Assembly: GCA_016296775.1 (NCBI GenBank)
Contig: JAEDIE010000003.1
Span: forward strand, 127 to 64,126
Source: Bacilli bacterium
Lineage (GTDB): Bacteria > Bacillota_I > Bacilli_A > RFN20 > CAG-826
Reading direction: 5' to 3'
Length of the DNA: 64,000 nucleotides
Shown in pieces: positions 1 to 64,000 of this stretch; position 1 is the stretch's first letter; each line of letters begins with the position of its first letter. The notes beneath the pieces are model-generated. The model had not been told where the DNA came from. It did no database searches and saw nothing but the letters and a program-made list of their open reading frames with translations. The position numbers were made by a program, and so were the translations under genes.

Positions 1-16
1 TTTAGATAAAGATGAA

Positions 17-664
17 ATGAAAATTAGAAAATATATGAATAAAAAAGTAAATTCATTAGCTTCTTTATACCCTGAAATAGCAAAAGAATGGGATTATGAT
101 AAAAATGAAGGTTTTACTCCTCAACAAATTACTCCTGGAAGCAGCACTTCAGTTTTTTGGAAGTGTAGTAAATGTAAACATGTATGGAAAACATCTGTTT
201 CTCATAGAGTTCAGGGAACAGGTTGCCCGGAATGCTCTAAAAAAAGAAGAGATTTCGGAGGTTATGCTGAATCGAAAAGGATATATCAGTATTCTCTTGC
301 TGGGGTTTTAATTGGAGAATTCGAATCTATTAGCGAAGCTGGAAGATATTTAAAAATTAATACGTCTAATATATGTATGTGTGCTAAACATATTCGCCCT
401 AATGCAGGCGGTTTTAGATGGGAATATGAAAAATATGATAAGTTAGAACCTATTATAAAGGAAGAAAAGAAGTGTTTACTTAATAGGAATGGTAAACCTG
501 TTTTACAACTTGATGATAAAGGTAATGTAATAAGAAGGTATGATTCTATGAGTGAAGCGGGGAGAGTTTTGAAGAAACATTCTTCAGGTATTACAAGAGT
601 ATTAAAAGGGGAGAGTAAAACATTTGCGGGCTATTTTTGGAAATTAGATAATGATAAAAATTAG
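17..664 (+). CDS. Zinc-ribbon plus two NUMOD1/IENR1-like DNA-binding modules (homing-endonuclease-type DNA-binding protein, no nuclease domain visible)
   Basis: N-terminus has a LYPEIAKEWDYDKN...WKCSKCKHVW...GCPECS treble-clef zinc ribbon. Two repeats follow, of the type (Y/L)Q..--G..I..(F/Y)(E/D)S(I/M)SEAGR.L.......I......agGF.W, typical of NUMOD1/IENR1 modules. The reading frame is open back to nt 2, so the gene may be 5'-truncated by the window edge. Confidence 0.6.
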   Translation: MKIRKYMNKKVNSLASLYPEIAKEWDYDKNEGFTPQQITPGSSTSVFWKCSKCKHVWKTSVSHRVQGTGCPECSKKRRDFGGYAESKRIYQYSLAGVLIGEFESISEAGRYLKINTSNICMCAKHIRPNAGGFRWEYEKYDKLEPIIKEEKKCLLNRNGKPVLQLDDKGNVIRRYDSMSEAGRVLKKHSSGITRVLKGESKTFAGYFWKLDNDKN

Positions 665-735
665 TTTTTTATGTTTCATTTATCTACAAAACTAATTATG
701 ATAAATTATTAAAGAATAGGAGGGCCTTTCAAAAT

Positions 736-2157
736 ATGAAAAAAGCATACTTATTACCATTTATATTATTCCCATTATTAAGTGCATGTTCTTTAGATGG
801 AACTTCAAATGGTGGAGAAAATAATAATGATAATAATACACAAGATAGTGGATCTTCATCTTTAACTTACGAAAGAATATTTAATCCTTCTAGTAAAATT
901 GATATCGAATTAAATTTTAAAAATAAAGCTATCTATAGCTTAGAAAAATATGGAACTAGTGGAGATTTTAATAAAGAAGAAATTTATCATCCTTGTGATG
1001 TAAAAATTCAAATTGATGATGATAAATATACTTTTGCTGAAGTTGGAGCAAAAATGAAGGGTAATACTTCAAGATACGACAATTTTATCGATGAAAATGG
1101 TAAATTTATTGATAGAGAAAGATTATGTCATTTTAAATTAGCTTTTGATAAAACTTTTAATTCTTCAAGTGTTAATGATTATTATTCAAAAGATTATACT
1201 GCTGATGAGATTAAAGAAAGAGATGCTAGGAGAATAGCTTCTATGAAGAAAATAGATTTAAAGTGGAACAAGAACTATGATTCTTCATTTACAAAAGAAA
1301 TTTATGCTTTAGATTGTTTTGCTAAAGAAGGAGTTGCTGCTCAAAAGGCTAATCTAATTAATTTAACCATTAAAAGTGAGAGTGATTCTATCACTATGCC
1401 ATATATCTTATTTGAAGTCGTTGATAAAACAATGCTTAAAAGAAATTTTACCGATAATAAAGGTGATTTATATAAATGTACATATACAAATATTTCACCT
1501 GCAGACTTATCAAGTGTAGAAAGCAATAAATTTGGTATTGAAGCAGCAAATTATAAACCACCATATGACTTAAAAACTAACGAAGATACTTCTGATTTTA
1601 GTGTAATTAAGAATTTTATAACTAAAACTTCAACAAGAAATGTCAGTGCATCTGATATCAAACCAGTTATCGATTCAGTTCTTAATGTTGATAATTTCTT
1701 AAAGTTTGCTGCAATGAGTTGGGTTGTAGGATCACCAGATGATTATAGAAATAACTATAATAATTATTATATGTATTTTGATTCGAAGACAAATTTAGCT
1801 TACTTTATTCCATACGATAACGATAGAGTTTTTGGAATTTTAAAAGATTGGCCAATTGATACTTCTAGACAAGCTTGTGATAGTGATAGATTAAATGGAA
1901 CTGCTTCAGGTGGCGGATGTAGTATGCCAATTGTAAGAAGGTTGTTAGTTAGTGGATCTTCAAGTAGACCTGTTATTAGTGAATATCAAACCAAGTTTAA
2001 AAAGTATTGTAAAGATTTTGCAAATAAATATTTAAATGAAGAAAAATTCAAAGCTTTTACAAACCAATTTTATTATTCTTCAAAAGTTATTGATAATTCA
2101 AACTCAAATATGAGTTTTAAAGAATATGCTATAAACAAATTAGGAACCTTAAACTAA
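736..2157 (+). CDS. CotH kinase family lipoprotein
   Basis: Lipobox LLSAC at the N-terminus. The CotH-like core NNYNNYYMYFDSKTNLAYFIPYDNDRVFG resembles the NYY.Y.D...W..IPWD.D..FG signature. RBS AGGAGG lies upstream. Confidence 0.7.
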   Translation: MKKAYLLPFILFPLLSACSLDGTSNGGENNNDNNTQDSGSSSLTYERIFNPSSKIDIELNFKNKAIYSLEKYGTSGDFNKEEIYHPCDVKIQIDDDKYTFAEVGAKMKGNTSRYDNFIDENGKFIDRERLCHFKLAFDKTFNSSSVNDYYSKDYTADEIKERDARRIASMKKIDLKWNKNYDSSFTKEIYALDCFAKEGVAAQKANLINLTIKSESDSITMPYILFEVVDKTMLKRNFTDNKGDLYKCTYTNISPADLSSVESNKFGIEAANYKPPYDLKTNEDTSDFSVIKNFITKTSTRNVSASDIKPVIDSVLNVDNFLKFAAMSWVVGSPDDYRNNYNNYYMYFDSKTNLAYFIPYDNDRVFGILKDWPIDTSRQACDSDRLNGTASGGGCSMPIVRRLLVSGSSSRPVISEYQTKFKKYCKDFANKYLNEEKFKAFTNQFYYSSKVIDNSNSNMSFKEYAINKLGTLN

Positions 2158-2612
2158 AAGTTAATTGAACTTGATAATACATTAAACTCAAATTGAGTTA
2201 TACTATTTTTGTTTTGAATAGAAAATACTAAGTAATTCAATGTATCTTTATAATAATTTCTATCTAAACTATTTTTTAAAAATATATCTTTAATACTTAT
2301 AGTTGGTAAAAAATATATGTTTTTCCCATCTATTTTGTATGTGTAGTAACTATTAACATCAAATCTATATAGTTCTGTATTTGTCTTAAAAGATAATGAA
2401 ACTTTATCAATTGCTTCATTGTTAAGAAAAGAAAGAATGTATTGCTCATTGACTATTAATTTGTCTTCTTTAATTTCAGCATTATTCAAAAGAAGTGGAA
2501 TTTCATTATGTTTTTTAGAGATTGGATGAGTAAATAGATAGAAAATTAGGATACATATTAGGACAATTAGTATTACTATTCCATCTACAATTAATACCTT
2601 TTTGAGTTTCAA
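2154..2612 (-). CDS. Hypothetical membrane-anchored protein
   Basis: Single N-terminal TM helix (VDGIVILIVLICILIFYLF). ATGA overlap with the upstream gene 2609..3559. No recognisable motif. Confidence 0.55.
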   Translation of the reverse strand: MKLKKVLIVDGIVILIVLICILIFYLFTHPISKKHNEIPLLLNNAEIKEDKLIVNEQYILSFLNNEAIDKVSLSFKTNTELYRFDVNSYYTYKIDGKNIYFLPTISIKDIFLKNSLDRNYYKDTLNYLVFSIQNKNSITQFEFNVLSSSINF

Positions 2613-3559
2613 AATATAATAGAACTATTACTTAAGGAAATGCCTGTTACATCTTTAAGCTTAAGCTTTAAAGATTGAGTTTCAGTAAGTAATAGTTTTT
2701 CTCCTTCAAATAGTCTTCCTCTAAATATGAAATTTTGTTCTTTAAGATGTGCTACATATAATTCTTTTTCTTCAATGTATTCGTTTCCTAAAAATATATC
2801 GGCTTCAAGATCGTTTTTGATATTGTTCATTAAAATAGTTGTTGAAAATGTTGAGGTATTATTTAGTAATCCTGTTAAATAATTTACTACACAATTATAG
2901 TTAATCGTTTTTCCTGTACCATCGTAAGGAATAGTGTTGTATCCTGGTTCACCATTTTCAGGATAAATATCTACATTCATTTTTAAATTAGAATACTCTT
3001 TGTCAAGTGAATATATTGGAGAATAGTTTACAGAATAACTACTCTTAACATAATCTCCCTCACTTATAAAAGAGTTAACCCCACTTAAACCATAATTTAT
3101 ATAAAAATCTGTAGAAACAACCTTCTTTTCATAGTCAATTGTACATGATGCTTTGATATCTGGATAGTTTGTTGAGCTACAAGTTATAACGATTTGTTCG
3201 CCAAAAGCTTGAAGCAATTTTATATTACAAATTGTTAGATCATTACTATCTACAGTTAATTTTAAATATTCATTAACATTTTTTCCATTTGCCCATTCAC
3301 TTGAAGGATCTTTAAATGTAGATGACCATTCAACAGATTTGTTGAAGTTATATTCAGGATATACAGTAGCAATTAGTTTATATTCTGTATCGCTAATTTT
3401 CTCACTTTTAATATTGTTGTTTTTGATAATTAATGGAGAATTATTGTCTTCTTCAACATTATTTTTGTTTGATGTAGATAAAGCTATACATCCTCCTATT
3501 GTTAATAAACAACCAACGCAAGCTAAACTTATACATAGTATTTTTGTTCTTTTTTTCAT
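2609..3559 (-). CDS. Hypothetical membrane-anchored or lipoprotein, possibly with an Ig-like (Big_2-like) domain
   Basis: Signal/lipobox-like ISLACVGCLLTIGGC. The segment LIATVYPEYNFNKSVEWSS...ITCSS resembles bacterial Ig-like group 2 domains (weak). Confidence 0.55.
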   Translation of the reverse strand: MKKRTKILCISLACVGCLLTIGGCIALSTSNKNNVEEDNNSPLIIKNNNIKSEKISDTEYKLIATVYPEYNFNKSVEWSSTFKDPSSEWANGKNVNEYLKLTVDSNDLTICNIKLLQAFGEQIVITCSSTNYPDIKASCTIDYEKKVVSTDFYINYGLSGVNSFISEGDYVKSSYSVNYSPIYSLDKEYSNLKMNVDIYPENGEPGYNTIPYDGTGKTINYNCVVNYLTGLLNNTSTFSTTILMNNIKNDLEADIFLGNEYIEEKELYVAHLKEQNFIFRGRLFEGEKLLLTETQSLKLKLKDVTGISLSNSSIIF

Positions 3560-3706
3560 AATTTTTTACCTCTTTATATACAAGACGCTAAAAAATGAAA
3601 ATTTTAAACCATAAAACTTAAAATAATCGTAAAATCTTAATTAATTTGTCTTTTATTCATTAGATATTTATAATATAAATATCATGAATAATGGGAGGTA
3701 TATTCT

Positions 3707-4597
3707 ATGTTTAAAATTATTGCTGATTCAACTAGCGATTTATCATTAGAATTAAGAAATAAATACAATCTTGATTATTGCCAAATGGGAATTACATGTG
3801 ATGATAAAGAGTATGTAGCTGATTTAGATTACAAAGAATATAGTGCTAAAGAATTATATGATTGGATGAGAAATGGTAAAAGAGTTTTTACATCTCAAGT
3901 ATCTGATAATGAATTTAGAAGAGTATTTACAAAATATTTAGACCAAGGAATTGATGTTTTATATATTGCTTGTAGTAGTGCATTAAGTGCTTCATATCTT
4001 GCTTCTTTAAAAGTAAGAGATGAATTACTTGCTTTATATCCAGAAAGAAAAATTGTTTGTATTGATTCAAAGATTTCTTGTATTGGACAAGGAATGATTT
4101 GTATTGAAGCTAGTAAACTTAGAGATAAAGGAATGACTTTAGAAGAAGTAGTTGAATGGATTGAAGCTAATAAATTAAAGTTTAATCAATTTGCAACTGT
4201 TGATAGCTTAGAATATTTAAGAAGAGCTGGTAGAGTCAAAGCTTCTAAAGCTTTTTTTGGTAATTTATTTGGTGTTAAACCATTATTAATTAGTGATGTT
4301 AAGGGTAGAAATTTTGCTTTCAAAAAGGCTAAAGGCAAAGTTAAAGCAATTAATGAATTAGTTGATTTAGCAATTGAAGCAATGGATGGAAATTATTCTC
4401 AAACTGTTTATATTGGACATGCTGATTCTCTTGATGAAGCATTATTAATTAAAGAAAAATTACACGAAAAAGTACCTGAAATTACTAATTTTGAAATTGG
4501 TTTTATTGGTCCAATTGTTGGTGCATCAACAGGCCCTGGAACATTAGGTATTTTTGTTTTTGGTAAAGAAGTAACATTAGACGAAGAAAGCGAGTAG
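3707..4597 (+). CDS. DegV family fatty-acid-binding protein (FakB-like), paralogue 1
   Basis: Typical DegV start KIIADSTSDL, plus TSQVS, LEYLRRAGRV and GPGTLGIF motifs. GGAGG RBS. Immediately upstream of fakA. Confidence 0.9.
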   Translation: MFKIIADSTSDLSLELRNKYNLDYCQMGITCDDKEYVADLDYKEYSAKELYDWMRNGKRVFTSQVSDNEFRRVFTKYLDQGIDVLYIACSSALSASYLASLKVRDELLALYPERKIVCIDSKISCIGQGMICIEASKLRDKGMTLEEVVEWIEANKLKFNQFATVDSLEYLRRAGRVKASKAFFGNLFGVKPLLISDVKGRNFAFKKAKGKVKAINELVDLAIEAMDGNYSQTVYIGHADSLDEALLIKEKLHEKVPEITNFEIGFIGPIVGASTGPGTLGIFVFGKEVTLDEESE

Positions 4598-4602
4598 TTT
4601 TT

Positions 4603-6258
4603 ATGGTTTATACAAGCGTTGATGGTTCCCTTTTCAAGGGTATAGTTTTAAATGGCTATAATAATTTAATTAAAGATATGGTTGAGATTAATAATCTCAA
4701 CGTATTCCCTGTTCCAGATGGTGATACTGGAACAAATATGAAGAAAACTCTTGAAAACGGAATTAATAATATTACTTTCAACAATGAAGAAGAAAAAATT
4801 GGTGAAGTAAGTAATTTACTTGCTAAAGGTATGTTACTTGGAGCAAGAGGAAATAGTGGAGTTATTCTTTCTCAATATTTTAAAGGTATTGCAAAATACT
4901 TAATTAATAAAGATATAGCTAGTGTTAATGATATGGTTGAAGCATTCACTGAAGGTTATAGAACAGCCTACAATGCAGTAGTTACTCCAACCGAAGGAAC
5001 AATTTTAACTGTGGCTAGAGAAGGAATTGAACTTATAAAAAATAAGATTAATGAAAATACAACTTTTAATGAATTATTAGATTTAATGTATAAAAGAATG
5101 GAACAATCACTTGAAGAAACACCTGAAAAGCTATTTGTATTAAAAGAAGCTGGCGTTGTAGATAGTGGTGGAGCTGGATTAATCTCTATTTTTAAAGGTA
5201 TGATAGCTTATTTAAATGGAGAAAAAATTGATGCAGATAATAAAGATAATAATTCAAATACTGTAAAATTTGATCCAAGTTTATTTAATGCTGATAGCGA
5301 ATTAACATATGGCTATTGCACCGAATTTATTCTTCAATTATTGAATAAAAAATGTAATCCTGAAGAAGTAAAAATTGATGATTTTATTGGTTATCTTTCT
5401 ACAATTGGAGATTCAATTGTTGCTATTAAAGAAAACGATATTATTAAAATTCATGTACATACAAAAACCCCATCAAAAGCAATTGAATTTGCTCAAAAGT
5501 ATGGTGAATTCATCACTTTTAAGTTGGAAAATATGGCAATTCAAAACAATGAAGTTAACCAAAGAAAAGGAATTAAAAAAGTAAAAGTACATAAGAAAAC
5601 AGCTTATGTTTCTGTAGCTAATGGTGATGGAGTCCAAGAAACATTTAAAGAACTTAATTGTGATGAAGTTTTAAATGGTGGACAAACCATGAATACTAGT
5701 TGTGAAGAATTTATTGATGCTTTTAAAGAAATTGATGCAGAAAACATTATTGTTTTACCAAATAATAAGAATATTGTTATGGCAGCAAATCAAGCTAAAG
5801 AAATGTATAAAGATGCTTCAGTTTTTGTTATTCCAACTCGTAGTATTGCTGAAGGTTATTATTCTTTATCAATGATGATTGATCCAAATGCAGATATTGA
5901 AGATCAAGTAGGTTCAATGAGCGATGGTTTAGAAGATTTCATTACTGCTGAAGTTACTTATTCAATTAGAGATACAGTTGTTAATGGATTAGAAATTAAA
6001 AAAGGAAATTACATTGGAATTGTTAATAATAAGTTAGTTACTACACATACTTCAGTATTAGAATGTTTAAAAGATATGATTGATTCAATTGAAGATTTTG
6101 ATGAAAAATCAATCGTTACCATTTTTGTTGGTCAAAGTGCTGATGGGAATGATGCTATTGAATTAAAGAAATATATTCAATCAAAGAATAAATACGTTGA
6201 TATAGGAATTATTAGTGGTAAACAAGATGTTTACGACTTTATATTAGGAATTTGCTAA
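4603..6258 (+). CDS. fakA: Fatty acid kinase catalytic subunit FakA (DAK2 domain fusion protein YloV family)
   Basis: N-terminal DhaL/DAK2 motifs NVFPVPDGDTGTNM and GARGNSGVILSQ. About 550 aa with a C-terminal YloV-type domain. Sits between degV and plsX. Confidence 0.85.
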   Translation: MVYTSVDGSLFKGIVLNGYNNLIKDMVEINNLNVFPVPDGDTGTNMKKTLENGINNITFNNEEEKIGEVSNLLAKGMLLGARGNSGVILSQYFKGIAKYLINKDIASVNDMVEAFTEGYRTAYNAVVTPTEGTILTVAREGIELIKNKINENTTFNELLDLMYKRMEQSLEETPEKLFVLKEAGVVDSGGAGLISIFKGMIAYLNGEKIDADNKDNNSNTVKFDPSLFNADSELTYGYCTEFILQLLNKKCNPEEVKIDDFIGYLSTIGDSIVAIKENDIIKIHVHTKTPSKAIEFAQKYGEFITFKLENMAIQNNEVNQRKGIKKVKVHKKTAYVSVANGDGVQETFKELNCDEVLNGGQTMNTSCEEFIDAFKEIDAENIIVLPNNKNIVMAANQAKEMYKDASVFVIPTRSIAEGYYSLSMMIDPNADIEDQVGSMSDGLEDFITAEVTYSIRDTVVNGLEIKKGNYIGIVNNKLVTTHTSVLECLKDMIDSIEDFDEKSIVTIFVGQSADGNDAIELKKYIQSKNKYVDIGIISGKQDVYDFILGIC

Positions 6259-7205
6259 TGAAAAAAGTAATTATTGATTTAAATTCTAGTGAAACTAATT
6301 ATGAAGAGTTCTTATTAGGTATTGAAGAATTCTTAAAAACTAATACTAAATATAGAATTGTTTTAGTTGGAAATACATTACAAGCTAAACACATTTTATC
6401 TTCTAGAAATGTAGCTTTTTCATATATAGATTTTTATGATGTGAAAGAAACCTTATTAGATGAAGATAATCCTACTTTAGTATTAAAAGAAAAGAAAAAT
6501 ACTAGTTTAGTTAAATCAATTGAATTACTTAAAAAAGATGATGAAGCTATTGGATTAGTATCAGCTGGTCCAACTGGAGGATTATTAATTTCATCGATAT
6601 TCCATTTAGGATTAATGAAGGGTTTAAAAACCCCTTGTTTATCTAGTGTTTTATATTCATTTGATAAAAAGCCATTTATTTTAGTAGATTGTGGGGCAAA
6701 TTTAGAATTAGATGTAAATACATATGTTAAATTTGGAGAAATAAACTCAAAATATGCTTCAGCTTTATGTTCTTCCTATCCTCGTGTTGCTTTGCTTAAT
6801 GTTGGCAAAGAAAGTAGAAAAGGCAATGCAATTTTAAAAAATGCTTATGAAGCTTTACAAAATGATCAAAATATAAATTTTGTTGGAAATATTGAAGGTT
6901 TTGATATCTTTTTAAATAAAGCTGATGTAGTTTTAACTGATGGAATTACTGGAAATATTGTTTTAAAACTTGCTGAAAGTATGGCTCATGGAATTCAAGA
7001 TATGTATACACCTTTAATTAAAGAAGAAAAGAGAAAAGACGTTGATAAATTTATTGAAGATAATTTTTACTATTCTTCAAAAGGTGGAGCAATGTTACTT
7101 GGAGCTAAAAAACCAATTATTAAATTACATGGTAAAAGCCAAGCTAGTGCTGTAACTATTTGTATAAATAGACTTATTGAAATTAATGAAGGTTTATCTG
7201 ATTAA
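6258..7205 (+). CDS. plsX: Phosphate acyltransferase PlsX
   Basis: Motifs GPTGGLL, VDCGAN, NIEG and TDGITGNIVLK. The ATG at 6258 overlaps the fakA stop (TAATG). The ORF-track start at 6252 is a TTG. Confidence 0.9.
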   Translation: MKKVIIDLNSSETNYEEFLLGIEEFLKTNTKYRIVLVGNTLQAKHILSSRNVAFSYIDFYDVKETLLDEDNPTLVLKEKKNTSLVKSIELLKKDDEAIGLVSAGPTGGLLISSIFHLGLMKGLKTPCLSSVLYSFDKKPFILVDCGANLELDVNTYVKFGEINSKYASALCSSYPRVALLNVGKESRKGNAILKNAYEALQNDQNINFVGNIEGFDIFLNKADVVLTDGITGNIVLKLAESMAHGIQDMYTPLIKEEKRKDVDKFIEDNFYYSSKGGAMLLGAKKPIIKLHGKSQASAVTICINRLIEINEGLSD

Positions 7206-7822
7206 TGGAACAAGATTTAAAAGTATATTTACTAAAAATAGATAGATCTATACCAAAAAATGCCTTAAAAGAATTTCTAAATATCTCAATTGTTAATCAT
7301 TGTTTAAAATATAAATTAGAGCAAAAACAATATGAATCCCTGTATGGTTTTTACATTTTAAGGAAATTATATTTAAAGTTATACAATATTGATATTAATA
7401 ACTTTATATTGGAAGAAAATTTATTTGGTAAACCTTATTTTAATTCATTATATTTTAATATTTCAAATTCAATGGGATATTTAGCAATAGCAATTTCCTC
7501 AAAACAAGTGGGAATTGATATTGAATTTTTATATAATTTTAAAAAAGATAAAGCTTTTGAAAGAATGATTTTATCTTCAAAAGAATTAAAAGAATTTAAT
7601 AAAACCGATGATAAAAATTTATATTTATTAACTAAATGGTGTCAAAAAGAAAGTTATTTTAAATATATTGGAAAAGGAATAAATTTTCCTTTATTAAAAA
7701 CAAATATTAGAAAAGAAGGCTATTTTAAATACTTTAATTTAAATAATGATTTGGCATGTGTTTATGTTTATACTAAACATAAAGTAAATGAATTTAAGGT
7801 TGAATTAAATTATAATGAGTAA
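7205..7822 (+). CDS. 4'-phosphopantetheinyl transferase, Sfp-type
   Basis: GKPYF...FNISNS (variant of FN.SHS), VGIDIE, and W..KESYFKYIGKG motifs. TAATG overlap with plsX. Confidence 0.7.
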   Translation: MEQDLKVYLLKIDRSIPKNALKEFLNISIVNHCLKYKLEQKQYESLYGFYILRKLYLKLYNIDINNFILEENLFGKPYFNSLYFNISNSMGYLAIAISSKQVGIDIEFLYNFKKDKAFERMILSSKELKEFNKTDDKNLYLLTKWCQKESYFKYIGKGINFPLLKTNIRKEGYFKYFNLNNDLACVYVYTKHKVNEFKVELNYNE

Positions 7823-7825
7823 TAT

Positions 7826-9748
7826 ATGAAAGAGAATATAAATAAATTAGTTAAAGAAAGAGATAGGATGTTAAATAATTCAAAAGATTTTGAATCCTTA
7901 TTTAGCATCATTTTCCATCAAAAAGACAAAATTGCTTGTGAATATATATTTAATCACCAAATTCAACAAGTTACATTCCTAGAATTAGAACAAAAAATAG
8001 ATAATTTTGCATTTTCTTTAAATAAAAAATATCCATTTCTTCAAAATGAAATTATTGGAATATATTTTGAAACTAATATAAATTGGTTAGTTTCTTTTTG
8101 GGGAATATTAAAAAGTGGAAATATACCTTATTTAATTAATTTAAAACAACCATCTTCATTAATTAATGATTCTTTTAATTTAATTAATTGTAAGTATTAT
8201 GTTTCGTCTAAAGATCAAAATATTAATTGTTCATTTATTAATTTTTATGATTTAAATCTTCAAAAAGAAGCTGGATTTACATATAAATTTGCTGATGAAA
8301 TAATTCTTTCAAGTAGTGGAACAAACATGAAGTCTAAGTTATGTTTTTATTCAGGAGAACATATTATTAATCAACTTTTATGTTATAAAGAATTATATAA
8401 AGGAAATAAATTATTAAAGAAACATTATAAAGGTAAACTTAAACTTTTAGCCTTTATTCCTTTTTATCATATATTTGGTCTTATTGCTTCATATTTATGG
8501 TATGCTATCTTTTCACGTACAGTTGTATTTATTGAAAACTTAAGCAGCGAATGTATTATTAATACTATCCAAAAATGTGAAGTTACTCATATTTTTTCTG
8601 TTCCATTATTTTTTGAAACAGTAGAAAAAGAAGTATATAAAGCAATTAAAGTTCAACCAGAAAAAACAAAGAAAAAACTTAAAAAAGGTATGAAAATAGC
8701 TACTATTTTACAAAAAATTAATCCTATTTCAGGTTTGAATTTATCAAGAAAAATGTTTAAACAAATTAACAATTCTTTATTTGGAAATAGTGTTCAAGTA
8801 ATGATTAGTGGAGGAGGATTTATTAAAGATTCTACACTCCAATTATTTAATCTTTTAGGATATCCTTTAGTTAATGGATACGGTTTAACTGAACAAGGAA
8901 TCGTATGTTTAAATAATGCATATAACTTTAATAAAAGAATTGAAAACACAATAGGTAAACCATTTTCAAATGTAACTTTTATAATTAATGAAAATAATGA
9001 ATTAATTATTAAATCTAATTGCGGAGCTTACAAAATCATTGAAGAAGGTTTGATAATTGAAAATATAAATGAATTTAACACTCATGATTTAGTTAAAATT
9101 AAAGATGGAAACTATTACATTTTAGGAAGAGAGTCAGATTTAATAATTGAAAGTAGTGGAGAAAACATTAATCCTAATTTAATTGAACAAAAACTAGATC
9201 TTAAAAATGTAATTGATTTTTCTGTTTTAGGATTAGAATTTGAAGAAAAAGAAGTTCTTTCTATTGTCATAGAAATATCAAAATTAACTTTATCAAAACA
9301 TATAGAAGACATTTTGTTATGTATAGAAAATTATAATAAAGAAGCCACATTTACATATCAAATTAAGAAAATTTTATTTACAAACGATCCTATTAAAGCA
9401 CCAAATGCTATTAAAGTTAGTAGAAAATATTTAAAGAAATTAATTAAAGAAAAACAAATAACAGTTTTTAATTCATCTTCATTTAAAGAAAATAAAAATA
9501 ATGATGAAGAAATTAATTTAGAAATTTTAAATAATATTAAAAAAATAATAGCTAAAGAAATAGACATTGAAATTAATAAAATAGGCGATGAATCAAATAT
9601 TATTTTTGATTTAAATGCTAATAGTATTGAATATATTTCAATAGTTAGTGAAATCAATAAAGAGTATGGAATTGATATGAAATTTGATGATGAATCAAGT
9701 TTTTATACACCAAAAGAACTAGCTAAAAAGGTAATATCTTTATTATGA
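7826..9748 (+). CDS. Adenylate-forming enzyme (acyl-CoA/acyl-ACP synthetase-like) fused to a C-terminal carrier-protein (PP-binding) domain
   Basis: Divergent AMP-binding core: SSGTNMKSK (A3-like), NGYGLTE (A5), GRESDLIIESSGENINPNLIE (A8). The C-terminal 80 aa look like an ACP with DLNANSIEY in place of DLG.DS. Confidence 0.75.
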   Translation: MKENINKLVKERDRMLNNSKDFESLFSIIFHQKDKIACEYIFNHQIQQVTFLELEQKIDNFAFSLNKKYPFLQNEIIGIYFETNINWLVSFWGILKSGNIPYLINLKQPSSLINDSFNLINCKYYVSSKDQNINCSFINFYDLNLQKEAGFTYKFADEIILSSSGTNMKSKLCFYSGEHIINQLLCYKELYKGNKLLKKHYKGKLKLLAFIPFYHIFGLIASYLWYAIFSRTVVFIENLSSECIINTIQKCEVTHIFSVPLFFETVEKEVYKAIKVQPEKTKKKLKKGMKIATILQKINPISGLNLSRKMFKQINNSLFGNSVQVMISGGGFIKDSTLQLFNLLGYPLVNGYGLTEQGIVCLNNAYNFNKRIENTIGKPFSNVTFIINENNELIIKSNCGAYKIIEEGLIIENINEFNTHDLVKIKDGNYYILGRESDLIIESSGENINPNLIEQKLDLKNVIDFSVLGLEFEEKEVLSIVIEISKLTLSKHIEDILLCIENYNKEATFTYQIKKILFTNDPIKAPNAIKVSRKYLKKLIKEKQITVFNSSSFKENKNNDEEINLEILNNIKKIIAKEIDIEINKIGDESNIIFDLNANSIEYISIVSEINKEYGIDMKFDDESSFYTPKELAKKVISLL

Positions 9749-11007
9749 GTAACTTACTATATTTTTTAACAACTTTTAGTGCGGTAATTCCTAATTTAAT
9801 TTACTTTACTAGAAGAACATATTATGAAAATAAGAAATCTCAAGGAAGATTCATTAAAGGAAGAGCAATAATTATATCAAATCACATTTCAATTATTGAT
9901 TATATGATGTTGATTTTTGTTTTCTTTACTAGAAAAATTAGATGCTTAGTTGCAAGTGTTGTTTTTAAAAAGAACAAAATGTTAAATCTTTTACTTAAAA
10001 TGTGTGGAGCAATTAAAGTAGAAAGAGAAAGCTACGATTTATCTTTTATTCAAAAATCTATTGATACATTAAACAAAAATAAAGTCTTATTAATATTCCC
10101 TGAAGCAAGATTAGATAAAGATAAATCTAAAATTAGAAACTTCACAACCTCATACATTTTATTAGCATTAAAAACAAAATCCCCTATTATTCCTGTGTAT
10201 AATGATGGAAATTATGGATTTAATAAAAGAGTACATTGTATGATTGGAGAAAAAATATATTTAGATAAATATATTGATAACGATAATCCTACAAAAGAAG
10301 AACTAGAATATTTAAATAAAATAGTCATGTCTAAAATTAAAGAATTGAAGAATAAAACTATCAAAAATATTGAAGAAGATAAAGAAAAAAGGTATACCTT
10401 TAAAAAGTTTTTAGGTGATTTTGGAAGAATTAATTTAGGTTGGTTAATTAGACTTAAAGGAATAAAAGTTCATTATAAAAATGTTGATAAATCCATATTA
10501 AAATGCAAAAAACCATTTATTATATGTGCAAATCATACTGGATTTAGTGACCCTCCAATATTGATGGGATTATTTTATAAAAGAAGGATGAATATTTTAG
10601 CAGCGGATATTATCTTTAAAGATCATAAAGTTAGAAGTTACTTTTTAGAAGCAGCAGGTTGTATTTCAATTAATAGAGAATCGTTAGATTTTAATGCAAT
10701 AAAACAATCTTTAAATGCTTTAAATCATAATAGAATCCTCACTATTTTTCCTGAAGGAAGAATTGAAACAGAAGATAAAATGAATAGTTTAAAAGGTGGA
10801 GCAGTTTTACTTGCTACATTAGCTAAAGTAGATATATTACCAATATTTATCAAAAGAAAAGAGAACAAAAAAGACAAAGTTGAAATTGTTATTGGTCCTT
10901 TTGTTGAAATTGATAAAAATAAAGTTTATAGTCTTAAAGATGTTGATGAATTAACATTATCATTATTTAATGAAATAAAATCATTGAGGGAAGAAGTTGT
11001 TAAATGA
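9745..11007 (+). CDS. Tandem double-domain lysophospholipid/glycerol-3-phosphate acyltransferase family protein (2 x PlsC/LPLAT)
   Basis: Two complete motif sets. The first is NHISIID (HX4D), KVERES and IFPEARL. The second is NHTGFSD (HX4D), SINRES and IFPEGRI. ATGA overlaps on both sides. Confidence 0.8.
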   Translation: MSNLLYFLTTFSAVIPNLIYFTRRTYYENKKSQGRFIKGRAIIISNHISIIDYMMLIFVFFTRKIRCLVASVVFKKNKMLNLLLKMCGAIKVERESYDLSFIQKSIDTLNKNKVLLIFPEARLDKDKSKIRNFTTSYILLALKTKSPIIPVYNDGNYGFNKRVHCMIGEKIYLDKYIDNDNPTKEELEYLNKIVMSKIKELKNKTIKNIEEDKEKRYTFKKFLGDFGRINLGWLIRLKGIKVHYKNVDKSILKCKKPFIICANHTGFSDPPILMGLFYKRRMNILAADIIFKDHKVRSYFLEAAGCISINRESLDFNAIKQSLNALNHNRILTIFPEGRIETEDKMNSLKGGAVLLATLAKVDILPIFIKRKENKKDKVEIVIGPFVEIDKNKVYSLKDVDELTLSLFNEIKSLREEVVK

Positions 11008-11249
11008 AAAAAGAAGAAATATTAAATAAAATTATTGATATTTATGAAAACATAATTGGTGAAGAGGTAGATAAGTCTATTTTTACTTTAGAAAGCAATA
11101 TTAAAAATGATTTAGGCATCAATTCAGTAGGTCTTTTATATTTAATTGTCGATATAGAAAAAGAATTTGATGTAGTTTTACATAATCAATCAATTGAAAA
11201 ATTTGTAACATTAAATGATGTAGTTACATATATTGAACAAAATATTTAG
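11004..11249 (+). CDS. Acyl carrier protein-like (81 aa)
   Basis: ACP size and helix pattern. DLGINSVGLLYLIVDIEKEF corresponds to DLG.DS...VEL...E.EF, with the Ser retained. Confidence 0.75.
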   Translation: MKKEEILNKIIDIYENIIGEEVDKSIFTLESNIKNDLGINSVGLLYLIVDIEKEFDVVLHNQSIEKFVTLNDVVTYIEQNI

Positions 11250-11250
11250 T

Positions 11251-12231
11251 TTATAAATCGTGATTAGTTAAAAAACAATCAATAGTTTTATCATATTCAG
11301 GAGCTTGATTAATTCTTATATGAGAATGGGCTCCTTTTTTAAAATCATTTCTTTCTTTGTTTTTACTTCCACAAGCTTCATATACTCTTTTTTTCATATC
11401 ATCTAGAACAAATTTATCTTCACTTGAATATAAGAAAAGTATAGGAATATCAATTTTAGGAAGATAATTTAAAGGGCATTCTTTATAAATATCAGCTTTA
11501 GTATATTTTTTTAAATAATACATAACTTCTCTACATACTGGGAAAACAGGATGATGATCAGCAATCATATGATTTTTAAATATTTCATAAAAATTAGTAA
11601 ATAATCCATCAGCTACAATACAAGAAATTAAATTTTCTTCTTCTTTAGCTTTAGCAAATACACTAGTTGCAGCACCAATACAAATACCATGTAAAATAAT
11701 ATTTTTGTTATCAAATTTATCTTTCAACAATTTAGCCCAAGCTAAAATATCTTTGTATTCATCAACTCCAATAGTATCAAAATAACCTTCGCTTAACCCA
11801 TGACTTCTATTATCAATAACTAGAACATTTGTGCCATGATTATAGTAAGGGATAGCAAAATAATAAGAATAAAGTAAAGATTCTGTTCTGCCTGGAATAA
11901 TAATTACACAAGTAGAAGAGTTATTATTTAAATATTTTCCAACTAATTTAAAACCTTCACTAGTAATTGATACATCTATAAAATTTTTATCTAAACTCCA
12001 ATTTATTCCAGTTTCATACATTTTAACTTGTTCTTCATTAGTTGTATCGCTACATTCTCTCCCCCATTTATCATAAGGTTCTCTAACAAGAAAAGTAAAA
12101 TATACTTTTTTTGCAATTTTTAGTGTATAAAGTAAGAAAGGTAATATAAAAATTAAGAAAAATAATACTATACTACCTAAAACAATTAATAAAATAAAAT
12201 ACCATTCCATACTTTGATATTGTATTAACAA
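11251..12231 (-). CDS. Membrane-anchored alpha/beta hydrolase with a Cys in the nucleophile elbow (G-I-C-I-G)
   Basis: N-terminal TM helix. HGICIGAAT aligns with DGVSMGATT of the paralogue at 27775..28716. Asp (SSEDKFV) and His (GAHSH) are retained. The track start is a TTG; the first ATG is at 12210. Confidence 0.7.
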   Translation of the reverse strand: MLIQYQSMEWYFILLIVLGSIVLFFLIFILPFLLYTLKIAKKVYFTFLVREPYDKWGRECSDTTNEEQVKMYETGINWSLDKNFIDVSITSEGFKLVGKYLNNNSSTCVIIIPGRTESLLYSYYFAIPYYNHGTNVLVIDNRSHGLSEGYFDTIGVDEYKDILAWAKLLKDKFDNKNIILHGICIGAATSVFAKAKEEENLISCIVADGLFTNFYEIFKNHMIADHHPVFPVCREVMYYLKKYTKADIYKECPLNYLPKIDIPILFLYSSEDKFVLDDMKKRVYEACGSKNKERNDFKKGAHSHIRINQAPEYDKTIDCFLTNHDL

Positions 12232-12362
12232 ATAAATATAATTTCAAATCAATTATAAACACAAAAATTAAATTAAACTTAAATATTAAATTATAAATAT
12301 TTTTAATATTTATATTTAATCTTCATTTGATATAATTAAAATCAGAAGGAGAGGATTTGTTT

Positions 12363-13295
12363 ATGAATAAATTTATAATTTTACCAGATGTAACTTGTGA
12401 TTTAAGTGATGAAACAAGAGAGAAGTTTAATTTAAAAGATTATATTCCTTCACACATTATTTTACCTGATGGAAGTGAAAGAACAGGAAAGCTTAAATGG
12501 GACTGGATAACATCAACTGAATTTTATAAAGCTATTAAAAAGAAAAATAATGGATATTCAACAAGTCCTGCTAGTATTGAAGAAATAAAAGAAAAATTTA
12601 AATTTTATCTTGATCAAGGATATGACATTTTATTTATGTCAATTTCTTCAAAATTAAGTGGAACTTATAATTTTGGAGTTAAAGCTAGTGAAGAATTGCT
12701 CCCTCTTTATAAAGATAGAAAAATTCTTTGCTTTGATTCATTAAGATATTCTCTTTGCTTTGGTTTACTTGTCACCAAAGCATGTGAATTTAGAGATAGA
12801 GGATTATCACTTGAAGATACCTATGATGAATTAATAAAATTAAGACCATGTGTCCATCAAATGGGACCTATGGAAGATTTATTTTTCCTTGCTAGCAAAG
12901 GAAGAATTTCAAATGGCAAAGCCTTTATGGGTAATTTAATTGGTATTAGACCATTAGGTGACATCAATAATGTTGGGACAACCACTGTTTTAGGAAAAGC
13001 TAAAGGTAAGAAAGCAGCTATTGAAGCTACTGTCAAATATATTGAAAAAACTATTGTGAATCCAAAAGATCAATATATTTTTATAGCCCATACTGAAAGA
13101 GAAGAGGAAGCAAACCTTTTAAAAGAAAAGATAGAAGAAAGAATTGCTCCAAAAGGTATTATTATTAATGAATGCTATTGTATGACTGGTACAAACATTG
13201 GCCCAGGATTATATGCTGCATATTATATTGGAAAAGAATTAAGTGAAAATCTTGTTGAAGAACAACAAATAATGAACGAAATTCTTGGAAAATAA
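12363..13295 (+). CDS. DegV family fatty-acid-binding protein, paralogue 2
   Basis: DegV motifs (ILPDVTCDL, STSPAS, GRISNGKAF, GPGLYAAYY). ATG at 12363 is preceded by AGGAGAGGA. The track start at 12357 is a TTG. Confidence 0.9.
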   Translation: MNKFIILPDVTCDLSDETREKFNLKDYIPSHIILPDGSERTGKLKWDWITSTEFYKAIKKKNNGYSTSPASIEEIKEKFKFYLDQGYDILFMSISSKLSGTYNFGVKASEELLPLYKDRKILCFDSLRYSLCFGLLVTKACEFRDRGLSLEDTYDELIKLRPCVHQMGPMEDLFFLASKGRISNGKAFMGNLIGIRPLGDINNVGTTTVLGKAKGKKAAIEATVKYIEKTIVNPKDQYIFIAHTEREEEANLLKEKIEERIAPKGIIINECYCMTGTNIGPGLYAAYYIGKELSENLVEEQQIMNEILGK

Positions 13296-13318
13296 CTTTA
13301 CTTTATTAATGTTCTTAT

Positions 13319-13333
13319 TTAGAATAATTACTA
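13319..13333. promoter_or_regulatory. Candidate Per/Fur box overlapping a TAGAAT -10 element upstream of the Fur-family gene
   Basis: TTAGAATAATTACTA matches the B. subtilis 7-1-7 Per box TTATAATNATTATAA at 11 of 14 positions. It lies inside a larger imperfect palindrome (13314..13338). TTTACT-17-TAGAAT is a possible promoter. Confidence 0.35.
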
Positions 13334-13349
13334 ATAAGGAATTATTCAC

Positions 13350-13736
13350 ATGGAACGTAAAACTATGCAAAGAGATATTCTGCTTCATATAATTTTGAAA
13401 GCAGGTCATATTACCATTAAAGAGATTCTTGATGCCAACAAAAGAAATGGAAGAATCCCTGCAATGAGTGTAGGAACTATTTATCGAAATTTAGCAGTTC
13501 TTGAAGAGGAAGGTTTAATTAGAAGAATACCTACCATCTATAAAGAAGATGTTTATGAAGCTACGGATATACCAAGTCATGATCACTTTATTTGTAAAAA
13601 CTGCCATACCATCATTGATTTAGAAAGAGACAAAGAATTTAAGCCTTATTCTAATAAATATGGTGATAATGTGGAACAAGAAATAACAGTGTATTATGGA
13701 ACATGCGTTGATTGCTTAAATAAAAAAGTCTGTTAA
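13350..13736 (+). CDS. Fur family transcriptional regulator (PerR-like by context)
   Basis: Winged-helix N-terminus, SHDHFICKNC and GTCVDC Cys pairs. Located directly upstream of rubrerythrin. Confidence 0.85.
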   Translation: MERKTMQRDILLHIILKAGHITIKEILDANKRNGRIPAMSVGTIYRNLAVLEEEGLIRRIPTIYKEDVYEATDIPSHDHFICKNCHTIIDLERDKEFKPYSNKYGDNVEQEITVYYGTCVDCLNKKVC

Positions 13737-13761
13737 TACTTTCATTGATAGGAGGAAAAAA

Positions 13762-13878
13762 ATGAAAAAGTATAGATGCTTATTATGCGGAATCGAATTT
13801 GAAAGTGATGAAGCAAATCCAGTTTGCCCAGTTTGTGGTGCAAGCGGAGAAGACGTTGTTGAGGTTGAGGAGGAATAA
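13762..13878 (+). CDS. Rubredoxin-like mini zinc-ribbon protein (38 aa), not in the ORF track
   Basis: [38 protein letters not shown]. Preceded by a GGAGG RBS 6 nt upstream. The two C..C pairs resemble the C-terminal rubredoxin-like domain of the adjacent rubrerythrin (WKCRNCGF...CPCCAHP). The stop lies 2 nt before the rbr ATG. Confidence 0.65.
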
Positions 13879-13880
13879 TT

Positions 13881-14423
13881 ATGAAACCAGAATTAAAAGG
13901 AACCCAAACAGAAAAGAACTTACAAACAGCATTTGCTGGTGAAAGTCAAGCTCGTAACAAATATACCTATTTTGCTAGCGTAGCTAAAAAAGAAGGCTAT
14001 GAACAAATTTCAGCCCTTTTCTTAGAAACAGCTGAAAATGAAAAAGAACACGCAAAAATGTGGTTCAAAGAATTAGGTGAACTTGGAAACACAGAAGCTA
14101 ACTTACTTGCTGCTGCTGAAGGCGAAAACTATGAATGGACAGATATGTATGCTGGATTCGCTGAAGTAGCTGAAAAAGAAGGATTCAAAGAAATCGCAGC
14201 TAAATTTAGATTAGTTGGTGCAGTTGAAAAACATCATGAAGAAAGATATAGAGCTTTAAGAGCCACACTTCAAGAAGGTAAAACTTTTAAAGGTGAAAAT
14301 GCACAACAAGTTTGGAAATGCAGAAACTGTGGATTTATCTATGTTGGAAAAGATGCTCCAGAACTTTGCCCATGCTGTGCTCATCCAAGAGCATATTTTG
14401 AAAAATATTCAAAAAATTATTAA
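13881..14423 (+). CDS. rbr: Rubrerythrin
   Basis: Diiron four-helix motifs (E..A...[15 protein letters not shown]) plus a C-terminal CRNCG...CPCCAHP rubredoxin-like domain. Confidence 0.9.
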
Positions 14424-14439
14424 TTATTAAATAAATAGG

Positions 14440-15324
14440 TTGGTGTTGTTTGTGTTGCGTAAAGTCGTTTTAGTTACGGATTCATGTTCCGATTTACCAT
14501 TAAAGCTGGTTAATGACTTAGAAATTCACGTTATTCCAATGCATTTTGCATTTAATGGTGTAAGTTATTTAGATTTTCCTACTCATAAAGAAATGAGTGT
14601 GAATGATTTTTATGACCGCTTAAGAAATAAGGAAGTAGCTATTACAAGCCAAGCAACAATAGAAGACTGTTTAAATGTAATTAGACCACTTGCTAATGAA
14701 GGAGATGATATCATTTGTTTAGGGTTTTCTAGTGCTTTAAGTGGAACTGTTAACTCCATGAGATTGGTTGCTAACATGATTAAAGATGATTATCCAAACA
14801 TTAACATTACTGTTATTGATACTTTATCTGCTTCATTAGGAGAGGGTTTATATGTTTATTTAGTAGCTAAAAAGATTAAGGAAGGATATGATTTTTTCAA
14901 AGCTAGTGAATATGCATTAAGTTTACAAAATAAGATTCTCCATTATTTTACTGTTGATGATTTAGGTACACTTAAAAGAGGTGGAAGATTATCTGCTTCA
15001 AAAGCTTTCTTAGGATCAATTTTAAATTTAAAACCTATTCTTCATGTTGATACAAATGGAAGACTCGTTCCAATTGGTAAAAAGATTGGAAGAAAACAAA
15101 GTCTAAATTGTTTAATCGAAGCTTTTAAAGAAAAATGTACTGATCCATCAATTATTTTTGTTTCTCATGGATCTTGTTATAAAGATGCTGAATATGTAAA
15201 GAATAAAATCGTTGATTTATATCCAAGCATTAACGAAGTTGTAATTAGTGATATTGGTCCAGTTATTGGAGCTCATAGTGGTCCTGGCACCGTAGCTTTA
15301 TTCTTTATAGGAAAGGAGAGATAA
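14440..15324 (+). CDS. DegV family fatty-acid-binding protein, paralogue 3
   Basis: VLVTDSCSDL, TSQAT, LKRGGRLS and GPGTVALFF motifs. The start is uncertain (TTG 14440, or GTG 14452 / TTG 14455). Confidence 0.88.
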   Translation: MVLFVLRKVVLVTDSCSDLPLKLVNDLEIHVIPMHFAFNGVSYLDFPTHKEMSVNDFYDRLRNKEVAITSQATIEDCLNVIRPLANEGDDIICLGFSSALSGTVNSMRLVANMIKDDYPNINITVIDTLSASLGEGLYVYLVAKKIKEGYDFFKASEYALSLQNKILHYFTVDDLGTLKRGGRLSASKAFLGSILNLKPILHVDTNGRLVPIGKKIGRKQSLNCLIEAFKEKCTDPSIIFVSHGSCYKDAEYVKNKIVDLYPSINEVVISDIGPVIGAHSGPGTVALFFIGKER

Positions 15325-15747
15325 ATGTTAATTGATACAATTAAAAAAGAAAACTTATTAGCTTTAAAAAATAAAGATGACAATAAAAGAGCAGTATTAA
15401 GCGTAATTATTAATAAATACATGATTTTAGGTTATGAGGCAAAAGCTAAAAATATTGAATTAACTGATGCCGATTTACTTAATATTATGAAAAAAACTAT
15501 AAAAGAACTTGAAGAAGAGAGAAAAAGTTATAGTGATGCCCATAGGGAAGATAAAGTAAAAGATATTACTTATCAAATGGATATTGTTTCTTCTTACTTA
15601 CCAAAAATGATGAGCGAAGAAGAAATTAAAATTGTAATTTTATCTTTAAGTGATCGTTCAATCCCATCAGTTATGAAACATTTTAAGCAAAATTATAATG
15701 GTTTATGCGATATGGGTCTTGTAAATAAGGTCTTAAAAAGTTTATAA
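15325..15747 (+). CDS. GatB/YqeY domain-containing protein
   Basis: About 140 aa with the YqeY-like pattern (K.A.K......R...L........E.....). Immediately follows the degV stop. Confidence 0.8.
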   Translation: MLIDTIKKENLLALKNKDDNKRAVLSVIINKYMILGYEAKAKNIELTDADLLNIMKKTIKELEEERKSYSDAHREDKVKDITYQMDIVSSYLPKMMSEEEIKIVILSLSDRSIPSVMKHFKQNYNGLCDMGLVNKVLKSL

Positions 15748-15770
15748 TTAAATACTTGCTTAAAACAAGT

Positions 15771-15844
15771 GGGGAAATAGTTCAATGGTAGAACAGCGGT
15801 CTCCAAAACCGTTGATCTGGGTTCGACTCCTTGTTTCCCCGCCA
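15771..15844 (+). tRNA. tRNA-Trp (anticodon CCA)
   Basis: Cloverleaf folded by hand. Acceptor stem GGGGAAA/TTTCCCC, anticodon stem GCGGT/ACCGT with loop CTCCAAA, T-loop TTCGACT, encoded CCA end. Close to B. subtilis tRNA-Trp. Confidence 0.9.
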
Positions 15845-15856
15845 ATATTAAAAGAT

Positions 15857-15885
15857 AGACAATTTAATTATTGTCTTTTTATTTT
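15857..15885 (+). terminator. Rho-independent terminator after tRNA-Trp
   Basis: Stem AGACAAT / ATTGTCT with a 6-nt loop, followed by TTTTATTTT. Confidence 0.7.
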
Positions 15886-15903
15886 GCTTTTTTATTAATA
15901 TAA

Positions 15904-15925
15904 TTGGGAAATCATATGGTTTTTT
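15904..15925 (+). repeat. Dispersed motif copy A (TTGGGAAATCATATGGTTTTTT)
   Basis: Shares the core TGGGAAAT-N-AT-N-T-N-TTTTT with 15970..15990, 21956..21977 and 42801..42820(-). Its 3' part (15912..15923) pairs with 15939..15950. Confidence 0.5.
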
Positions 15926-15969
15926 AAAATAAAACAAGAAAACTATATGAACTACATTATTAATAAGAG

Positions 15970-15990
15970 TTGGGAAATACATATGTTTTT
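15970..15990 (+). repeat. Dispersed motif copy B (TTGGGAAATACATATGTTTTT)
   Basis: Direct repeat of copy A 66 nt downstream, with a 1-nt indel. Confidence 0.5.
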
Positions 15991-16130
15991 GATGTTGATG
16001 AATAATTTTAATTTTATATATTTTCTTATATTTAAATAATTAGGAGAGTTATAAATTGAATATAGATTTTTATTTGCCCTTTAATTTTAAAGTTTTATAG
16101 ATGTAATAAATATATTAATATATTTATAGT

Positions 16131-16994
16131 ATGAGGAAGATATTTAAAGTTTTAATAGTTTTTGGTTCAATTTTCGTTTTTGTTGGTGCAATAAGTTTAA
16201 CTACTCATTTAGTTTTAAAATATAAATATGACATTGATTGTATTCAAATTGGTATGGGTTTAAAACATATTGGAAAAGAAGTTAATGAAGATAAAACTTG
16301 TACAAATAAGTTTGATGAAGAGGATAAAAATAAAGCAATTGACATCATTAACGCTTCAACCAATGATTTTATTCAAGATGATGAAAACAATAATGTTATT
16401 TTTGATTACAATAATTTAGTTAATGAAATGAAAACTGTCATTGAACTTAATGATAAAGAAGTTGGTGCTATTTGTTCAGTTGTTTTAGAACAAGTTAAAA
16501 ATGGTGAATTTGATGTTGAAGATTTTACGTTTAATGTTGATTTAATTGAGATTACTTTTTCAAATTTAACTGAAAATAGCTGTGATTTATCATCAACATT
16601 TAAAATTGATGTATCTTCTTTTAAAGAAGAAATGAATGCTTTTCCACTAAGTATGGCTAAATCATTAGTACCAAATAGTATTTATTTATTTTCTACAATT
16701 ACTGTTAATAAAGGAGATCAACCATTTAGTTATTCTTTAGATTCTAAATCATTTAAGATCAATAGTTGTACTAACGAAGAAACAAAGTATTTATTAAGCA
16801 TTACTAATAGATTTTTAAATATTGGAACAAGCGATGATATTAATTTATTAATTGGTTCAACAATTGTAGATGGATTAATCGGAACTGAAGAAAATAAAGG
16901 ATTGGCTTATTCGTTAAAAGATGTAGGGGCAACGGATTATAATTTCGTTTCAAAAAATGATGAAATATTATTTAGAGTTGAGAGGGATATATGA
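16131..16994 (+). CDS. Hypothetical membrane-anchored protein
   Basis: N-terminal TM helix (VLIVFGSIFVFVGAISLTT). ATGA overlap with the downstream aldo/keto reductase. No recognisable motif and no clear RBS. Confidence 0.55.
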   Translation: MRKIFKVLIVFGSIFVFVGAISLTTHLVLKYKYDIDCIQIGMGLKHIGKEVNEDKTCTNKFDEEDKNKAIDIINASTNDFIQDDENNNVIFDYNNLVNEMKTVIELNDKEVGAICSVVLEQVKNGEFDVEDFTFNVDLIEITFSNLTENSCDLSSTFKIDVSSFKEEMNAFPLSMAKSLVPNSIYLFSTITVNKGDQPFSYSLDSKSFKINSCTNEETKYLLSITNRFLNIGTSDDINLLIGSTIVDGLIGTEENKGLAYSLKDVGATDYNFVSKNDEILFRVERDI

Positions 16995-17827
16995 GAAATT
17001 TTAAGTTAAGTGATGGTTATATAATTCCAAGCATTGGCTTAGGAACATTTAAATTAACTAATGATGAAGCATATAATTCTACATTAAATGCTTTAAAGAT
17101 TGGTTATAGATTAATTGACACTGCTAATGTTTATTTTGATGAAGAAGGTGTAGGTAGAGCTATTAAAGATTCAAATATTAATAGAGGAGATATATATTTA
17201 GAAACAAAAATATGGCCAACTTCATTCTTAGATAAAGAAGTAATACATAAAACATTAAAAAGATTACAAGTAGATTATTTAGACTTAGTATTGATTCATC
17301 AACCATGTGGAAATTATATTGAAGGATATAAAATACTTGAGAAAGCATATAAAAATAAAGAAATTAGATCAATTGGATTATCTAATTTCAATATAGAAGA
17401 AATAAAGGAAATATTAGCAATTTGTGAAGTTAGACCTGTCTTATTACAAGTTGAAAATCATCCATTTTGTCAAAATAAAAAATTGAAAGAATTTGCTGAA
17501 AAAGAAGGAATTATTCTTCAATCTTGGTTCCCATTTGGTGGAAAAGGAAATAATAGCGTATTAGATAACGAAGTCATTAAATCAATTGCAATTAAACATA
17601 AAAAGACTACTTCCCAAGTTATATTAAGATGGAATATTCAAAATAACTATATTCCAGTTCCTGGATCAAGAAGTGAAGAACATATTAAAGAAAACTTTGA
17701 TATATTTGACTTTGATTTAGATAAAGAGGATTTAAAATTATTAGATTCGTTAAATAAAGAAGAACCATTTCATAAAAGAAGTGAGGAATCTTTTAAAAGA
17801 TATATGACAATAAAAATAGAGGATTAA
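16991..17827 (+). CDS. Aldo/keto reductase
   Basis: GLGTF, IDTA..Y, LDL.LIH.P, IGLSNF and PGS...EHI.EN motifs of the AKR superfamily. Confidence 0.9.
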   Translation: MRNFKLSDGYIIPSIGLGTFKLTNDEAYNSTLNALKIGYRLIDTANVYFDEEGVGRAIKDSNINRGDIYLETKIWPTSFLDKEVIHKTLKRLQVDYLDLVLIHQPCGNYIEGYKILEKAYKNKEIRSIGLSNFNIEEIKEILAICEVRPVLLQVENHPFCQNKKLKEFAEKEGIILQSWFPFGGKGNNSVLDNEVIKSIAIKHKKTTSQVILRWNIQNNYIPVPGSRSEEHIKENFDIFDFDLDKEDLKLLDSLNKEEPFHKRSEESFKRYMTIKIED

Positions 17828-17829
17828 TT

Positions 17830-18819
17830 ATGTACGAGATTAAAAATTTTAAAAAACATGTAGACATTATTAAAATTGATAATGGGTTAAATTTAAAAGC
17901 CACATTATGTAATTTTGGAGCTGGAATTTATAGTTTATATTACGATGAAGATCCAATGGTTCTTGAATTGGAAGATATTGAATCCTATATGTATGCTCCT
18001 GGATATTTCAACAAAACATTAGGGTGTGTTGCTGGAAGAATTCCTTGTGATGGAGAGATTAATGGAAAAAAGTATAGTGTAAAACCTGTTAATGAAGGAA
18101 AAGACTTTGCTCTTCATGGAGGAGACTTTAAATCACTTTCTTTTAAACCTTGGAAATATGAAGTTAAAGAAAATGATAAGGAAATTAAGGTTATTTTTAA
18201 GATCAAAACAAAAGATTTAGAAAATGGATTTATTGGAAGAGCATCAATTAAAATCATCTATGTTTTCTCTAAAATTAAGAATACTTTCAAAATTTTATTT
18301 AAAGCTAAAGCATTAGATGATACTTTATTAAATTTAAGTAACCATATCTATTGGTCATTTGCTAGAGATTTATCATTAGCAGAATATAAATTAAAAATGA
18401 ACGCTGATAGAGTTGCTTTAATGAGAGATGACCTTTTATTTACAGGAGTAGATGATGTTCCTGCTTATATTGATTTTAGAACATCAAGAAAAATTAAAGG
18501 AAGCAATGATTTTATTAGAAAAAATATTAGTGTTGGTACAATCGATAATACATTCTTATTTGATTCTAAAGTTGGGAAAGCTACTTTAAAAAGTGATAAA
18601 TATACACTAAATATGAAAACAGATTATCCTGCTATGAATATTTATTTAGATAACTCATTAAGTGATGCAAAGTTCAATAATAGAAGTGATTTTGGATTAA
18701 TGAGAGGTATTGCTCTTGAGCCTCAATTATTTGTTTTAGATCATGATCAAATTACTTTCTTAAAAGGTGATACATACAACTATAAAATTGAATATTCTTT
18801 AAAAAGAAACGAGAAATAA
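17830..18819 (+). CDS. galM: Aldose 1-epimerase (galactose mutarotase-like)
   Basis: NFGAGIYSL, ALHGG, LSNHIYWSF and ALEPQ motifs. Adjacent to the galactokinase gene. Confidence 0.75.
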   Translation: MYEIKNFKKHVDIIKIDNGLNLKATLCNFGAGIYSLYYDEDPMVLELEDIESYMYAPGYFNKTLGCVAGRIPCDGEINGKKYSVKPVNEGKDFALHGGDFKSLSFKPWKYEVKENDKEIKVIFKIKTKDLENGFIGRASIKIIYVFSKIKNTFKILFKAKALDDTLLNLSNHIYWSFARDLSLAEYKLKMNADRVALMRDDLLFTGVDDVPAYIDFRTSRKIKGSNDFIRKNISVGTIDNTFLFDSKVGKATLKSDKYTLNMKTDYPAMNIYLDNSLSDAKFNNRSDFGLMRGIALEPQLFVLDHDQITFLKGDTYNYKIEYSLKRNEK

Positions 18820-18820
18820 T

Positions 18821-19981
18821 ATGGAAAATTTAATTGATTCATTTAAAGGAGTATTTTCTATAACTCCAAATATTTATATTGATGCTGGTGGAAGATTTGA
18901 AATAATTGGAAATCATACAGACCATAATCATGGATTATGTATCGTTGCTAATTGTTCTTTAAGAGTTAAAGCCGTTTTAGTAAAAGATCCAAATGTTGTA
19001 GATATTAAATCAAAAGGTTACGAAAGATTTTCTTTTACTATTAAAGAATTAGATAACTATTCGGATTTTAGTAATAAAACCAAAGCTTTAGTAGCTGGAA
19101 TTTTAATTAAATTAAAAGAACAAGGATATAAAATTGGTGGATTTAAAGCTTATATTGAAAGTGATATTCCAGATGGTAGTGGAGTTTCTTCAAGTGCAGC
19201 TATTGAATCTTTAATTGGTTATATTATTTCTTATCTTTATAACGATAAGAGTATTCCTGCTTTAGTTATTGCTAAAACTGGACAATTTAGTGAAAACAAT
19301 TACTTTAATAAACCTTGTGGATTATTAGATCAAATTGGTACATCTTTCTCTAATTGTAACTATATTGATTTTGAAAATATTAAATCACCTATTTTAGAGA
19401 ATTTAGAGTTTAATTTACCACTTAATTTATATTTAGTTAAATCTCTTGGAGATCATTCTTCATTGACTCCTTTATATGCAAAAATTCCTTCAAGTATGAA
19501 AGAAGTTGCTAAATTATTAGATAATAAAGAAGTGCTTAGAGATGTAAAAGTTAAAGAAGATATTTATTCTTTAATTGATAAACTTGATATTCCTACTGAT
19601 AGAAAAAACATTGCAAAACATTTCTTTATTGAATGTGATAATGTTTTAATAGCTAAAGAAGCTATAAAAAATAATGATGTAGATTCTTTCTTAGAAGCTA
19701 TTAGAAAGTCTCAATCTTCTAGTTTACATAATTTAAGGAACACATATGTTGAAGATGATGAATATTTAGATTCTCCTCAAGATATTATTGATAAAGTTGA
19801 AAAAGAAATTGGAGAAGAAGGTGCTGTTAGAATCCATGGTGGAGGATTTAAAGGAACAGTATTAGTCTTCGTTAAAAATAATATTAAATCTAAATTTGAA
19901 GAGTATTTAGAGAAAAACTATAAAAATAGATACTATAAAGTTAACATTTCTAAACATTGTGTAAACTTTAAAGAAATATAA
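18821..19981 (+). CDS. galK: Galactokinase family GHMP kinase
   Basis: GRFEIIGNHTDHN (GalK signature variant), GSGVSSSAA (GHMP ATP loop), and GGGFKG at the C-terminus. Confidence 0.8.
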   Translation: MENLIDSFKGVFSITPNIYIDAGGRFEIIGNHTDHNHGLCIVANCSLRVKAVLVKDPNVVDIKSKGYERFSFTIKELDNYSDFSNKTKALVAGILIKLKEQGYKIGGFKAYIESDIPDGSGVSSSAAIESLIGYIISYLYNDKSIPALVIAKTGQFSENNYFNKPCGLLDQIGTSFSNCNYIDFENIKSPILENLEFNLPLNLYLVKSLGDHSSLTPLYAKIPSSMKEVAKLLDNKEVLRDVKVKEDIYSLIDKLDIPTDRKNIAKHFFIECDNVLIAKEAIKNNDVDSFLEAIRKSQSSSLHNLRNTYVEDDEYLDSPQDIIDKVEKEIGEEGAVRIHGGGFKGTVLVFVKNNIKSKFEEYLEKNYKNRYYKVNISKHCVNFKEI

Positions 19982-19983
19982 TT

Positions 19984-20010
19984 AAAAGAGCTCGTTACGA
20001 GCTCTTTTCT
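19984..20010. terminator. Bidirectional rho-independent terminator between convergent galK and hpt
   Basis: AAAAGAGCTCG tta CGAGCTCTTTT, a perfect GC-containing stem flanked by an A-run and a T-run. Confidence 0.75.
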
Positions 20011-20027
20011 TGTTAATTAATTTATGA

Positions 20028-20582
20028 TTATTTAGACATTTTGTCCCAGTATTCAATTTCTTCAACATCTGGAACAAAGATATAATTGTAGTTTCTAGCA
20101 AGTCCTTTATAATCAAGACCATAGCCAATTAAGAACTTATTATCTCTTAAAATATATCCATAATAATCAACATCAAAATCAACTCTTCTTAAAGCTTTTT
20201 TATCAACTAAACAAGCAACACTAATTGATTTTGGTTGATATTTGATTTGAATATATTGTTTTAAGTAATTAATTGTTAAACCTGTATCAACAACATCTTC
20301 AATTAAAACAACATCTTTGTTTTTAATATCTTCAGAAATATCTTTAGACAAATGAATAACACCAGTAGAGTTTGTACCTGAATAAGAACTAGCTTGCATA
20401 AAATCAATTTTACAAACACCATCGTAGTATTTTAAAAGATCCATAAAAAATGGAGTAGCTCCATTTAATACACCAATAAAAACAGGAGCAGTCTCATTAT
20501 CTTTAAATCTATCTTTTAATTTAAGAGCAATTTCTTTACAAATTGTTTGAATATCTTCAGTTGATAAAATAATTTCTTTCAT
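20028..20582 (-). CDS. hpt: Hypoxanthine phosphoribosyltransferase
   Basis: PRPP-binding motif VVLIEDVVDTGLT. Typical Hpt length. The ATG at 20582 is preceded by AGGTG; the track start at 20597 would overlap that RBS. Confidence 0.9.
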   Translation of the reverse strand: MKEIILSTEDIQTICKEIALKLKDRFKDNETAPVFIGVLNGATPFFMDLLKYYDGVCKIDFMQASSYSGTNSTGVIHLSKDISEDIKNKDVVLIEDVVDTGLTINYLKQYIQIKYQPKSISVACLVDKKALRRVDFDVDYYGYILRDNKFLIGYGLDYKGLARNYNYIFVPDVEEIEYWDKMSK

Positions 20583-20719
20583 AGAATAACACCTCATTGT
20601 AATTATAAATAAAATTATTTATATGTCTTTATTATTAGTTAAAAATTAATATACGTTTAATAGAAAATTAATATATTTTTTATATATTTGTTTATGTTAA
20701 AATAAACAAAGAGGTATTT

Positions 20720-21121
20720 ATGTTTTGTAGAAATTGTGGTAAAGAATTAAAAGCTGAATATAATGTTTGTCCAAATTGTGGATGTGTTATTAATAATGAC
20801 AATATTCCTGCTAGCAAAGTTGATGTTACTTTAAAAAAAGAAAAGGTTTCAAGACCACCTATGTCAGCAATGGCAATAGTTGGTTTTGTTTTTGGAATTT
20901 TAGGATTTGAAAGTTGTGCGATTTTGTCGATTCCTGGTCTTATCCTTTCTATAATTGCCTTTAACCAAATTAAAAAGGGCGGCTATAGAGGAAAATCTTT
21001 TGCCCTTGCTGGAATAATTACAAGTGCTATTTCTTTAGGTTTATGGGTTATACTCTGGGCATTTTATATTGGATTACTTGGAACAATTTCAGCACCACAA
21101 TACGCTTTATTTTTAGGATAA
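20720..21121 (+). CDS. Zinc-ribbon / DUF4190-type small membrane protein
   Basis: N-terminal CRNCG...CPNCG zinc ribbon and two C-terminal TM helices of the DUF4190 type (GFVFGILG...). Confidence 0.65.
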   Translation: MFCRNCGKELKAEYNVCPNCGCVINNDNIPASKVDVTLKKEKVSRPPMSAMAIVGFVFGILGFESCAILSIPGLILSIIAFNQIKKGGYRGKSFALAGIITSAISLGLWVILWAFYIGLLGTISAPQYALFLG

Positions 21122-21949
21122 ATGAAAGAATTTTTTAAGAAATATAAAAAGAAATTATTACAAGCAGCAATTATTATTTCTGCTTTGGTTCTCATTGGTG
21201 TAGCTATCTATTTTATATTAGATTATTTTAAAGTTACTGATGTTGAAAGATTGCAAGAATTAGTAAAAAGTTGTGGCGCTTGGGCCTGGATTGTTTTCTT
21301 GTTACTTCAAATTTTAGTAAGCCTTTTACTTTGTTTTGTACCAGCTAGTAATATGACATTTATAACAGTTGGTGTTCTTTGTTTTGGGGCCAACTGGCAA
21401 ACATTTTTACTATGTTTTTCTGGAGTACTTATTTCTAGTGTTTTAATGGATTTAATGGGAAGATTTGGATTAAAGAAATTATTTGAAAAAATAATTGGTG
21501 AAGAGGATATGATTAAAGCTGAACAACTTTTAAATAAGTATGGTAAAGCTTATATTCCATTATTTTATTTATTCCCTCTTTTCCCAGATGATGCAATTTG
21601 CTGTGTTGCCGGAAGTATTAAAGTGAATTTTTGGTATCATCTTGCTTCTATCATTATTTGTCGTGGAATTGGTGTAGCAACTATCGTTTTTGGAATTAGT
21701 ATTCTTCCTGAAGAAGTAATTACATTTACTTCTACAAATATTTGGGATTATGTAGAAGTAGTTACAATTATTGCTTTCTGGGTTATTGTTGCTTTCTATC
21801 TTGCAACGAAAGCTAACAAGTATTTTGAAAAGTTAAAAAGTAAACGCGATGAAAAAGAACGTCTTAAAGCTAAAGGAGAAGAAGAATCTCAAAAAATTGT
21901 TGAAATAGAAGAAGAAAACGACGAAGAAGACGATGAAGACGAATTATAA
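21122..21949 (+). CDS. TVP38/TMEM64 (DedA-related, VTT domain) membrane protein with an acidic tail
   Basis: Multi-TM protein. The FPLFPDDAICCVAG motif is typical of the VTT domain. C-terminal EEENDEEDDEDEL tail. Confidence 0.75.
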   Translation: MKEFFKKYKKKLLQAAIIISALVLIGVAIYFILDYFKVTDVERLQELVKSCGAWAWIVFLLLQILVSLLLCFVPASNMTFITVGVLCFGANWQTFLLCFSGVLISSVLMDLMGRFGLKKLFEKIIGEEDMIKAEQLLNKYGKAYIPLFYLFPLFPDDAICCVAGSIKVNFWYHLASIIICRGIGVATIVFGISILPEEVITFTSTNIWDYVEVVTIIAFWVIVAFYLATKANKYFEKLKSKRDEKERLKAKGEEESQKIVEIEEENDEEDDEDEL

Positions 21950-21952
21950 AAA

Positions 21953-22008
21953 GAGATGGGAAATCGTATAGTTTTTTAAAAAATCATATGAAATACCAGC
22001 TCTTTTTT
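21953..22008 (+). terminator. Long imperfect hairpin plus T-run (terminator), containing dispersed motif copy C
   Basis: The arm 21953..21977 pairs with 21978..22002 (18 Watson-Crick and 2 G-T pairs out of 25), followed by TTTTTT. The 5' arm carries ATGGGAAATCGTATAGTTTTTT (21956..21977). Confidence 0.55.
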
Positions 22009-22118
22009 AATCCGAAACTTTAGCTATTTTTAAGTTTTCATTAAAAATAATAAATATTTATTAAATATTTATATTTTCTGACATATTTATTATAATATTT
22101 AAGATGAGAGGTATCGTT

Positions 22119-22652
22119 ATGAAAAATATTGTAATAATTAATAGTTCACCTAGAAAAGATGGTAATACTGAAATTCTCGCTAAATCTTTTGCTGATGGTG
22201 CATTAGAAGCAGGTAATAACGTTGAATTTATTAACCTTAGAGAAAAGAATATTAACTATTGTAGAGGGTGTTATGCATGTACACAACTTGGTAAATGTTT
22301 CCAAGGTGATGACATGAATGACATTGTAAAAAAGCTTGTTAAAGCTGATGTAATTTTATTTGCTACACCAGTTTATTTTTATACAATGAATGGACAAATG
22401 AAGGTATTTATTGATAGATGTGTTCAAAAATATACCAAAATTCATGCTGATATTTATCTTTTTGTATGTGCTGCAGATACCGAAAAAGATAATCTTAAAT
22501 TAGCTGTTGAAAGTTTAAGAGGATTAACAAGAGATTGTTTTGAAAATTGTGTTGAAAAAGGTTGCATTATTGCCTCTGGTGTAACAGATATGGGCGATGT
22601 ATCCAATAAAGAAGTTATGACTGAAGCTTTCTATATGGGTAAAAATGCCTAG
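22119..22652 (+). CDS. Flavodoxin-like FMN-dependent oxidoreductase (iron-sulfur flavoprotein-like)
   Basis: IINSSPRKDGNT phosphate-binding loop, a CRGCYAC..LGKC Cys cluster, and ATPVYFY. The ATG at 22119 follows GAGAGG. Confidence 0.8.
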   Translation: MKNIVIINSSPRKDGNTEILAKSFADGALEAGNNVEFINLREKNINYCRGCYACTQLGKCFQGDDMNDIVKKLVKADVILFATPVYFYTMNGQMKVFIDRCVQKYTKIHADIYLFVCAADTEKDNLKLAVESLRGLTRDCFENCVEKGCIIASGVTDMGDVSNKEVMTEAFYMGKNA

Positions 22653-22662
22653 GAGGTGACTT

Positions 22663-23334
22663 ATGCCAGATGAATTTAAAGAATTAATTGAATATATTAA
22701 ATGCCTTGATGGCTATAAACTTCCTGAATACAAAGATTTACCTCAAATTCCTTTATATATGGAACAAGTCGTTAGTTACGTTAACGATACTTTAAACAAC
22801 ATTTACAAAAATAATGAAAGTACAATCACCCCTTTCATGGTTAATAACTATGTTAAAGCTAAGATGATTAATGCTCCTAAAAAGAAAAAATACGATACCA
22901 ATCATATTGCCTATTTATTAAGCATTGGTTTATTGAAGAATGTTGTATCAATGAGAGATTTAGCTGGAATTATTGAAATTGATAAGACATTTACCGACAA
23001 TAAAGAACAACTTTATGATTACTTTAAAGATATGCACGATGAAGTATTGAAAAATCAAGCTCATAGAGTAAAAACAAGACTTGATGCTATTGATAAAGGC
23101 AAAAACAAATACAAAAAGAATAAAGAGCTTGAAGATCGTTTAAATCTTACTTACGTTGCTTTAAGACTTTATATTGAGTCAGAAACTTCTAAATTAATTG
23201 CAGATGCAATTATGAATAAGATGTCAAAGATGGTTTTACCAAAATCAGCTTTGGTTGAATCTAAAAAAGAAGTTAAATATCAAAACAAAAAATTAGGAAA
23301 GGAAGCTAGTAAAATAGGTTCGTCGAGGAAATAA
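22663..23334 (+). CDS. DUF1836 domain-containing protein
   Basis: LP.IPLYMEQV...ITPFMVNNYVK...P.KKKY...HIAYLL is the pattern I associate with DUF1836. AGGAGG RBS. Confidence 0.6.
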   Translation: MPDEFKELIEYIKCLDGYKLPEYKDLPQIPLYMEQVVSYVNDTLNNIYKNNESTITPFMVNNYVKAKMINAPKKKKYDTNHIAYLLSIGLLKNVVSMRDLAGIIEIDKTFTDNKEQLYDYFKDMHDEVLKNQAHRVKTRLDAIDKGKNKYKKNKELEDRLNLTYVALRLYIESETSKLIADAIMNKMSKMVLPKSALVESKKEVKYQNKKLGKEASKIGSSRK

Positions 23335-23336
23335 TT

Positions 23337-24353
23337 ATGAAAGTTTTAGTTACAGGTGGATTAGGATTTATTGGTTCTCACACAGTCGTTCAATTAATTG
23401 AAGATGGTATGGAAATTGTTATTGTAGACAATCTCTATAATTCCAAAATTGATGTTTTAGATAGAATTGAATCTATCACTAAGGTAAGACCAACATATTA
23501 TAATGCTGATGTTACTGATAAAGAAGAAATGGAAAAGATTTTCGCTAAAGAAAATATTGATTCTATTATTCATTTTGCTGGTTATAAAGCAGTCGGTGAA
23601 TCATGTGTTAAACCATTGATGTATTATAGAAATAATCTTGATTCTACTTTAACATTACTTGAGTTAATGGAAGAATACCACGTAAATAATATGGTTTTTT
23701 CATCATCTGCTACAATTTATGGTCTTCCAGACAGTGTTCCATTAACTGAAAGTTCACCTAGAAAAGAAGCTACATCTCCATATGGTGAAACTAAGGTTAT
23801 GATTGAAAGAATTTTAGAAGATGTTTCTAAAGTTCATAAAGAATTTAACATTGCAATTTTAAGATATTTCAATCCAATTGGTGCTCATAAATCACATCTT
23901 TTAGGTGAAGATCCAAATGGTTTACCAAATAACTTATTACCTTACATTAATAAAGTTGCAGTTGGATTACTTCCTTATGTTAATGTCTTTGGTGATGATT
24001 ATGATACACCTGATGGTACTGGTGTAAGAGATTATATCCATGTTGTTGATCTTGCTAAAGGTCATTTACTTGCTTTAAGAAAATTAGAAAAGAATTGTGG
24101 ATTATTTGTTTGTAATTTAGGTACTGGTAAAGGAACTTCAGTCCTTGAAATTATCCATGACTTTGAAGTTGCTACCGGTGTTAAGATTCCATATAAAATT
24201 GGTCCAAGACGTTTAGGAGATATTGCTACAAATTATGCTTCAACTGATTTAGCTAAAAAAGAGTTGGGATTTACATGTGATTTTACAGTTTTAGATGCTT
24301 GTAAAGATGGATATGATTTCCAACTTGCTGAAGAAAAAAGAAGAAGCAAATAG
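23337..24353 (+). CDS. galE: UDP-glucose 4-epimerase
   Basis: VTGGLGFIGSH Rossmann motif, SSSATIYG, YGETK catalytic motif, RYFNPIGAH, and DYIHVVDLA. Confidence 0.92.
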   Translation: MKVLVTGGLGFIGSHTVVQLIEDGMEIVIVDNLYNSKIDVLDRIESITKVRPTYYNADVTDKEEMEKIFAKENIDSIIHFAGYKAVGESCVKPLMYYRNNLDSTLTLLELMEEYHVNNMVFSSSATIYGLPDSVPLTESSPRKEATSPYGETKVMIERILEDVSKVHKEFNIAILRYFNPIGAHKSHLLGEDPNGLPNNLLPYINKVAVGLLPYVNVFGDDYDTPDGTGVRDYIHVVDLAKGHLLALRKLEKNCGLFVCNLGTGKGTSVLEIIHDFEVATGVKIPYKIGPRRLGDIATNYASTDLAKKELGFTCDFTVLDACKDGYDFQLAEEKRRSK

Positions 24354-24357
24354 CATT

Positions 24358-24433
24358 TGGAGCGTAGACAAGTGGTAAAGTCATAGGTCTCTGAAACCTA
24401 CATGCGATGGTCCGAATCCATCCGCTCCAGCCA
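24358..24433 (+). tRNA. tRNA-Gln (anticodon CTG)
   Basis: Acceptor stem TGGAGCG/CGCTCCA (U1-A72), anticodon stem TAGGT/ACCTA with loop CTCTGAA, T-arm GATGG-TCCGAAT-CCATC, encoded GCCA end. Confidence 0.85.
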
Positions 24434-24444
24434 CGCTCATTTAG

Positions 24445-24479
24445 ACTTTAATACATTTTTGTATTAAAGTTTTTTATTT
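24445..24479 (+). terminator. Rho-independent terminator after tRNA-Gln
   Basis: ACTTTAATAC / GTATTAAAGT 10-bp stem followed by TTTTTATTT. Confidence 0.7.
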
Positions 24480-24544
24480 ACCTTTAAATATTACAAGTAA
24501 AATGTATAGAAAAGCCCTTATTTAAAGTATATAATACTTTAAGT

Positions 24545-26341
24545 ATGAAATTATTTGATGTACTTTTAAATTTAAATTTCGACTATAAACTAGCAATAGC
24601 TATATTTGTTATAGTTTTTATGGTAATTCTATTGGTTTTGGCCATTGTTTATATCGTTCTTTTAAACAAAAAGACAAACATCAAAGAAAAAAATAGATTA
24701 GAATCATTAAATATTTTTTCTGATTGTGTTTTAAATTTAAGAACTCAAACAGTTAAGATTATTAAATTAAATAACTTAAGTGAAGTTCGTACTATTCCAT
24801 TTTTAGACTTTTTAACTCAATTCGATGTAAAAGAACAAAACGAACTAAAATTATGGTTTGAATCTTTGGTAGTAGAAAAAGATCCAAACGAAAACAAAAA
24901 AGTTTATCTTGCTACTGAAGTTGTACATTCTTCAAACAAAAAAACTATTAAATATGTAAAAACCACTTTAACAGTTAACCAAATAGATAGAAATGCAAAT
25001 GTAATTTATTTTGTTAAAGAACCTCAAAAAAGTATTCCTACTCAAATTTTATTTAAGAAAAATAAGAAAAAAGTACACCCAGTATTTTATTCATATAATG
25101 ATTTTAAAGCTCTTTTTGAAGCAGGAGACTTTAAAAAAGGCGCTTGTTATTTCATCAAATTGATTAGTAGAAAAGATACATTTTGTTCTTTCAATGAAAA
25201 GTACATTTTCTATAAAGTTATAAATAATTTCTTCAAATATTATGAAGAAAGTAATATTTATGTTTTGTTTAATGAAGAAAACCCATTAGAAATTTTAATT
25301 GTTGATGTGAAATCATCTTCTAGTAAGAGTGAAAATGATCGTCAATTAAGAAATAAAATTAATATAATTTACGAACATCTTAAAAAGATGTGTGAAATAT
25401 GTGGGTTTTTAAGATTTTTTACATTAGTTGCTGTTTCTACAAAATGTAGCGAATTGCCTCAAGAAATGGAAAAATCATATGATTTAATTAATAGATTCTG
25501 CTCTAATTTAATTGAAGAAAAGAAGAATTGTGAATATTTAAATGCTAAATCCAATGATTTTATTGTTCTTCAAGATAGTTATAGTGATGCTGTAGCTAGT
25601 GTTATTAGAAATAATAAAATCGATATTTATTTCACCCCAATTATTAAAGCTACTAAAAAGAAGACATATATTTTTGGCTATAGTTATCTTCCAAAATTAA
25701 CTGATGAAAAAATTAGTGATTATGAAGTTTTTAAAAATCAAGCAGCTAGATTTGATTTAAGAAAAGAATGTTTCAGTTTAGTAATTAAGAAAACAATTAA
25801 TAATTTTATTGCTCAAAAACCAAACTCAACCACAAGATTATTTTCTTTAATTGACTTAGAGGATATACCTTATGCAAATAGATTATTCCCTCATATTAGT
25901 AACTTAAAAGATTGTAATTTAGTATTAACTTTCAAAAATAATGAATTTATAGATTATGAAGATGACCAAGAATATATTCATGTTATTAAAACTGCTCAAT
26001 CAAAAGGATATGATTGTGCTCTTTATATCAATATCAATGATTATTTCTTGAAAGACTCTACATATAAGATGTTTAATTATTTCCTATTTAATTTTGATAA
26101 CTATAAAGAATTGAAAGCTAATAATAGAGAATTCATTAAAATTCATACTTTATTAGAACAATTTGTTAAGTTTAATAAACCAATTATTTGCGTTAATGTT
26201 TATAACTGGGCAATTATTGAACTATTAGTTAAAAGTGGAATATCATATTTCTCAAGCCCGAATATCTTTTCTAGATCGGCGTTATTATCACCGATAGATA
26301 AAAAGGCAGAAAGAAAATTTAACAATATATTTAAGGAGTAG
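24545..26341 (+). CDS. Membrane-anchored protein with apparently degenerate GGDEF-like and EAL-like domains
   Basis: N-terminal TM helix. The C-terminal 250 aa follow the EAL block order but with the catalytic residues replaced: IYFTPII..GYSYL for YQPI..GyEaL, LVLTFKNNEF for lvlEitE, CALYININ for ialDDFG, and ICVNVY for vaEGVE. The central part resembles a GGDEF fold, with NEENPLE in place of GGDEF. Confidence 0.45.
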   Translation: MKLFDVLLNLNFDYKLAIAIFVIVFMVILLVLAIVYIVLLNKKTNIKEKNRLESLNIFSDCVLNLRTQTVKIIKLNNLSEVRTIPFLDFLTQFDVKEQNELKLWFESLVVEKDPNENKKVYLATEVVHSSNKKTIKYVKTTLTVNQIDRNANVIYFVKEPQKSIPTQILFKKNKKKVHPVFYSYNDFKALFEAGDFKKGACYFIKLISRKDTFCSFNEKYIFYKVINNFFKYYEESNIYVLFNEENPLEILIVDVKSSSSKSENDRQLRNKINIIYEHLKKMCEICGFLRFFTLVAVSTKCSELPQEMEKSYDLINRFCSNLIEEKKNCEYLNAKSNDFIVLQDSYSDAVASVIRNNKIDIYFTPIIKATKKKTYIFGYSYLPKLTDEKISDYEVFKNQAARFDLRKECFSLVIKKTINNFIAQKPNSTTRLFSLIDLEDIPYANRLFPHISNLKDCNLVLTFKNNEFIDYEDDQEYIHVIKTAQSKGYDCALYININDYFLKDSTYKMFNYFLFNFDNYKELKANNREFIKIHTLLEQFVKFNKPIICVNVYNWAIIELLVKSGISYFSSPNIFSRSALLSPIDKKAERKFNNIFKE

Positions 26342-26344
26342 ATT

Positions 26345-27772
26345 ATGGATATTAAAAATAAATCAATTACATCAAGAGACGAAGATTTTGCTCAATGGTA
26401 TACCGATGTTTGTAAAAAAGCTGAATTAATGGACTATTCAGAAGTTAAAGGTTTTATTATTTATAGACCTTATGGATATGCTATTTGGGAACAAATTCAA
26501 AATTACTTAAATAAAGAATTTAAGAAAACAGGACATGAAAATGTTTATTTACCTTTAGTTATTAACGAATCTTTATTCCAAAAGGAAAAAGATCATATTT
26601 CAGGTTTTGCTCCTGAATGTTTAGTAGCTACAATTGGTGGTACAGAAAAATTAGAAGACAGATTAATTATTAGACCAACAAGTGAATGTTTATTTACCGA
26701 ACATTATAAACATATTATTTCAAGTTATAGAGATCTTCCAAAACTTTATAACCAATGGTGTTCAGTTGTAAGATGGGAAAAGACTACAAGACCATTCCTT
26801 AGAGGAAGCGAATTCTTATGGCAAGAAGGTCATACAATGCATTCAAGCGAGGAAGAAGCTAGACATGAAGCTATCCAAATGTTAGATATCTACGACAAAA
26901 TGGGTAAAGAATTATTAGCTGTTCCTTTCGTTAAAGGTAAAAAGACTGATAAAGAAAAATTTGCTGGAGCTAAAGAAACATATTCAATTGAAGCTTTAAT
27001 GCACGATGGTAAAGCTCTTCAATCAGGGACAACACATTATTTTGGACAAGATTTTGCCAAAGCTTTTGGTGTTCAATATCTTGATAAAGATGGAAAAATT
27101 AAAAATCCTCATCAAACAAGTTGGGGTGTTTCAACTAGATTAATTGGATCTATTATTATGGTTCATGGTGACGACAATGGTTTAGTTTTACCTCCATTTG
27201 TTGCTCCAATCCAAGCTGTAATTGTTCCAATTCAAATGCAAAAAGAAGGGGTTTTAGCAAAAGCTAGAGAATTAAAAGCATTATTAGAAGAAAAAGATAT
27301 TAGAGTTAAATTAGATGAGAGCGACAAAACTCCAGGATGGAAGTTCTCTGAATACGAAATGAAGGGTGTACCTTTAAGAATCGAAGTAGGTCCAAGAGAT
27401 CTGCAAAATGGTGTAGTTACTATTTGTAAACGTAATGATGGTAAGAAAGAAACTTTAAAAATTGAAGAAGTTGCTGATGAAGTTGTTCGTTTATTAGGTG
27501 TTATACATGAAGAAATGTATCAAGCTGCTGTTTTAAATTTAAGTAAAAACATCAAAGAAGCTCATAACTTAGAAGAATTAGAAGCCATTGTTTCAAAAGG
27601 TGGATATGCCAAAGTTATGTGGTGTGGAGATAGAGCTTGTGAAGATAAAGTAAAAGAAATGTTCAATGCAACATCTAGATGTATGCCATTTGCTCAAGTA
27701 AAAATTGATGAAAAGTGTGCAATTTGTGGAAAGGAAGCAAAATATTTAGTTTTATTTGCTAAAGCTTATTAA
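26345..27772 (+). CDS. proS: Proline--tRNA ligase (archaeal/eukaryote-like type)
   Basis: FAQWYTDV start, class II motifs (IRPTSE, FLWQEGHT, GTTHYFGQ), and a C-terminal zinc-binding domain ending in Y. Confidence 0.92.
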   Translation: MDIKNKSITSRDEDFAQWYTDVCKKAELMDYSEVKGFIIYRPYGYAIWEQIQNYLNKEFKKTGHENVYLPLVINESLFQKEKDHISGFAPECLVATIGGTEKLEDRLIIRPTSECLFTEHYKHIISSYRDLPKLYNQWCSVVRWEKTTRPFLRGSEFLWQEGHTMHSSEEEARHEAIQMLDIYDKMGKELLAVPFVKGKKTDKEKFAGAKETYSIEALMHDGKALQSGTTHYFGQDFAKAFGVQYLDKDGKIKNPHQTSWGVSTRLIGSIIMVHGDDNGLVLPPFVAPIQAVIVPIQMQKEGVLAKARELKALLEEKDIRVKLDESDKTPGWKFSEYEMKGVPLRIEVGPRDLQNGVVTICKRNDGKKETLKIEEVADEVVRLLGVIHEEMYQAAVLNLSKNIKEAHNLEELEAIVSKGGYAKVMWCGDRACEDKVKEMFNATSRCMPFAQVKIDEKCAICGKEAKYLVLFAKAY

Positions 27773-27774
27773 TC

Positions 27775-28716
27775 ATGAGTGAATTAGAATTAACTTTAAC
27801 TATTGTTTTTAGTGTAATTGGCGGATTACTTCTATTATTTTTAATTTCAGTTATTGCGTTATCTTATACTTTTTTTCATATTGGTTTTAAAAGAAAGAAT
27901 GTTAATGAATATACAGCCATTATTTACGATGCTCCAAAAGATAAATATCACTGGTTTGAAAGTTGTAATACAACTGATGTAAGTATTAAAACTTTTGATT
28001 CTTTAAATTTAACAGCCAAATTTGTTAAAAACGAAAAGAGTAACCATTTATACTTTTTAACAATTCATGGTTATCATGGTATGTTTATTTCTCGTATGCC
28101 AATTGCAAAAGTTGCTTTTGATAAATATAACGCTAATGTTTTAGCTATTAATATGAGAGGACATTATACTAGTGAAGGAAAATATAACTCATTAGGATAT
28201 TTAGAAAGTAAAGATCTTCAATGCTGGATTAATTTTATTATTGAACAGGATAAAGATGCTCGAATTATACTTGATGGAGTTTCAATGGGAGCTACAACAA
28301 TCATGTATCGTTTAGATGAGATTGATTCAACTCATGTAATTGGTGCAATTTGTGATTGTGGATTCTACTCATTTTATGAAGAAATCTTAAAAGATTATAA
28401 GAAGTTTAATAAATATTTATTTCCTTTTTCTAAAATGTTCTTAAGACCATTTTATAGAGCTAGATATAAAGTAGCTTTAAAAAGTTTAAATTGTTTTAAA
28501 GGTTTAAATAATAGTAAAATACCAGTTTTGTTTATACATGCTGAAGATGATCCAGTAGTACCTTATAGTGACCATGTAAAAGAATGTGAAGTTTTTTCTA
28601 AGGATACTAAAATGGAAATTCTACGTTTTAAAGATGGTGGTCATGCTCGTACTTTTTATAATCATAATGAAGAGTATGTTGAAGCTATGACTAAATTTAT
28701 TGATGAAATTATATGA
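27775..28716 (+). CDS. Membrane-anchored alpha/beta hydrolase (Ser nucleophile)
   Basis: N-terminal TM helix, HGYHG oxyanion region, GVSMGA nucleophile elbow, AEDDPVVP Asp, and GGHA His. Paralogue of 11251..12231. Confidence 0.8.
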   Translation: MSELELTLTIVFSVIGGLLLLFLISVIALSYTFFHIGFKRKNVNEYTAIIYDAPKDKYHWFESCNTTDVSIKTFDSLNLTAKFVKNEKSNHLYFLTIHGYHGMFISRMPIAKVAFDKYNANVLAINMRGHYTSEGKYNSLGYLESKDLQCWINFIIEQDKDARIILDGVSMGATTIMYRLDEIDSTHVIGAICDCGFYSFYEEILKDYKKFNKYLFPFSKMFLRPFYRARYKVALKSLNCFKGLNNSKIPVLFIHAEDDPVVPYSDHVKECEVFSKDTKMEILRFKDGGHARTFYNHNEEYVEAMTKFIDEII

Positions 28717-28730
28717 AAGAAGGAGTGAAA

Positions 28731-30479
28731 ATGAAAAAAAGTTTAATATTTTGTACTTTGCCGTTACTTTTATCTTTAATTTCAGGTTGTAATAGTAATT
28801 CTCAAGGAAACGATGAAGTTATTACTAAAAAGAAATTAACTATTTTAGCTGATGACGCTATTAGTTATGTTCCTTTAAATAGTGAATATTTACCAGGAGA
28901 AAGCGTTACTTTTCAAATAACTAGTTTAAAATTATCTAGCCAAGAATATAAAGTGTATTTGAATGATGAAGCCTTAGTTGGAATGACTGAAACAACATAT
29001 ATTTTCACCATGCCGAATAAAGATTCTACATTAAAAGTTGAATTAAAAAATATTACTAAAAAAATTAATTTTGAAGATAGTGACAAGTTTAATGTTAGTG
29101 TTAAAGATAACTTGAGTGAAGCCTCTATAAATCAAGAAGTTTTCTTTAACTTTGAGATTAAAAATGAATATGTAAATGATATCAACTTAAAAGCTATTGA
29201 AGCTTATTATTATGTTCAAGATGTAAAAACAAATTTTAATCTAACAATAAATTCAATTAGTGATTATAAGTATAGTTTTATTATGCCTAACTATGATGTT
29301 TATCTTAAACCAGTATATGAAACTATTCAAAAATATAAAGTTACTTTAAAAGAAACAGATAACATCAAAATTAAATTAATCAATAATAAAACAGATTATC
29401 AAGAATTTGAAAAAGTTACTTTCACATTAGAAATTAAAAACGAAGCAAGATTAAAAGAGGTAGTTGCTATTGATGAAGAAGGAAGTAATTTACCTGTTTT
29501 ATATGAAAATAACGAATATTCTTTCTATATCGGAAACAAGAATGTAACTATTGAAGTTAAAGAAAAATCCAATGAACTTTATTTAGTTACTTCAATTGTT
29601 AAACCAAAATATGGAACAGTTAGTTTTGTTGATGGAAAAACAGAATATTATGAAGGTGATTTAGTATCTTTTAAAATTACAACTTCAGCCGGATATAAAG
29701 TTAAAGGGTGTAATTTATATGACATTTCTTTAGAAAGTGTAGCTACAACTGTAAGATATGATTCATCAACTGATACATATTATTTCACTATGATTGATCA
29801 AGATTTATATTTGGATGCAGAATTTAGTCAAATTTATGTAATTAATGTAAATAAACCTGAGACATTAGAATTAACTTATGTAGAAGAAAAAAGCTATTAC
29901 GTTGGAGGAGAAAAAGTTGAATTCACTGTTAAAAGTATAGATACTAATTTTGCTTTTGATAGTTTATCAATTACCTACTATAACGGAAGTAGTGATATAA
30001 AAGTAGATTATAACGTTAAAGATGGTGTATACTCTTTTTCAATGCCTACATTTAATGTAACAATCACATTAAATGATAGAGAAGTGAGTGCCCCATCTTC
30101 TAATCCATTTAATGATGTTAGTAAGTTCCAAGCAACTGTTAAAGAAACTTATTACGATGAATGGGATGATTATTACACCACAACATTAACTTTCAATTTA
30201 ACTTTTGATTTTAATGGTGATGGAACATTTACTTATACTGCATATTATGTAGAAGCTAAGGAGACAAAGAAAGTATTTGATCATTATACTTTTACATATA
30301 ATGAAGATACATTATGTCTTAATATGGCTTTAGGATTTTCTCAAGACGTTAAAAAAGATTATTTTAAAGCAATAAAAGATAGTGATGGAAACGTTAATAG
30401 TTTTAAAGCATTAATGGATATTGATCCACATAATGGAATTTATACTATAAAAACAAATACGATTTTTACAAAAATCTAA
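28731..30479 (+). CDS. Surface lipoprotein with five tandem beta-sandwich repeats of roughly 85-95 aa (divergent InlB B-repeat-like)
   Basis: Lipobox LISGC. The recurring pattern is V.F.(I/L)....(Y/F).(V/L)....(Y/F).F.MP..(D/N)V.(L/I). The ATG at 28731 follows AAGGAG; the track start at 28713 overlaps the upstream stop. Confidence 0.75.
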   Translation: MKKSLIFCTLPLLLSLISGCNSNSQGNDEVITKKKLTILADDAISYVPLNSEYLPGESVTFQITSLKLSSQEYKVYLNDEALVGMTETTYIFTMPNKDSTLKVELKNITKKINFEDSDKFNVSVKDNLSEASINQEVFFNFEIKNEYVNDINLKAIEAYYYVQDVKTNFNLTINSISDYKYSFIMPNYDVYLKPVYETIQKYKVTLKETDNIKIKLINNKTDYQEFEKVTFTLEIKNEARLKEVVAIDEEGSNLPVLYENNEYSFYIGNKNVTIEVKEKSNELYLVTSIVKPKYGTVSFVDGKTEYYEGDLVSFKITTSAGYKVKGCNLYDISLESVATTVRYDSSTDTYYFTMIDQDLYLDAEFSQIYVINVNKPETLELTYVEEKSYYVGGEKVEFTVKSIDTNFAFDSLSITYYNGSSDIKVDYNVKDGVYSFSMPTFNVTITLNDREVSAPSSNPFNDVSKFQATVKETYYDEWDDYYTTTLTFNLTFDFNGDGTFTYTAYYVEAKETKKVFDHYTFTYNEDTLCLNMALGFSQDVKKDYFKAIKDSDGNVNSFKALMDIDPHNGIYTIKTNTIFTKI

Positions 30480-30489
30480 GGAGATAAAT

Positions 30490-33400
30490 ATGAAAAAAAG
30501 AATGTTATTAACATTAGCTGTTAGTTCTTTATTATTTGGTTCACTAGGTGTCGTTACAAGTTGTGATAGTGAATCAATTAACGATAATAACGGACCAAAG
30601 AATTATGAAGGTGAAGGAGCACCAAGTGATTCTTTAGGAAAGGATGGTGATACTTACCTAGATACTTTAACAAACACAACTTATATTAAAGTTAATGGAA
30701 CATGGGAAGTTAAATCAAATTCAACACATTATGAAGGAAGCGGTATTCCTAATGATGCTTTTGGAAATGATGGAGATACTTTTACAGATATGTCCACAGG
30801 TGATAAATATGTAAAGCAAGGTGGAAAATGGATTATTACTGAAGAAGGAAACTTAATTTTAAAACATACTGTCACATTTGATTTAAATGGTGGAACTCTT
30901 AACGGAGCCTCTTTCTTAGATCCTGTAAAAGTTAAACATGGTGATTGGGTTTCTGAACCTTTAGGCACTCCAATGAAAAAGAATTGCACATTTATTGGCT
31001 GGTATGATGGTCAATATCAATGGAATTTCCATTCACCAGTTAATGGAGATTTAACTCTTGTTGCTACTTATAACACAAATGAAGATTCAAAAGTTCAATT
31101 TACTGTTAATCCAAATAATGGTGAAAATGAATATTCTTGGAGTGGAGCAAACGGAGATTATCCAAAATTAAAAGTTCCAGCAAAAGAAGGATATGAATTT
31201 GTTGGATGGTATATTGAATCAACTGGAGAAGAATGGATTGGTGTTGCTAATGAAGAAGTTAATGGGCAAACACTTGTTGCTAAGTTTATAAAAGCTAGCT
31301 TTAATTTTAAATTCCAACTTAAATCTGAAACAAATACTATTAAAATCACAGGAATTAATAATATTGATACAGTTAGTGTTGTAATTCCAGATACTTTTGA
31401 TGGTTATGTAATTGATGAAATTGCTGAAAATGCCTTTGGAAATAGAATTTCTCTTGAAAGCGTAACATTTGGTCCAAATATTAAAGTTTGTAGTCCAAAA
31501 GCTTTCTTAGGATGTAGAGCCTTAAATACAATTAATGTTACTGGTGGAAGTTTATATTATAAGTCAATTGATGGAGTTTTATATAACGCACAAGAAACCG
31601 AATTAGTTTTTGTTCCTCAAAAGGCTTCTCCAGATCAACAATTTGATGTCCCTTCAACAATTACGAAAATTGGAGATTATGCTTTTTATGGTCAAGATTA
31701 TGAAGGAATTAGTGGTATTAAACTTAATGAAGGATTAATCGAGATTGGTGAAAAGGCTTTCTATAATTGCAGAAATGTTGCTCAATGGAATTTCCCATCA
31801 ACTCTTAAAAAGGTTGGAGATTATGCTTTCTGTAAGTTTGATAGTGCTCTCCAAGAAATATTCAATTTAAATGATGGTCTTGAATATATTGGTGATGCTT
31901 CATTTGCTGGTGTTTATATAAAAGGTGATTTTAAATTACCATCAACAGTTAAACATATTGGTGCAAGAGCTTTTGCCAATGATACAGCAATTACAAAATT
32001 TACTTTCCCAAGAGATTTGGAAACTTTAGGTGAAAACCCATTAAGTAATTGTACTGGGATTTTAGAAATTGAACTTGAAAGTGGTAACACACATTTTGCA
32101 ATGCATGATGGTATTTTATATACAGCTGATTATAAAACATTACTTCTTTGCCCAAGTGGTAGAACTGAACCTGTTGAAGTTAAAGAAGGAACAGAACTTA
32201 TTGGTCCATTTGCTTTTTATGAAGTTGACCAATTAGGTGAAATTACATTCCCAAATAGTGTAGTTGAGTTTGGTGAATCAGCTTTTGAAGATTGTTATCA
32301 TATTTCTTCATTTACTATTCCTGATACAGTTACAAAAATTGGTGAAGGTTGTTTTGATGAATGTACTGATTTAACAAGTATTAATTTTGGAACTGGCATT
32401 ACTTCTCTTCCAAAATATGCTTTCTGGGGTTGCTCTTCTTTAAGTGAATTGACAATTCCCGGAAATATAAAATCAATTGGAGATTTTGCTTTTGCATATT
32501 GTACAGGTTTAACAAAAATTACCTTTAATGAAGGTCTTGAATCTATTGGAACTTGTGCATTTATGTATGGTTGGACAGATGAATACGCAACAGATCCAGG
32601 AAGTAAGGTTAAAACATTAAAACTCCCAGATTCATTAGTTTCTTTATCTGATGATGCATTTAGTGGACATAGTGGAATTATTAGTATTCAAATTGGAGCA
32701 AATCTTAAATCATTCCCAGCTTATCAATTTAATAATTGTGATTTAAAAACAGTTACAGTTAAGAATTCAAATTATCTTCAAAATATTGACGGATTAGTTC
32801 TTTCAAAAGATGGAACAGTCTTATACTACGCAACAACATTAACTTATGGAGATGTTGAAATTCCTAGTGGAGTTAAAGTTGTTTCAGAATATGCTTTCTA
32901 TAAGAGCTCAACATTAAGAAATGCTTTAAAAGAAGACGGATTCGACATTACTAGTATAAAGATTCCTTCAACAGTAGAAACTATTGAAGAAGGTGCGTTT
33001 ACATATACAAAAGTAGGAAGTGTTGCATTTGGTTCATCTTTAAGAACAATTGAGAATCATGCTTTTTATAGTGCTGAATTAAATGGTATTACCTTTGCTG
33101 AAGGTGTTGAAACTATCGAAGAAGGAGCTTTCACTTTTACCGAAGGTGTTAAAAATGTTATTTTCCCAACTACTTTAAAAACAGTAGGTGAAGATGCCTT
33201 TGCTTTAAGTGATTTAACAACTCTTAAGCTCAACGAAGGATTAGAATTTATTGGTACTAATGCGTTTAGAAATACAAATATTACTGGTGTTATTAAGTTA
33301 CCAACAACATTAAAGGAATTAGGAAGCAATGCTTTCTGGCCAGGATACACAAAAACCAATTATGTTGAAAACTTTGATTTAACTGGAAATCCATACTTAA

Positions 33401-33804
33401 TTTGTGAAAATGGTATTGTTATGGATGCTTTAAAAACAAAAGTTATTGCTTATGCAGCTGGATACAAAGCTGATGGAATTAATAATCAAACATCTATCAC
33501 AATTCCTTCAACAGTTAAAACAATCGGTGCATCTGCACTTTCATACGCACCATACTTAAAAGAAATAGTTTTACCAGAAGGATTGTTAACAATCGAAGAT
33601 CAAGCATTTGAAAGTACAGGAAACTTAACCGAATTAGTTATTCCTCTTTCAGTTCAATATGTTGGTTATAGAGCGTTTAATGCCTGGAAGATTGGCACAA
33701 AATTAACATTTAAATGTAGTGCTACTTATGCTGCAATGCATTTTAGCCCAGAATATTTAAATGGTGTTTCTACAACAATGACTGTTGTTACTTATAATGG
33801 GTAA
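30490..33804 (+). CDS. Large surface lipoprotein with BspA-type leucine-rich repeats (LRR_5), Listeria-Bacteroides repeats and an N-terminal duplicated GD.Y.D motif
   Basis: Lipobox VVTSC. HTVTFDLNGGTLNG...FIGWY and YEFVGWY (Flg_new type). More than 15 repeats of the type I(P/G)..V..IG..AF..C..L..I. GGAG RBS. Confidence 0.85.
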   Translation: MKKRMLLTLAVSSLLFGSLGVVTSCDSESINDNNGPKNYEGEGAPSDSLGKDGDTYLDTLTNTTYIKVNGTWEVKSNSTHYEGSGIPNDAFGNDGDTFTDMSTGDKYVKQGGKWIITEEGNLILKHTVTFDLNGGTLNGASFLDPVKVKHGDWVSEPLGTPMKKNCTFIGWYDGQYQWNFHSPVNGDLTLVATYNTNEDSKVQFTVNPNNGENEYSWSGANGDYPKLKVPAKEGYEFVGWYIESTGEEWIGVANEEVNGQTLVAKFIKASFNFKFQLKSETNTIKITGINNIDTVSVVIPDTFDGYVIDEIAENAFGNRISLESVTFGPNIKVCSPKAFLGCRALNTINVTGGSLYYKSIDGVLYNAQETELVFVPQKASPDQQFDVPSTITKIGDYAFYGQDYEGISGIKLNEGLIEIGEKAFYNCRNVAQWNFPSTLKKVGDYAFCKFDSALQEIFNLNDGLEYIGDASFAGVYIKGDFKLPSTVKHIGARAFANDTAITKFTFPRDLETLGENPLSNCTGILEIELESGNTHFAMHDGILYTADYKTLLLCPSGRTEPVEVKEGTELIGPFAFYEVDQLGEITFPNSVVEFGESAFEDCYHISSFTIPDTVTKIGEGCFDECTDLTSINFGTGITSLPKYAFWGCSSLSELTIPGNIKSIGDFAFAYCTGLTKITFNEGLESIGTCAFMYGWTDEYATDPGSKVKTLKLPDSLVSLSDDAFSGHSGIISIQIGANLKSFPAYQFNNCDLKTVTVKNSNYLQNIDGLVLSKDGTVLYYATTLTYGDVEIPSGVKVVSEYAFYKSSTLRNALKEDGFDITSIKIPSTVETIEEGAFTYTKVGSVAFGSSLRTIENHAFYSAELNGITFAEGVETIEEGAFTFTEGVKNVIFPTTLKTVGEDAFALSDLTTLKLNEGLEFIGTNAFRNTNITGVIKLPTTLKELGSNAFWPGYTKTNYVENFDLTGNPYLICENGIVMDALKTKVIAYAAGYKADGINNQTSITIPSTVKTIGASALSYAPYLKEIVLPEGLLTIEDQAFESTGNLTELVIPLSVQYVGYRAFNAWKIGTKLTFKCSATYAAMHFSPEYLNGVSTTMTVVTYNG

Positions 33805-33809
33805 TTAAA

Positions 33810-34817
33810 ATGAAAAATAATAGATTCGTTATTCTTTTAGCTGGGGCACTTTTAATGAGCTGCACCCCAGCTAATAAAGATTTTTATGAAGTAAGTTATT
33901 CAAATAACTATGAAAATGGTGGTTATTTTAAGAATGTTGTCGTTTCTAAAGATGCAAATTTAAAAAGACCAAGCAATCCAACTCGTGAAGGTTATATTTT
34001 TCAAGGTTGGTCTACTAATAAAAATGAGTTTATTGAATTTGTAGATTTTGATAAACCTGTTTCTAAAGATTTAGTTCTTTATGCTTCATGGGTTGAAGAT
34101 AATGATCAATTAACTGATTTATTTAAAGCCCAATTATTTAAAAAATATTTAAGTTGGGTTGAGGTTCCTACAATTAAAGCTGAAAGAGTGAGTAATATTA
34201 TTGTTCAATATTATTCTCCAGCTGAAATGGGAGCAGCCGCTGATTTTAAAGATACCTTTGAAAGATATAATGATAGAACTGAGAGTGTCACATATCAAAT
34301 ATTAGAAGATGATAGTGAAGTTAGACTTGGTTCTTCTAAATATTATTATGATGATAAGTACTTCTATAAACAAACCATAGATGATGAAGACTCATCAAAT
34401 AACAAAACAACTACAGCTCCATTTAAAGAAGAAGAACTTGAAGAATTTTTAAATATAGGATTTTATAATCTTAACATTAGAGATTTTTCAAAAGTTATTC
34501 AAGGTTTAGAAGAAGGTAAGACAGATGACGATTTGTTTTACTATGATATCAGTGAAATTGATTTAAGGAGTTTTGATTCAAGTGCTCAATATTTTGAGTT
34601 CTCTTTCTTATATGAACAAGATGTTTATAACGAAGAACAAGGATTAACTCTACAAAATCTTTCTATATACAATGGAAGTATCCATTTTTCTAATAATATA
34701 ATAACCAAATCAAAGGTTATTCGTTATAACGCTGTTGCAATTAATGGTGATTTAATGATGGAAGAACAAGACACCGACACAATTATATATACTGCTGGTG
34801 ATGTTAATAGGGAATAA
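33810..34817 (+). CDS. Lipoprotein with one Listeria-Bacteroides repeat (Flg_new-like) domain
   Basis: Lipobox LLMSC. YEVSYSNNYENGG...P.REGYIFQGWSTN...LYASW. Confidence 0.7.
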   Translation: MKNNRFVILLAGALLMSCTPANKDFYEVSYSNNYENGGYFKNVVVSKDANLKRPSNPTREGYIFQGWSTNKNEFIEFVDFDKPVSKDLVLYASWVEDNDQLTDLFKAQLFKKYLSWVEVPTIKAERVSNIIVQYYSPAEMGAAADFKDTFERYNDRTESVTYQILEDDSEVRLGSSKYYYDDKYFYKQTIDDEDSSNNKTTTAPFKEEELEEFLNIGFYNLNIRDFSKVIQGLEEGKTDDDLFYYDISEIDLRSFDSSAQYFEFSFLYEQDVYNEEQGLTLQNLSIYNGSIHFSNNIITKSKVIRYNAVAINGDLMMEEQDTDTIIYTAGDVNRE

Positions 34818-34819
34818 AT

Positions 34820-36259
34820 ATGAAAAAGACTATTTTATTAAGCTTAACATTGTTTAGTTTATGTTTATTAAATGGATGTAATAATGAAACTATAGATCCA
34901 GTAGTAGAAAAAGAATATTCTCTTTTTTCTTATTTAAATGAATACAAAGATAGTGAAGATTATGTTTTAAATATCGTTGGGGAAGGTTCATCTCCAATGT
35001 CTTCAACAACATATAACAAAACAATTTCTTATTCAAAAAATGTTATTAAATTTGAAGAAAATTTTGGTACATACAAGATTGTTACTGGATATATCAATAA
35101 GGATAAAAAAGTATATACATTCAAACAAAACGATGGAACTTATGTTTTAGATAATGAAATAAGTGGAAATACAAATTGTTATGACATGGTATTTTCTTTA
35201 AGCAAATTAAAATTAGATACTTATTTAGCTTATGAAAATAATAATTATAATTTTGAATTAAGTGTAGATAGTAGTGGAAATCCTGTTAAATACATTGATT
35301 ATTATAACGTTTATGTTCTTGCTAGTATGTTAAAAATAGGAACTCAACTTGATTATGTCGCTGGAGCAAAATTATCTTTTAATAAAGATAAAGAAGCTTT
35401 ATATTTTGAGTTGATATCTTATTTAGCTAATGATGGTGGACAAGAATTTATCTTCTCTTATAATGTTAGTTTTAGTTTTATTAATAATACGAGCGATGTA
35501 AGTGAAGCGTTATCTAATTCAACATTTAATAAAACTCCATTAAATGAAAAATTCCAAACAATAAAAACCTTATGCTCTTATGGATATGGAATTAAAAATT
35601 ATTCAATTAAAGGAAGTGATGGAAACGGAAACTCATTAACTTTTAGTGGAAATGTTTATATTAATGATAGATATTGTGTTTTTGATTATTCAACAGATGC
35701 TTATCAAGCAATCCAAGGATTCTTAAATTATGAAGATGCTGTTTATGCTATTCAACCAAGCGGCACCTCTGTTTCAATTAGTAAAATCATAAGTAAAAAA
35801 GAAATAATGGATTTTAATAAGCAAAACAATTCTTCTTATACTTCATTAGACTTTGCTAGACTTATGTTCTATCAAATGTTTAATATAATTCCAATTGAAA
35901 CAACGGCTGTTTATCAAAATGAAAATTATATTCAATATGATTCAACATTAGATTTATTCTATGCTTCAGATTACTTTGATTTGCTTGGATTTTCTAATAA
36001 TGTTGACGAAACATTATATTTCACTATGCTTAATCCTCAAATTAGACCTCTTTCTTATACTTTAACTTATAAAGAATATGGTGATCCTAATACAACAGAG
36101 GATGACTTAATTAATGTAGGTTATATAGGATATAAGGAAAAAAGTGGTGGAAACGGTATAAGTAACGAAGGAAATTATCGTTTATTCTCTTATTCTAACT
36201 TTAGAATGAAGGATGATTTGATGGAATTTATCTTCGAATACACTTTACCAAATATGTAA
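34820..36259 (+). CDS. Lipoprotein, function unknown
   Basis: Lipobox LLNGC. No recognisable motif. Fourth consecutive lipoprotein gene, with a 2-nt gap from the previous one. Confidence 0.7.
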   Translation: MKKTILLSLTLFSLCLLNGCNNETIDPVVEKEYSLFSYLNEYKDSEDYVLNIVGEGSSPMSSTTYNKTISYSKNVIKFEENFGTYKIVTGYINKDKKVYTFKQNDGTYVLDNEISGNTNCYDMVFSLSKLKLDTYLAYENNNYNFELSVDSSGNPVKYIDYYNVYVLASMLKIGTQLDYVAGAKLSFNKDKEALYFELISYLANDGGQEFIFSYNVSFSFINNTSDVSEALSNSTFNKTPLNEKFQTIKTLCSYGYGIKNYSIKGSDGNGNSLTFSGNVYINDRYCVFDYSTDAYQAIQGFLNYEDAVYAIQPSGTSVSISKIISKKEIMDFNKQNNSSYTSLDFARLMFYQMFNIIPIETTAVYQNENYIQYDSTLDLFYASDYFDLLGFSNNVDETLYFTMLNPQIRPLSYTLTYKEYGDPNTTEDDLINVGYIGYKEKSGGNGISNEGNYRLFSYSNFRMKDDLMEFIFEYTLPNM

Positions 36260-36263
36260 ATTA

Positions 36264-36308
36264 AAAGGGGATACTCGTTACATAATAGTTAAGTATCCCT
36301 TTTTTTTA
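36264..36308. terminator. Bidirectional terminator between convergent genes
   Basis: AAAGGGGATACT...AGTATCCCTTTTTTTT stem with a 17-nt loop, flanked by an A-run and a T-run. Confidence 0.65.
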
Positions 36309-37247
36309 TTTGTCGTTTACTGTTTCTTTAATTGCACTAGCTAAAGAAGTTACATTAGCTAAATTTGAAGGAACAATAAGTTTGGTGGCATTACCATTAG
36401 CGACTTTTTCTAATGCTTCATATGATTTTAAAGTTAAAACTTTTTCATCAATTTGGGCATCTTTTAAAAGTTGTAAACCTTTACTTTCAGCTTCTCTAAT
36501 TAACATTTCACCTTCAGCTTCTGCTCTTTTAATTTTAAGAATTGATTCAGCTTCAGCTTCTGCAGCTTTTATTTTAGATTGTTTATCGGCTTCAGCGTTT
36601 AAAATAATTGATTCTTTTCTACCTTCAGCGATGAGAATTTGAGAATTTTTTTCACCTTCAGCAAGAAGAATTTTTTCTCTTTTTTCTCTTTCAGCTCTCA
36701 TTTGTCTTTCCATAGCGTCTCTAATATCTTTTGGAGGAAGAATGTTTTTAACTTCAACACGATTGACTTTGATTCCCCACGGATCTGTAGCTTCATCAAG
36801 AATTGATCTCATTTTTGAGTTAATGATATCTCTTGAAGTGAGTGTATCATCTAAATCTAATTCACCAATTATATTTCTTAACGTTGTGCTAGAAAGATTT
36901 TCTAATGCCGTAATTGGATCTTCAACACCATAAGTGAATAATTTTGGATCTGTTACTTGAAAGAAGACAATTGTATCAATTTGCATTGTTACGTTATCTT
37001 TTGTAATGACTGGTTGAGGTGGGAAGTCTCTAATTTGTTCCTTCATTGAAACGACTTTTGCAACTCTATCAAAGAATGGGATCAAATAGTGGATTCCTAC
37101 TCCCCAGGTATACTTATAAGCTCCAAGTCTTTCAATAATATATTTATTTGTTTGTTTAACAATTCTAATTCCACTAGCAAAAATAATGATTATTACTAAG
37201 GCTAAAATTGAAAATACAACGATTAAAATGATATCTACTTTTGTCAT
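36306..37247 (-). CDS. SPFH/band 7 (stomatin/prohibitin-like) membrane protein
   Basis: N-terminal TM helix. VKQTNKYIIERLG..., DTIVFFQVTDP, and RAEREKREKILLAEGEK coiled-coil repeats typical of SPFH proteins. Confidence 0.9.
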   Translation of the reverse strand: MTKVDIILIVVFSILALVIIIIFASGIRIVKQTNKYIIERLGAYKYTWGVGIHYLIPFFDRVAKVVSMKEQIRDFPPQPVITKDNVTMQIDTIVFFQVTDPKLFTYGVEDPITALENLSSTTLRNIIGELDLDDTLTSRDIINSKMRSILDEATDPWGIKVNRVEVKNILPPKDIRDAMERQMRAEREKREKILLAEGEKNSQILIAEGRKESIILNAEADKQSKIKAAEAEAESILKIKRAEAEGEMLIREAESKGLQLLKDAQIDEKVLTLKSYEALEKVANGNATKLIVPSNLANVTSLASAIKETVNDK

Positions 37248-37249
37248 AA

Positions 37250-37702
37250 TTAATTCTCCTTTTTATCTTCTACAACAATTAGCTTGTTGCCGTTTATATT
37301 TTTAACAACGACTCTACTTCCTTGTTTAATAGTGGTGTTATTGATGCTTAAAGCATTCCATAAGACACCATTAATTTTTACTATACCCATATCAAGGTCG
37401 GTTATTTCTTTTTCTACAATTCCTTTTCTTCCAACTATCTCATCTATATTAGAATTAAGTAAATTTCTATTGAGCAATTTTTTAACTAAAGGTCTTAGGC
37501 AAAGTAGTAGAGTGATGGAAATAACTACAAATACGATAATAGGTATATAAAACGGAACATCTGGTATAGCTGCTATTATTAAAGCAATTAAACTTCCTGC
37601 ACTAAACCAAATTGAAACAAGTTCAGTAGTGCAAGCTTCAATAATAATAGTGGCTACAAACACTACAAGCCAAACAACTATCATTGAAATATAAAGTTCC
37701 AT
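37250..37702 (-). CDS. NfeD family membrane protein
   Basis: Three N-terminal TM helices plus a C-terminal OB-fold pattern (GRKGIV...G.VKINGVLW.A.....I..G..V.V). Directly upstream of the SPFH gene. Confidence 0.85.
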   Translation of the reverse strand: MELYISMIVVWLVVFVATIIIEACTTELVSIWFSAGSLIALIIAAIPDVPFYIPIIVFVVISITLLLCLRPLVKKLLNRNLLNSNIDEIVGRKGIVEKEITDLDMGIVKINGVLWNALSINNTTIKQGSRVVVKNINGNKLIVVEDKKEN

Positions 37703-37704
37703 AT

Positions 37705-38073
37705 TTATACCTCCTTATTTAAATCGATTAAAAGTAAGTTATCGCCTTCAACATACTTAGTTTTAAATTTCTTTGGATTCGAATTAAATGTTAGATCAAA
37801 TGTGCTTTCTACCATTTTGATTAACTCTGAATTAGATATACGAGCATATGTTGGTCCATAAGTTATGTTTAATAATAAGTTTTTATCTACAAAATCAATA
37901 TCATTCAGTTGAACTGGTTTTATAACGATACATCTTTCATCTAAAGACATACCAACTTGAACATATTCAGCATTATCTAAATTTATAGATCCAACCTTAT
38001 TAATAGTAATATTGGTGCTATAAATACTAGCAATTCCATCTTTTAAAGCTTTGTTAAACCATTTAATTTCCAT
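37705..38073 (-). CDS. Hypothetical cytoplasmic protein (122 aa), first gene of the NfeD-SPFH operon
   Basis: GGAGG RBS and a 2-nt gap to nfeD. No secure motif (faint AbrB/SpoVT-like beta pattern). Confidence 0.55.
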   Translation of the reverse strand: MEIKWFNKALKDGIASIYSTNITINKVGSINLDNAEYVQVGMSLDERCIVIKPVQLNDIDFVDKNLLLNITYGPTYARISNSELIKMVESTFDLTFNSNPKKFKTKYVEGDNLLLIDLNKEV

Positions 38074-38117
38074 AATTCGTCCTCCAAGTAATTATATCTT
38101 AACAATTAATTTTAATT

Positions 38118-38169
38118 AATTCAAGAAAATTCAATAAAATACAAAATAATTCATTTAAAATTAAATTCA
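38118..38169. promoter_or_regulatory. Four direct AATTCA repeats (starts at 38118, 38128, 38148, 38164) in the divergent promoter region of the response regulator gene
   Basis: Three copies are phased at multiples of 10 bp. The 10-mer AAATTCAATA occurs twice (38127, 38163). I expect about 0.15 chance AATTCA hits in 200 bp at this base composition. Confidence 0.35.
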
Positions 38170-38269
38170 ATATTGAAGTATTTTTTGATTTAAGAATTAA
38201 AAATGATATTAAAATTATATTAAAAAAATAGTATTAAAACGAATTGTCGTTATGATATAATTTTATAGT

Positions 38270-38965
38270 ATGAGTAACACTATTAATTCAAAAAATGTTC
38301 TTGTTTGCCAAGAAGACAAGTCTAAACTTACAGAAATTAGAAATGCGTTAAAAGCAATTGGATGCAATGTCATCACTTGTTCAACATGTAGAGAAGCTAT
38401 GGATACATGTATTAAATCTTTAATTGATTTATTAATTCTTGATTTAAATTTACCAGATGGAAATGGTATGACAGTCATTGATTTTATTAGATCATTTAAT
38501 AATAAGCTTCCAATTGTTGTAGTAACAAGTAGAAGTAATATTGAATCTAAAGTAATGGCTTTTGAAGCAGGTGCAAATGATTATGTTACAAAACCTTTTA
38601 ATATGCTTGAATTAATAGCTAGAGTTAAAAATCAATTCAGATATTTAGCTGTAGAAGATAAACACGTTTTAACTAATGGACCATTAGTTATTGATTACGA
38701 TGCCAAAACAGTTTTTGTAAATGGAGTAGAAGTCCATTTCACTAATTTTGAATACAAAATTGTCGTTTTATTAGCCCAAAATATTGATAAAACATTAAGC
38801 CATGATTATATTATCTCTCATATTTGGGGAGAAAATGGTCAAGATCCAAATGGATTAAGAGTCTTTATGGCTGGAATTAGAAAGAAAATTAATAAAGATC
38901 CAAGAAGTAGTAAAGTATTAAGAACTGATGTTGGCTTAGGATACAGAATGAACTCTGTAGATTAA
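38270..38965 (+). CDS. OmpR/PhoB-family response regulator (KdpE-like), no cognate kinase adjacent
   Basis: Intact receiver residues (QED, LLILDLNLPDGNG, VVVTSRS, YVTKPF). Winged-helix output with LRVFMAGIRKKI...DVGLGYRM, similar to KdpE. Confidence 0.9.
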   Translation: MSNTINSKNVLVCQEDKSKLTEIRNALKAIGCNVITCSTCREAMDTCIKSLIDLLILDLNLPDGNGMTVIDFIRSFNNKLPIVVVTSRSNIESKVMAFEAGANDYVTKPFNMLELIARVKNQFRYLAVEDKHVLTNGPLVIDYDAKTVFVNGVEVHFTNFEYKIVVLLAQNIDKTLSHDYIISHIWGENGQDPNGLRVFMAGIRKKINKDPRSSKVLRTDVGLGYRMNSVD

Positions 38966-38968
38966 TAT

Positions 38969-39397
38969 ATGCAAAAATTTGTTGCAAAAGTACTTGTTTT
39001 GCTTAGTATTTTAGCGAATTTTATAATCTTTTTAATAACGATTGTTTCAATTATTTTTATTGCATTATCAACTAATGCAATTCAAGAATTTCAGTACTAT
39101 ATTCATAATCCATTAACTTGGGCAGGAACAATATTTACTGTAGTATCTATCATATATTCCTTAATAATATCTATTATTGCAACGATAGATTTAATAAAAG
39201 GGAAAGATATGAGAAATGTTACTTACAACTATCTAGCTTTATTTCCTATTTTGATAGCAAGTGGAATAACAGTATTTGGATTCTTATCTTTAAGTAATAT
39301 ATACTTTGAATTCTATACAGGAATTTATATAGCAACAGTTATATTAAATTTCTTATTATTCTTATCAACTTTATTAATAAATAAGAAAAGATTATAG
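38969..39397 (+). CDS. Hypothetical 4-TM membrane protein
   Basis: Four hydrophobic segments. A 3-nt gap after the response regulator gene suggests co-transcription. Confidence 0.6.
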   Translation: MQKFVAKVLVLLSILANFIIFLITIVSIIFIALSTNAIQEFQYYIHNPLTWAGTIFTVVSIIYSLIISIIATIDLIKGKDMRNVTYNYLALFPILIASGITVFGFLSLSNIYFEFYTGIYIATVILNFLLFLSTLLINKKRL

Positions 39398-39405
39398 ATA
39401 AAAAT

Positions 39406-39437
39406 AAATATGAGCAAATAGCTCATATTTTTATTTG
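39406..39437 (+). terminator. Rho-independent terminator
   Basis: AAATATGAGC / GCTCATATTT stem followed by TTATTT. Confidence 0.65.
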
Positions 39438-39463
39438 CATATATTTATTTAATTTGGTAAAAT
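39435..39463 (+). promoter_or_regulatory. Sigma-A-type promoter for rex-adhE (TTGCAT - 17 nt - TGgTAAAAT extended -10)
   Basis: The -35 TTGCAT is at 39435..39440. The spacer is 17 nt. The -10 TAAAAT is at 39458..39463 and is preceded by TGG. Confidence 0.45.
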
Positions 39464-39465
39464 AA

Positions 39466-39487
39466 ATTCAGTAAAAAAATACTGAAT
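39466..39487. promoter_or_regulatory. Perfect inverted repeat ATTCAGTA-N6-TACTGAAT just downstream of the -10 (candidate operator)
   Basis: 8-bp perfect arms with an A6 spacer, between the promoter and the rex RBS. It does not match the classical Rex box TTGTGAA-N4-TTCACAA. Confidence 0.3.
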
Positions 39488-39496
39488 AGGATTTTT

Positions 39497-40156
39497 ATGG
39501 AAAGAGAAATTAAGTTAACAAAGAACCAATTAGCTAGATTACCAGAGTATCTAACTTTCTTCAAAAAGTGTTTAGATACTCGTTTAAAGTACATTAATTC
39601 TAGTATGATTGCTTCAGCTTTATGTTTTAGTGAGGAGCAAGTTAGAAAAGATATTCAAGTTATATCTTCAGTTAATGGAATTCCAAATCGAGGGAGAGAA
39701 ATTACCAAATTAATTGCAGATATTGAAAGGGTGTTAGGATTTAAAAATACAAATAATGCTGTAATTGTAGGATGTGGTCACTTAGGTCTCGCCCTATTTA
39801 ATTACAACGGATTTACTGAGTATGGAATTAAAATTGTTGGTGGATTTGATAATGACCCAAATGTTATTGGAAAAGAATTTGGAGATAGAAAGATTTACGA
39901 TGTCCATAGAATGTTAGGTAAAATTAATGAATTACATGCTTTAATTGGAATTATTACTGTTCCAGGTGAAGCTGCTCAAAGTATTGCTGATGATTTAATT
40001 AATTGTGGAATTGAAGCAATTTGGAATTTCTCAGGAACTAAATTAAATGTTCCAAGCAATATTATTGTTTCAGATGTTAATATGGCTATTTCTTTAAGCG
40101 AATTAAGCCATAAATTATATATGCAAAAGTTAAAGGAGAACTCAAATGGAAAATGA
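39497..40156 (+). CDS. rex: Redox-sensing transcriptional repressor Rex
   Basis: N-terminal winged helix (RLPEYL.F...), Rossmann GCGHLGLAL, and a typical length of about 215 aa. Confidence 0.9.
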   Translation: MEREIKLTKNQLARLPEYLTFFKKCLDTRLKYINSSMIASALCFSEEQVRKDIQVISSVNGIPNRGREITKLIADIERVLGFKNTNNAVIVGCGHLGLALFNYNGFTEYGIKIVGGFDNDPNVIGKEFGDRKIYDVHRMLGKINELHALIGIITVPGEAAQSIADDLINCGIEAIWNFSGTKLNVPSNIIVSDVNMAISLSELSHKLYMQKLKENSNGK

Positions 40157-42761
40157 AATTTACCCAAAAGAAGTATTAGAAGAAATTAATACTCTCGTAA
40201 ACAAAGGTTTAAAATGCTTAGACGAATTTAGAGCTTTAAATCAAGAACAAGTTGATTATATTGTTGCTAAAGTAAGCTGTGCTGTTTTAGACCATCACGA
40301 ATATTTAGCTCGTATTGCTAAAGAAGAAACAGGTAGAGGTGTTTTTGAAGATAAATGTACTAAAAACTTATTTGCTTGCGAATATGTTGTTAATAACATG
40401 AGACATCTTAAAACTTGTGGAATTATTAGCGATGATCCTATAACTGGTGTTACTGAAGTAGCTGATCCTCTTGGTGTTATTTGTGGTGTTACACCTGTTA
40501 CTAATCCAACTTCAACAGTTATTTTTAAATCATTAATCGCTTTAAAAACAAGAAACCCTATTATTTTTGGTTTCCATCCAAATGCCCAAAAATGTTGTGT
40601 AGAAACAGCTAAAATTATCGAAGATGCCGCTGTTAAAGCTGGAGCTCCAAGAAATTGTGTTCAATTTATCGCTCACCCTTCTCTTGATGCTACAAAATGT
40701 TTAATGCATCATAAAGACGTTGCTACAATTTTAGCAACTGGCGGAAACGCTATGGTTACAGAAGCTTATAGCTGTGGTAAACCAGCTTTAGGTGTTGGTG
40801 CTGGTAATGTTCCTGCATATGTTGAAAAGAGCGCTAATGTTTTACAAGCTGCAAACGATATTTTAATGTCAAAAGCTTTTGATAATGGTATGGTTTGTGC
40901 TAGTGAACAAGCAGCTATTGTTGATAAAGAAATATATAAAGAATTTAAAGAAGGTTTAAAGAAATATGGTGCTTATTTCTGTAATGAAGAAGAAAAAGCA
41001 ATGCTTGAAAAATATATGTTTAGACCTACAAAAGATGGAAAAGGAACTGCTCTTTTTGCAGGAGTAGTTGGACATCCAGCTTATGAAATTGCAAAAAATG
41101 CTGGTTTCGAAGTTCCTGAAAAAACTCCTATTTTAGTAGTTGAATGTTCACATTGTGGAATGGATGAAACATTAACAAGAGAAAAATTATCACCAGTTTT
41201 AGCCCTTGTAAAAGTAAAAGATTATAAAGAAGGTTTTGCTGAAGCTGAAAAAATGGTTGAAGAAGGTGGTTTAGGTCATAGTGCTTGTATCCATACAAGA
41301 AATAAGGAATTAGCTGATGAATTTGGTGTTAGATTAAAAGCTTGTAGAATCATATGGAATTCTCCAACATCTTTTGGCGGAATTGGAAATATTTATAACT
41401 CATTTATTCCTTCGATGACTCTTGGTTGTGGTAGTTATGGTCATAACTCAGTCAGTGGAAACGTCGGTGCTGTTAATTTAATTAATATTAAGAGAATTGG
41501 AAAAAGGAGAAATAATATGCAATGGTTTAAACTTCCAAGCAAAATTTATTTTGAAAGAAATAGTATTCAATATTTAATTGATTGTAAAGATATTTCTAAA
41601 GTATTTATTGTTACTGATAAATCAATGGTTGAACTTGGATTTATGAATAAAATCGTTGATCAACTTAAAGCTAGAAGAAGCGAAGTAACTATTCAATTAT
41701 TCACCGATGTTGAACCAGATCCAGATATTTCAACAGTTAAAAAAGGTGCTTCATTAATGGAAAGCTTTAAACCTGATACAATTATTGCTTTAGGTGGTGG
41801 AAGTGTCATGGATGCTGCAAAAGGTATGTGGTTATTCTATGAAAATCCAACAGTTAACTTCGATGATTTAAAACAAAAATTCATGGATATTAGAAAGAGA
41901 GCTTTCAAATTCCCTCAATTAGGTAAGAAAACAAAATTAATTTGTATTCCAACAACAAGTGGAACGGGTAGTGAAGTTACTCCATTTGCTGTTATTAGCG
42001 ATAGAGAACATCAAAAGAAATATCCTTTAACAGATTATTCATTAACTCCAACAATCGCTATTATCGATCCTGAATTTACTACTAATTTACCAGCTAGTGT
42101 TACTGCAGATACTGGTCTTGACGTCTTATGTCATGCTGTTGAAGCTTATGTTTCTATGTTAGCTAGTGATTATACTGATGGTCTTGCAATTCATGCTGTT
42201 GAATTAGTATTTGAATATTTAGAAAAGACTGTTAAAGATGGAAAACATGAACTTGAAGCTAGAGAAAAAATGCATAATGCTGCAACAATTGCAGGTATGG
42301 CATTTGCTAATGCTTTCTTAGGTATGTGTCACGCTATGGCTCATAAAGTTGGTGGATACTATCATATTCCTCATGGAAGAATTATTGGTATCTTACTTCC
42401 ATATGTCATTAGATATAATGGTGAAATCCCACAAAAATTAGCTACATGGCCAAAATACAATGTTTATGATGCTGATAAACGTTACACTAAACTTGCTAGA
42501 TTAATCGGATTAAATCCAAAGAACGAAAAAGAAGGTGTTGAGTTATTTGCTAAAGCTTGCTACGACTTATCAGTTAATATTGGTGTAAAGCCTTCATTTA
42601 AAGAACAAGGTGTTGATGAAGCTGACTTCATGAAGAATGTTGAAGAAATTGCTTATGCAGCATATGAAGATCAATGTACACCAGCTAACCCACGTATTCC
42701 TCTTGTAGAAGATATGATTAAGATTCTTAAAGATGCATACTATGGAAATTTTAATAAATAA
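40146..42761 (+). CDS. adhE: Bifunctional acetaldehyde-CoA / alcohol dehydrogenase
   Basis: 871 aa. N-terminal ALDH domain (catalytic NGMVCASEQ) and a C-terminal iron-ADH domain (GGGSVMDAAK, and the HA.AH..GG..H.PHG pattern in CHAMAHKVGGYYHIPHG). AAGGAG RBS. Overlaps the rex 3' end by 11 nt. Confidence 0.95.
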   Translation: MENEIYPKEVLEEINTLVNKGLKCLDEFRALNQEQVDYIVAKVSCAVLDHHEYLARIAKEETGRGVFEDKCTKNLFACEYVVNNMRHLKTCGIISDDPITGVTEVADPLGVICGVTPVTNPTSTVIFKSLIALKTRNPIIFGFHPNAQKCCVETAKIIEDAAVKAGAPRNCVQFIAHPSLDATKCLMHHKDVATILATGGNAMVTEAYSCGKPALGVGAGNVPAYVEKSANVLQAANDILMSKAFDNGMVCASEQAAIVDKEIYKEFKEGLKKYGAYFCNEEEKAMLEKYMFRPTKDGKGTALFAGVVGHPAYEIAKNAGFEVPEKTPILVVECSHCGMDETLTREKLSPVLALVKVKDYKEGFAEAEKMVEEGGLGHSACIHTRNKELADEFGVRLKACRIIWNSPTSFGGIGNIYNSFIPSMTLGCGSYGHNSVSGNVGAVNLINIKRIGKRRNNMQWFKLPSKIYFERNSIQYLIDCKDISKVFIVTDKSMVELGFMNKIVDQLKARRSEVTIQLFTDVEPDPDISTVKKGASLMESFKPDTIIALGGGSVMDAAKGMWLFYENPTVNFDDLKQKFMDIRKRAFKFPQLGKKTKLICIPTTSGTGSEVTPFAVISDREHQKKYPLTDYSLTPTIAIIDPEFTTNLPASVTADTGLDVLCHAVEAYVSMLASDYTDGLAIHAVELVFEYLEKTVKDGKHELEAREKMHNAATIAGMAFANAFLGMCHAMAHKVGGYYHIPHGRIIGILLPYVIRYNGEIPQKLATWPKYNVYDADKRYTKLARLIGLNPKNEKEGVELFAKACYDLSVNIGVKPSFKEQGVDEADFMKNVEEIAYAAYEDQCTPANPRIPLVEDMIKILKDAYYGNFNK

Positions 42762-42770
42762 GTAAAAAAT

Positions 42771-42794
42771 AAAAGGGGTATCAACCCCTTTTAA
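42771..42794 (+). terminator. Rho-independent terminator after adhE
   Basis: AAAAGGGGT atca ACCCCTTTT. Confidence 0.75.
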
Positions 42795-42800
42795 AATTAA

Positions 42801-42820
42801 AAAAATACATTATTTCCCAC
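42801..42820 (-). repeat. Dispersed motif copy D (minus strand GTGGGAAATAATGTATTTTT)
   Basis: Immediately 3' of the hairpin CCACTT...AAGTGG (42815..42840), downstream of the minus-strand gene 42852..43430. Matches the copy A core at 17 of 21 positions. Confidence 0.4.
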
Positions 42821-42851
42821 TTCTTTTTAAAAATAAGTGGCGAATATATAA

Positions 42852-43430
42852 CTAAATATCTAATAGTTTTTTATTTCTAATGATGAAGTAAATTCCTAAT
42901 CCAAGTAAAACTACAGCAACAGCTAGAACACTAGCTATAATAAAATTCATGTAGTTAAAAGTATTACTATTAACTGCATCATAAATTGATACGGTTATTG
43001 CGCTTGAAAATATGATTGTTCCATAAACTACACTTGATATAAAGAATACGTAGCCAAGAATTTTATTCTTTAAAAATAAGAATACAAAACCTGTTAAAAT
43101 CATTAATAACATGCTTAGTTTTGTAAATATAGAAAATATTCCTGTGACTGTTTCGTTGATAAAATTAACACTATAATTCCCAAATAAAATAAGAATTAGT
43201 ACAGAAGGAGCAAATACTCTAATTGTTAAACTATAGTTTTTAATTCCAAATAAGAATATAAAATAAAAAGCAATTATTACTAACGCAACGAATAAACCAA
43301 CTAAAAATTCAAAGATATTAGTAGATGGACTAGGAATTCCTCCATCAATAATGAATTTAATTAACAACAATAAACCACCAAGAAATAAGAACAATGTAGA
43401 AAGATTAAATTTTTTCTTTTCTTTAGCCAT
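42852..43430 (-). CDS. Hypothetical polytopic membrane protein (about 6 TM)
   Basis: Six hydrophobic segments. AAGGAGG RBS. No motif recognised. Confidence 0.6.
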   Translation of the reverse strand: MAKEKKKFNLSTLFLFLGGLLLLIKFIIDGGIPSPSTNIFEFLVGLFVALVIIAFYFIFLFGIKNYSLTIRVFAPSVLILILFGNYSVNFINETVTGIFSIFTKLSMLLMILTGFVFLFLKNKILGYVFFISSVVYGTIIFSSAITVSIYDAVNSNTFNYMNFIIASVLAVAVVLLGLGIYFIIRNKKLLDI

Positions 43431-43558
43431 ATTTAAAGCCTCCTTGTTTAATAATTTTAATTATTTTAAGAAGGCAAAACAATATAAATTATAAACAATA
43501 AAAGAAATGAAATTTAAGTATATTAAATATATAATATTTAAGTAATAGGGGGAAAAAT

Positions 43559-44977
43559 ATGCCTAAGTTTGATACAAGAGTACAAGAATTAAGATATAGA
43601 GTTTTAAAAGAAGTAGCAAAACATATATATAATGACGATTTAGTTAAATATTTTTATGATATTCCTAAGACTATTATTCCTGGACCAAAACCTTCTATGC
43701 GTTGTTGTATTTATAAAGAAAGAGCTATCGTTCAAGAAAGAATCAAGGTAGTCTTAAATGCTTCAACTAAAAATAAAGAAAATGTTATTAAAGTTATTGA
43801 TATTGCATGTGATGAATGCCCATTAGGTGGATATATTGTTACTGATGCTTGTAGAGGGTGTATCGCTCATAGGTGTAGTGAATCTTGCCCTAAAAAAGCT
43901 ATTAGTTTTACTAATGATTTAACTGCAGTTATTGATAAATCAAATTGTATTAACTGTGGTTTATGTGCAAAAGCTTGTCCGTATAGTGCAATTGAAAATA
44001 GAATTAGACCTTGTGAAAGAATTTGTAAAAACAAGTGTATTAGCCCTGACCCATTAACAAATGCTGCAAAAATTAATGATGAAAAATGTATTCATTGTGG
44101 TAGTTGTGTATATATGTGTCCTTTTGGAGCAATTGTTGATGAATCATATATCATTGATGTAATTAACATATTAAAATCAAGTGACAAAAAAGTTGCTATT
44201 GTAGCTCCTTCAATTGGTGGAAATTTCACTGAATTTGGAGTTAAAAAAGTCATTAGTGCATTAAAAGAGTTAGGATTTGATATGGTTATTGAAGCTGCTC
44301 TTGGAGCAGATATTGTAGCTGAACATGAAAGTAAAGAGCTTGTTGAAACAGGAAAATTAACTTCATCATGTTGCCCATCTTTTACTTCTTTTATCGAAAA
44401 GAATTATCCAACATTGAAAGATAAAATTTCTAATAGTCTTTCTCCAATGGCAACAATTGCTAAAAAAATTAAAGAAAAAGAACCTACATCTAAAGTTATA
44501 TTCATCGGTCCATGTACTGCTAAAAAGTATGAAATTAAAGATGAAAGAGTTAGTAAATACGTAGATAGTTGCTTAACTTTTGAAGAACTTCAAGCTTTAT
44601 TTGATGCTAGAGAAATCGACATTTCCTCATTAGAAGAATCTGATTTTAATTTAAGTGGATCATATTTTGGAAGAGGATTTGCTAAATGTGGTGGTTTAAC
44701 TAGCGCAGTTAAACAATCTTTAGAAGAAGAAAATATTGATTTTGAAGTTAATGGTGTTGTTTGTAGTGGTATCAAAGAAATTAAAGCTGCTTTAAACGAT
44801 ATGAAAAATAATAAAGGAAATACTAATTTTATTGAGGGTATGATGTGCGATGGAGGATGTATTGGTGGTCCGTGTAATTTAACTCATGAAATTAAGAATA
44901 AAATCTTTTTAGATAAATATGCTAATACTGCAAATAAATCCATCAAAGGAACAATTAAAAACGAAGAAGGTAAATAA
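43559..44977 (+). CDS. [FeFe] hydrogenase (monomeric, group B-like) with ferredoxin-type 4Fe-4S domains
   Basis: CINCGLCAKACP and CIHCGSCVYMCP clusters. H-cluster motifs TSSCCPSF (L1), GPCTAKKYE (L2) and MMCDGGCIGGP (L3). The N-terminal RCCIYKERAI motif is typical of this subgroup. Confidence 0.85.
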   Translation: MPKFDTRVQELRYRVLKEVAKHIYNDDLVKYFYDIPKTIIPGPKPSMRCCIYKERAIVQERIKVVLNASTKNKENVIKVIDIACDECPLGGYIVTDACRGCIAHRCSESCPKKAISFTNDLTAVIDKSNCINCGLCAKACPYSAIENRIRPCERICKNKCISPDPLTNAAKINDEKCIHCGSCVYMCPFGAIVDESYIIDVINILKSSDKKVAIVAPSIGGNFTEFGVKKVISALKELGFDMVIEAALGADIVAEHESKELVETGKLTSSCCPSFTSFIEKNYPTLKDKISNSLSPMATIAKKIKEKEPTSKVIFIGPCTAKKYEIKDERVSKYVDSCLTFEELQALFDAREIDISSLEESDFNLSGSYFGRGFAKCGGLTSAVKQSLEEENIDFEVNGVVCSGIKEIKAALNDMKNNKGNTNFIEGMMCDGGCIGGPCNLTHEIKNKIFLDKYANTANKSIKGTIKNEEGK

Positions 44978-44978
44978 A

Positions 44979-45863
44979 ATGAAAGAAGAATTTAGAGACT
45001 TAATTTGTGAAAACATAGCTGAATCGAATGTATTTTTATGTGGAATCCCTCTTGATAAAAATGTAAGTGTAGGAAAAGGTGCTAAAGAAGCTCCAAAAGT
45101 TTTAAGAGAATTAAGTTACGATTTACCTCCTCTTGATAGAAAAGGAAATCTTTTAACAAAAGTAAAGATGTTTGACGTTGGAGATTTTGTTAGTGAAGAC
45201 TTCTCTGAATTAAAGGAAAATCTTGATGAATTTTTAAAATATAAGGGATTTCATATAGTTTTTGGTGGTGACCATTCAATTGCAATTGCTACTAATAGAG
45301 CATTCTTTGATAAATGTTTAAGCTTAAATAAGATTCCTGTAATTATTCATATCGATGCTCATCCTGATATTTGTGATACATATCATGGAAGTAAATATTC
45401 TCATGCTTGTCCAATTGCTAGAGCTATTGAATATGGATATAAAGACGAAAACATTACATTATGTGGTGTAAGAGGATTTGAAGCTCAAGAAATTGAGACA
45501 TTTAAAAAGCATAGATTACTTGATGTTTTTAAAGCCAATGACATAAAAGAGATGGGAATTGATACGTTAATTGCAATTTTAAGAACTAAATATAGTGATG
45601 AAAAATATTTAGTTTACATTTCTTATGATATTGATGCTAATGATCCATGTTTTGCTCCAGGAACTGGAACTCCAGAAAGTTTTGGATTAACAAACTTTGA
45701 AACTATGCAAATAATTTGTGATTGTGTCAAATATTTAAATGTAGATATTTTTGAAATTGTAGAAGTAGCCCCACCTTTAGATATTAATAATATTACAAGT
45801 TGGCTAGCTTTAAAGACATTATATGAAGTATTTCATGTATTAATTGAAACAAACAAAATTTAA
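44979..45863 (+). CDS. speB: Arginase family enzyme, agmatinase-like
   Basis: Mn-binding motifs GGDHSIA, HIDAHPDI and SYDIDANDP. The ATG at 44979 follows GAAGAAGG and lies 1 nt after the hydrogenase stop. The track start at 44919 lies inside the hydrogenase gene. Confidence 0.8.
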   Translation: MKEEFRDLICENIAESNVFLCGIPLDKNVSVGKGAKEAPKVLRELSYDLPPLDRKGNLLTKVKMFDVGDFVSEDFSELKENLDEFLKYKGFHIVFGGDHSIAIATNRAFFDKCLSLNKIPVIIHIDAHPDICDTYHGSKYSHACPIARAIEYGYKDENITLCGVRGFEAQEIETFKKHRLLDVFKANDIKEMGIDTLIAILRTKYSDEKYLVYISYDIDANDPCFAPGTGTPESFGLTNFETMQIICDCVKYLNVDIFEIVEVAPPLDINNITSWLALKTLYEVFHVLIETNKI

Positions 45864-45864
45864 T

Positions 45865-46524
45865 ATGTATGAAGAGATTTTAAAATATATTGAGGATTTA
45901 CCATATTATTTTGAATTAAAATCTTTTTTAGATGAAGAATATTCTAAATATATTATTTATCCAAAAAGAGAAAATATATTTAACGCTTTTAAATTAATTG
46001 AAGAAAATAATATAAAAGTTGTAATTATTGGACAAGATCCATATTCAAACGAGAATCAAGCAAATGGATTAGCTTTTAGCGTAAATAATGGTGTTAGTCT
46101 TCCTCCAAGTTTAAGAAATATTTATAAAGAAATTGAAAATGAATTTAATAAAAAGATGGATTATTCTAATGGAGATTTAACTTATTTAGCTAAACAAGGT
46201 GTCTTATTATTAAATACAATTTTAACTGTAAGAGCTAAAACACCTTTAAGTCATAACAATTCTTTATATAAGAAACTATTTTTGGATATTATGAAATATT
46301 TAGATTCTATTGATAATAATATTGTTTTTATGCTTTGGGGAAATAATGCTAAAGCATATAAAAAATATATAAATAATAAAAAAAGACTAGTGATTATGAC
46401 TAATCATCCTAGCCCTTTAAGCGCCAATAGAGGCGGTTGGTTTAACTCTGGTTGTTTTATTAAAGCTAATGAATATTTAATTAACTCTAATATTGAACCT
46501 ATTGATTGGTTGAACACTCACTAG
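45865..46524 (+). CDS. ung: Uracil-DNA glycosylase (family 1)
   Basis: GQDPY catalytic motif, GVLLLN, and HPSPLSA. The ATG at 45865 lies 1 nt after the speB stop. Confidence 0.92.
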   Translation: MYEEILKYIEDLPYYFELKSFLDEEYSKYIIYPKRENIFNAFKLIEENNIKVVIIGQDPYSNENQANGLAFSVNNGVSLPPSLRNIYKEIENEFNKKMDYSNGDLTYLAKQGVLLLNTILTVRAKTPLSHNNSLYKKLFLDIMKYLDSIDNNIVFMLWGNNAKAYKKYINNKKRLVIMTNHPSPLSANRGGWFNSGCFIKANEYLINSNIEPIDWLNTH

Positions 46525-46676
46525 TATCTATTACTATTTAAATTGTATAAAAATTCTCCATAAATATATAATTGTTGTTCTTTTTCGTTTAAATTTTTAT
46601 CATGTTCGTTTTCACCAATAAATTCTTTTTCAAAGTTATCTATGTCTTTAAAGTGTAACTTAGTTCTTTCTTTCAT
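46521..46676 (-). CDS. Small acidic protein (51 aa), not in the ORF track
   Basis: MKERTKLHFKDIDNFEKEFIGENEHDKNLNEKEQQLYIYGEFLYNLNSNRY. A strong AAGGAGGAAA RBS lies 5 nt upstream of the ATG. Its stop codon overlaps the ung stop by 3 nt (convergent). Confidence 0.5.
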   Translation of the reverse strand: MKERTKLHFKDIDNFEKEFIGENEHDKNLNEKEQQLYIYGEFLYNLNSNRY

Positions 46677-46732
46677 ATACGTTTCCTCCTTTGAACAACT
46701 ATATTTTATTATGTTTGAAAAAATGCAAAATA

Positions 46733-46767
46733 TGAAAACGGTTACATTTTTAATGAAAGCGTTTTCA
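46733..46767. promoter_or_regulatory. Two tandem cre-like (CcpA/LacI-family) operators, TGAAAACGGTTACA and TGAAAGCGTTTTCA
   Basis: Both 14-mers (46733..46746 and 46754..46767) fit TGWAANCGNTNWCA at every constrained position. Their centres are 21 bp apart. They lie in an otherwise CG-poor intergenic region. Confidence 0.5.
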
Positions 46768-46877
46768 ATATTTTTAATAAAAAACTATATGAAATCACTG
46801 TTATTTTTAAAATAATAAATAAAACAAAACAATAAACGAATTATTTAATTTATTAATTAAAATTAATAATATATAAT

Positions 46878-46966
46878 AATTTTGGGAGCTAGAGTACTGG
46901 CTGAGATAAACGTGAAACTCGTTTGACCATTAACCTGATCTAGGTAATGCTAGCGTAGGGAATTTT
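46878..46966 (+). promoter_or_regulatory. TPP (THI-box) riboswitch
   Basis: Conserved elements GGCTGAGA, ACCTGATCTAGGTAATGCTAGCGTAGGGAA. Followed by the hairpin GTAGGGAA/TTCCTAC, which reuses the conserved 3' end. Located upstream of thiT-thiN. Confidence 0.9.
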
Positions 46967-47000
46967 TTTATTTCCTACCTCTTGTTTAAAGGAGGGATTT

Positions 47001-48068
47001 ATGAAAGAAACAAAGACATTGAGCAATTATTTAAAAGAGTTGCTCTCCGCATTATCATTCGTTTTATTATTCGTTTTATTATTTGCTTGTCCAATTGTTA
47101 CATTTTTAGCAAATGGTAAGGAATTTAGCATCTCTTTTGCTACTATTTGCTTTACAGAAGCCAATATTTACAATGGATCAATCTTAGTAAATGGAACAAC
47201 ACAAATCATATTAATTAGCGCATTATGTGCTTTAATTGGTTCAGCTGTTTTATTTGTTGTAGGATGGGTATTGGACTGTTTAAATAAAGAAAAATATGTT
47301 AGATATTATTATTTAGTGGCAATTATTTTACTTGTTTATTTTGCTTTTGCTGTATTATTTAGCAATTATTATTTTTCAATTTATAATACAAATGAAGCTT
47401 TTGATGATTTTGAAATTTCTACATTATTTTCAATTTGTACAATTGTTTTAGTGGTATTTATTGGACTTTTATTATCATCAAAAATATTTGAAGGAATTAA
47501 ATATACAGTTCAAGAAATTTGTGAAACTGCAATTTTAGTTGGTTTAGCTGTTGTTTTAGATCAATTTGTTAAAATTCCGGTTCAAGCAAATGGTGGAAGT
47601 ATTTCATTTGCACCTGTTCCATTATTTATTATTGCTATTAGATATGGTGGATTTAAAGGCTTTATTGCAAGTGGTTTAATATTTGGTTTAATTACTTGTT
47701 TATTAGATGGATATGGATTCCAATGTTTCCCATTTGATTATTTTGTAGCTTTAAGTGGTTATGGATTAATTGGTGTAATGGTTAATTTATTTAACAAATT
47801 TAATAAAGAAAAGAAAAATAGCAAACAATTTGGTTTAACAATTGCTGGAGTTATTGTTGGTGGTATTTTAGCTACAGTTGTTAGATATTTTGGACATATG
47901 GTAAGTGGATTTATTCTTTATGCTCCAATTTCGTTTGTTGATAATTTCATTTATCAATCAACTTATGTTCCATTAACAATGGTTGTTTCAATTGCTGTTA
48001 TGTGTGTTCTTGTTGGACCAATTATGTTAATCAATAGAGTTTACAAGGTTAAAGGTAATGCAAAATAA
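47001..48068 (+). CDS. thiT: Thiamine ECF-transporter S component ThiT with a 165-aa N-terminal 4-TM extension
   Basis: The C-terminal 190 aa align with ThiT (EICETAILVGLAVVLDQFVKIP...GGSISFAPVPLFIIAIRYG...). The N-terminal half adds four further hydrophobic helices. AAGGAGG RBS. Confidence 0.75.
   Translation: MKETKTLSNYLKELLSALSFVLLFVLLFACPIVTFLANGKEFSISFATICFTEANIYNGSILVNGTTQIILISALCALIGSAVLFVVGWVLDCLNKEKYVRYYYLVAIILLVYFAFAVLFSNYYFSIYNTNEAFDDFEISTLFSICTIVLVVFIGLLLSSKIFEGIKYTVQEICETAILVGLAVVLDQFVKIPVQANGGSISFAPVPLFIIAIRYGGFKGFIASGLIFGLITCLLDGYGFQCFPFDYFVALSGYGLIGVMVNLFNKFNKEKKNSKQFGLTIAGVIVGGILATVVRYFGHMVSGFILYAPISFVDNFIYQSTYVPLTMVVSIAVMCVLVGPIMLINRVYKVKGNAK
47057..47080 (+). repeat. In-frame 12-nt tandem duplication (ATTCGTTTTATT x2) inside thiT
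   Basis: Encodes FVLLFVLL within the first TM helix of the N-terminal extension. Confidence 0.8.
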
Positions 48069-48675
48069 AAAATTCATTATTGTAGCAAGTGGAGATTTTC
48101 AAAATAAGTCGATAAATCATAGTGAAATTGACTTTATTTGTGCATGTGATGGTGGATATAAATATTTAGAAAAGTTAAATATTGAACCTGATCTTGCTTT
48201 AGGAGATTTCGATAGTTTAGGCTTTGTTCCTAAATGCAAAGAAGTAATTAAATTAAATACAAATAAAGATGAAACAGATTTATTTAGTGCAATTAATGAA
48301 GGAATTACAAGAGGTTTTGATTGTTTTGAAATATATGGTGCAACCGGAAAAAGAGAAGCTCATACTTTTGCAAATTTTCAAATTCTTCTATATTTGAAAA
48401 GATTAAATTGTAAAGCTACATTTATTAATGGAAAGAATAGATATTTCTGTTTAAGTAATGAAACTATGAATTTAAATTATAAAAAAGGATATATTTCAAT
48501 ATTTTCTTTAACTCCAAAATCAATTGTTACTTTAGAAAATTTAAAATATAACTTACATTTACATAAGTTATTAAATTATATTCCACTTGGTATAGATAAT
48601 GAATTTATAAATAAAGAATCAACTATTAAAGTGATAAGTGGTGCGATTCTTGTTATAGTAGAACCTTTAGATTAA
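48058..48675 (+). CDS. thiN: Thiamine diphosphokinase
   Basis: ACDGG...LGDFDS motif, GATGKREAH, and a C-terminal thiamine-binding beta domain. Overlaps thiT by 11 nt. Confidence 0.85.
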   Translation: MQNKKFIIVASGDFQNKSINHSEIDFICACDGGYKYLEKLNIEPDLALGDFDSLGFVPKCKEVIKLNTNKDETDLFSAINEGITRGFDCFEIYGATGKREAHTFANFQILLYLKRLNCKATFINGKNRYFCLSNETMNLNYKKGYISIFSLTPKSIVTLENLKYNLHLHKLLNYIPLGIDNEFINKESTIKVISGAILVIVEPLD

Positions 48676-48683
48676 AAATTATT

Positions 48684-48716
48684 AACAGATATTAGCGTTT
48701 CTAATATCTGTTTTTT
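48684..48716 (+). terminator. Rho-independent terminator after thiN
   Basis: AACAGATATTAG / CTAATATCTGTT 12-bp perfect stem followed by TTTT. Confidence 0.8.
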
Positions 48717-48808
48717 AATACAAATTTTTTATATAAGTAATTATATTACTATATAAAAAAGTAAATCCGTTTTATAATAAGTACATACATTTGGTAGGAG
48801 TATTTATT

Positions 48809-49924
48809 ATGGGTTTTAAAAAATATGAAGAGGGAATGAAGAAAGAAGAAGAAATCCTCGTTGAAGAAGAAACAAAAAAAGAAGAAGAAAGCAAAGAATT
48901 TATCAATAATATTATTGAAGAAAATAATCGTCTTGCTTTAGAAGATGAAAAACAAGAAAAAACTGTCGGTGAAGAACAAGTTTATAAAGAAGTAGAAGTA
49001 GCTAGATATGCATACAAAAAGATACTTAAAAAATGGAAAATTTTAGGCATTTGTTCATCTGCTTTTGGTATTGTTTTGATGATAGTTGCTATGATTCTTT
49101 TCTTTGTTTTTAAAAGTAATCAAGCAATAACAATTGTTGCATTAGTTTTATGTGTTGTTGGCATTGCAGCAATGGGAATTGTTAGTTTGATTAAAAATAA
49201 GGATTTAAAGAAAAAAGCTTTAGATTACGTAAATCAATACTTCATCATTACAAATAAATTTATTTATTCAGATGAAGCATTTACTAATGTTGAATACTTA
49301 AGCAATACACAGTTTAGTGACCAAGCTTTTAAAGATGCTCATTTTTATAAAGGAATTCACGATACAAAAAGTAGAAATTATGTTGCTTTAAGTTATAAAA
49401 ATATACCATTAGTTACATGTGATATTTCAGCTAATGTTTTAGTTAGAGGAAGAACTTCACCTATGTTTTTAGGTAAACTGTATTGTTTAGAAAGAAAACA
49501 TGAAGATATCAAACCTATTTTAAAGAAAGAAGGTGAAGAAGAAGCAAGTGAAGTAAAAGATGAATCAATAATTATTTTCCAACTTAAAGGTGGAGAATTA
49601 AGTAAACCTCTTGATGATATTGAGGGTTTAGAAAAGGTTGATGATACTGAATCATATGTTGTTTATTCAAATGATAAAAAGTATAAGAAGATATTTAATT
49701 CTAAAGTATTAAATGTTTGTAAATCTTTTAGAATTGATAAGACATTAATAGATGTTGTTTTAAGTATTAGAAATAATTACATAACAATTGGTATTGATTA
49801 TGCTGACGAATTTATCTCAATTCCGGTTGAAAATGAAGCAAATATTCAAATTTTAAGAAGAACAAAAAGCGATCTTGCATTAGTAACTGAAATTTTTGAT
49901 TTAATTAACGAAAATAGTAAATAG
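48809..49924 (+). CDS. Hypothetical membrane protein (acidic N-terminus, 2 TM, C-terminal globular domain)
   Basis: The ATG at 48809 follows TAGGAG; the track start at 48791 is a TTG. Two TM helices (ILGICSSAFGIVLMIVAMILFFVF, ITIVALVLCVVGIAAMGIV). Possibly DUF3137-like (weak). Confidence 0.6.
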   Translation: MGFKKYEEGMKKEEEILVEEETKKEEESKEFINNIIEENNRLALEDEKQEKTVGEEQVYKEVEVARYAYKKILKKWKILGICSSAFGIVLMIVAMILFFVFKSNQAITIVALVLCVVGIAAMGIVSLIKNKDLKKKALDYVNQYFIITNKFIYSDEAFTNVEYLSNTQFSDQAFKDAHFYKGIHDTKSRNYVALSYKNIPLVTCDISANVLVRGRTSPMFLGKLYCLERKHEDIKPILKKEGEEEASEVKDESIIIFQLKGGELSKPLDDIEGLEKVDDTESYVVYSNDKKYKKIFNSKVLNVCKSFRIDKTLIDVVLSIRNNYITIGIDYADEFISIPVENEANIQILRRTKSDLALVTEIFDLINENSK

Positions 49925-49943
49925 TTATTTTGAGGTATTTACT

Positions 49944-50498
49944 ATGGATAAATTAAGGAAAAAATGGGTTGAAGTCCAAGGTTATAAGCATGATGGAAGA
50001 ATGCATAGAATCTGGGATTCAACATATGTAGTTGAAGAAACAGATGAATATATTGTTGTTTCAAGTAAAAAGGTAAAAGTTATTGAACACGATTTTCGTA
50101 TTTGGTATACAAAAGAACCAGCAATTATGGTCTTTTTTAAGGAAAAATGGTGGAACATTATTGCTATGTTTAAAAAAGGTGGAATTACATATTATGTAAA
50201 TTTAGCTTCACCTTATATTGTTGATAAACAAAAAATTAAATATATTGATTATGATTTAGATATAAAAAAATATCCAGATCAAGAAATAAGATTAATTGAT
50301 GTTAAAGAATATGGTTATCATCGTAAAAAATATGGATATGGAGAAGATATTGATAAGATTTTAAGATATAACATTAATAAAATTAAACAAAAAATGATTA
50401 ATAAAGAGTTTCCATTTGATGATAACAAGATTAAAGAATATTATGATTTGTTTTTAGAAGAAACTAAGAAGAAGGATGAATATGAAAGTGAAGATTGA
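49944..50498 (+). CDS. DUF402 family protein (nucleoside tri/diphosphatase Ntdp-like)
   Basis: V.GYKHDG..HR.W......E....V........V.E...R.W....PA...F....WWNI......G...YY.NLASP......I.YIDYDLD is the characteristic DUF402 pattern. Confidence 0.8.
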   Translation: MDKLRKKWVEVQGYKHDGRMHRIWDSTYVVEETDEYIVVSSKKVKVIEHDFRIWYTKEPAIMVFFKEKWWNIIAMFKKGGITYYVNLASPYIVDKQKIKYIDYDLDIKKYPDQEIRLIDVKEYGYHRKKYGYGEDIDKILRYNINKIKQKMINKEFPFDDNKIKEYYDLFLEETKKKDEYESED

Positions 50499-50952
50499 TT
50501 CTGTCAGTGAAGAATTTACTAAAGAACTTGGCTCAAAAATTGCTAGTTTGATGTTTAAGGGATCATTGATTCTTCTAACTGGTGATTTAGGAGCTGGAAA
50601 AACTACTTTTACAAAAGGTTTAGCAAAAGGTTTAAATATTTTAGATGAAGTAAATTCACCTACTTTTAATATACTTAAATGTTATTTCAATAAACCTTTA
50701 AATCTATATCATATTGATGCGTATCGATTAGAAGGAGTTAATAGCGAAAATAAAAATATAGGTTTAGAAGAAGTTATTGAAGGTGATGGTGTTTGTGTTA
50801 TCGAATGGCCTATGTATATTAAAGAATTTATTCCTTCTTTCTATTTAAATATAAATATTACATTAAATGAGGATAATTCTAGAACAATAGAAATTGAATC
50901 ATTTGGTAAAAAGTATGATGAAATAGTTAATAAACTTGAGGAGATTTTATAA
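50482..50952 (+). CDS. tsaE: tRNA t6A37 biosynthesis ATPase TsaE
   Basis: GDLGAGKTTFTKG Walker A, SPTF, and HID.YRL. The ATG at 50482 has better spacing to GAAGGA than the ATG at 50476. Confidence 0.85.
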   Translation: MKVKIDSVSEEFTKELGSKIASLMFKGSLILLTGDLGAGKTTFTKGLAKGLNILDEVNSPTFNILKCYFNKPLNLYHIDAYRLEGVNSENKNIGLEEVIEGDGVCVIEWPMYIKEFIPSFYLNINITLNEDNSRTIEIESFGKKYDEIVNKLEEIL

Positions 50953-50953
50953 T

Positions 50954-51538
50954 ATGTTTAGTTTAGTATTGGATTCTTCTTATAAAGATTTAGTCGTTGG
51001 ATTAGTAAAAAATGGTGAAGTTATTGAAAACATTAATTATGAATGTTTTCAAAGACAAAGCGAATTAATGATTGTAGAAATTAATAACGCTTTAAAAAGA
51101 AATGATATAAATCCTAAAGAAATTGGAGAAATATTAGTTGCTTTAGGACCAGGAAGCTATACTGGTGTAAGAATAGCCTTAACTATTGCAAAAGTATATA
51201 GTTATGCATTAAAAATTCCTTGTTATGCATACTCAAGTTTAAAGATTCTTCAAGATTATTCTAAGCCTTCAATTTGCTTAATAAATGCAAGAAGTTCAAG
51301 ATCATATATTGGAGTTTATGATAAGAATAAAATCTTACTAAATGATCAAGTAATGAGAAACGAAGAAGTTATAAAATATATTGAAAATCATAGGGATTTT
51401 GCTCTTTGCGGTGATTTAGATTATTTAGAATTAGATGGATATAAAGCAAATATTCCATTCAATATGATTAACTTAAAAAACGATGATGACTTAGTTAAAG
51501 ATATCATGACTTTAAAAGCTGTTTATTTAAAGGATTAG
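50954..51538 (+). CDS. tsaB: tRNA t6A37 biosynthesis protein TsaB
   Basis: LDSS... start, GPGSYTGVRI motif, and position between tsaE and rimI/tsaD. The track start at 50936 overlaps tsaE. Confidence 0.85.
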   Translation: MFSLVLDSSYKDLVVGLVKNGEVIENINYECFQRQSELMIVEINNALKRNDINPKEIGEILVALGPGSYTGVRIALTIAKVYSYALKIPCYAYSSLKILQDYSKPSICLINARSSRSYIGVYDKNKILLNDQVMRNEEVIKYIENHRDFALCGDLDYLELDGYKANIPFNMINLKNDDDLVKDIMTLKAVYLKD

Positions 51539-51539
51539 T

Positions 51540-51977
51540 ATGGAATTTAGATTTGCTACAATTGATGATTTAAATGCTATTGTTTCTTTAGAAAATGAAT
51601 GCTTCTCATCTCCTTATAAAGAAAAAGATGTTATTTATGAATTAAGTGAAAATCCATTTTGTAACACCTTAGTAATCGAAAATAATAGGGAAATCATAGG
51701 GTATTTGATGTATTTAATTACTTTTGACTCGTCAAGTATTGTTAGAATTGGAGTAAAAAAGAATTATAGAAAACAAGGGATTGCATTTAGTTTATTAACT
51801 AAATGTGAAGAGTATTTAAAAGAAAAGCAAGTTGAATTCTTTACTTTAGAAGTAAGAGAATCAAACTTAGCAGCAATTAACTTATATGAAAAGTTTGGTT
51901 TTTTAAAAATTTGCGTTAAGAAAAGTTATTATGATGATGGTGAAAATGCTATCTATATGATGAAAGGAGTTTTTTAA
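51540..51977 (+). CDS. rimI: Ribosomal-protein-alanine N-acetyltransferase (GNAT)
   Basis: GNAT motif A RIGVKKNYRKQGIAFSLL, LEVRESN..AI.LYEKFGF, and conserved tsaB-rimI-tsaD synteny. Confidence 0.85.
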   Translation: MEFRFATIDDLNAIVSLENECFSSPYKEKDVIYELSENPFCNTLVIENNREIIGYLMYLITFDSSSIVRIGVKKNYRKQGIAFSLLTKCEEYLKEKQVEFFTLEVRESNLAAINLYEKFGFLKICVKKSYYDDGENAIYMMKGVF

Positions 51978-51978
51978 A

Positions 51979-52995
51979 ATGAAGGATACGATTATTCTTG
52001 CTATTGAAAGTAGTTGTGATGAGACTAGTTGTGCTATTTTAAAAAATGATGAATTAGTAGCTAATATTGTTTCGACTCAAATAGAGGTACATCAAAAATA
52101 TGGTGGAGTTATGCCTGAAATTGCTTCAAGACTTCATCTTGAAAATATTATTTGTGTTATCGATGAAGCTTTAAATAAAGCAAATATTACTTTAGAAGAT
52201 GTTGATGCTTTTGCTGTAACTCGTGGACCTGGATTAATTGGGGCTCTTCATGTTGGGTTACAAGCTATAAAGACATTATCTTTAATTTATAATAAACCAA
52301 TAATTCCAGTTCATCATTTATGTGGGCATATTTATGCTAATGAATATATAGATGAATTGAAATTTCCTTTATTAGCTGTTGTTGTAAGTGGAGGAAATAC
52401 CGAGCTTGTTTTAATGAAAGATAATTTAGAATTTGAAATAATAGGTGAAACAAAAGATGATGCAATTGGAGAAAGTTTTGATAAAGTTGCTAGAGTATTA
52501 GGTTTACCTTATCCTGGTGGAATTCAAATAGATAAATTAGCTAAAGAAGGAAAACATACCTATAATTTACCTACTCCGCTTCATGATGGAAGTTTAAATG
52601 TAAGTTATAGTGGATTAAAAACTGCCGTTATTAATTTAGTACATAAATTAGAACAAAATCATGAAACAGTAAATATTAAAGATTTAGCTAAATCTTTCCA
52701 AGATATAGCAGTAAATATGATTATCGATAGAGTTAAAAAAGCTGTAAATCAATATGAAATTAAAGAAATTGTGCTTGCTGGAGGAGTTAGTGCAAATAGC
52801 TATTTAAGAGAAGAAATAACAAGAATATTTAAAGATACAAATATCAAAGTTATTATTCCTCCATTATGGTGTACAACTGATAATGCAGCTATGATTGCTA
52901 AAGTTGCTTCTCACCTATATAAGAAAAAAATATTTGCTCCATTAAGTATCGGTGTTGATCCTTCTTGGAGAATTGAGGATTACAATAAATTTTAA
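51979..52995 (+). CDS. tsaD: tRNA N6-adenosine threonylcarbamoyltransferase TsaD
   Basis: LAIESSCDETS, VHHL.GHI, GGVSAN and TDNAAMIA motifs. Confidence 0.92.
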   Translation: MKDTIILAIESSCDETSCAILKNDELVANIVSTQIEVHQKYGGVMPEIASRLHLENIICVIDEALNKANITLEDVDAFAVTRGPGLIGALHVGLQAIKTLSLIYNKPIIPVHHLCGHIYANEYIDELKFPLLAVVVSGGNTELVLMKDNLEFEIIGETKDDAIGESFDKVARVLGLPYPGGIQIDKLAKEGKHTYNLPTPLHDGSLNVSYSGLKTAVINLVHKLEQNHETVNIKDLAKSFQDIAVNMIIDRVKKAVNQYEIKEIVLAGGVSANSYLREEITRIFKDTNIKVIIPPLWCTTDNAAMIAKVASHLYKKKIFAPLSIGVDPSWRIEDYNKF

Positions 52996-53031
52996 TTATT
53001 GTATAATTAAAAAACAAAAGGAGATGAGTTT

Positions 53032-54414
53032 ATGAGTCAAGAAAGAGAATTAACTGTAAAAAAATTATATTTAAAACTTACTAATAACTCTTTAGAAGAT
53101 GGAAAAGAAGTAGTTTTAAGTGGATGGATTAGAAGTAATAGAGACAATGGAAGCGTTGGTTTTATTGCTTTTAACGATGGAAGTAATTTTAAAGATATTC
53201 AATTAGTTTATACAAAAGAAACTAAAAATTATGAAACAATTAGAACTTTTAGATATGGTTCAACAATTAAAGTTTTTGGATTGGTTAAGTTAACTCCTGA
53301 AAATAAACAACCTTTTGAAATTCAATTAACTGATGCAATTTTATTAAATGATTATGCAGAAGATTGCCCACTTCAAAAGAAAAGACAATCTTTTGAATTT
53401 CTTAGAGATATTGCTTATTTAAGGCCAAGAACAAATACATTTAATGCTGTTTTTAGAGTTAGAAATGTTTTAGCTTATGTAATTCATAAATATTTCCAAG
53501 AAAACGGATTTATGTATGTTCATACTCCAATTATTACAAGCAATGATGCTGAAGGAGCTGGACAAGTTTTTCATGTAGCTAGTGACCTTAAAAAACCTAA
53601 TGAATTCTTTAATTCTAGTGCTTGTTTAACTGTTAGTGGTCAACTTCATGTTGAAGCTTTTGCACTTGCTTTTAGAGATGTTTATACATTTGGTCCTACA
53701 TTTAGAGCCGAAAATTCTAATACAACAAGACATGCTAGTGAATTCTGGATGATTGAACCTGAAATTGCCTTTGCTGATCTTGAAGATGATATGAATTTAA
53801 TGGAATCTTTCTTAAAATACATCATCAATTATGTTTTAGAAAATTGTAAAGATGAGATGGAATTCTTCAATACATTTATTGATAAAACATTATTTGATAA
53901 ATTACATAATGTTTTAAATACTCCATTTAAGAGAGTTACATATACAGAAGGTATTGAATTATTAAAAGAAGCAGTTAAAAATGGTAAAAAATTCGATTAC
54001 AACAATATTGAATGGGGAATGGATCTTCAAAGTGAACATGAAAGATATTTAACTGAAGAAGTTGTTAAAGGACCAATGTTCTTAACAGATTTCCCTAAAG
54101 AAATTAAAGCTTTCTATATGAAACAAAATAGTGATGGTAAAACTGTTGCAGCTTGTGACCTTTTAGTTCCAGGTGTTGGTGAAATTTGTGGTGGAAGCCA
54201 AAGAGAAGAAAATTATGAAGTCTTAAAAGCTAAGATGGAACAACTTGGAAATGAAAAAGGCCTTGAATGGTACTTAAATTTAAGGAAATATGGTGGATGT
54301 ATCCATTCAGGTTTTGGTCTTGGATTTGATAGATTAATTATGTATATCACAGGTATTTCAAATATTAGAGATACTCAACCTTACCCAAGAACTCCAGGAA
54401 GCTTAAGGTATTAA
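53032..54414 (+). CDS. asnS: Asparagine--tRNA ligase
   Basis: OB-fold N-terminus and class IIb motifs FRAENSNTTRHASEFWMIEPE, GGSQRE and GFGLGFDRL. Confidence 0.92.
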   Translation: MSQERELTVKKLYLKLTNNSLEDGKEVVLSGWIRSNRDNGSVGFIAFNDGSNFKDIQLVYTKETKNYETIRTFRYGSTIKVFGLVKLTPENKQPFEIQLTDAILLNDYAEDCPLQKKRQSFEFLRDIAYLRPRTNTFNAVFRVRNVLAYVIHKYFQENGFMYVHTPIITSNDAEGAGQVFHVASDLKKPNEFFNSSACLTVSGQLHVEAFALAFRDVYTFGPTFRAENSNTTRHASEFWMIEPEIAFADLEDDMNLMESFLKYIINYVLENCKDEMEFFNTFIDKTLFDKLHNVLNTPFKRVTYTEGIELLKEAVKNGKKFDYNNIEWGMDLQSEHERYLTEEVVKGPMFLTDFPKEIKAFYMKQNSDGKTVAACDLLVPGVGEICGGSQREENYEVLKAKMEQLGNEKGLEWYLNLRKYGGCIHSGFGLGFDRLIMYITGISNIRDTQPYPRTPGSLRY

Positions 54415-54416
54415 TT

Positions 54417-54656
54417 ATGGAAGAAAATAAAGATTATCAAATTAGTAGAGTAGATGATACTAAAAAGGAAGAAACTCCTTTAAATACTGTTACTTCCAAA
54501 AAAGAAGAGAGTGAAGAAACAAATAAAAATGAGGAAGAAAAGAAGCTTTCTACCTCAAGATTATTTGTATTATTTGTAATTTTAGATTGTATTTTAGGAA
54601 TTTTCTTAATCGCTGAACTTATTTGGTTATTTATAGATTTCTTTACTAAAGGTTAA
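54417..54656 (+). CDS. Small tail-anchored membrane protein (79 aa)
   Basis: Charged E/K-rich N-terminus and a single C-terminal TM helix (LFVLFVILDCILGIFLIAELIWLFI). 2 nt after asnS. Confidence 0.5.
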   Translation: MEENKDYQISRVDDTKKEETPLNTVTSKKEESEETNKNEEEKKLSTSRLFVLFVILDCILGIFLIAELIWLFIDFFTKG

Positions 54657-55393
54657 TTAGTTTTAGTAACTTGATTTGAATTATTTTGACTACTTTTATT
54701 GTCTAATTTGGCAGGTAAAGTAGTCTTTTCTTTATCATCCAATATTGTTGAATTAACAGTATTTATGAAATGCATTAAATCGATATCATCAAGATTCTTT
54801 GTAAACATATTTAATGCAAGTTTTCTAATTCTAAATTTTCTTGCTAAGTATCCTTGAACTTCAAAGAAGTAATAGCAAATTCCAACAAATAAAATTGAAA
54901 TTGTAACTAAACTCATAATTCCATACCAAAGTGGAAATTCATCAAAAGGAAGATCTGCATAAACATTTGAAAAATCAAAACCAAATGGAGGGAAGTAAAT
55001 AAAATCACCTTTCCAAGGGAAGATGGTTCTTCCAAAAATATAAAACATTGAAACATATTGATTTCCATTTAATTTTAATAAAATAGAGATAGAAACAACG
55101 TAACAAAGCAAAGATAATAACATGATAAAAATAGCTGGAATTGCATGTTTGAAGAAATAAACTCTAGATTTATAATTTGCAATTCTTTTGAAATCTTTTT
55201 CGTTATTTACAACTTTACTTAAAATCAATTTAGACATTAATTTATCAACTCTTTTTTGTTGATTCTTAATTATTACTTGAATTAAACGACCAATTAAACC
55301 GAAGATAAAAAAGATGCTTAATAAAATTACAAGTATGGTTAATATAACTTTCCAAAAAGTGGAATCTGTAAATTTCTTTGCTTCGTTATTCAT
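54653..55393 (-). CDS. Hypothetical polytopic membrane protein
   Basis: Four hydrophobic segments. Overlaps the upstream gene 55386..55775 by 8 nt. No motif recognised. Confidence 0.6.
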   Translation of the reverse strand: MNNEAKKFTDSTFWKVILTILVILLSIFFIFGLIGRLIQVIIKNQQKRVDKLMSKLILSKVVNNEKDFKRIANYKSRVYFFKHAIPAIFIMLLSLLCYVVSISILLKLNGNQYVSMFYIFGRTIFPWKGDFIYFPPFGFDFSNVYADLPFDEFPLWYGIMSLVTISILFVGICYYFFEVQGYLARKFRIRKLALNMFTKNLDDIDLMHFINTVNSTILDDKEKTTLPAKLDNKSSQNNSNQVTKTN

Positions 55394-55775
55394 CTTTATT
55401 ACCTTCTATATATCCACTTGGTTCGTTGCTTTCAATTACTTTTGTCAAATCTACTGGATTTAGTGGTTTATCGTTATTCTTATTAATATTAATTTGATTG
55501 TAAGTGTTGTTATATGTAACATTTGAAGAATTAACTGTTTGTGCTTGAGGTTGCATATTGTTAATTCCGTTCTTTAAAATTTCTTCAGCTTTTAAATCTT
55601 CTTCTAATATTAAAGAATATTTTTTGCCTTTAAAGAAAAGAACAATTCCTTTAATTGACATAAAAATAAATACAAATAATAGGTAAATACCATATAAGAC
55701 TAATCCTACAAGGATGAATGGTAATCCTAAAAAGAAGAGTAAACCTTCACCAAATATCTTAAGAAAATCTAACAT
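55386..55775 (-). CDS. Hypothetical membrane protein with an N/Q-rich tail
   Basis: Two N-terminal TM helices and a low-complexity C-terminus (NSSNVTYNNTYNQININKNN). Confidence 0.55.
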   Translation of the reverse strand: MLDFLKIFGEGLLFFLGLPFILVGLVLYGIYLLFVFIFMSIKGIVLFFKGKKYSLILEEDLKAEEILKNGINNMQPQAQTVNSSNVTYNNTYNQININKNNDKPLNPVDLTKVIESNEPSGYIEGNKDE

Positions 55776-55911
55776 AATTATATTTTATTAAAGAAATTCA
55801 TAAAATAAAAGTACTATATATTTTTATTGAACTTTAACTTATAAAAATATTAAAAATATTTTTAAAAAGTAATAAAAGATATAGTACAAATTTGATATAA
55901 TTATTTTTACT

Positions 55912-58122
55912 ATGGATTTAAGAAATGAATTGAATGATAAACAATATGAAGCAGTCACCAATGACAGTCAATATTTAAGAATTATTGCTGGAGCAGGTAG
56001 TGGAAAAACCAGAGTTTTAACATATAGAATTGCTTATTTAATTAAAGAAAAGCATGTTTTTCCTAGTCAAATTCTTGCAATTACTTTTACAAATAAAGTT
56101 GCAAAAGAAATGTCTGATCGTGCTTCTAAATTAATTAGTAGTTTTGATCCTGTAAGATTAAATATATATACTTTCCATGGTTTTTGTTCTAGATTTTTAA
56201 GAAGCGAAATTGATGTTTTAGGTATTAGTAGAAACTTTATTATTTTAGATGAGGAAGATAAAAGTAAAATTATTAAAAACTTATTATCTGAAAAAGGTTA
56301 TAAAAAGAGCGACCCTTTATTTGAAGATATCAATAATTTTATTGATTATCATAAAACAAAAGGTGAATTACCATCAGATTTTACTATTGATGAAACTAAT
56401 CCTAAATTAAAAATATTATATGAATTCTTTTGTGATTATGAAGTGGCAAAAGGAACTATGTTTGCATTAGATTTTGATGATTTATTAATTTATACAATTA
56501 AAGTTTTGACTTCTTTCCCTCATGTAAGAGAAAAATATATTCAAAGATTTAAACACATTTTAATTGATGAGTTTCAAGATACAAACAACATTCAATATAA
56601 ATTATTAAAGCTTTTAAGTGGAGAAGAAACTAATATTTATATCGTTGGTGATCCAGATCAAACTATTTATACTTGGAGAGGCGCTGATCAAAAAATTATT
56701 TTAGAAATTGAACATTATTTTTATCCAATGAAAACGATTATTTTGAATCAAAATTATCGTTCAACTCAACACATTTTAGATCATGCTAATGATTTAATAT
56801 CTCACAATAAAGAAAGAGTAAAAAAAGACTTATTTACAAAAAATAACGAGGGAAATGATGTAGAATTACGCTCGTTTTATGATAATCAACTTGAAGCAAA
56901 CTATGTTTCAAGAAAGATTCATGAATTAAAAATGAAAGATCCAACATTAAATTATAAAGATATTTGTATTTTATATCGTTCATCTTATTTAAGTTTACCT
57001 TTAGAAAAATCTTTTGCTAGAGACAACATTCCTTATGTTGTTTATGGAGGAATGAAATTCTATTCACGTAAAGAAGTTAAGGATTGTTTAGCATATTTTA
57101 GATTAGTAGTTTCATTAAAAGATGATGTTTCTTTTGAAAGAATTATTAATGTTCCAAGAAGAAAAATAGGTGAGAAAACAATACTTATTTTGAAAAATGA
57201 AGCTAAAAATAACAACCTTTCAATGCTTGAATATATTAGTGAAATTGATAAATATGATAGCGCAATTAAACCTTCAACTTTAGCTTCATTAATCTCGTTA
57301 TCTCAGAGAATTAATAATTTAAGAATTGAATTAAAGTTAAATTATGATTCATTTGATTTATCTTTAACTAGATTTTTAGAGGAGATTGGATATTTTAATT
57401 ACTTAATGGAAAGTGAAGAAGATAGTGATGATAGAATCAATAACGTTAGAGCTCTTTTAGATGATGTAAAAACATTCTTAAAAGAAAACCCAGAATCTAA
57501 ATTCATCGATTACTTAAATAATATTTCTTTATTAAGTGGGCAAGACGATATTAAGAATACCGATTCCGTCTCTTTAATGACTGTGCATACAGCAAAAGGA
57601 TTGGAATTTCGTATTGTTTTTGTAATTTCTTTATGTCAATTTATCTTTCCTAATAATAGAGCAATAACTGAAAGAAAAGATGGTTTAGAAGAAGAAAGAA
57701 GGCTTTGCTATGTTGCTTTTACTAGAGCCAAAGAAAATTTATTTGTAACTTACAATAAGTCATATAATTTTACGACTCAATCTTCAAATATTTCTTCTCA
57801 ATTTATTGAAGAAGCTAACCTTAAACCTAGTGAAAACTTAATTAAAAATCCAAATATTACTAATTCAGTTTTATATTCCTATAATTTAGGAAACAAAACT
57901 AATAATACAAGAAATGTTATTAACCAAAATAATAATGTTATATGCGTTAATCAACCTAATAGTAACAATATTAAGTGGAATTTAGGTGATCATTGTGTTC
58001 ATGAAGTTTTTGGTGAAGGGGAAGTAATTGATGTTAATGGTGATATTTTAACTGTTAATTTTACTAACGTTGGAGTCAAAAAGATGCTTGGAACACATTA
58101 TAAATTGAAAAAGAAGGATTAA
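55912..58122 (+). CDS. pcrA: ATP-dependent DNA helicase PcrA (UvrD family)
   Basis: LN..Q..AV, AGAGSGKT Walker A, DEFQDTN, YRS, MT.H.AKGLEF, and VAFTRAK. C-terminal Tudor-like GD.V.H..FGEG.V. Confidence 0.92.
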   Translation: MDLRNELNDKQYEAVTNDSQYLRIIAGAGSGKTRVLTYRIAYLIKEKHVFPSQILAITFTNKVAKEMSDRASKLISSFDPVRLNIYTFHGFCSRFLRSEIDVLGISRNFIILDEEDKSKIIKNLLSEKGYKKSDPLFEDINNFIDYHKTKGELPSDFTIDETNPKLKILYEFFCDYEVAKGTMFALDFDDLLIYTIKVLTSFPHVREKYIQRFKHILIDEFQDTNNIQYKLLKLLSGEETNIYIVGDPDQTIYTWRGADQKIILEIEHYFYPMKTIILNQNYRSTQHILDHANDLISHNKERVKKDLFTKNNEGNDVELRSFYDNQLEANYVSRKIHELKMKDPTLNYKDICILYRSSYLSLPLEKSFARDNIPYVVYGGMKFYSRKEVKDCLAYFRLVVSLKDDVSFERIINVPRRKIGEKTILILKNEAKNNNLSMLEYISEIDKYDSAIKPSTLASLISLSQRINNLRIELKLNYDSFDLSLTRFLEEIGYFNYLMESEEDSDDRINNVRALLDDVKTFLKENPESKFIDYLNNISLLSGQDDIKNTDSVSLMTVHTAKGLEFRIVFVISLCQFIFPNNRAITERKDGLEEERRLCYVAFTRAKENLFVTYNKSYNFTTQSSNISSQFIEEANLKPSENLIKNPNITNSVLYSYNLGNKTNNTRNVINQNNNVICVNQPNSNNIKWNLGDHCVHEVFGEGEVIDVNGDILTVNFTNVGVKKMLGTHYKLKKKD

Positions 58123-60437
<2,315 letters not shown>

Positions 60438-60442
60438 TATAT

Positions 60443-61915
60443 ATGAATTATTTAGATTTGAATATAGAAGAAATACATTTAGCCCTTGTAGAAAAGAAAG
60501 TTACTTGTTTAGAGCTTGTTAAAGAAGCTTTAAAAAGAGCTAAAGAAGATACAAATAACGATTTTGAAATTATTTTAGAAGAAGAAGCTATTCAAAAAGC
60601 TGTTGAATTAGATAAAAAAGATTGTCCAAAAGATAATATTTTCTATGGAATTCCTTATTGTGCTAAAGATAATTTTTCTACAAAAGGATATGAAACAACA
60701 GCAAGTAGTAATATTTTAAATGGATATGTTCCTCTTTTTGATGCTACTGTAATTAAATTATTAAACGAAAAGAATGCTATTTTAATAGCAAAAACAACAT
60801 TAGATGAACTTGCAATGGGTGGAACTGGAACAAGTGGTCATAAAGGAATTACTTTTAATCCATATAAAAATGATCACACAACCTTAATTGGTGGATCCAG
60901 TTGTGGAAGCTGTGCAGCAGTTGCTGCTTCAATTGTTCCTTTTGCTTTGGGAAGTGATACTGGAGATTCAGTTAGAAAACCAGCATCATATGGAGGATTA
61001 GTTGGTTTTAAACCTACTTGGGGATTAATCTCAAGATTTGGTTTATTCCCATTTGCTCCTTCTTTAGATCATGTAGCTTACTTTACACGTAGTGTTAAAG
61101 ATGCTTCTTATGCTTTAGATTTATTATCAGTTCATGATGATAATGATTACACTTCTTATAGAAAAGAAAGAAATTCAGTTTTATTTGATGAAAATAATAT
61201 TTCTACTTCTAAGAAAGTTGGTATATTAAAAGAAGTATATGATTCAATTGATGATGAAACATTAAAAACATCATTTGATAAATTAGTAAATAAGTTAAAA
61301 GAAGTGGGATATACAGTAGATTTTGTATCAATTGATAAAAAATTATTATCTAGTATTTATCCTGCTTATATTGTTATTTCTAGTGCAGAAGCTACAAGTA
61401 ATAATGCTAATTTAGATGGAATTAAGTTTGGTCCATATTATGATGGAAAAACTTATCAAGAAGTTATGATTAATGCTAGAACCAATGGTTTTTCCTCATT
61501 AATTAAACGTAGATTTGTTTTAGGAAGCTATGCATTAATGAAAGAAAACCAGGAAGAAGTATTTAAAAGAGCCCAAAAGGTTAGACATTTAATTGTAAAT
61601 AGAACAAATGAGATATTTAATGATTATGATTTTATCATTGGTTTAGCTGCTCCTTCCGTTGCTAAAAAGGTTGGAGAAGTAAGTGAACAACTGAGTGATA
61701 AATATTTAATTGCTGATAACTATTTAGCTATTGGAAACTTTGGAGGATTCCCTTCAATTACTCTTCCTTTAGGATTTAAAGACGGTCTCCCATTTGGTGT
61801 AAATTTAACTTCTAAACCATATAGTGAAAAACAATTATTTGAGATTTCTTATAAAATTGAAGAAATTACTGGTTTAAGAAATCTAAGTGTAAATAATAAA
61901 AAGGAGGGCTTATAG
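60443..61915 (+). CDS. gatA: Asp/Glu-tRNA amidotransferase subunit A
   Basis: Amidase signature GGSSCGSCAAVAA...GSDTGDSVR.PAS.GG.VG.KPT.G..SR.G. Confidence 0.92.
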   Translation: MNYLDLNIEEIHLALVEKKVTCLELVKEALKRAKEDTNNDFEIILEEEAIQKAVELDKKDCPKDNIFYGIPYCAKDNFSTKGYETTASSNILNGYVPLFDATVIKLLNEKNAILIAKTTLDELAMGGTGTSGHKGITFNPYKNDHTTLIGGSSCGSCAAVAASIVPFALGSDTGDSVRKPASYGGLVGFKPTWGLISRFGLFPFAPSLDHVAYFTRSVKDASYALDLLSVHDDNDYTSYRKERNSVLFDENNISTSKKVGILKEVYDSIDDETLKTSFDKLVNKLKEVGYTVDFVSIDKKLLSSIYPAYIVISSAEATSNNANLDGIKFGPYYDGKTYQEVMINARTNGFSSLIKRRFVLGSYALMKENQEEVFKRAQKVRHLIVNRTNEIFNDYDFIIGLAAPSVAKKVGEVSEQLSDKYLIADNYLAIGNFGGFPSITLPLGFKDGLPFGVNLTSKPYSEKQLFEISYKIEEITGLRNLSVNNKKEGL

Positions 61916-61916
61916 T

Positions 61917-63341
61917 ATGAATTTTGAAGCTGTTATTGGTCTTGAAATCCATGTTGAGATGAAAACTAAGTCTAAAATGTTTTCAAGTGCTCCAATTGAT
62001 TTTAAAGCCGAACCAAATACTTTAATTGCTCCTTTGGATATGGCTTTTCCTGGAACAATGCCAATTGTTAATAAAGAAGCTGTAAGAAATGCAATACGAG
62101 TAGCAAATGCTCTTCATATGGAAATAGATCATGAATTATGGTTCGATAGAAAAAATTATTTTTATAGTGATCTACCAAAAGGTTATCAAATTACTCAACA
62201 AGATAGACCAATTGGTAAAGAAGGCTATCTTGAAATTGAAGTAGATGGAATTAAGAAAAGATGTGATATTGAAAGAATTCATATGGAAGAAGATACTTGT
62301 ATGCAACACCATTTTTCTTCATATTCTCTTTTAGATTACAATAGAGCTGGAATTCCATTAATTGAAATTGTTTCTAAACCAGTTTTAAGAAGTGGGGTAG
62401 AAGCAAGAAAATATGTTGAAAAAATTAGAGAAATTGTCACTTTTGCTAATGTTAGTGATGGAAAAATGGAGGAAGGAAGTCTTAGATGTGATGTTAATAT
62501 TTCTATTCGTCCTTATGGAGTTGATACTTTTGGAACAAAGGTAGAAATTAAGAATTTAAATTCATTAGCTCATATCGAAAAAGCTATTGATTTTGAAACA
62601 AAAAGACAATCTGAGTTACTTCTTTTAGGCAAGAAAGTTCAACAAGAAACTAGAAGATTTGATGAAGCTAAAAAAGAAACAGTTTTAATGCGTGTTAAAA
62701 CTGAAGCTGCAGATTATAAGTATTTTACTGAACCAAATATTCCTCCAATTAAAATTAGTGATGAATTCATTAATAATGCAATTGAAACATGTCCTGAATT
62801 GTATGATCAAAAGTTTGAAAGATTTATGAAGAATTATGCATTAAATGTTACAGATGCTCAAATTCTTTTATCAAACGTTGATTATGCAAATTATTATGAT
62901 AAATGTGCACTCTTTACAACTAATTATCAAAATTTAGCAAATTTCTTTATTAGTTCGATTTTAGGTTATTTAAATAAAAATGTAGTTGATATTAAAGATT
63001 TTAATGTCGAACCTAAATTTGTTGCTGAACTTGTTGATCTTTTAAAGAGTAAAGAAATTAACTCTACACAAGGTGCTGACATCTTTAATAAAATGGTTAA
63101 AGAAAATAAATCTCCATTAAAGATTAAAGAGGAAACTGGGGCAACATTAATTAGCGATGAAGTTAAGATTAGAGAATTAGTTTTGGAAGTTATAAAGCTA
63201 AACCCTACTCTTCCTAGCGATTTCAAAGCTGGAAAAACTAGAGCTCAAGGATTTGTCATGGGACAAATTATGAGAAAGACTGGTGGAAAAATAAATCCAG
63301 CGATTGCCAATAAAATTATTGTTGAAGAATTAAATAAGTAA
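61917..63341 (+). CDS. gatB: Asp/Glu-tRNA amidotransferase subunit B
   Basis: FEAVIGLEIHVEM, YFY.DLPKGYQI(T/S)Q, R.H.EED, and a C-terminal YqeY-like tail. Confidence 0.92.
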   Translation: MNFEAVIGLEIHVEMKTKSKMFSSAPIDFKAEPNTLIAPLDMAFPGTMPIVNKEAVRNAIRVANALHMEIDHELWFDRKNYFYSDLPKGYQITQQDRPIGKEGYLEIEVDGIKKRCDIERIHMEEDTCMQHHFSSYSLLDYNRAGIPLIEIVSKPVLRSGVEARKYVEKIREIVTFANVSDGKMEEGSLRCDVNISIRPYGVDTFGTKVEIKNLNSLAHIEKAIDFETKRQSELLLLGKKVQQETRRFDEAKKETVLMRVKTEAADYKYFTEPNIPPIKISDEFINNAIETCPELYDQKFERFMKNYALNVTDAQILLSNVDYANYYDKCALFTTNYQNLANFFISSILGYLNKNVVDIKDFNVEPKFVAELVDLLKSKEINSTQGADIFNKMVKENKSPLKIKEETGATLISDEVKIRELVLEVIKLNPTLPSDFKAGKTRAQGFVMGQIMRKTGGKINPAIANKIIVEELNK

Positions 63342-63350
63342 GGAAATCAT

Positions 63351-63387
63351 AGGGTTTTTGAAAAATATTCATAAAACCCTTTTTTTA
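63351..63387 (+). terminator. Rho-independent terminator after gatB
   Basis: AGGGTTTT / AAAACCCT stem with a 14-nt loop, followed by TTTTTTT. Confidence 0.75.
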
Positions 63388-63544
63388 ATGCATGTAAATT
63401 GTTTGTAAAAGTATAAATTTGTAGTAAAATCATATAGATTTACAACATCAATTTGAGTTATAGTTTTAATAACTAGATGTTGTAGTATTAATTAAATTAG
63501 CGTATTTGAACATTTTATATACATTAAGAATAGGAGGATTAAAT

Positions 63545-64000
63545 GTGAAATATAAAATTATAGTTGATAGTTCCTCAAATTTAACAAAGGATTATTTAAA
63601 AGATGATGAAGTTGGTTTTGATGTTGCTCCCTTAATATTAAATATTGCAGGAAAAGAGTATGTTGATGATGAAGTTGATAAAGTAGATGAAGTTTTAAAT
63701 GCGTTAAATTCTACAAAAGTAAAAGCAACATCAAGTTGCCCATCTACTGGCTGTTATTTAGAAAAAATGAGTGGAGCAACTTATTACATTGTTATAACTA
63801 TTACTGAAAAATTAAGCGGATCTTATAACAGTGCTTTAGTAGCTAAATCTATGCATGAAACACCTGAAAATGTCTTCGTTTTAGATTCAAAACTTGTGTG
63901 TGGAGCAATGAGAATTTTAGTTAATAAAGCAGTAGAATTTATTAAAAAAGGTATGTCTTTTGAAGATATTCAGGAAAACTTAACCAAAGAAAGAGATAAA
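63545..64000 (+). CDS. DegV family fatty-acid-binding protein, paralogue 4 (3'-truncated by the window)
   Basis: GTG start after TAGGAGG; the overlapping ATG at 63543 is followed at once by TGA. VKYKIIVDSSSNL..., TSCPS, and KLSGSYNSA are typical DegV motifs. The frame stays open to nt 64000. Confidence 0.85.
   Translation, partial: MKYKIIVDSSSNLTKDYLKDDEVGFDVAPLILNIAGKEYVDDEVDKVDEVLNALNSTKVKATSSCPSTGCYLEKMSGATYYIVITITEKLSGSYNSALVAKSMHETPENVFVLDSKLVCGAMRILVNKAVEFIKKGMSFEDIQENLTKERDK

Follow-up and report, generated by a model that had tools for sequence, protein, structure and literature searches.

Which function unites four tightly coupled genes that, at positions 7205-11249, lie directly 3' of fakB-fakA-plsX and encode a phosphopantetheinyl transferase (PPTase), an adenylase fused to a carrier protein (ADE-CP), a double acyltransferase (ATa-ATb) and a free acyl carrier protein (ACP)? 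The locus was analysed within a 64-kb stretch of DNA (the window) from an uncultured gut bacterium by means of an ORF scan combined with Pfam and NCBIfam profile matches. The operon begins on the forward strand with fakB (3707..4597), encoding a DegV-family fatty-acid-binding subunit (PF02645, 217.7 bits; TIGR00762, 227 bits) and separated by 5 nt from fakA for the catalytic subunit of fatty acid kinase (4603..6258, forward; Dak2, FakA-like_M and FakA-like_C domains; TIGR03599, 550.7 bits). The next gene, plsX for acyl-phosphate:ACP transacylase (6252..7205, forward), overlaps both fakA and the PPTase gene and scores 192 bits with PF02504 and 196.8 bits with TIGR00182, the latter being below the equivalog cut-off of 243. 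The four ORFs of the module, all forward (7205-7822, 205 aa; 7826-9748, 640 aa; 9745-11007, 420 aa; 11004-11249, 81 aa), are positioned exactly as the original prediction had them, including the single base common to the TAA of plsX and the ATG of the PPTase gene (TAATG), the 3-nt gap between PPTase and adenylase, and ATGA overlaps at the adenylase/acyltransferase and acyltransferase/ACP junctions. Two additional DegV-type fakB paralogs follow on the same strand (12357..13295, PF02645 174 bits; 14440..15324, PF02645 232 bits), giving three fakB genes in the window; in two relatives (L005 and L006) a fakB paralog occupies the position matching 12357..13295. The reading that we favour, at a probability of about one half, is that of an Aas-like system integrated with the Fak/PlsX route and putting exogenous fatty acids on membrane glycerolipids via protein-bound thioesters.

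Such an arrangement lies far outside chance expectation, the gene order being kept in 80/80 species loci fetched and the catalytic residues being invariant across the families. This census is biased, because the 80 loci were those most closely related to the query; scanning of 185,579 GTDB species-representative genomes gave at least 555 matches, the acyltransferase family comprises 418 protein clusters (50% identity) at E <= 1e-30, and the fixed order ADE-CP, ATa, ATb, ACP, mostly with LRAT at its end, is found in several hundred gut Bacillota species. The four genes of the window represent the "long form" of this conserved and so far uncharacterised gut Bacillota module. Of 35 loci flanked by no less than 8 kb in either direction (hereafter well-flanked), 33 have fakA and 30 have plsX at a distance of up to about 12 kb from the module. 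Natural fusions comprise ADE-CP-ATa-ATb as a single 1101-aa ORF, LRAT-ATa-ATb, and an MFS_2 transporter joined to an ADE-type CP. Reduced variants occur as well: Acholeplasmatales-type loci keep ATb with neither plsX nor ACP nearby, so that a simple ATb-ACP pairing is not strict, while one operon has no adenylation domain (L088) and another no ADE-CP at all (L092), and therefore ATa can draw acyl groups from another source.

Three partners came to light that the original prediction had not considered. The first of them, a membrane-anchored alpha/beta hydrolase with Cys nucleophile (HGICIG), is encoded in the window on the reverse strand (11251..12231; Hydrolase_4 and Abhydrolase_1 matches), possesses one hydrophobic segment in its N-terminus (residues 6-42) and is convergent with the ACP gene, only one base lying between their stop codons. 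Of the domains claimed to be missing, ketosynthase, malonyl transferase and condensation domains are indeed absent, but for thioesterase the claim needs amending, a thioesterase-like fold adjoining the module in the form of this very hydrolase. The hydrolase usually accompanies the module; its Cys-type copy is present in 37/80 loci fetched around the adenylase and in short-form operons adjoins ATa, making it a likely partner of the module. The second, an LRAT-like Cys-His protein of 120-140 aa with HYGIF...NCEHF kept, usually ends the module in relatives and, having neither signal peptide nor TM segment, is presumably cytoplasmic. The third is a PF13347 (MFS_2) transporter found within the operon in at least five arrangements and in many lineages; all four MFS homologs looked up context-blind adjoin ATa and an alpha/beta hydrolase, clearly of Cys-type in three. 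Both LRAT and MFS_2 transporter are absent from the window.

Domain assignments of the original prediction hold at Pfam level, with PF01648 for the PPTase, PF00501 and PF00550 for the adenylase, and PF01553 (128.5 bits, in two stretches) for the 420-aa acyltransferase; every sequence motif it quoted is in place. ATa (9745..10374, forward; first PF01553 stretch; NHISIID, FPEARL) and ATb (10375..11007, forward; second stretch, residues 246-370; NHTGFSD, FPEGRI) are orthologs of acyltransferase genes that stand apart elsewhere, ATa of the first (in Clostridia) and ATb of the second. N46, H47 and D52 of ATa and N263, H264 and D269 of ATb are invariant, and HX4D, motif II Arg and FPEG are kept in both. 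The AF2 model (pLDDT 85.3) has T. maritima PlsC (5KYM) as its best PDB match. Taken alone, ATa and ATb score 58.8 and 65.9 bits with TIGR00530, ATa reaching 55.3 bits with the Aas-type PRK08633, and the two halves match the LPLAT domain of Aas-type acyl-[ACP]-phospholipid O-acyltransferases and the generic AGPAT domain with similar strength. The PPTase (7205..7822, forward; PF01648, 45.5 bits at a cut-off of 25) contains FNISNS, GIDIE and W..KES, its best NCBIfam matches are the Sfp-type AusB, HetI and AcpT models, each below cut-off, and 11/35 well-flanked loci encode a homolog no farther than about 12 kb from the adenylase. The free ACP (11004..11249, forward; PF00550, 30.3 bits; DLGINS) shares 32% identity with E. 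coli AcpP and as much with the CP domain of ADE-CP, from which it differs in helix II (NSIGLLY vs SLDYF). In the 35 well-flanked loci free ACP and plsX are both present in 30, both missing in 4, and ACP alone is found in 1. Since ACP tracks plsX, its loading by the adenylase is unlikely and Fak-made acyl-phosphate is probably the source.

The same co-occurrence is expected if these genes are plain housekeeping, that is, the only ACP, only PPTase and PlsC-type lysophosphatidic acid acyltransferases of a FASII-less organism, staying beside plsX as in the ancestral plsX...acpP order of Bacilli, with the adenylase as an ordinary AasS-like acyl-ACP synthetase topping up the same pool and no special remodelling involved. 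Co-transcription with fakB-fakA-plsX, the PlsC-like fold and motifs of ATa and ATb, and the location of some Lachnospiraceae modules among housekeeping genes (holB, tRNA methyltransferases) agree with such a role; the 64-kb window harbours no fab, acc or plsY gene, no further PF01553 gene and no second ACP or PPTase gene, and loss of FASII is documented for RF39, an order of uncultured gut Bacilli in which the organism of the window is not placed (PMC6784871). This context, with its three fakB genes, also speaks for the Aas-like reading. Against the housekeeping role, both acyltransferases stay far under the AGPAT domain cut-off (59-66 bits vs 103) and barely match the E. coli PlsC model, the ACP falls under all AcpP cut-offs (47.6 bits vs 66 for the best model), and the PPTase is of Sfp-type rather than AcpS. 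An adenylase-fused carrier, LRAT and MFS fusions and a constant Cys-hydrolase partner are also foreign to the PlsX/PlsY/PlsC pathway, and in one locus (L093) the short-form operon neighbours FabK-like and FabZ-like genes, therefore the system is not restricted to FASII-less genomes. We regard the housekeeping role as the strongest rival, albeit an unlikely one.

The adenylase bears on the nature of the activated acid. Its ANL part (residues 1 to about 545; 7826..9460, forward; PF00501, 94.1 bits) and C-terminal carrier (residues about 565-640; 9518..9748, forward; PF00550, 25.4 bits at a cut-off of 20.8, residues 571-633) carry family-wide invariant T166 (A3), E356 (A5), D421 (A7), R435 (A8) and K530 (A10), and the attachment Ser of DLNANSIEY, S600 in DLNANS, is invariant in 28 family members; the A3 loop reads SSGTNMKSK and a helical insertion at about residues 260-317 is specific to the family. 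The AF2 model (pLDDT 86.8) displays the ANL fold with CP as a helical bundle. Judging from the invariant nucleotide- and Mg-binding residues, the A10 Lys, the attachment Ser and this confident model, ADE-CP is a real adenylating enzyme. It stays below every NCBIfam cut-off and is no Aas ortholog, its N-terminal 130 residues weakly match the long-chain-fatty-acid--ACP ligase model PRK06334, solved ANL enzymes are all about equally far from it, and AasS, an acyl-ACP synthetase, is only in 43rd place among its matches. The best PDB matches of the model are McyG A-PCP, 4-chlorobenzoate ligase and MenE (14-20% identity), and top matches by structure and sequence (MenE, 4-chlorobenzoate ligase, MatB, McyG) activate aryl or small acids.

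The latter would suit a specialised pathway in which an unusual acid is loaded on ADE-CP, or a non-phospholipid acceptor is acylated (glycolipid or aminoglycolipid, LTA anchor, lipoprotein, or the kind of acyloxyacyl "piggy-back" ester known from ornithine lipids), yielding a distinct envelope lipid. A dedicated Sfp-type PPTase with two non-canonical carriers, weak OlsF and OlsA matches of ATa and ATb, and the presence of PatA and LpxM among structural matches point the same way, as do Clostridia neighbourhoods, where a GT2 glycosyltransferase is added in 30/35 loci and a PF01522/DUF3473 deacetylase is paired with the Cys-hydrolase in 11/35. The PlsC fold serves acylation of glycolipids and lipid A too, as PatA and LpxM exemplify. 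Nevertheless, the window encodes neither GT2 nor the deacetylase, the near-universal tight link is with fakA, fakB and plsX, that is, with ordinary long-chain fatty acids, the motif II Arg of both acyltransferases resembles that of LPLATs with phosphate-bearing acceptors, as we infer, and the LplT-Aas-like architecture (MFS, fusions) suggests lysophospholipids; a special envelope lipid thus comes second among the rivals and appears doubtful. A Dlt- or NRPS-like enzyme loading D-alanine or another amino acid, with the acyltransferases esterifying a lipid or polymer, is highly improbable despite the resemblance of adenylase and small carrier to DltA/DltC and one database record labelling a homolog "non-ribosomal peptide synthetase", given that the A4 motif FIPFYHIFG (aligned with luciferase PFHHGFG) is of acyl/aryl-CoA-synthetase type and lacks the FDxS of amino-acid-type enzymes, whose Asp binds the alpha-amino group, that in profile matching to PDB DltA is found at 8e-10 vs 7e-24 for MenE, that the carriers resemble FAS-type ACPs (about 1e-11 to 1e-12 for CP), and that DltB (MBOAT), DltD and condensation domain are missing from the window and the 80 loci; the adenylase does not rank with DltA, the placement that would have refuted the original prediction.

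Returning to the Aas-like system, we infer the acid activated, the acceptors, the carrier-acyltransferase pairing and the physiological role as follows. The PPTase would presumably convert both carriers into their holo forms. ADE-CP would adenylate a carboxylic acid, likeliest a long-chain fatty acid, and load its own carrier in cis, whereupon ATa, the Aas-like LPLAT invariably encoded after ADE-CP, may pass the acyl group to a lyso-glycerolipid of the inner leaflet. On a parallel branch FakB/FakA would supply acyl-phosphate and PlsX would transfer the acyl group onto free ACP; acyl-ACP would then be the donor for the more PlsC-like ATb, which would acylate lysophosphatidic acid or a 1-acyl lysolipid in a second step. 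The Cys-type hydrolase is probably the deacylation or transacylation side, joined in relatives by the LRAT-like enzyme, and the MFS_2 transporter probably imports. The whole would salvage and repair lipids in the manner of a Lands cycle, in which two successive O-acylations and a private carrier, as originally suggested, may have their place.

E. coli LplT-Aas, named in the original prediction as the nearest known logic, has kept this position. Both systems combine ANL-type acyl activation with a PF01553 LPLAT via an acyl thioester on a protein; both acyltransferase halves match Aas-type models, homologs fuse adenylase and acyltransferase in one chain, and relatives have an MFS transporter in the operon. 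In the module, however, the domain order is reversed, the domains are split in the window, adenylase and carrier form one polypeptide whereas Aas borrows AcpP, a second LPLAT domain, an extra free ACP, a dedicated PPTase and the link to Fak/PlsX are added, and the transporter of relatives is MFS_2, LplT being of MFS_1 type. Other systems share single traits. Chlamydia trachomatis incorporates host fatty acids with AasC (CT776) and LpaT (CT775) (PMC6167442), an acyl-ACP synthetase and a lysophospholipid acyltransferase in separate adjacent genes resembling a split Aas, but AasC lacks a carrier domain of its own and loads the AcpP of the cell, there is a single acyltransferase, FASII is present and the link to Fak/PlsX is lacking. 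In Enterococcus faecalis a second divergent ACP, AcpB, is encoded downstream of plsX, is a preferred acceptor of acyl-phosphate-derived chains (PMC6509188) and is dedicated to exogenous fatty acids, yet its main role is to carry the regulatory ligand of FabT, the host is FASII-positive, and neither adenylase nor dedicated acyltransferases nor PPTase accompany it. The FakAB/PlsX/PlsY/PlsC pathway of Firmicutes shares the fakB-fakA-plsX start and the PlsC fold and motifs, whereas the window has no plsY, its acyltransferases are doubled and under PlsC thresholds, and there is an additional, AMP-forming activation route that has a carrier to itself. Loading didomains of A-PCP/FAAL-ACP type (McyG A-PCP, EntE-EntB) have the same two-domain architecture and, by structure, match the whole ADE-CP chain best, but at only 14-16% identity, and in the module no KS or C follows and the acceptor enzymes are LPLATs. 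Through the terminal or fused LRAT of relatives, which the window does not have, the module also recalls LRAT/PLAAT Cys-His acyltransferases and LnsA (NlpC/P60-type, lipoprotein N-acylation); the donor of S. aureus LnsAB is the sn-1 chain of PG (PMC13559823), and this reaction should leave a lysolipid, the substrate type repaired by an Aas-like system.

A literature search found no published description of the module, in agreement with the original prediction, which knew of no characterised system of such a composition. The module is common in gut Bacillota and not peculiar to this genome. LplT-Aas has been identified so far in Gram-negative bacteria only (PMC11416262), and the module may be its Gram-positive equivalent, missing until now, of the lipid repair that LplT/Aas performs in E. 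coli.

Seven plus-strand open reading frames fill positions 3707-11249 of the window (G+C content about 27%, the standard bacterial code reading cleanly) with nearly no intergenic space: fakB (3707-4597), assigned to DegV/FakB by Pfam and NCBIfam; fakA of the Dak2 type (4603-6258; TIGR03599, 551 bits); plsX (6252-7205), recognized as PlsX by the same two collections; the gene of a 205-aa phosphopantetheinyl transferase (PPTase) of the ACPS superfamily (7205-7822); the gene of a 640-aa adenylase with AMP-binding and C-terminal carrier (PP-binding) domains (ADE-CP, 7826-9748); the gene of a 420-aa protein with two acyltransferase domains (ATa-ATb, 9745-11007); and the gene of a free 81-aa carrier with a PP-binding domain (ACP, 11004-11249). 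FakB (DegV-family), FakA (Dak2-type) and PlsX all exceed Pfam thresholds, FakA also exceeding that of the YloV subfamily. Read directly from plsX onward, the junctions are TAATG with one base in common, a 3-nt gap, ATGA and ATGA, and a hydrolase gene of the opposite strand (11251-12231) terminates two bases past the ACP stop. The original prediction, which joined a four-gene carrier-protein acylation module (7205-11249) to the fatty acid kinase genes, is thereby confirmed in what it observed: the reading frames, the junctions, every named domain (Pfam, NCBIfam) and all quoted motifs are present. The absence of ketosynthase, malonyl-transferase and condensation domains that it had claimed is likewise borne out, as none occurs among the Pfam matches of the operon or in the remaining window. 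Neither fab, acc or plsY genes nor a CDP-alcohol phosphatidyltransferase motif or a second PF01553 gene were detected within these 64 kb. Scanning for promoters and terminators told little in DNA so rich in AT, with 58 promoter-like sites vs 74 expected. Positions 6001-12000, which hold the module, are the most AT-rich part of the window (21-24% G+C, with a minimum bin of 0.213 at 8001-10000), most other bins having 25-32%.

The module is a conserved family and no peculiarity of the genome carrying the window. Full-length homologs of ADE-CP (626-695 aa, 33-71% identity) number in the hundreds and nearly all combine PF00501 with PF00550; the closest named ones belong to metagenome-assembled genomes labelled Candidatus Onthovivens or Mollicutes bacterium, the farther ones to Acholeplasmatales, Erysipelotrichaceae, Lachnospiraceae, Oscillospiraceae and Acutalibacteraceae. 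With one genome scanned per GTDB species, at least 555 matching stretches were obtained, and a full HMMER scan with the double-acyltransferase profile gave 418 protein clusters (50% identity) at E <= 1e-30. Loci of 80 species were fetched and their open reading frames classified; they are those most closely related to the query, and the fractions counted over them therefore lean towards the type seen in the window. Over these 80 loci gene order is fixed, namely ADE-CP, ATa, ATb, ACP and then usually LRAT, a Cys-His acyltransferase of 120-140 aa (PF04970) keeping HYGIF...NCEHF. A single gene encodes both ATa and ATb in the window, as it does in 24 of the 65 informative loci; elsewhere they form two genes, with constant orthology of the N-terminal half to the first gene (ATa) and of the C-terminal half to the second (ATb). 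Where downstream sequence suffices (65 loci), both acyltransferase domains are found in 61, ACP in 55 and LRAT in 46; where at least 8 kb is available on both sides (35 loci), 33 have fakA no farther than about 12 kb away, 30 have plsX and 30 have a GT2 glycosyltransferase gene. ATa always follows ADE-CP, and the sole acyltransferase, where there is a single one, is ATa (L024, L040, L065, L090 and L093). In two loci (L049, L084) ADE-CP has no recognisable adjoining acyltransferase, for which a different genetic code, a frameshift or true loss could account.

The PPTase matches PF01648 with 45.5 bits and AASDHPPT_N weakly; its 205 aa and its motifs FNISNS, VGIDIE and WCQKES agree with the Sfp type (FN(I/L)SHS, G(I/V)D and W..KE in about 200-240 aa), and its top NCBIfam models are the Sfp-type AusB, HetI and AcpT, all under cut-off. 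The free ACP scores under all AcpP thresholds (47.6 bits at best, cut-off 66; TIGR00517 38.3, cut-off 70.45), being 32% identical to E. coli AcpP and 32% to the CP domain of the adenylase. Helix II follows DLG[AG][TS]SL[DQ]YF in CP and D[LI]G[IL]NSIG[LF]LY in ACP, and these distinct, internally conserved sequences suggest that the two carriers have different partners. In the 35 well-flanked loci plsX and free ACP are present together in 30 and both missing in 4, ACP alone being found in 1; in Bacilli-type operons plsX lies between fakA and ADE-CP exactly in the loci having ACP after the acyltransferase. This co-occurrence fits loading of the free ACP by PlsX from acyl-phosphate; E. faecalis AcpB, encoded downstream of plsX, was shown to be loaded by PlsX in this way (PMC6509188). 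The interpretation initially offered, in which an Aas-like enzyme set charges a private carrier, is supported in part: its Aas-like logic and composition stand, its carrier pairing and its two acylations are putative, and PlsX is a likelier source of acyl groups for the ACP than the adenylase.

Over 28 diverse ADE-CP members five residues of the adenylation domain never vary, namely T166 (A3, a divergent loop), E356 (A5), D421 (A7), R435 (A8) and K530 (A10), together with carrier Ser600. The corresponding A-motif residues bind Mg, ribose and adenylate in ANL enzymes, and their invariance argues that ADE is a real adenylating enzyme, its odd P-loop notwithstanding (family consensus STSATxLKEK vs SSGTNMKSK in the window). 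The same invariance of the ribose- and Mg-binding residues and of the A10 Lys led us to reject, as the main reading, an ANL enzyme taking Fak-made acyl-phosphate instead of ATP, which the degenerate A3 loop had prompted. The AlphaFold2 model of ADE-CP has a confident ANL fold and a helical carrier (pLDDT 86.8). Motif A4, FIPFYHIFG, aligns with PFHHGFG of luciferase and is of the acyl/aryl-CoA-synthetase type, not the amino-acid type FDxS with its Asp that binds the alpha-amino group. DltA is a poor match (8e-10 vs 7e-24 for MenE in the PDB profile search), and the kinship with D-alanine ligases or amino-acid-specific A domains that the original prediction had regarded as fatal to it is not what A4 and these scores indicate; a Dlt-like reading is rejected on both grounds. 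MBOAT (DltB) and DltD were found neither in the window nor in the fetched loci. An NRPS reading is rejected by the type of A4 and because no condensation domain was found in the window. Foldseek placed McyG A-PCP, 4-chlorobenzoate ligase, MenE, MatB and EntE-EntB all near 1e-23 at 14-20% identity, AasS ranking 43rd, and Aas and AasS models are absent from the best 25 NCBIfam matches, all of which are far under curated cut-offs. As the ANL classes tie at 14-20% identity in the PDB profile and Foldseek searches, we assign no subfamily or substrate, and the acid activated by ADE-CP appears not to be readable from its sequence. At about residues 260-317 the family has a helical insertion of its own, without counterpart in luciferase and MenE; an NCBIfam search with this region from four homologs and from the window protein (about residues 240-345) gave chance-level matches only, so that the insertion is uninformative as to a long-chain acyl-CoA synthetase subfamily.

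For the HX4D protein the proposed profile check retrieved PF01553 in two stretches. The catalytic HX4D is present in both domains (NHISIID and NHTGFSD) and invariant across the family, and ATa and ATb alike keep N-H-x4-D, the motif II Arg ((V/I)DR), FPEG-type and PIIPV-like motifs. TIGR00530 (AGPAT) gives the whole 420-aa protein 118.8 bits, passing its cut-off of 102.95 only by the two domains summing (58.8 and 65.9 bits per half), and the E. coli PlsC equivalog PRK15018 gives 19 bits at a cut-off of 501. PRK08633 and PRK08043 (Aas) match both halves, each of which scores about equally on the AGPAT domain and on the LPLAT domain of Aas-type acyl-[ACP]-phospholipid O-acyltransferases, domain-model scores leaning to the Aas type for ATa and to the AGPAT type for ATb. 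The structure predicted from database homologs consists of two PlsC-fold domains linked by long helices, its best PDB match (Foldseek) being T. maritima PlsC 5KYM, followed by PatA, LpxM and GPATs; ATa-ATb thus combines the PlsC fold with motifs I-IV.

Gene fusions tie these parts together. Protein P0229, 29% identical to the window ADE over its full length, joins ADE-CP-ATa-ATb in a single 1101-aa reading frame (L086, 3522-6827), unlike the split genes of the window; P0219 and P0227 are LRAT-ATa-ATb fusions, such a fusion of 569 aa occupying 5202-6911 in L087; and P0294, from a high-G+C organism, looks like a CP-ATa fusion. In both L086 and L087 a gene of an MFS_2 transporter (PF13347) comes next, 3' of the acyltransferase. 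Elsewhere inside the operon PF13347 lies 5' of fakB (L006, closely related to the window as the second-best match listed, 47% ADE identity), between fakA and plsX (L012, L013, L022) or between fakA and ADE-CP (L024, L040, L065). Four further MFS_2 homologs, whose context was unknown beforehand, all sit in module-type operons, on account of which the transporter looks dedicated to them: L090 reads fakB-fakA-MFS-ADE-CP-ATa-hydrolase; L093 reads MFS-ADE-CP-ATa-hydrolase without fak genes, adjoining FabK-like and FabZ-like genes; L092 (9001-12013) reads fakB-fakA-MFS-ATa-hydrolase without ADE-CP; and in L088 (9001-10650) MFS_2 is fused to an ADE-type carrier in a 549-aa protein without adenylation domain. 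The last arrangement shows that the carrier can be charged in some other way than by the adenylation domain. By sequence MFS_2 has no useful PDB relative, its similarity to solved transporters being limited to SUC1 (E 0.03). From the arrangements of fusions, transporter and hydrolase a short form (MFS_2, optional ADE-CP, ATa and hydrolase) and a long form adding ATb, ACP and often LRAT, PPTase and plsX are distinguished, the window having the long form without LRAT and without MFS. Diverging from fakB of the window, on the minus strand at 2609-3559, is the gene of a lipoprotein whose signal peptide has a lipobox, in the slot held by MFS_2 in L006.

The hydrolase gene converging on the ACP gene (11251-12231, minus strand) encodes a membrane-anchored alpha/beta hydrolase in which Cys replaces the nucleophilic Ser (elbow HGICIG; consensus H-[GSTA]-[IV]-C-[IV]-G) and which has one N-terminal hydrophobic segment; its nearest solved relative is the Pyrococcus esterase 5G59 (1e-11). 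As a regular partner, a Cys-type copy accompanies the adenylase in 37 of its 80 fetched loci, and in each of the four short-form operons chosen blindly a hydrolase lies 3' of ATa, being clearly Cys-type in three. Clostridial loci (L001, L016, L002 and others), unlike the window, pair the Cys-hydrolase with a deacetylase (PF01522/DUF3473) matching best, within NCBIfam, that of the XrtA/PEP-CTERM system, and the Cys-hydrolase itself weakly matches exosortase-associated hydrolases. Exosortase A loci are said to hold an AMP-ligase and an ACP too and may represent a distant parallel to the module. The prolyl-tRNA synthetase gene is immediately followed by that of a second membrane-type alpha/beta hydrolase (27775-28716, plus strand), which has the normal Ser elbow GVSMG and is a homolog of the ABHw copies that Acholeplasmatales loci have near fakB. 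Within 12 kb the window has three DegV/FakB paralogs (3707-4597, 12357-13295 and 14440-15324), with a Fur-family regulator (13350-13736) and rubrerythrin (13881-14423) between the second and the third; rubrerythrin is also just 5' of fakB in L088. In about 25 loci the module directly adjoins a gene of a small zinc-ribbon protein, which mostly has TM segments at its C-terminus (DUF4190-like; L029, 8541-9026; L088, 12293-12733; L002, 11536-11724), the copy of the window (20720-21121) being a weak homolog (E 0.007) located 9.5 kb from the module. The window starts with a NUMOD1/treble-clef endonuclease-like reading frame (17-664) and one of the CotH-kinase family (736-2157). At 46872-48675 a TPP riboswitch (65.5 bits) is followed by a ThiT/YuaJ-like thiamine transporter with an N-terminal extension and by thiamine pyrophosphokinase, the three together suggesting salvage rather than synthesis of thiamine. 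Large surface proteins with BspA-type leucine-rich repeats (396 bits in a protein of 1104 aa) and Listeria-Bacteroides repeats occupy 28713-36259; such runs are typical of host-associated wall-less or reduced Bacillota.

In E. coli LplT-Aas an MFS flippase passes lysophospholipid to the LPLAT domain, the acyl-ACP synthetase domain making the donor on site (PMC11416262), and Chlamydia splits Aas into AasC and LpaT (PMC6167442). An LPLAT domain (PF01553) with catalytic HX4D is common to Aas and the module, which has two; the module adenylase is an ANL enzyme but is not orthologous to the synthetase domain of Aas. Aas unites synthetase and acyltransferase in one polypeptide with soluble AcpP as cofactor, whereas in the window the genes are separate and a carrier is fused to the adenylase; as counterpart of LplT, no MFS_2 homolog is found in the 64-kb window, the in-operon transporter of relatives being PF13347. 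Because the architecture repeats the LplT-Aas logic, split in Chlamydia, a mechanism can be proposed in which PPTase would prime both carriers, ADE-CP would adenylate a fatty acid and load its own carrier, and ATa would acylate a lysolipid from that carrier, while FakAB and PlsX would load the free ACP for a second, PlsC-like acylation by ATb; the Cys-hydrolase, plus LRAT elsewhere, may supply deacylation or transacylation, and MFS_2, where present, may import or flip the lysolipid. Composition, intact motifs, fusions and co-occurrence are matters of observation. Beyond them we consider, at roughly three chances in ten, that the module with MFS_2, LRAT and Cys-hydrolase might be the functional counterpart of LplT-Aas long sought in Gram-positives, a Lands cycle based on carrier proteins that would import or flip lysolipids and re-acylate them position-specifically out of two carriers loaded separately (ADE-CP to ATa and Fak/PlsX/ACP to ATb), and the main route by which gut Bacillota without FASII, among them uncultured lineages resembling Acholeplasmatales and Onthovivens, build and repair membranes from dietary and host lipids. 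FASII loss is documented for RF39, an order of uncultured gut Bacilli in which the organism of the window is not placed (PMC6784871).

A specialised envelope lipid pathway is a plausible alternative to lysolipid re-acylation, given that the clostridial module has GT2 and PF01522 deacetylase genes as neighbours, that PatA and LpxM share the fold of the acyltransferases and that the nearest solved relatives of ADE use aryl or small acids. A cell without FASII could also have the module simply as its ordinary ACP, PPTase and PlsC, supplemented with an AasS-like enzyme, but this leaves unexplained why scores stay under threshold, why a carrier is fused, why LRAT and MFS fusions occur and why the Cys-hydrolase is constant.

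As to lysolipid re-acylation, identified LplT-Aas systems are confined to Gram-negative bacteria according to a 2024 paper, while Gram-positives do take up and acylate lysolipids (PMC11416262; see also PMC9815629), as known biochemically, for example, from streptococci using lyso-PC (PMC11416262, PMC9815629). A description of the module was not found in the full-text literature searched by its components, in agreement with the novelty originally supposed. What appears to be new here is an Aas-like acylation that exists in duplicate, is linked to fatty acid kinase and has been rebuilt on an adenylase-carrier loading itself. Fatty acid synthesis is missing from many abundant gut Bacillota not yet cultured, which must assemble membranes from scavenged lipids, and to our knowledge their enzymes beyond FakAB/PlsX are largely unassigned. 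The operon, found in several hundred species, adjoining fatty acid kinase and consisting of clonable components, is a concrete candidate for a Gram-positive Aas. If confirmed, it would constitute a new route of acyl activation by a self-loading adenylase-carrier, would offer targets affecting the bypass of FASII-directed antibiotics, and would help to explain membrane assembly in fatty acid auxotrophs and guide the choice of media for their cultivation.
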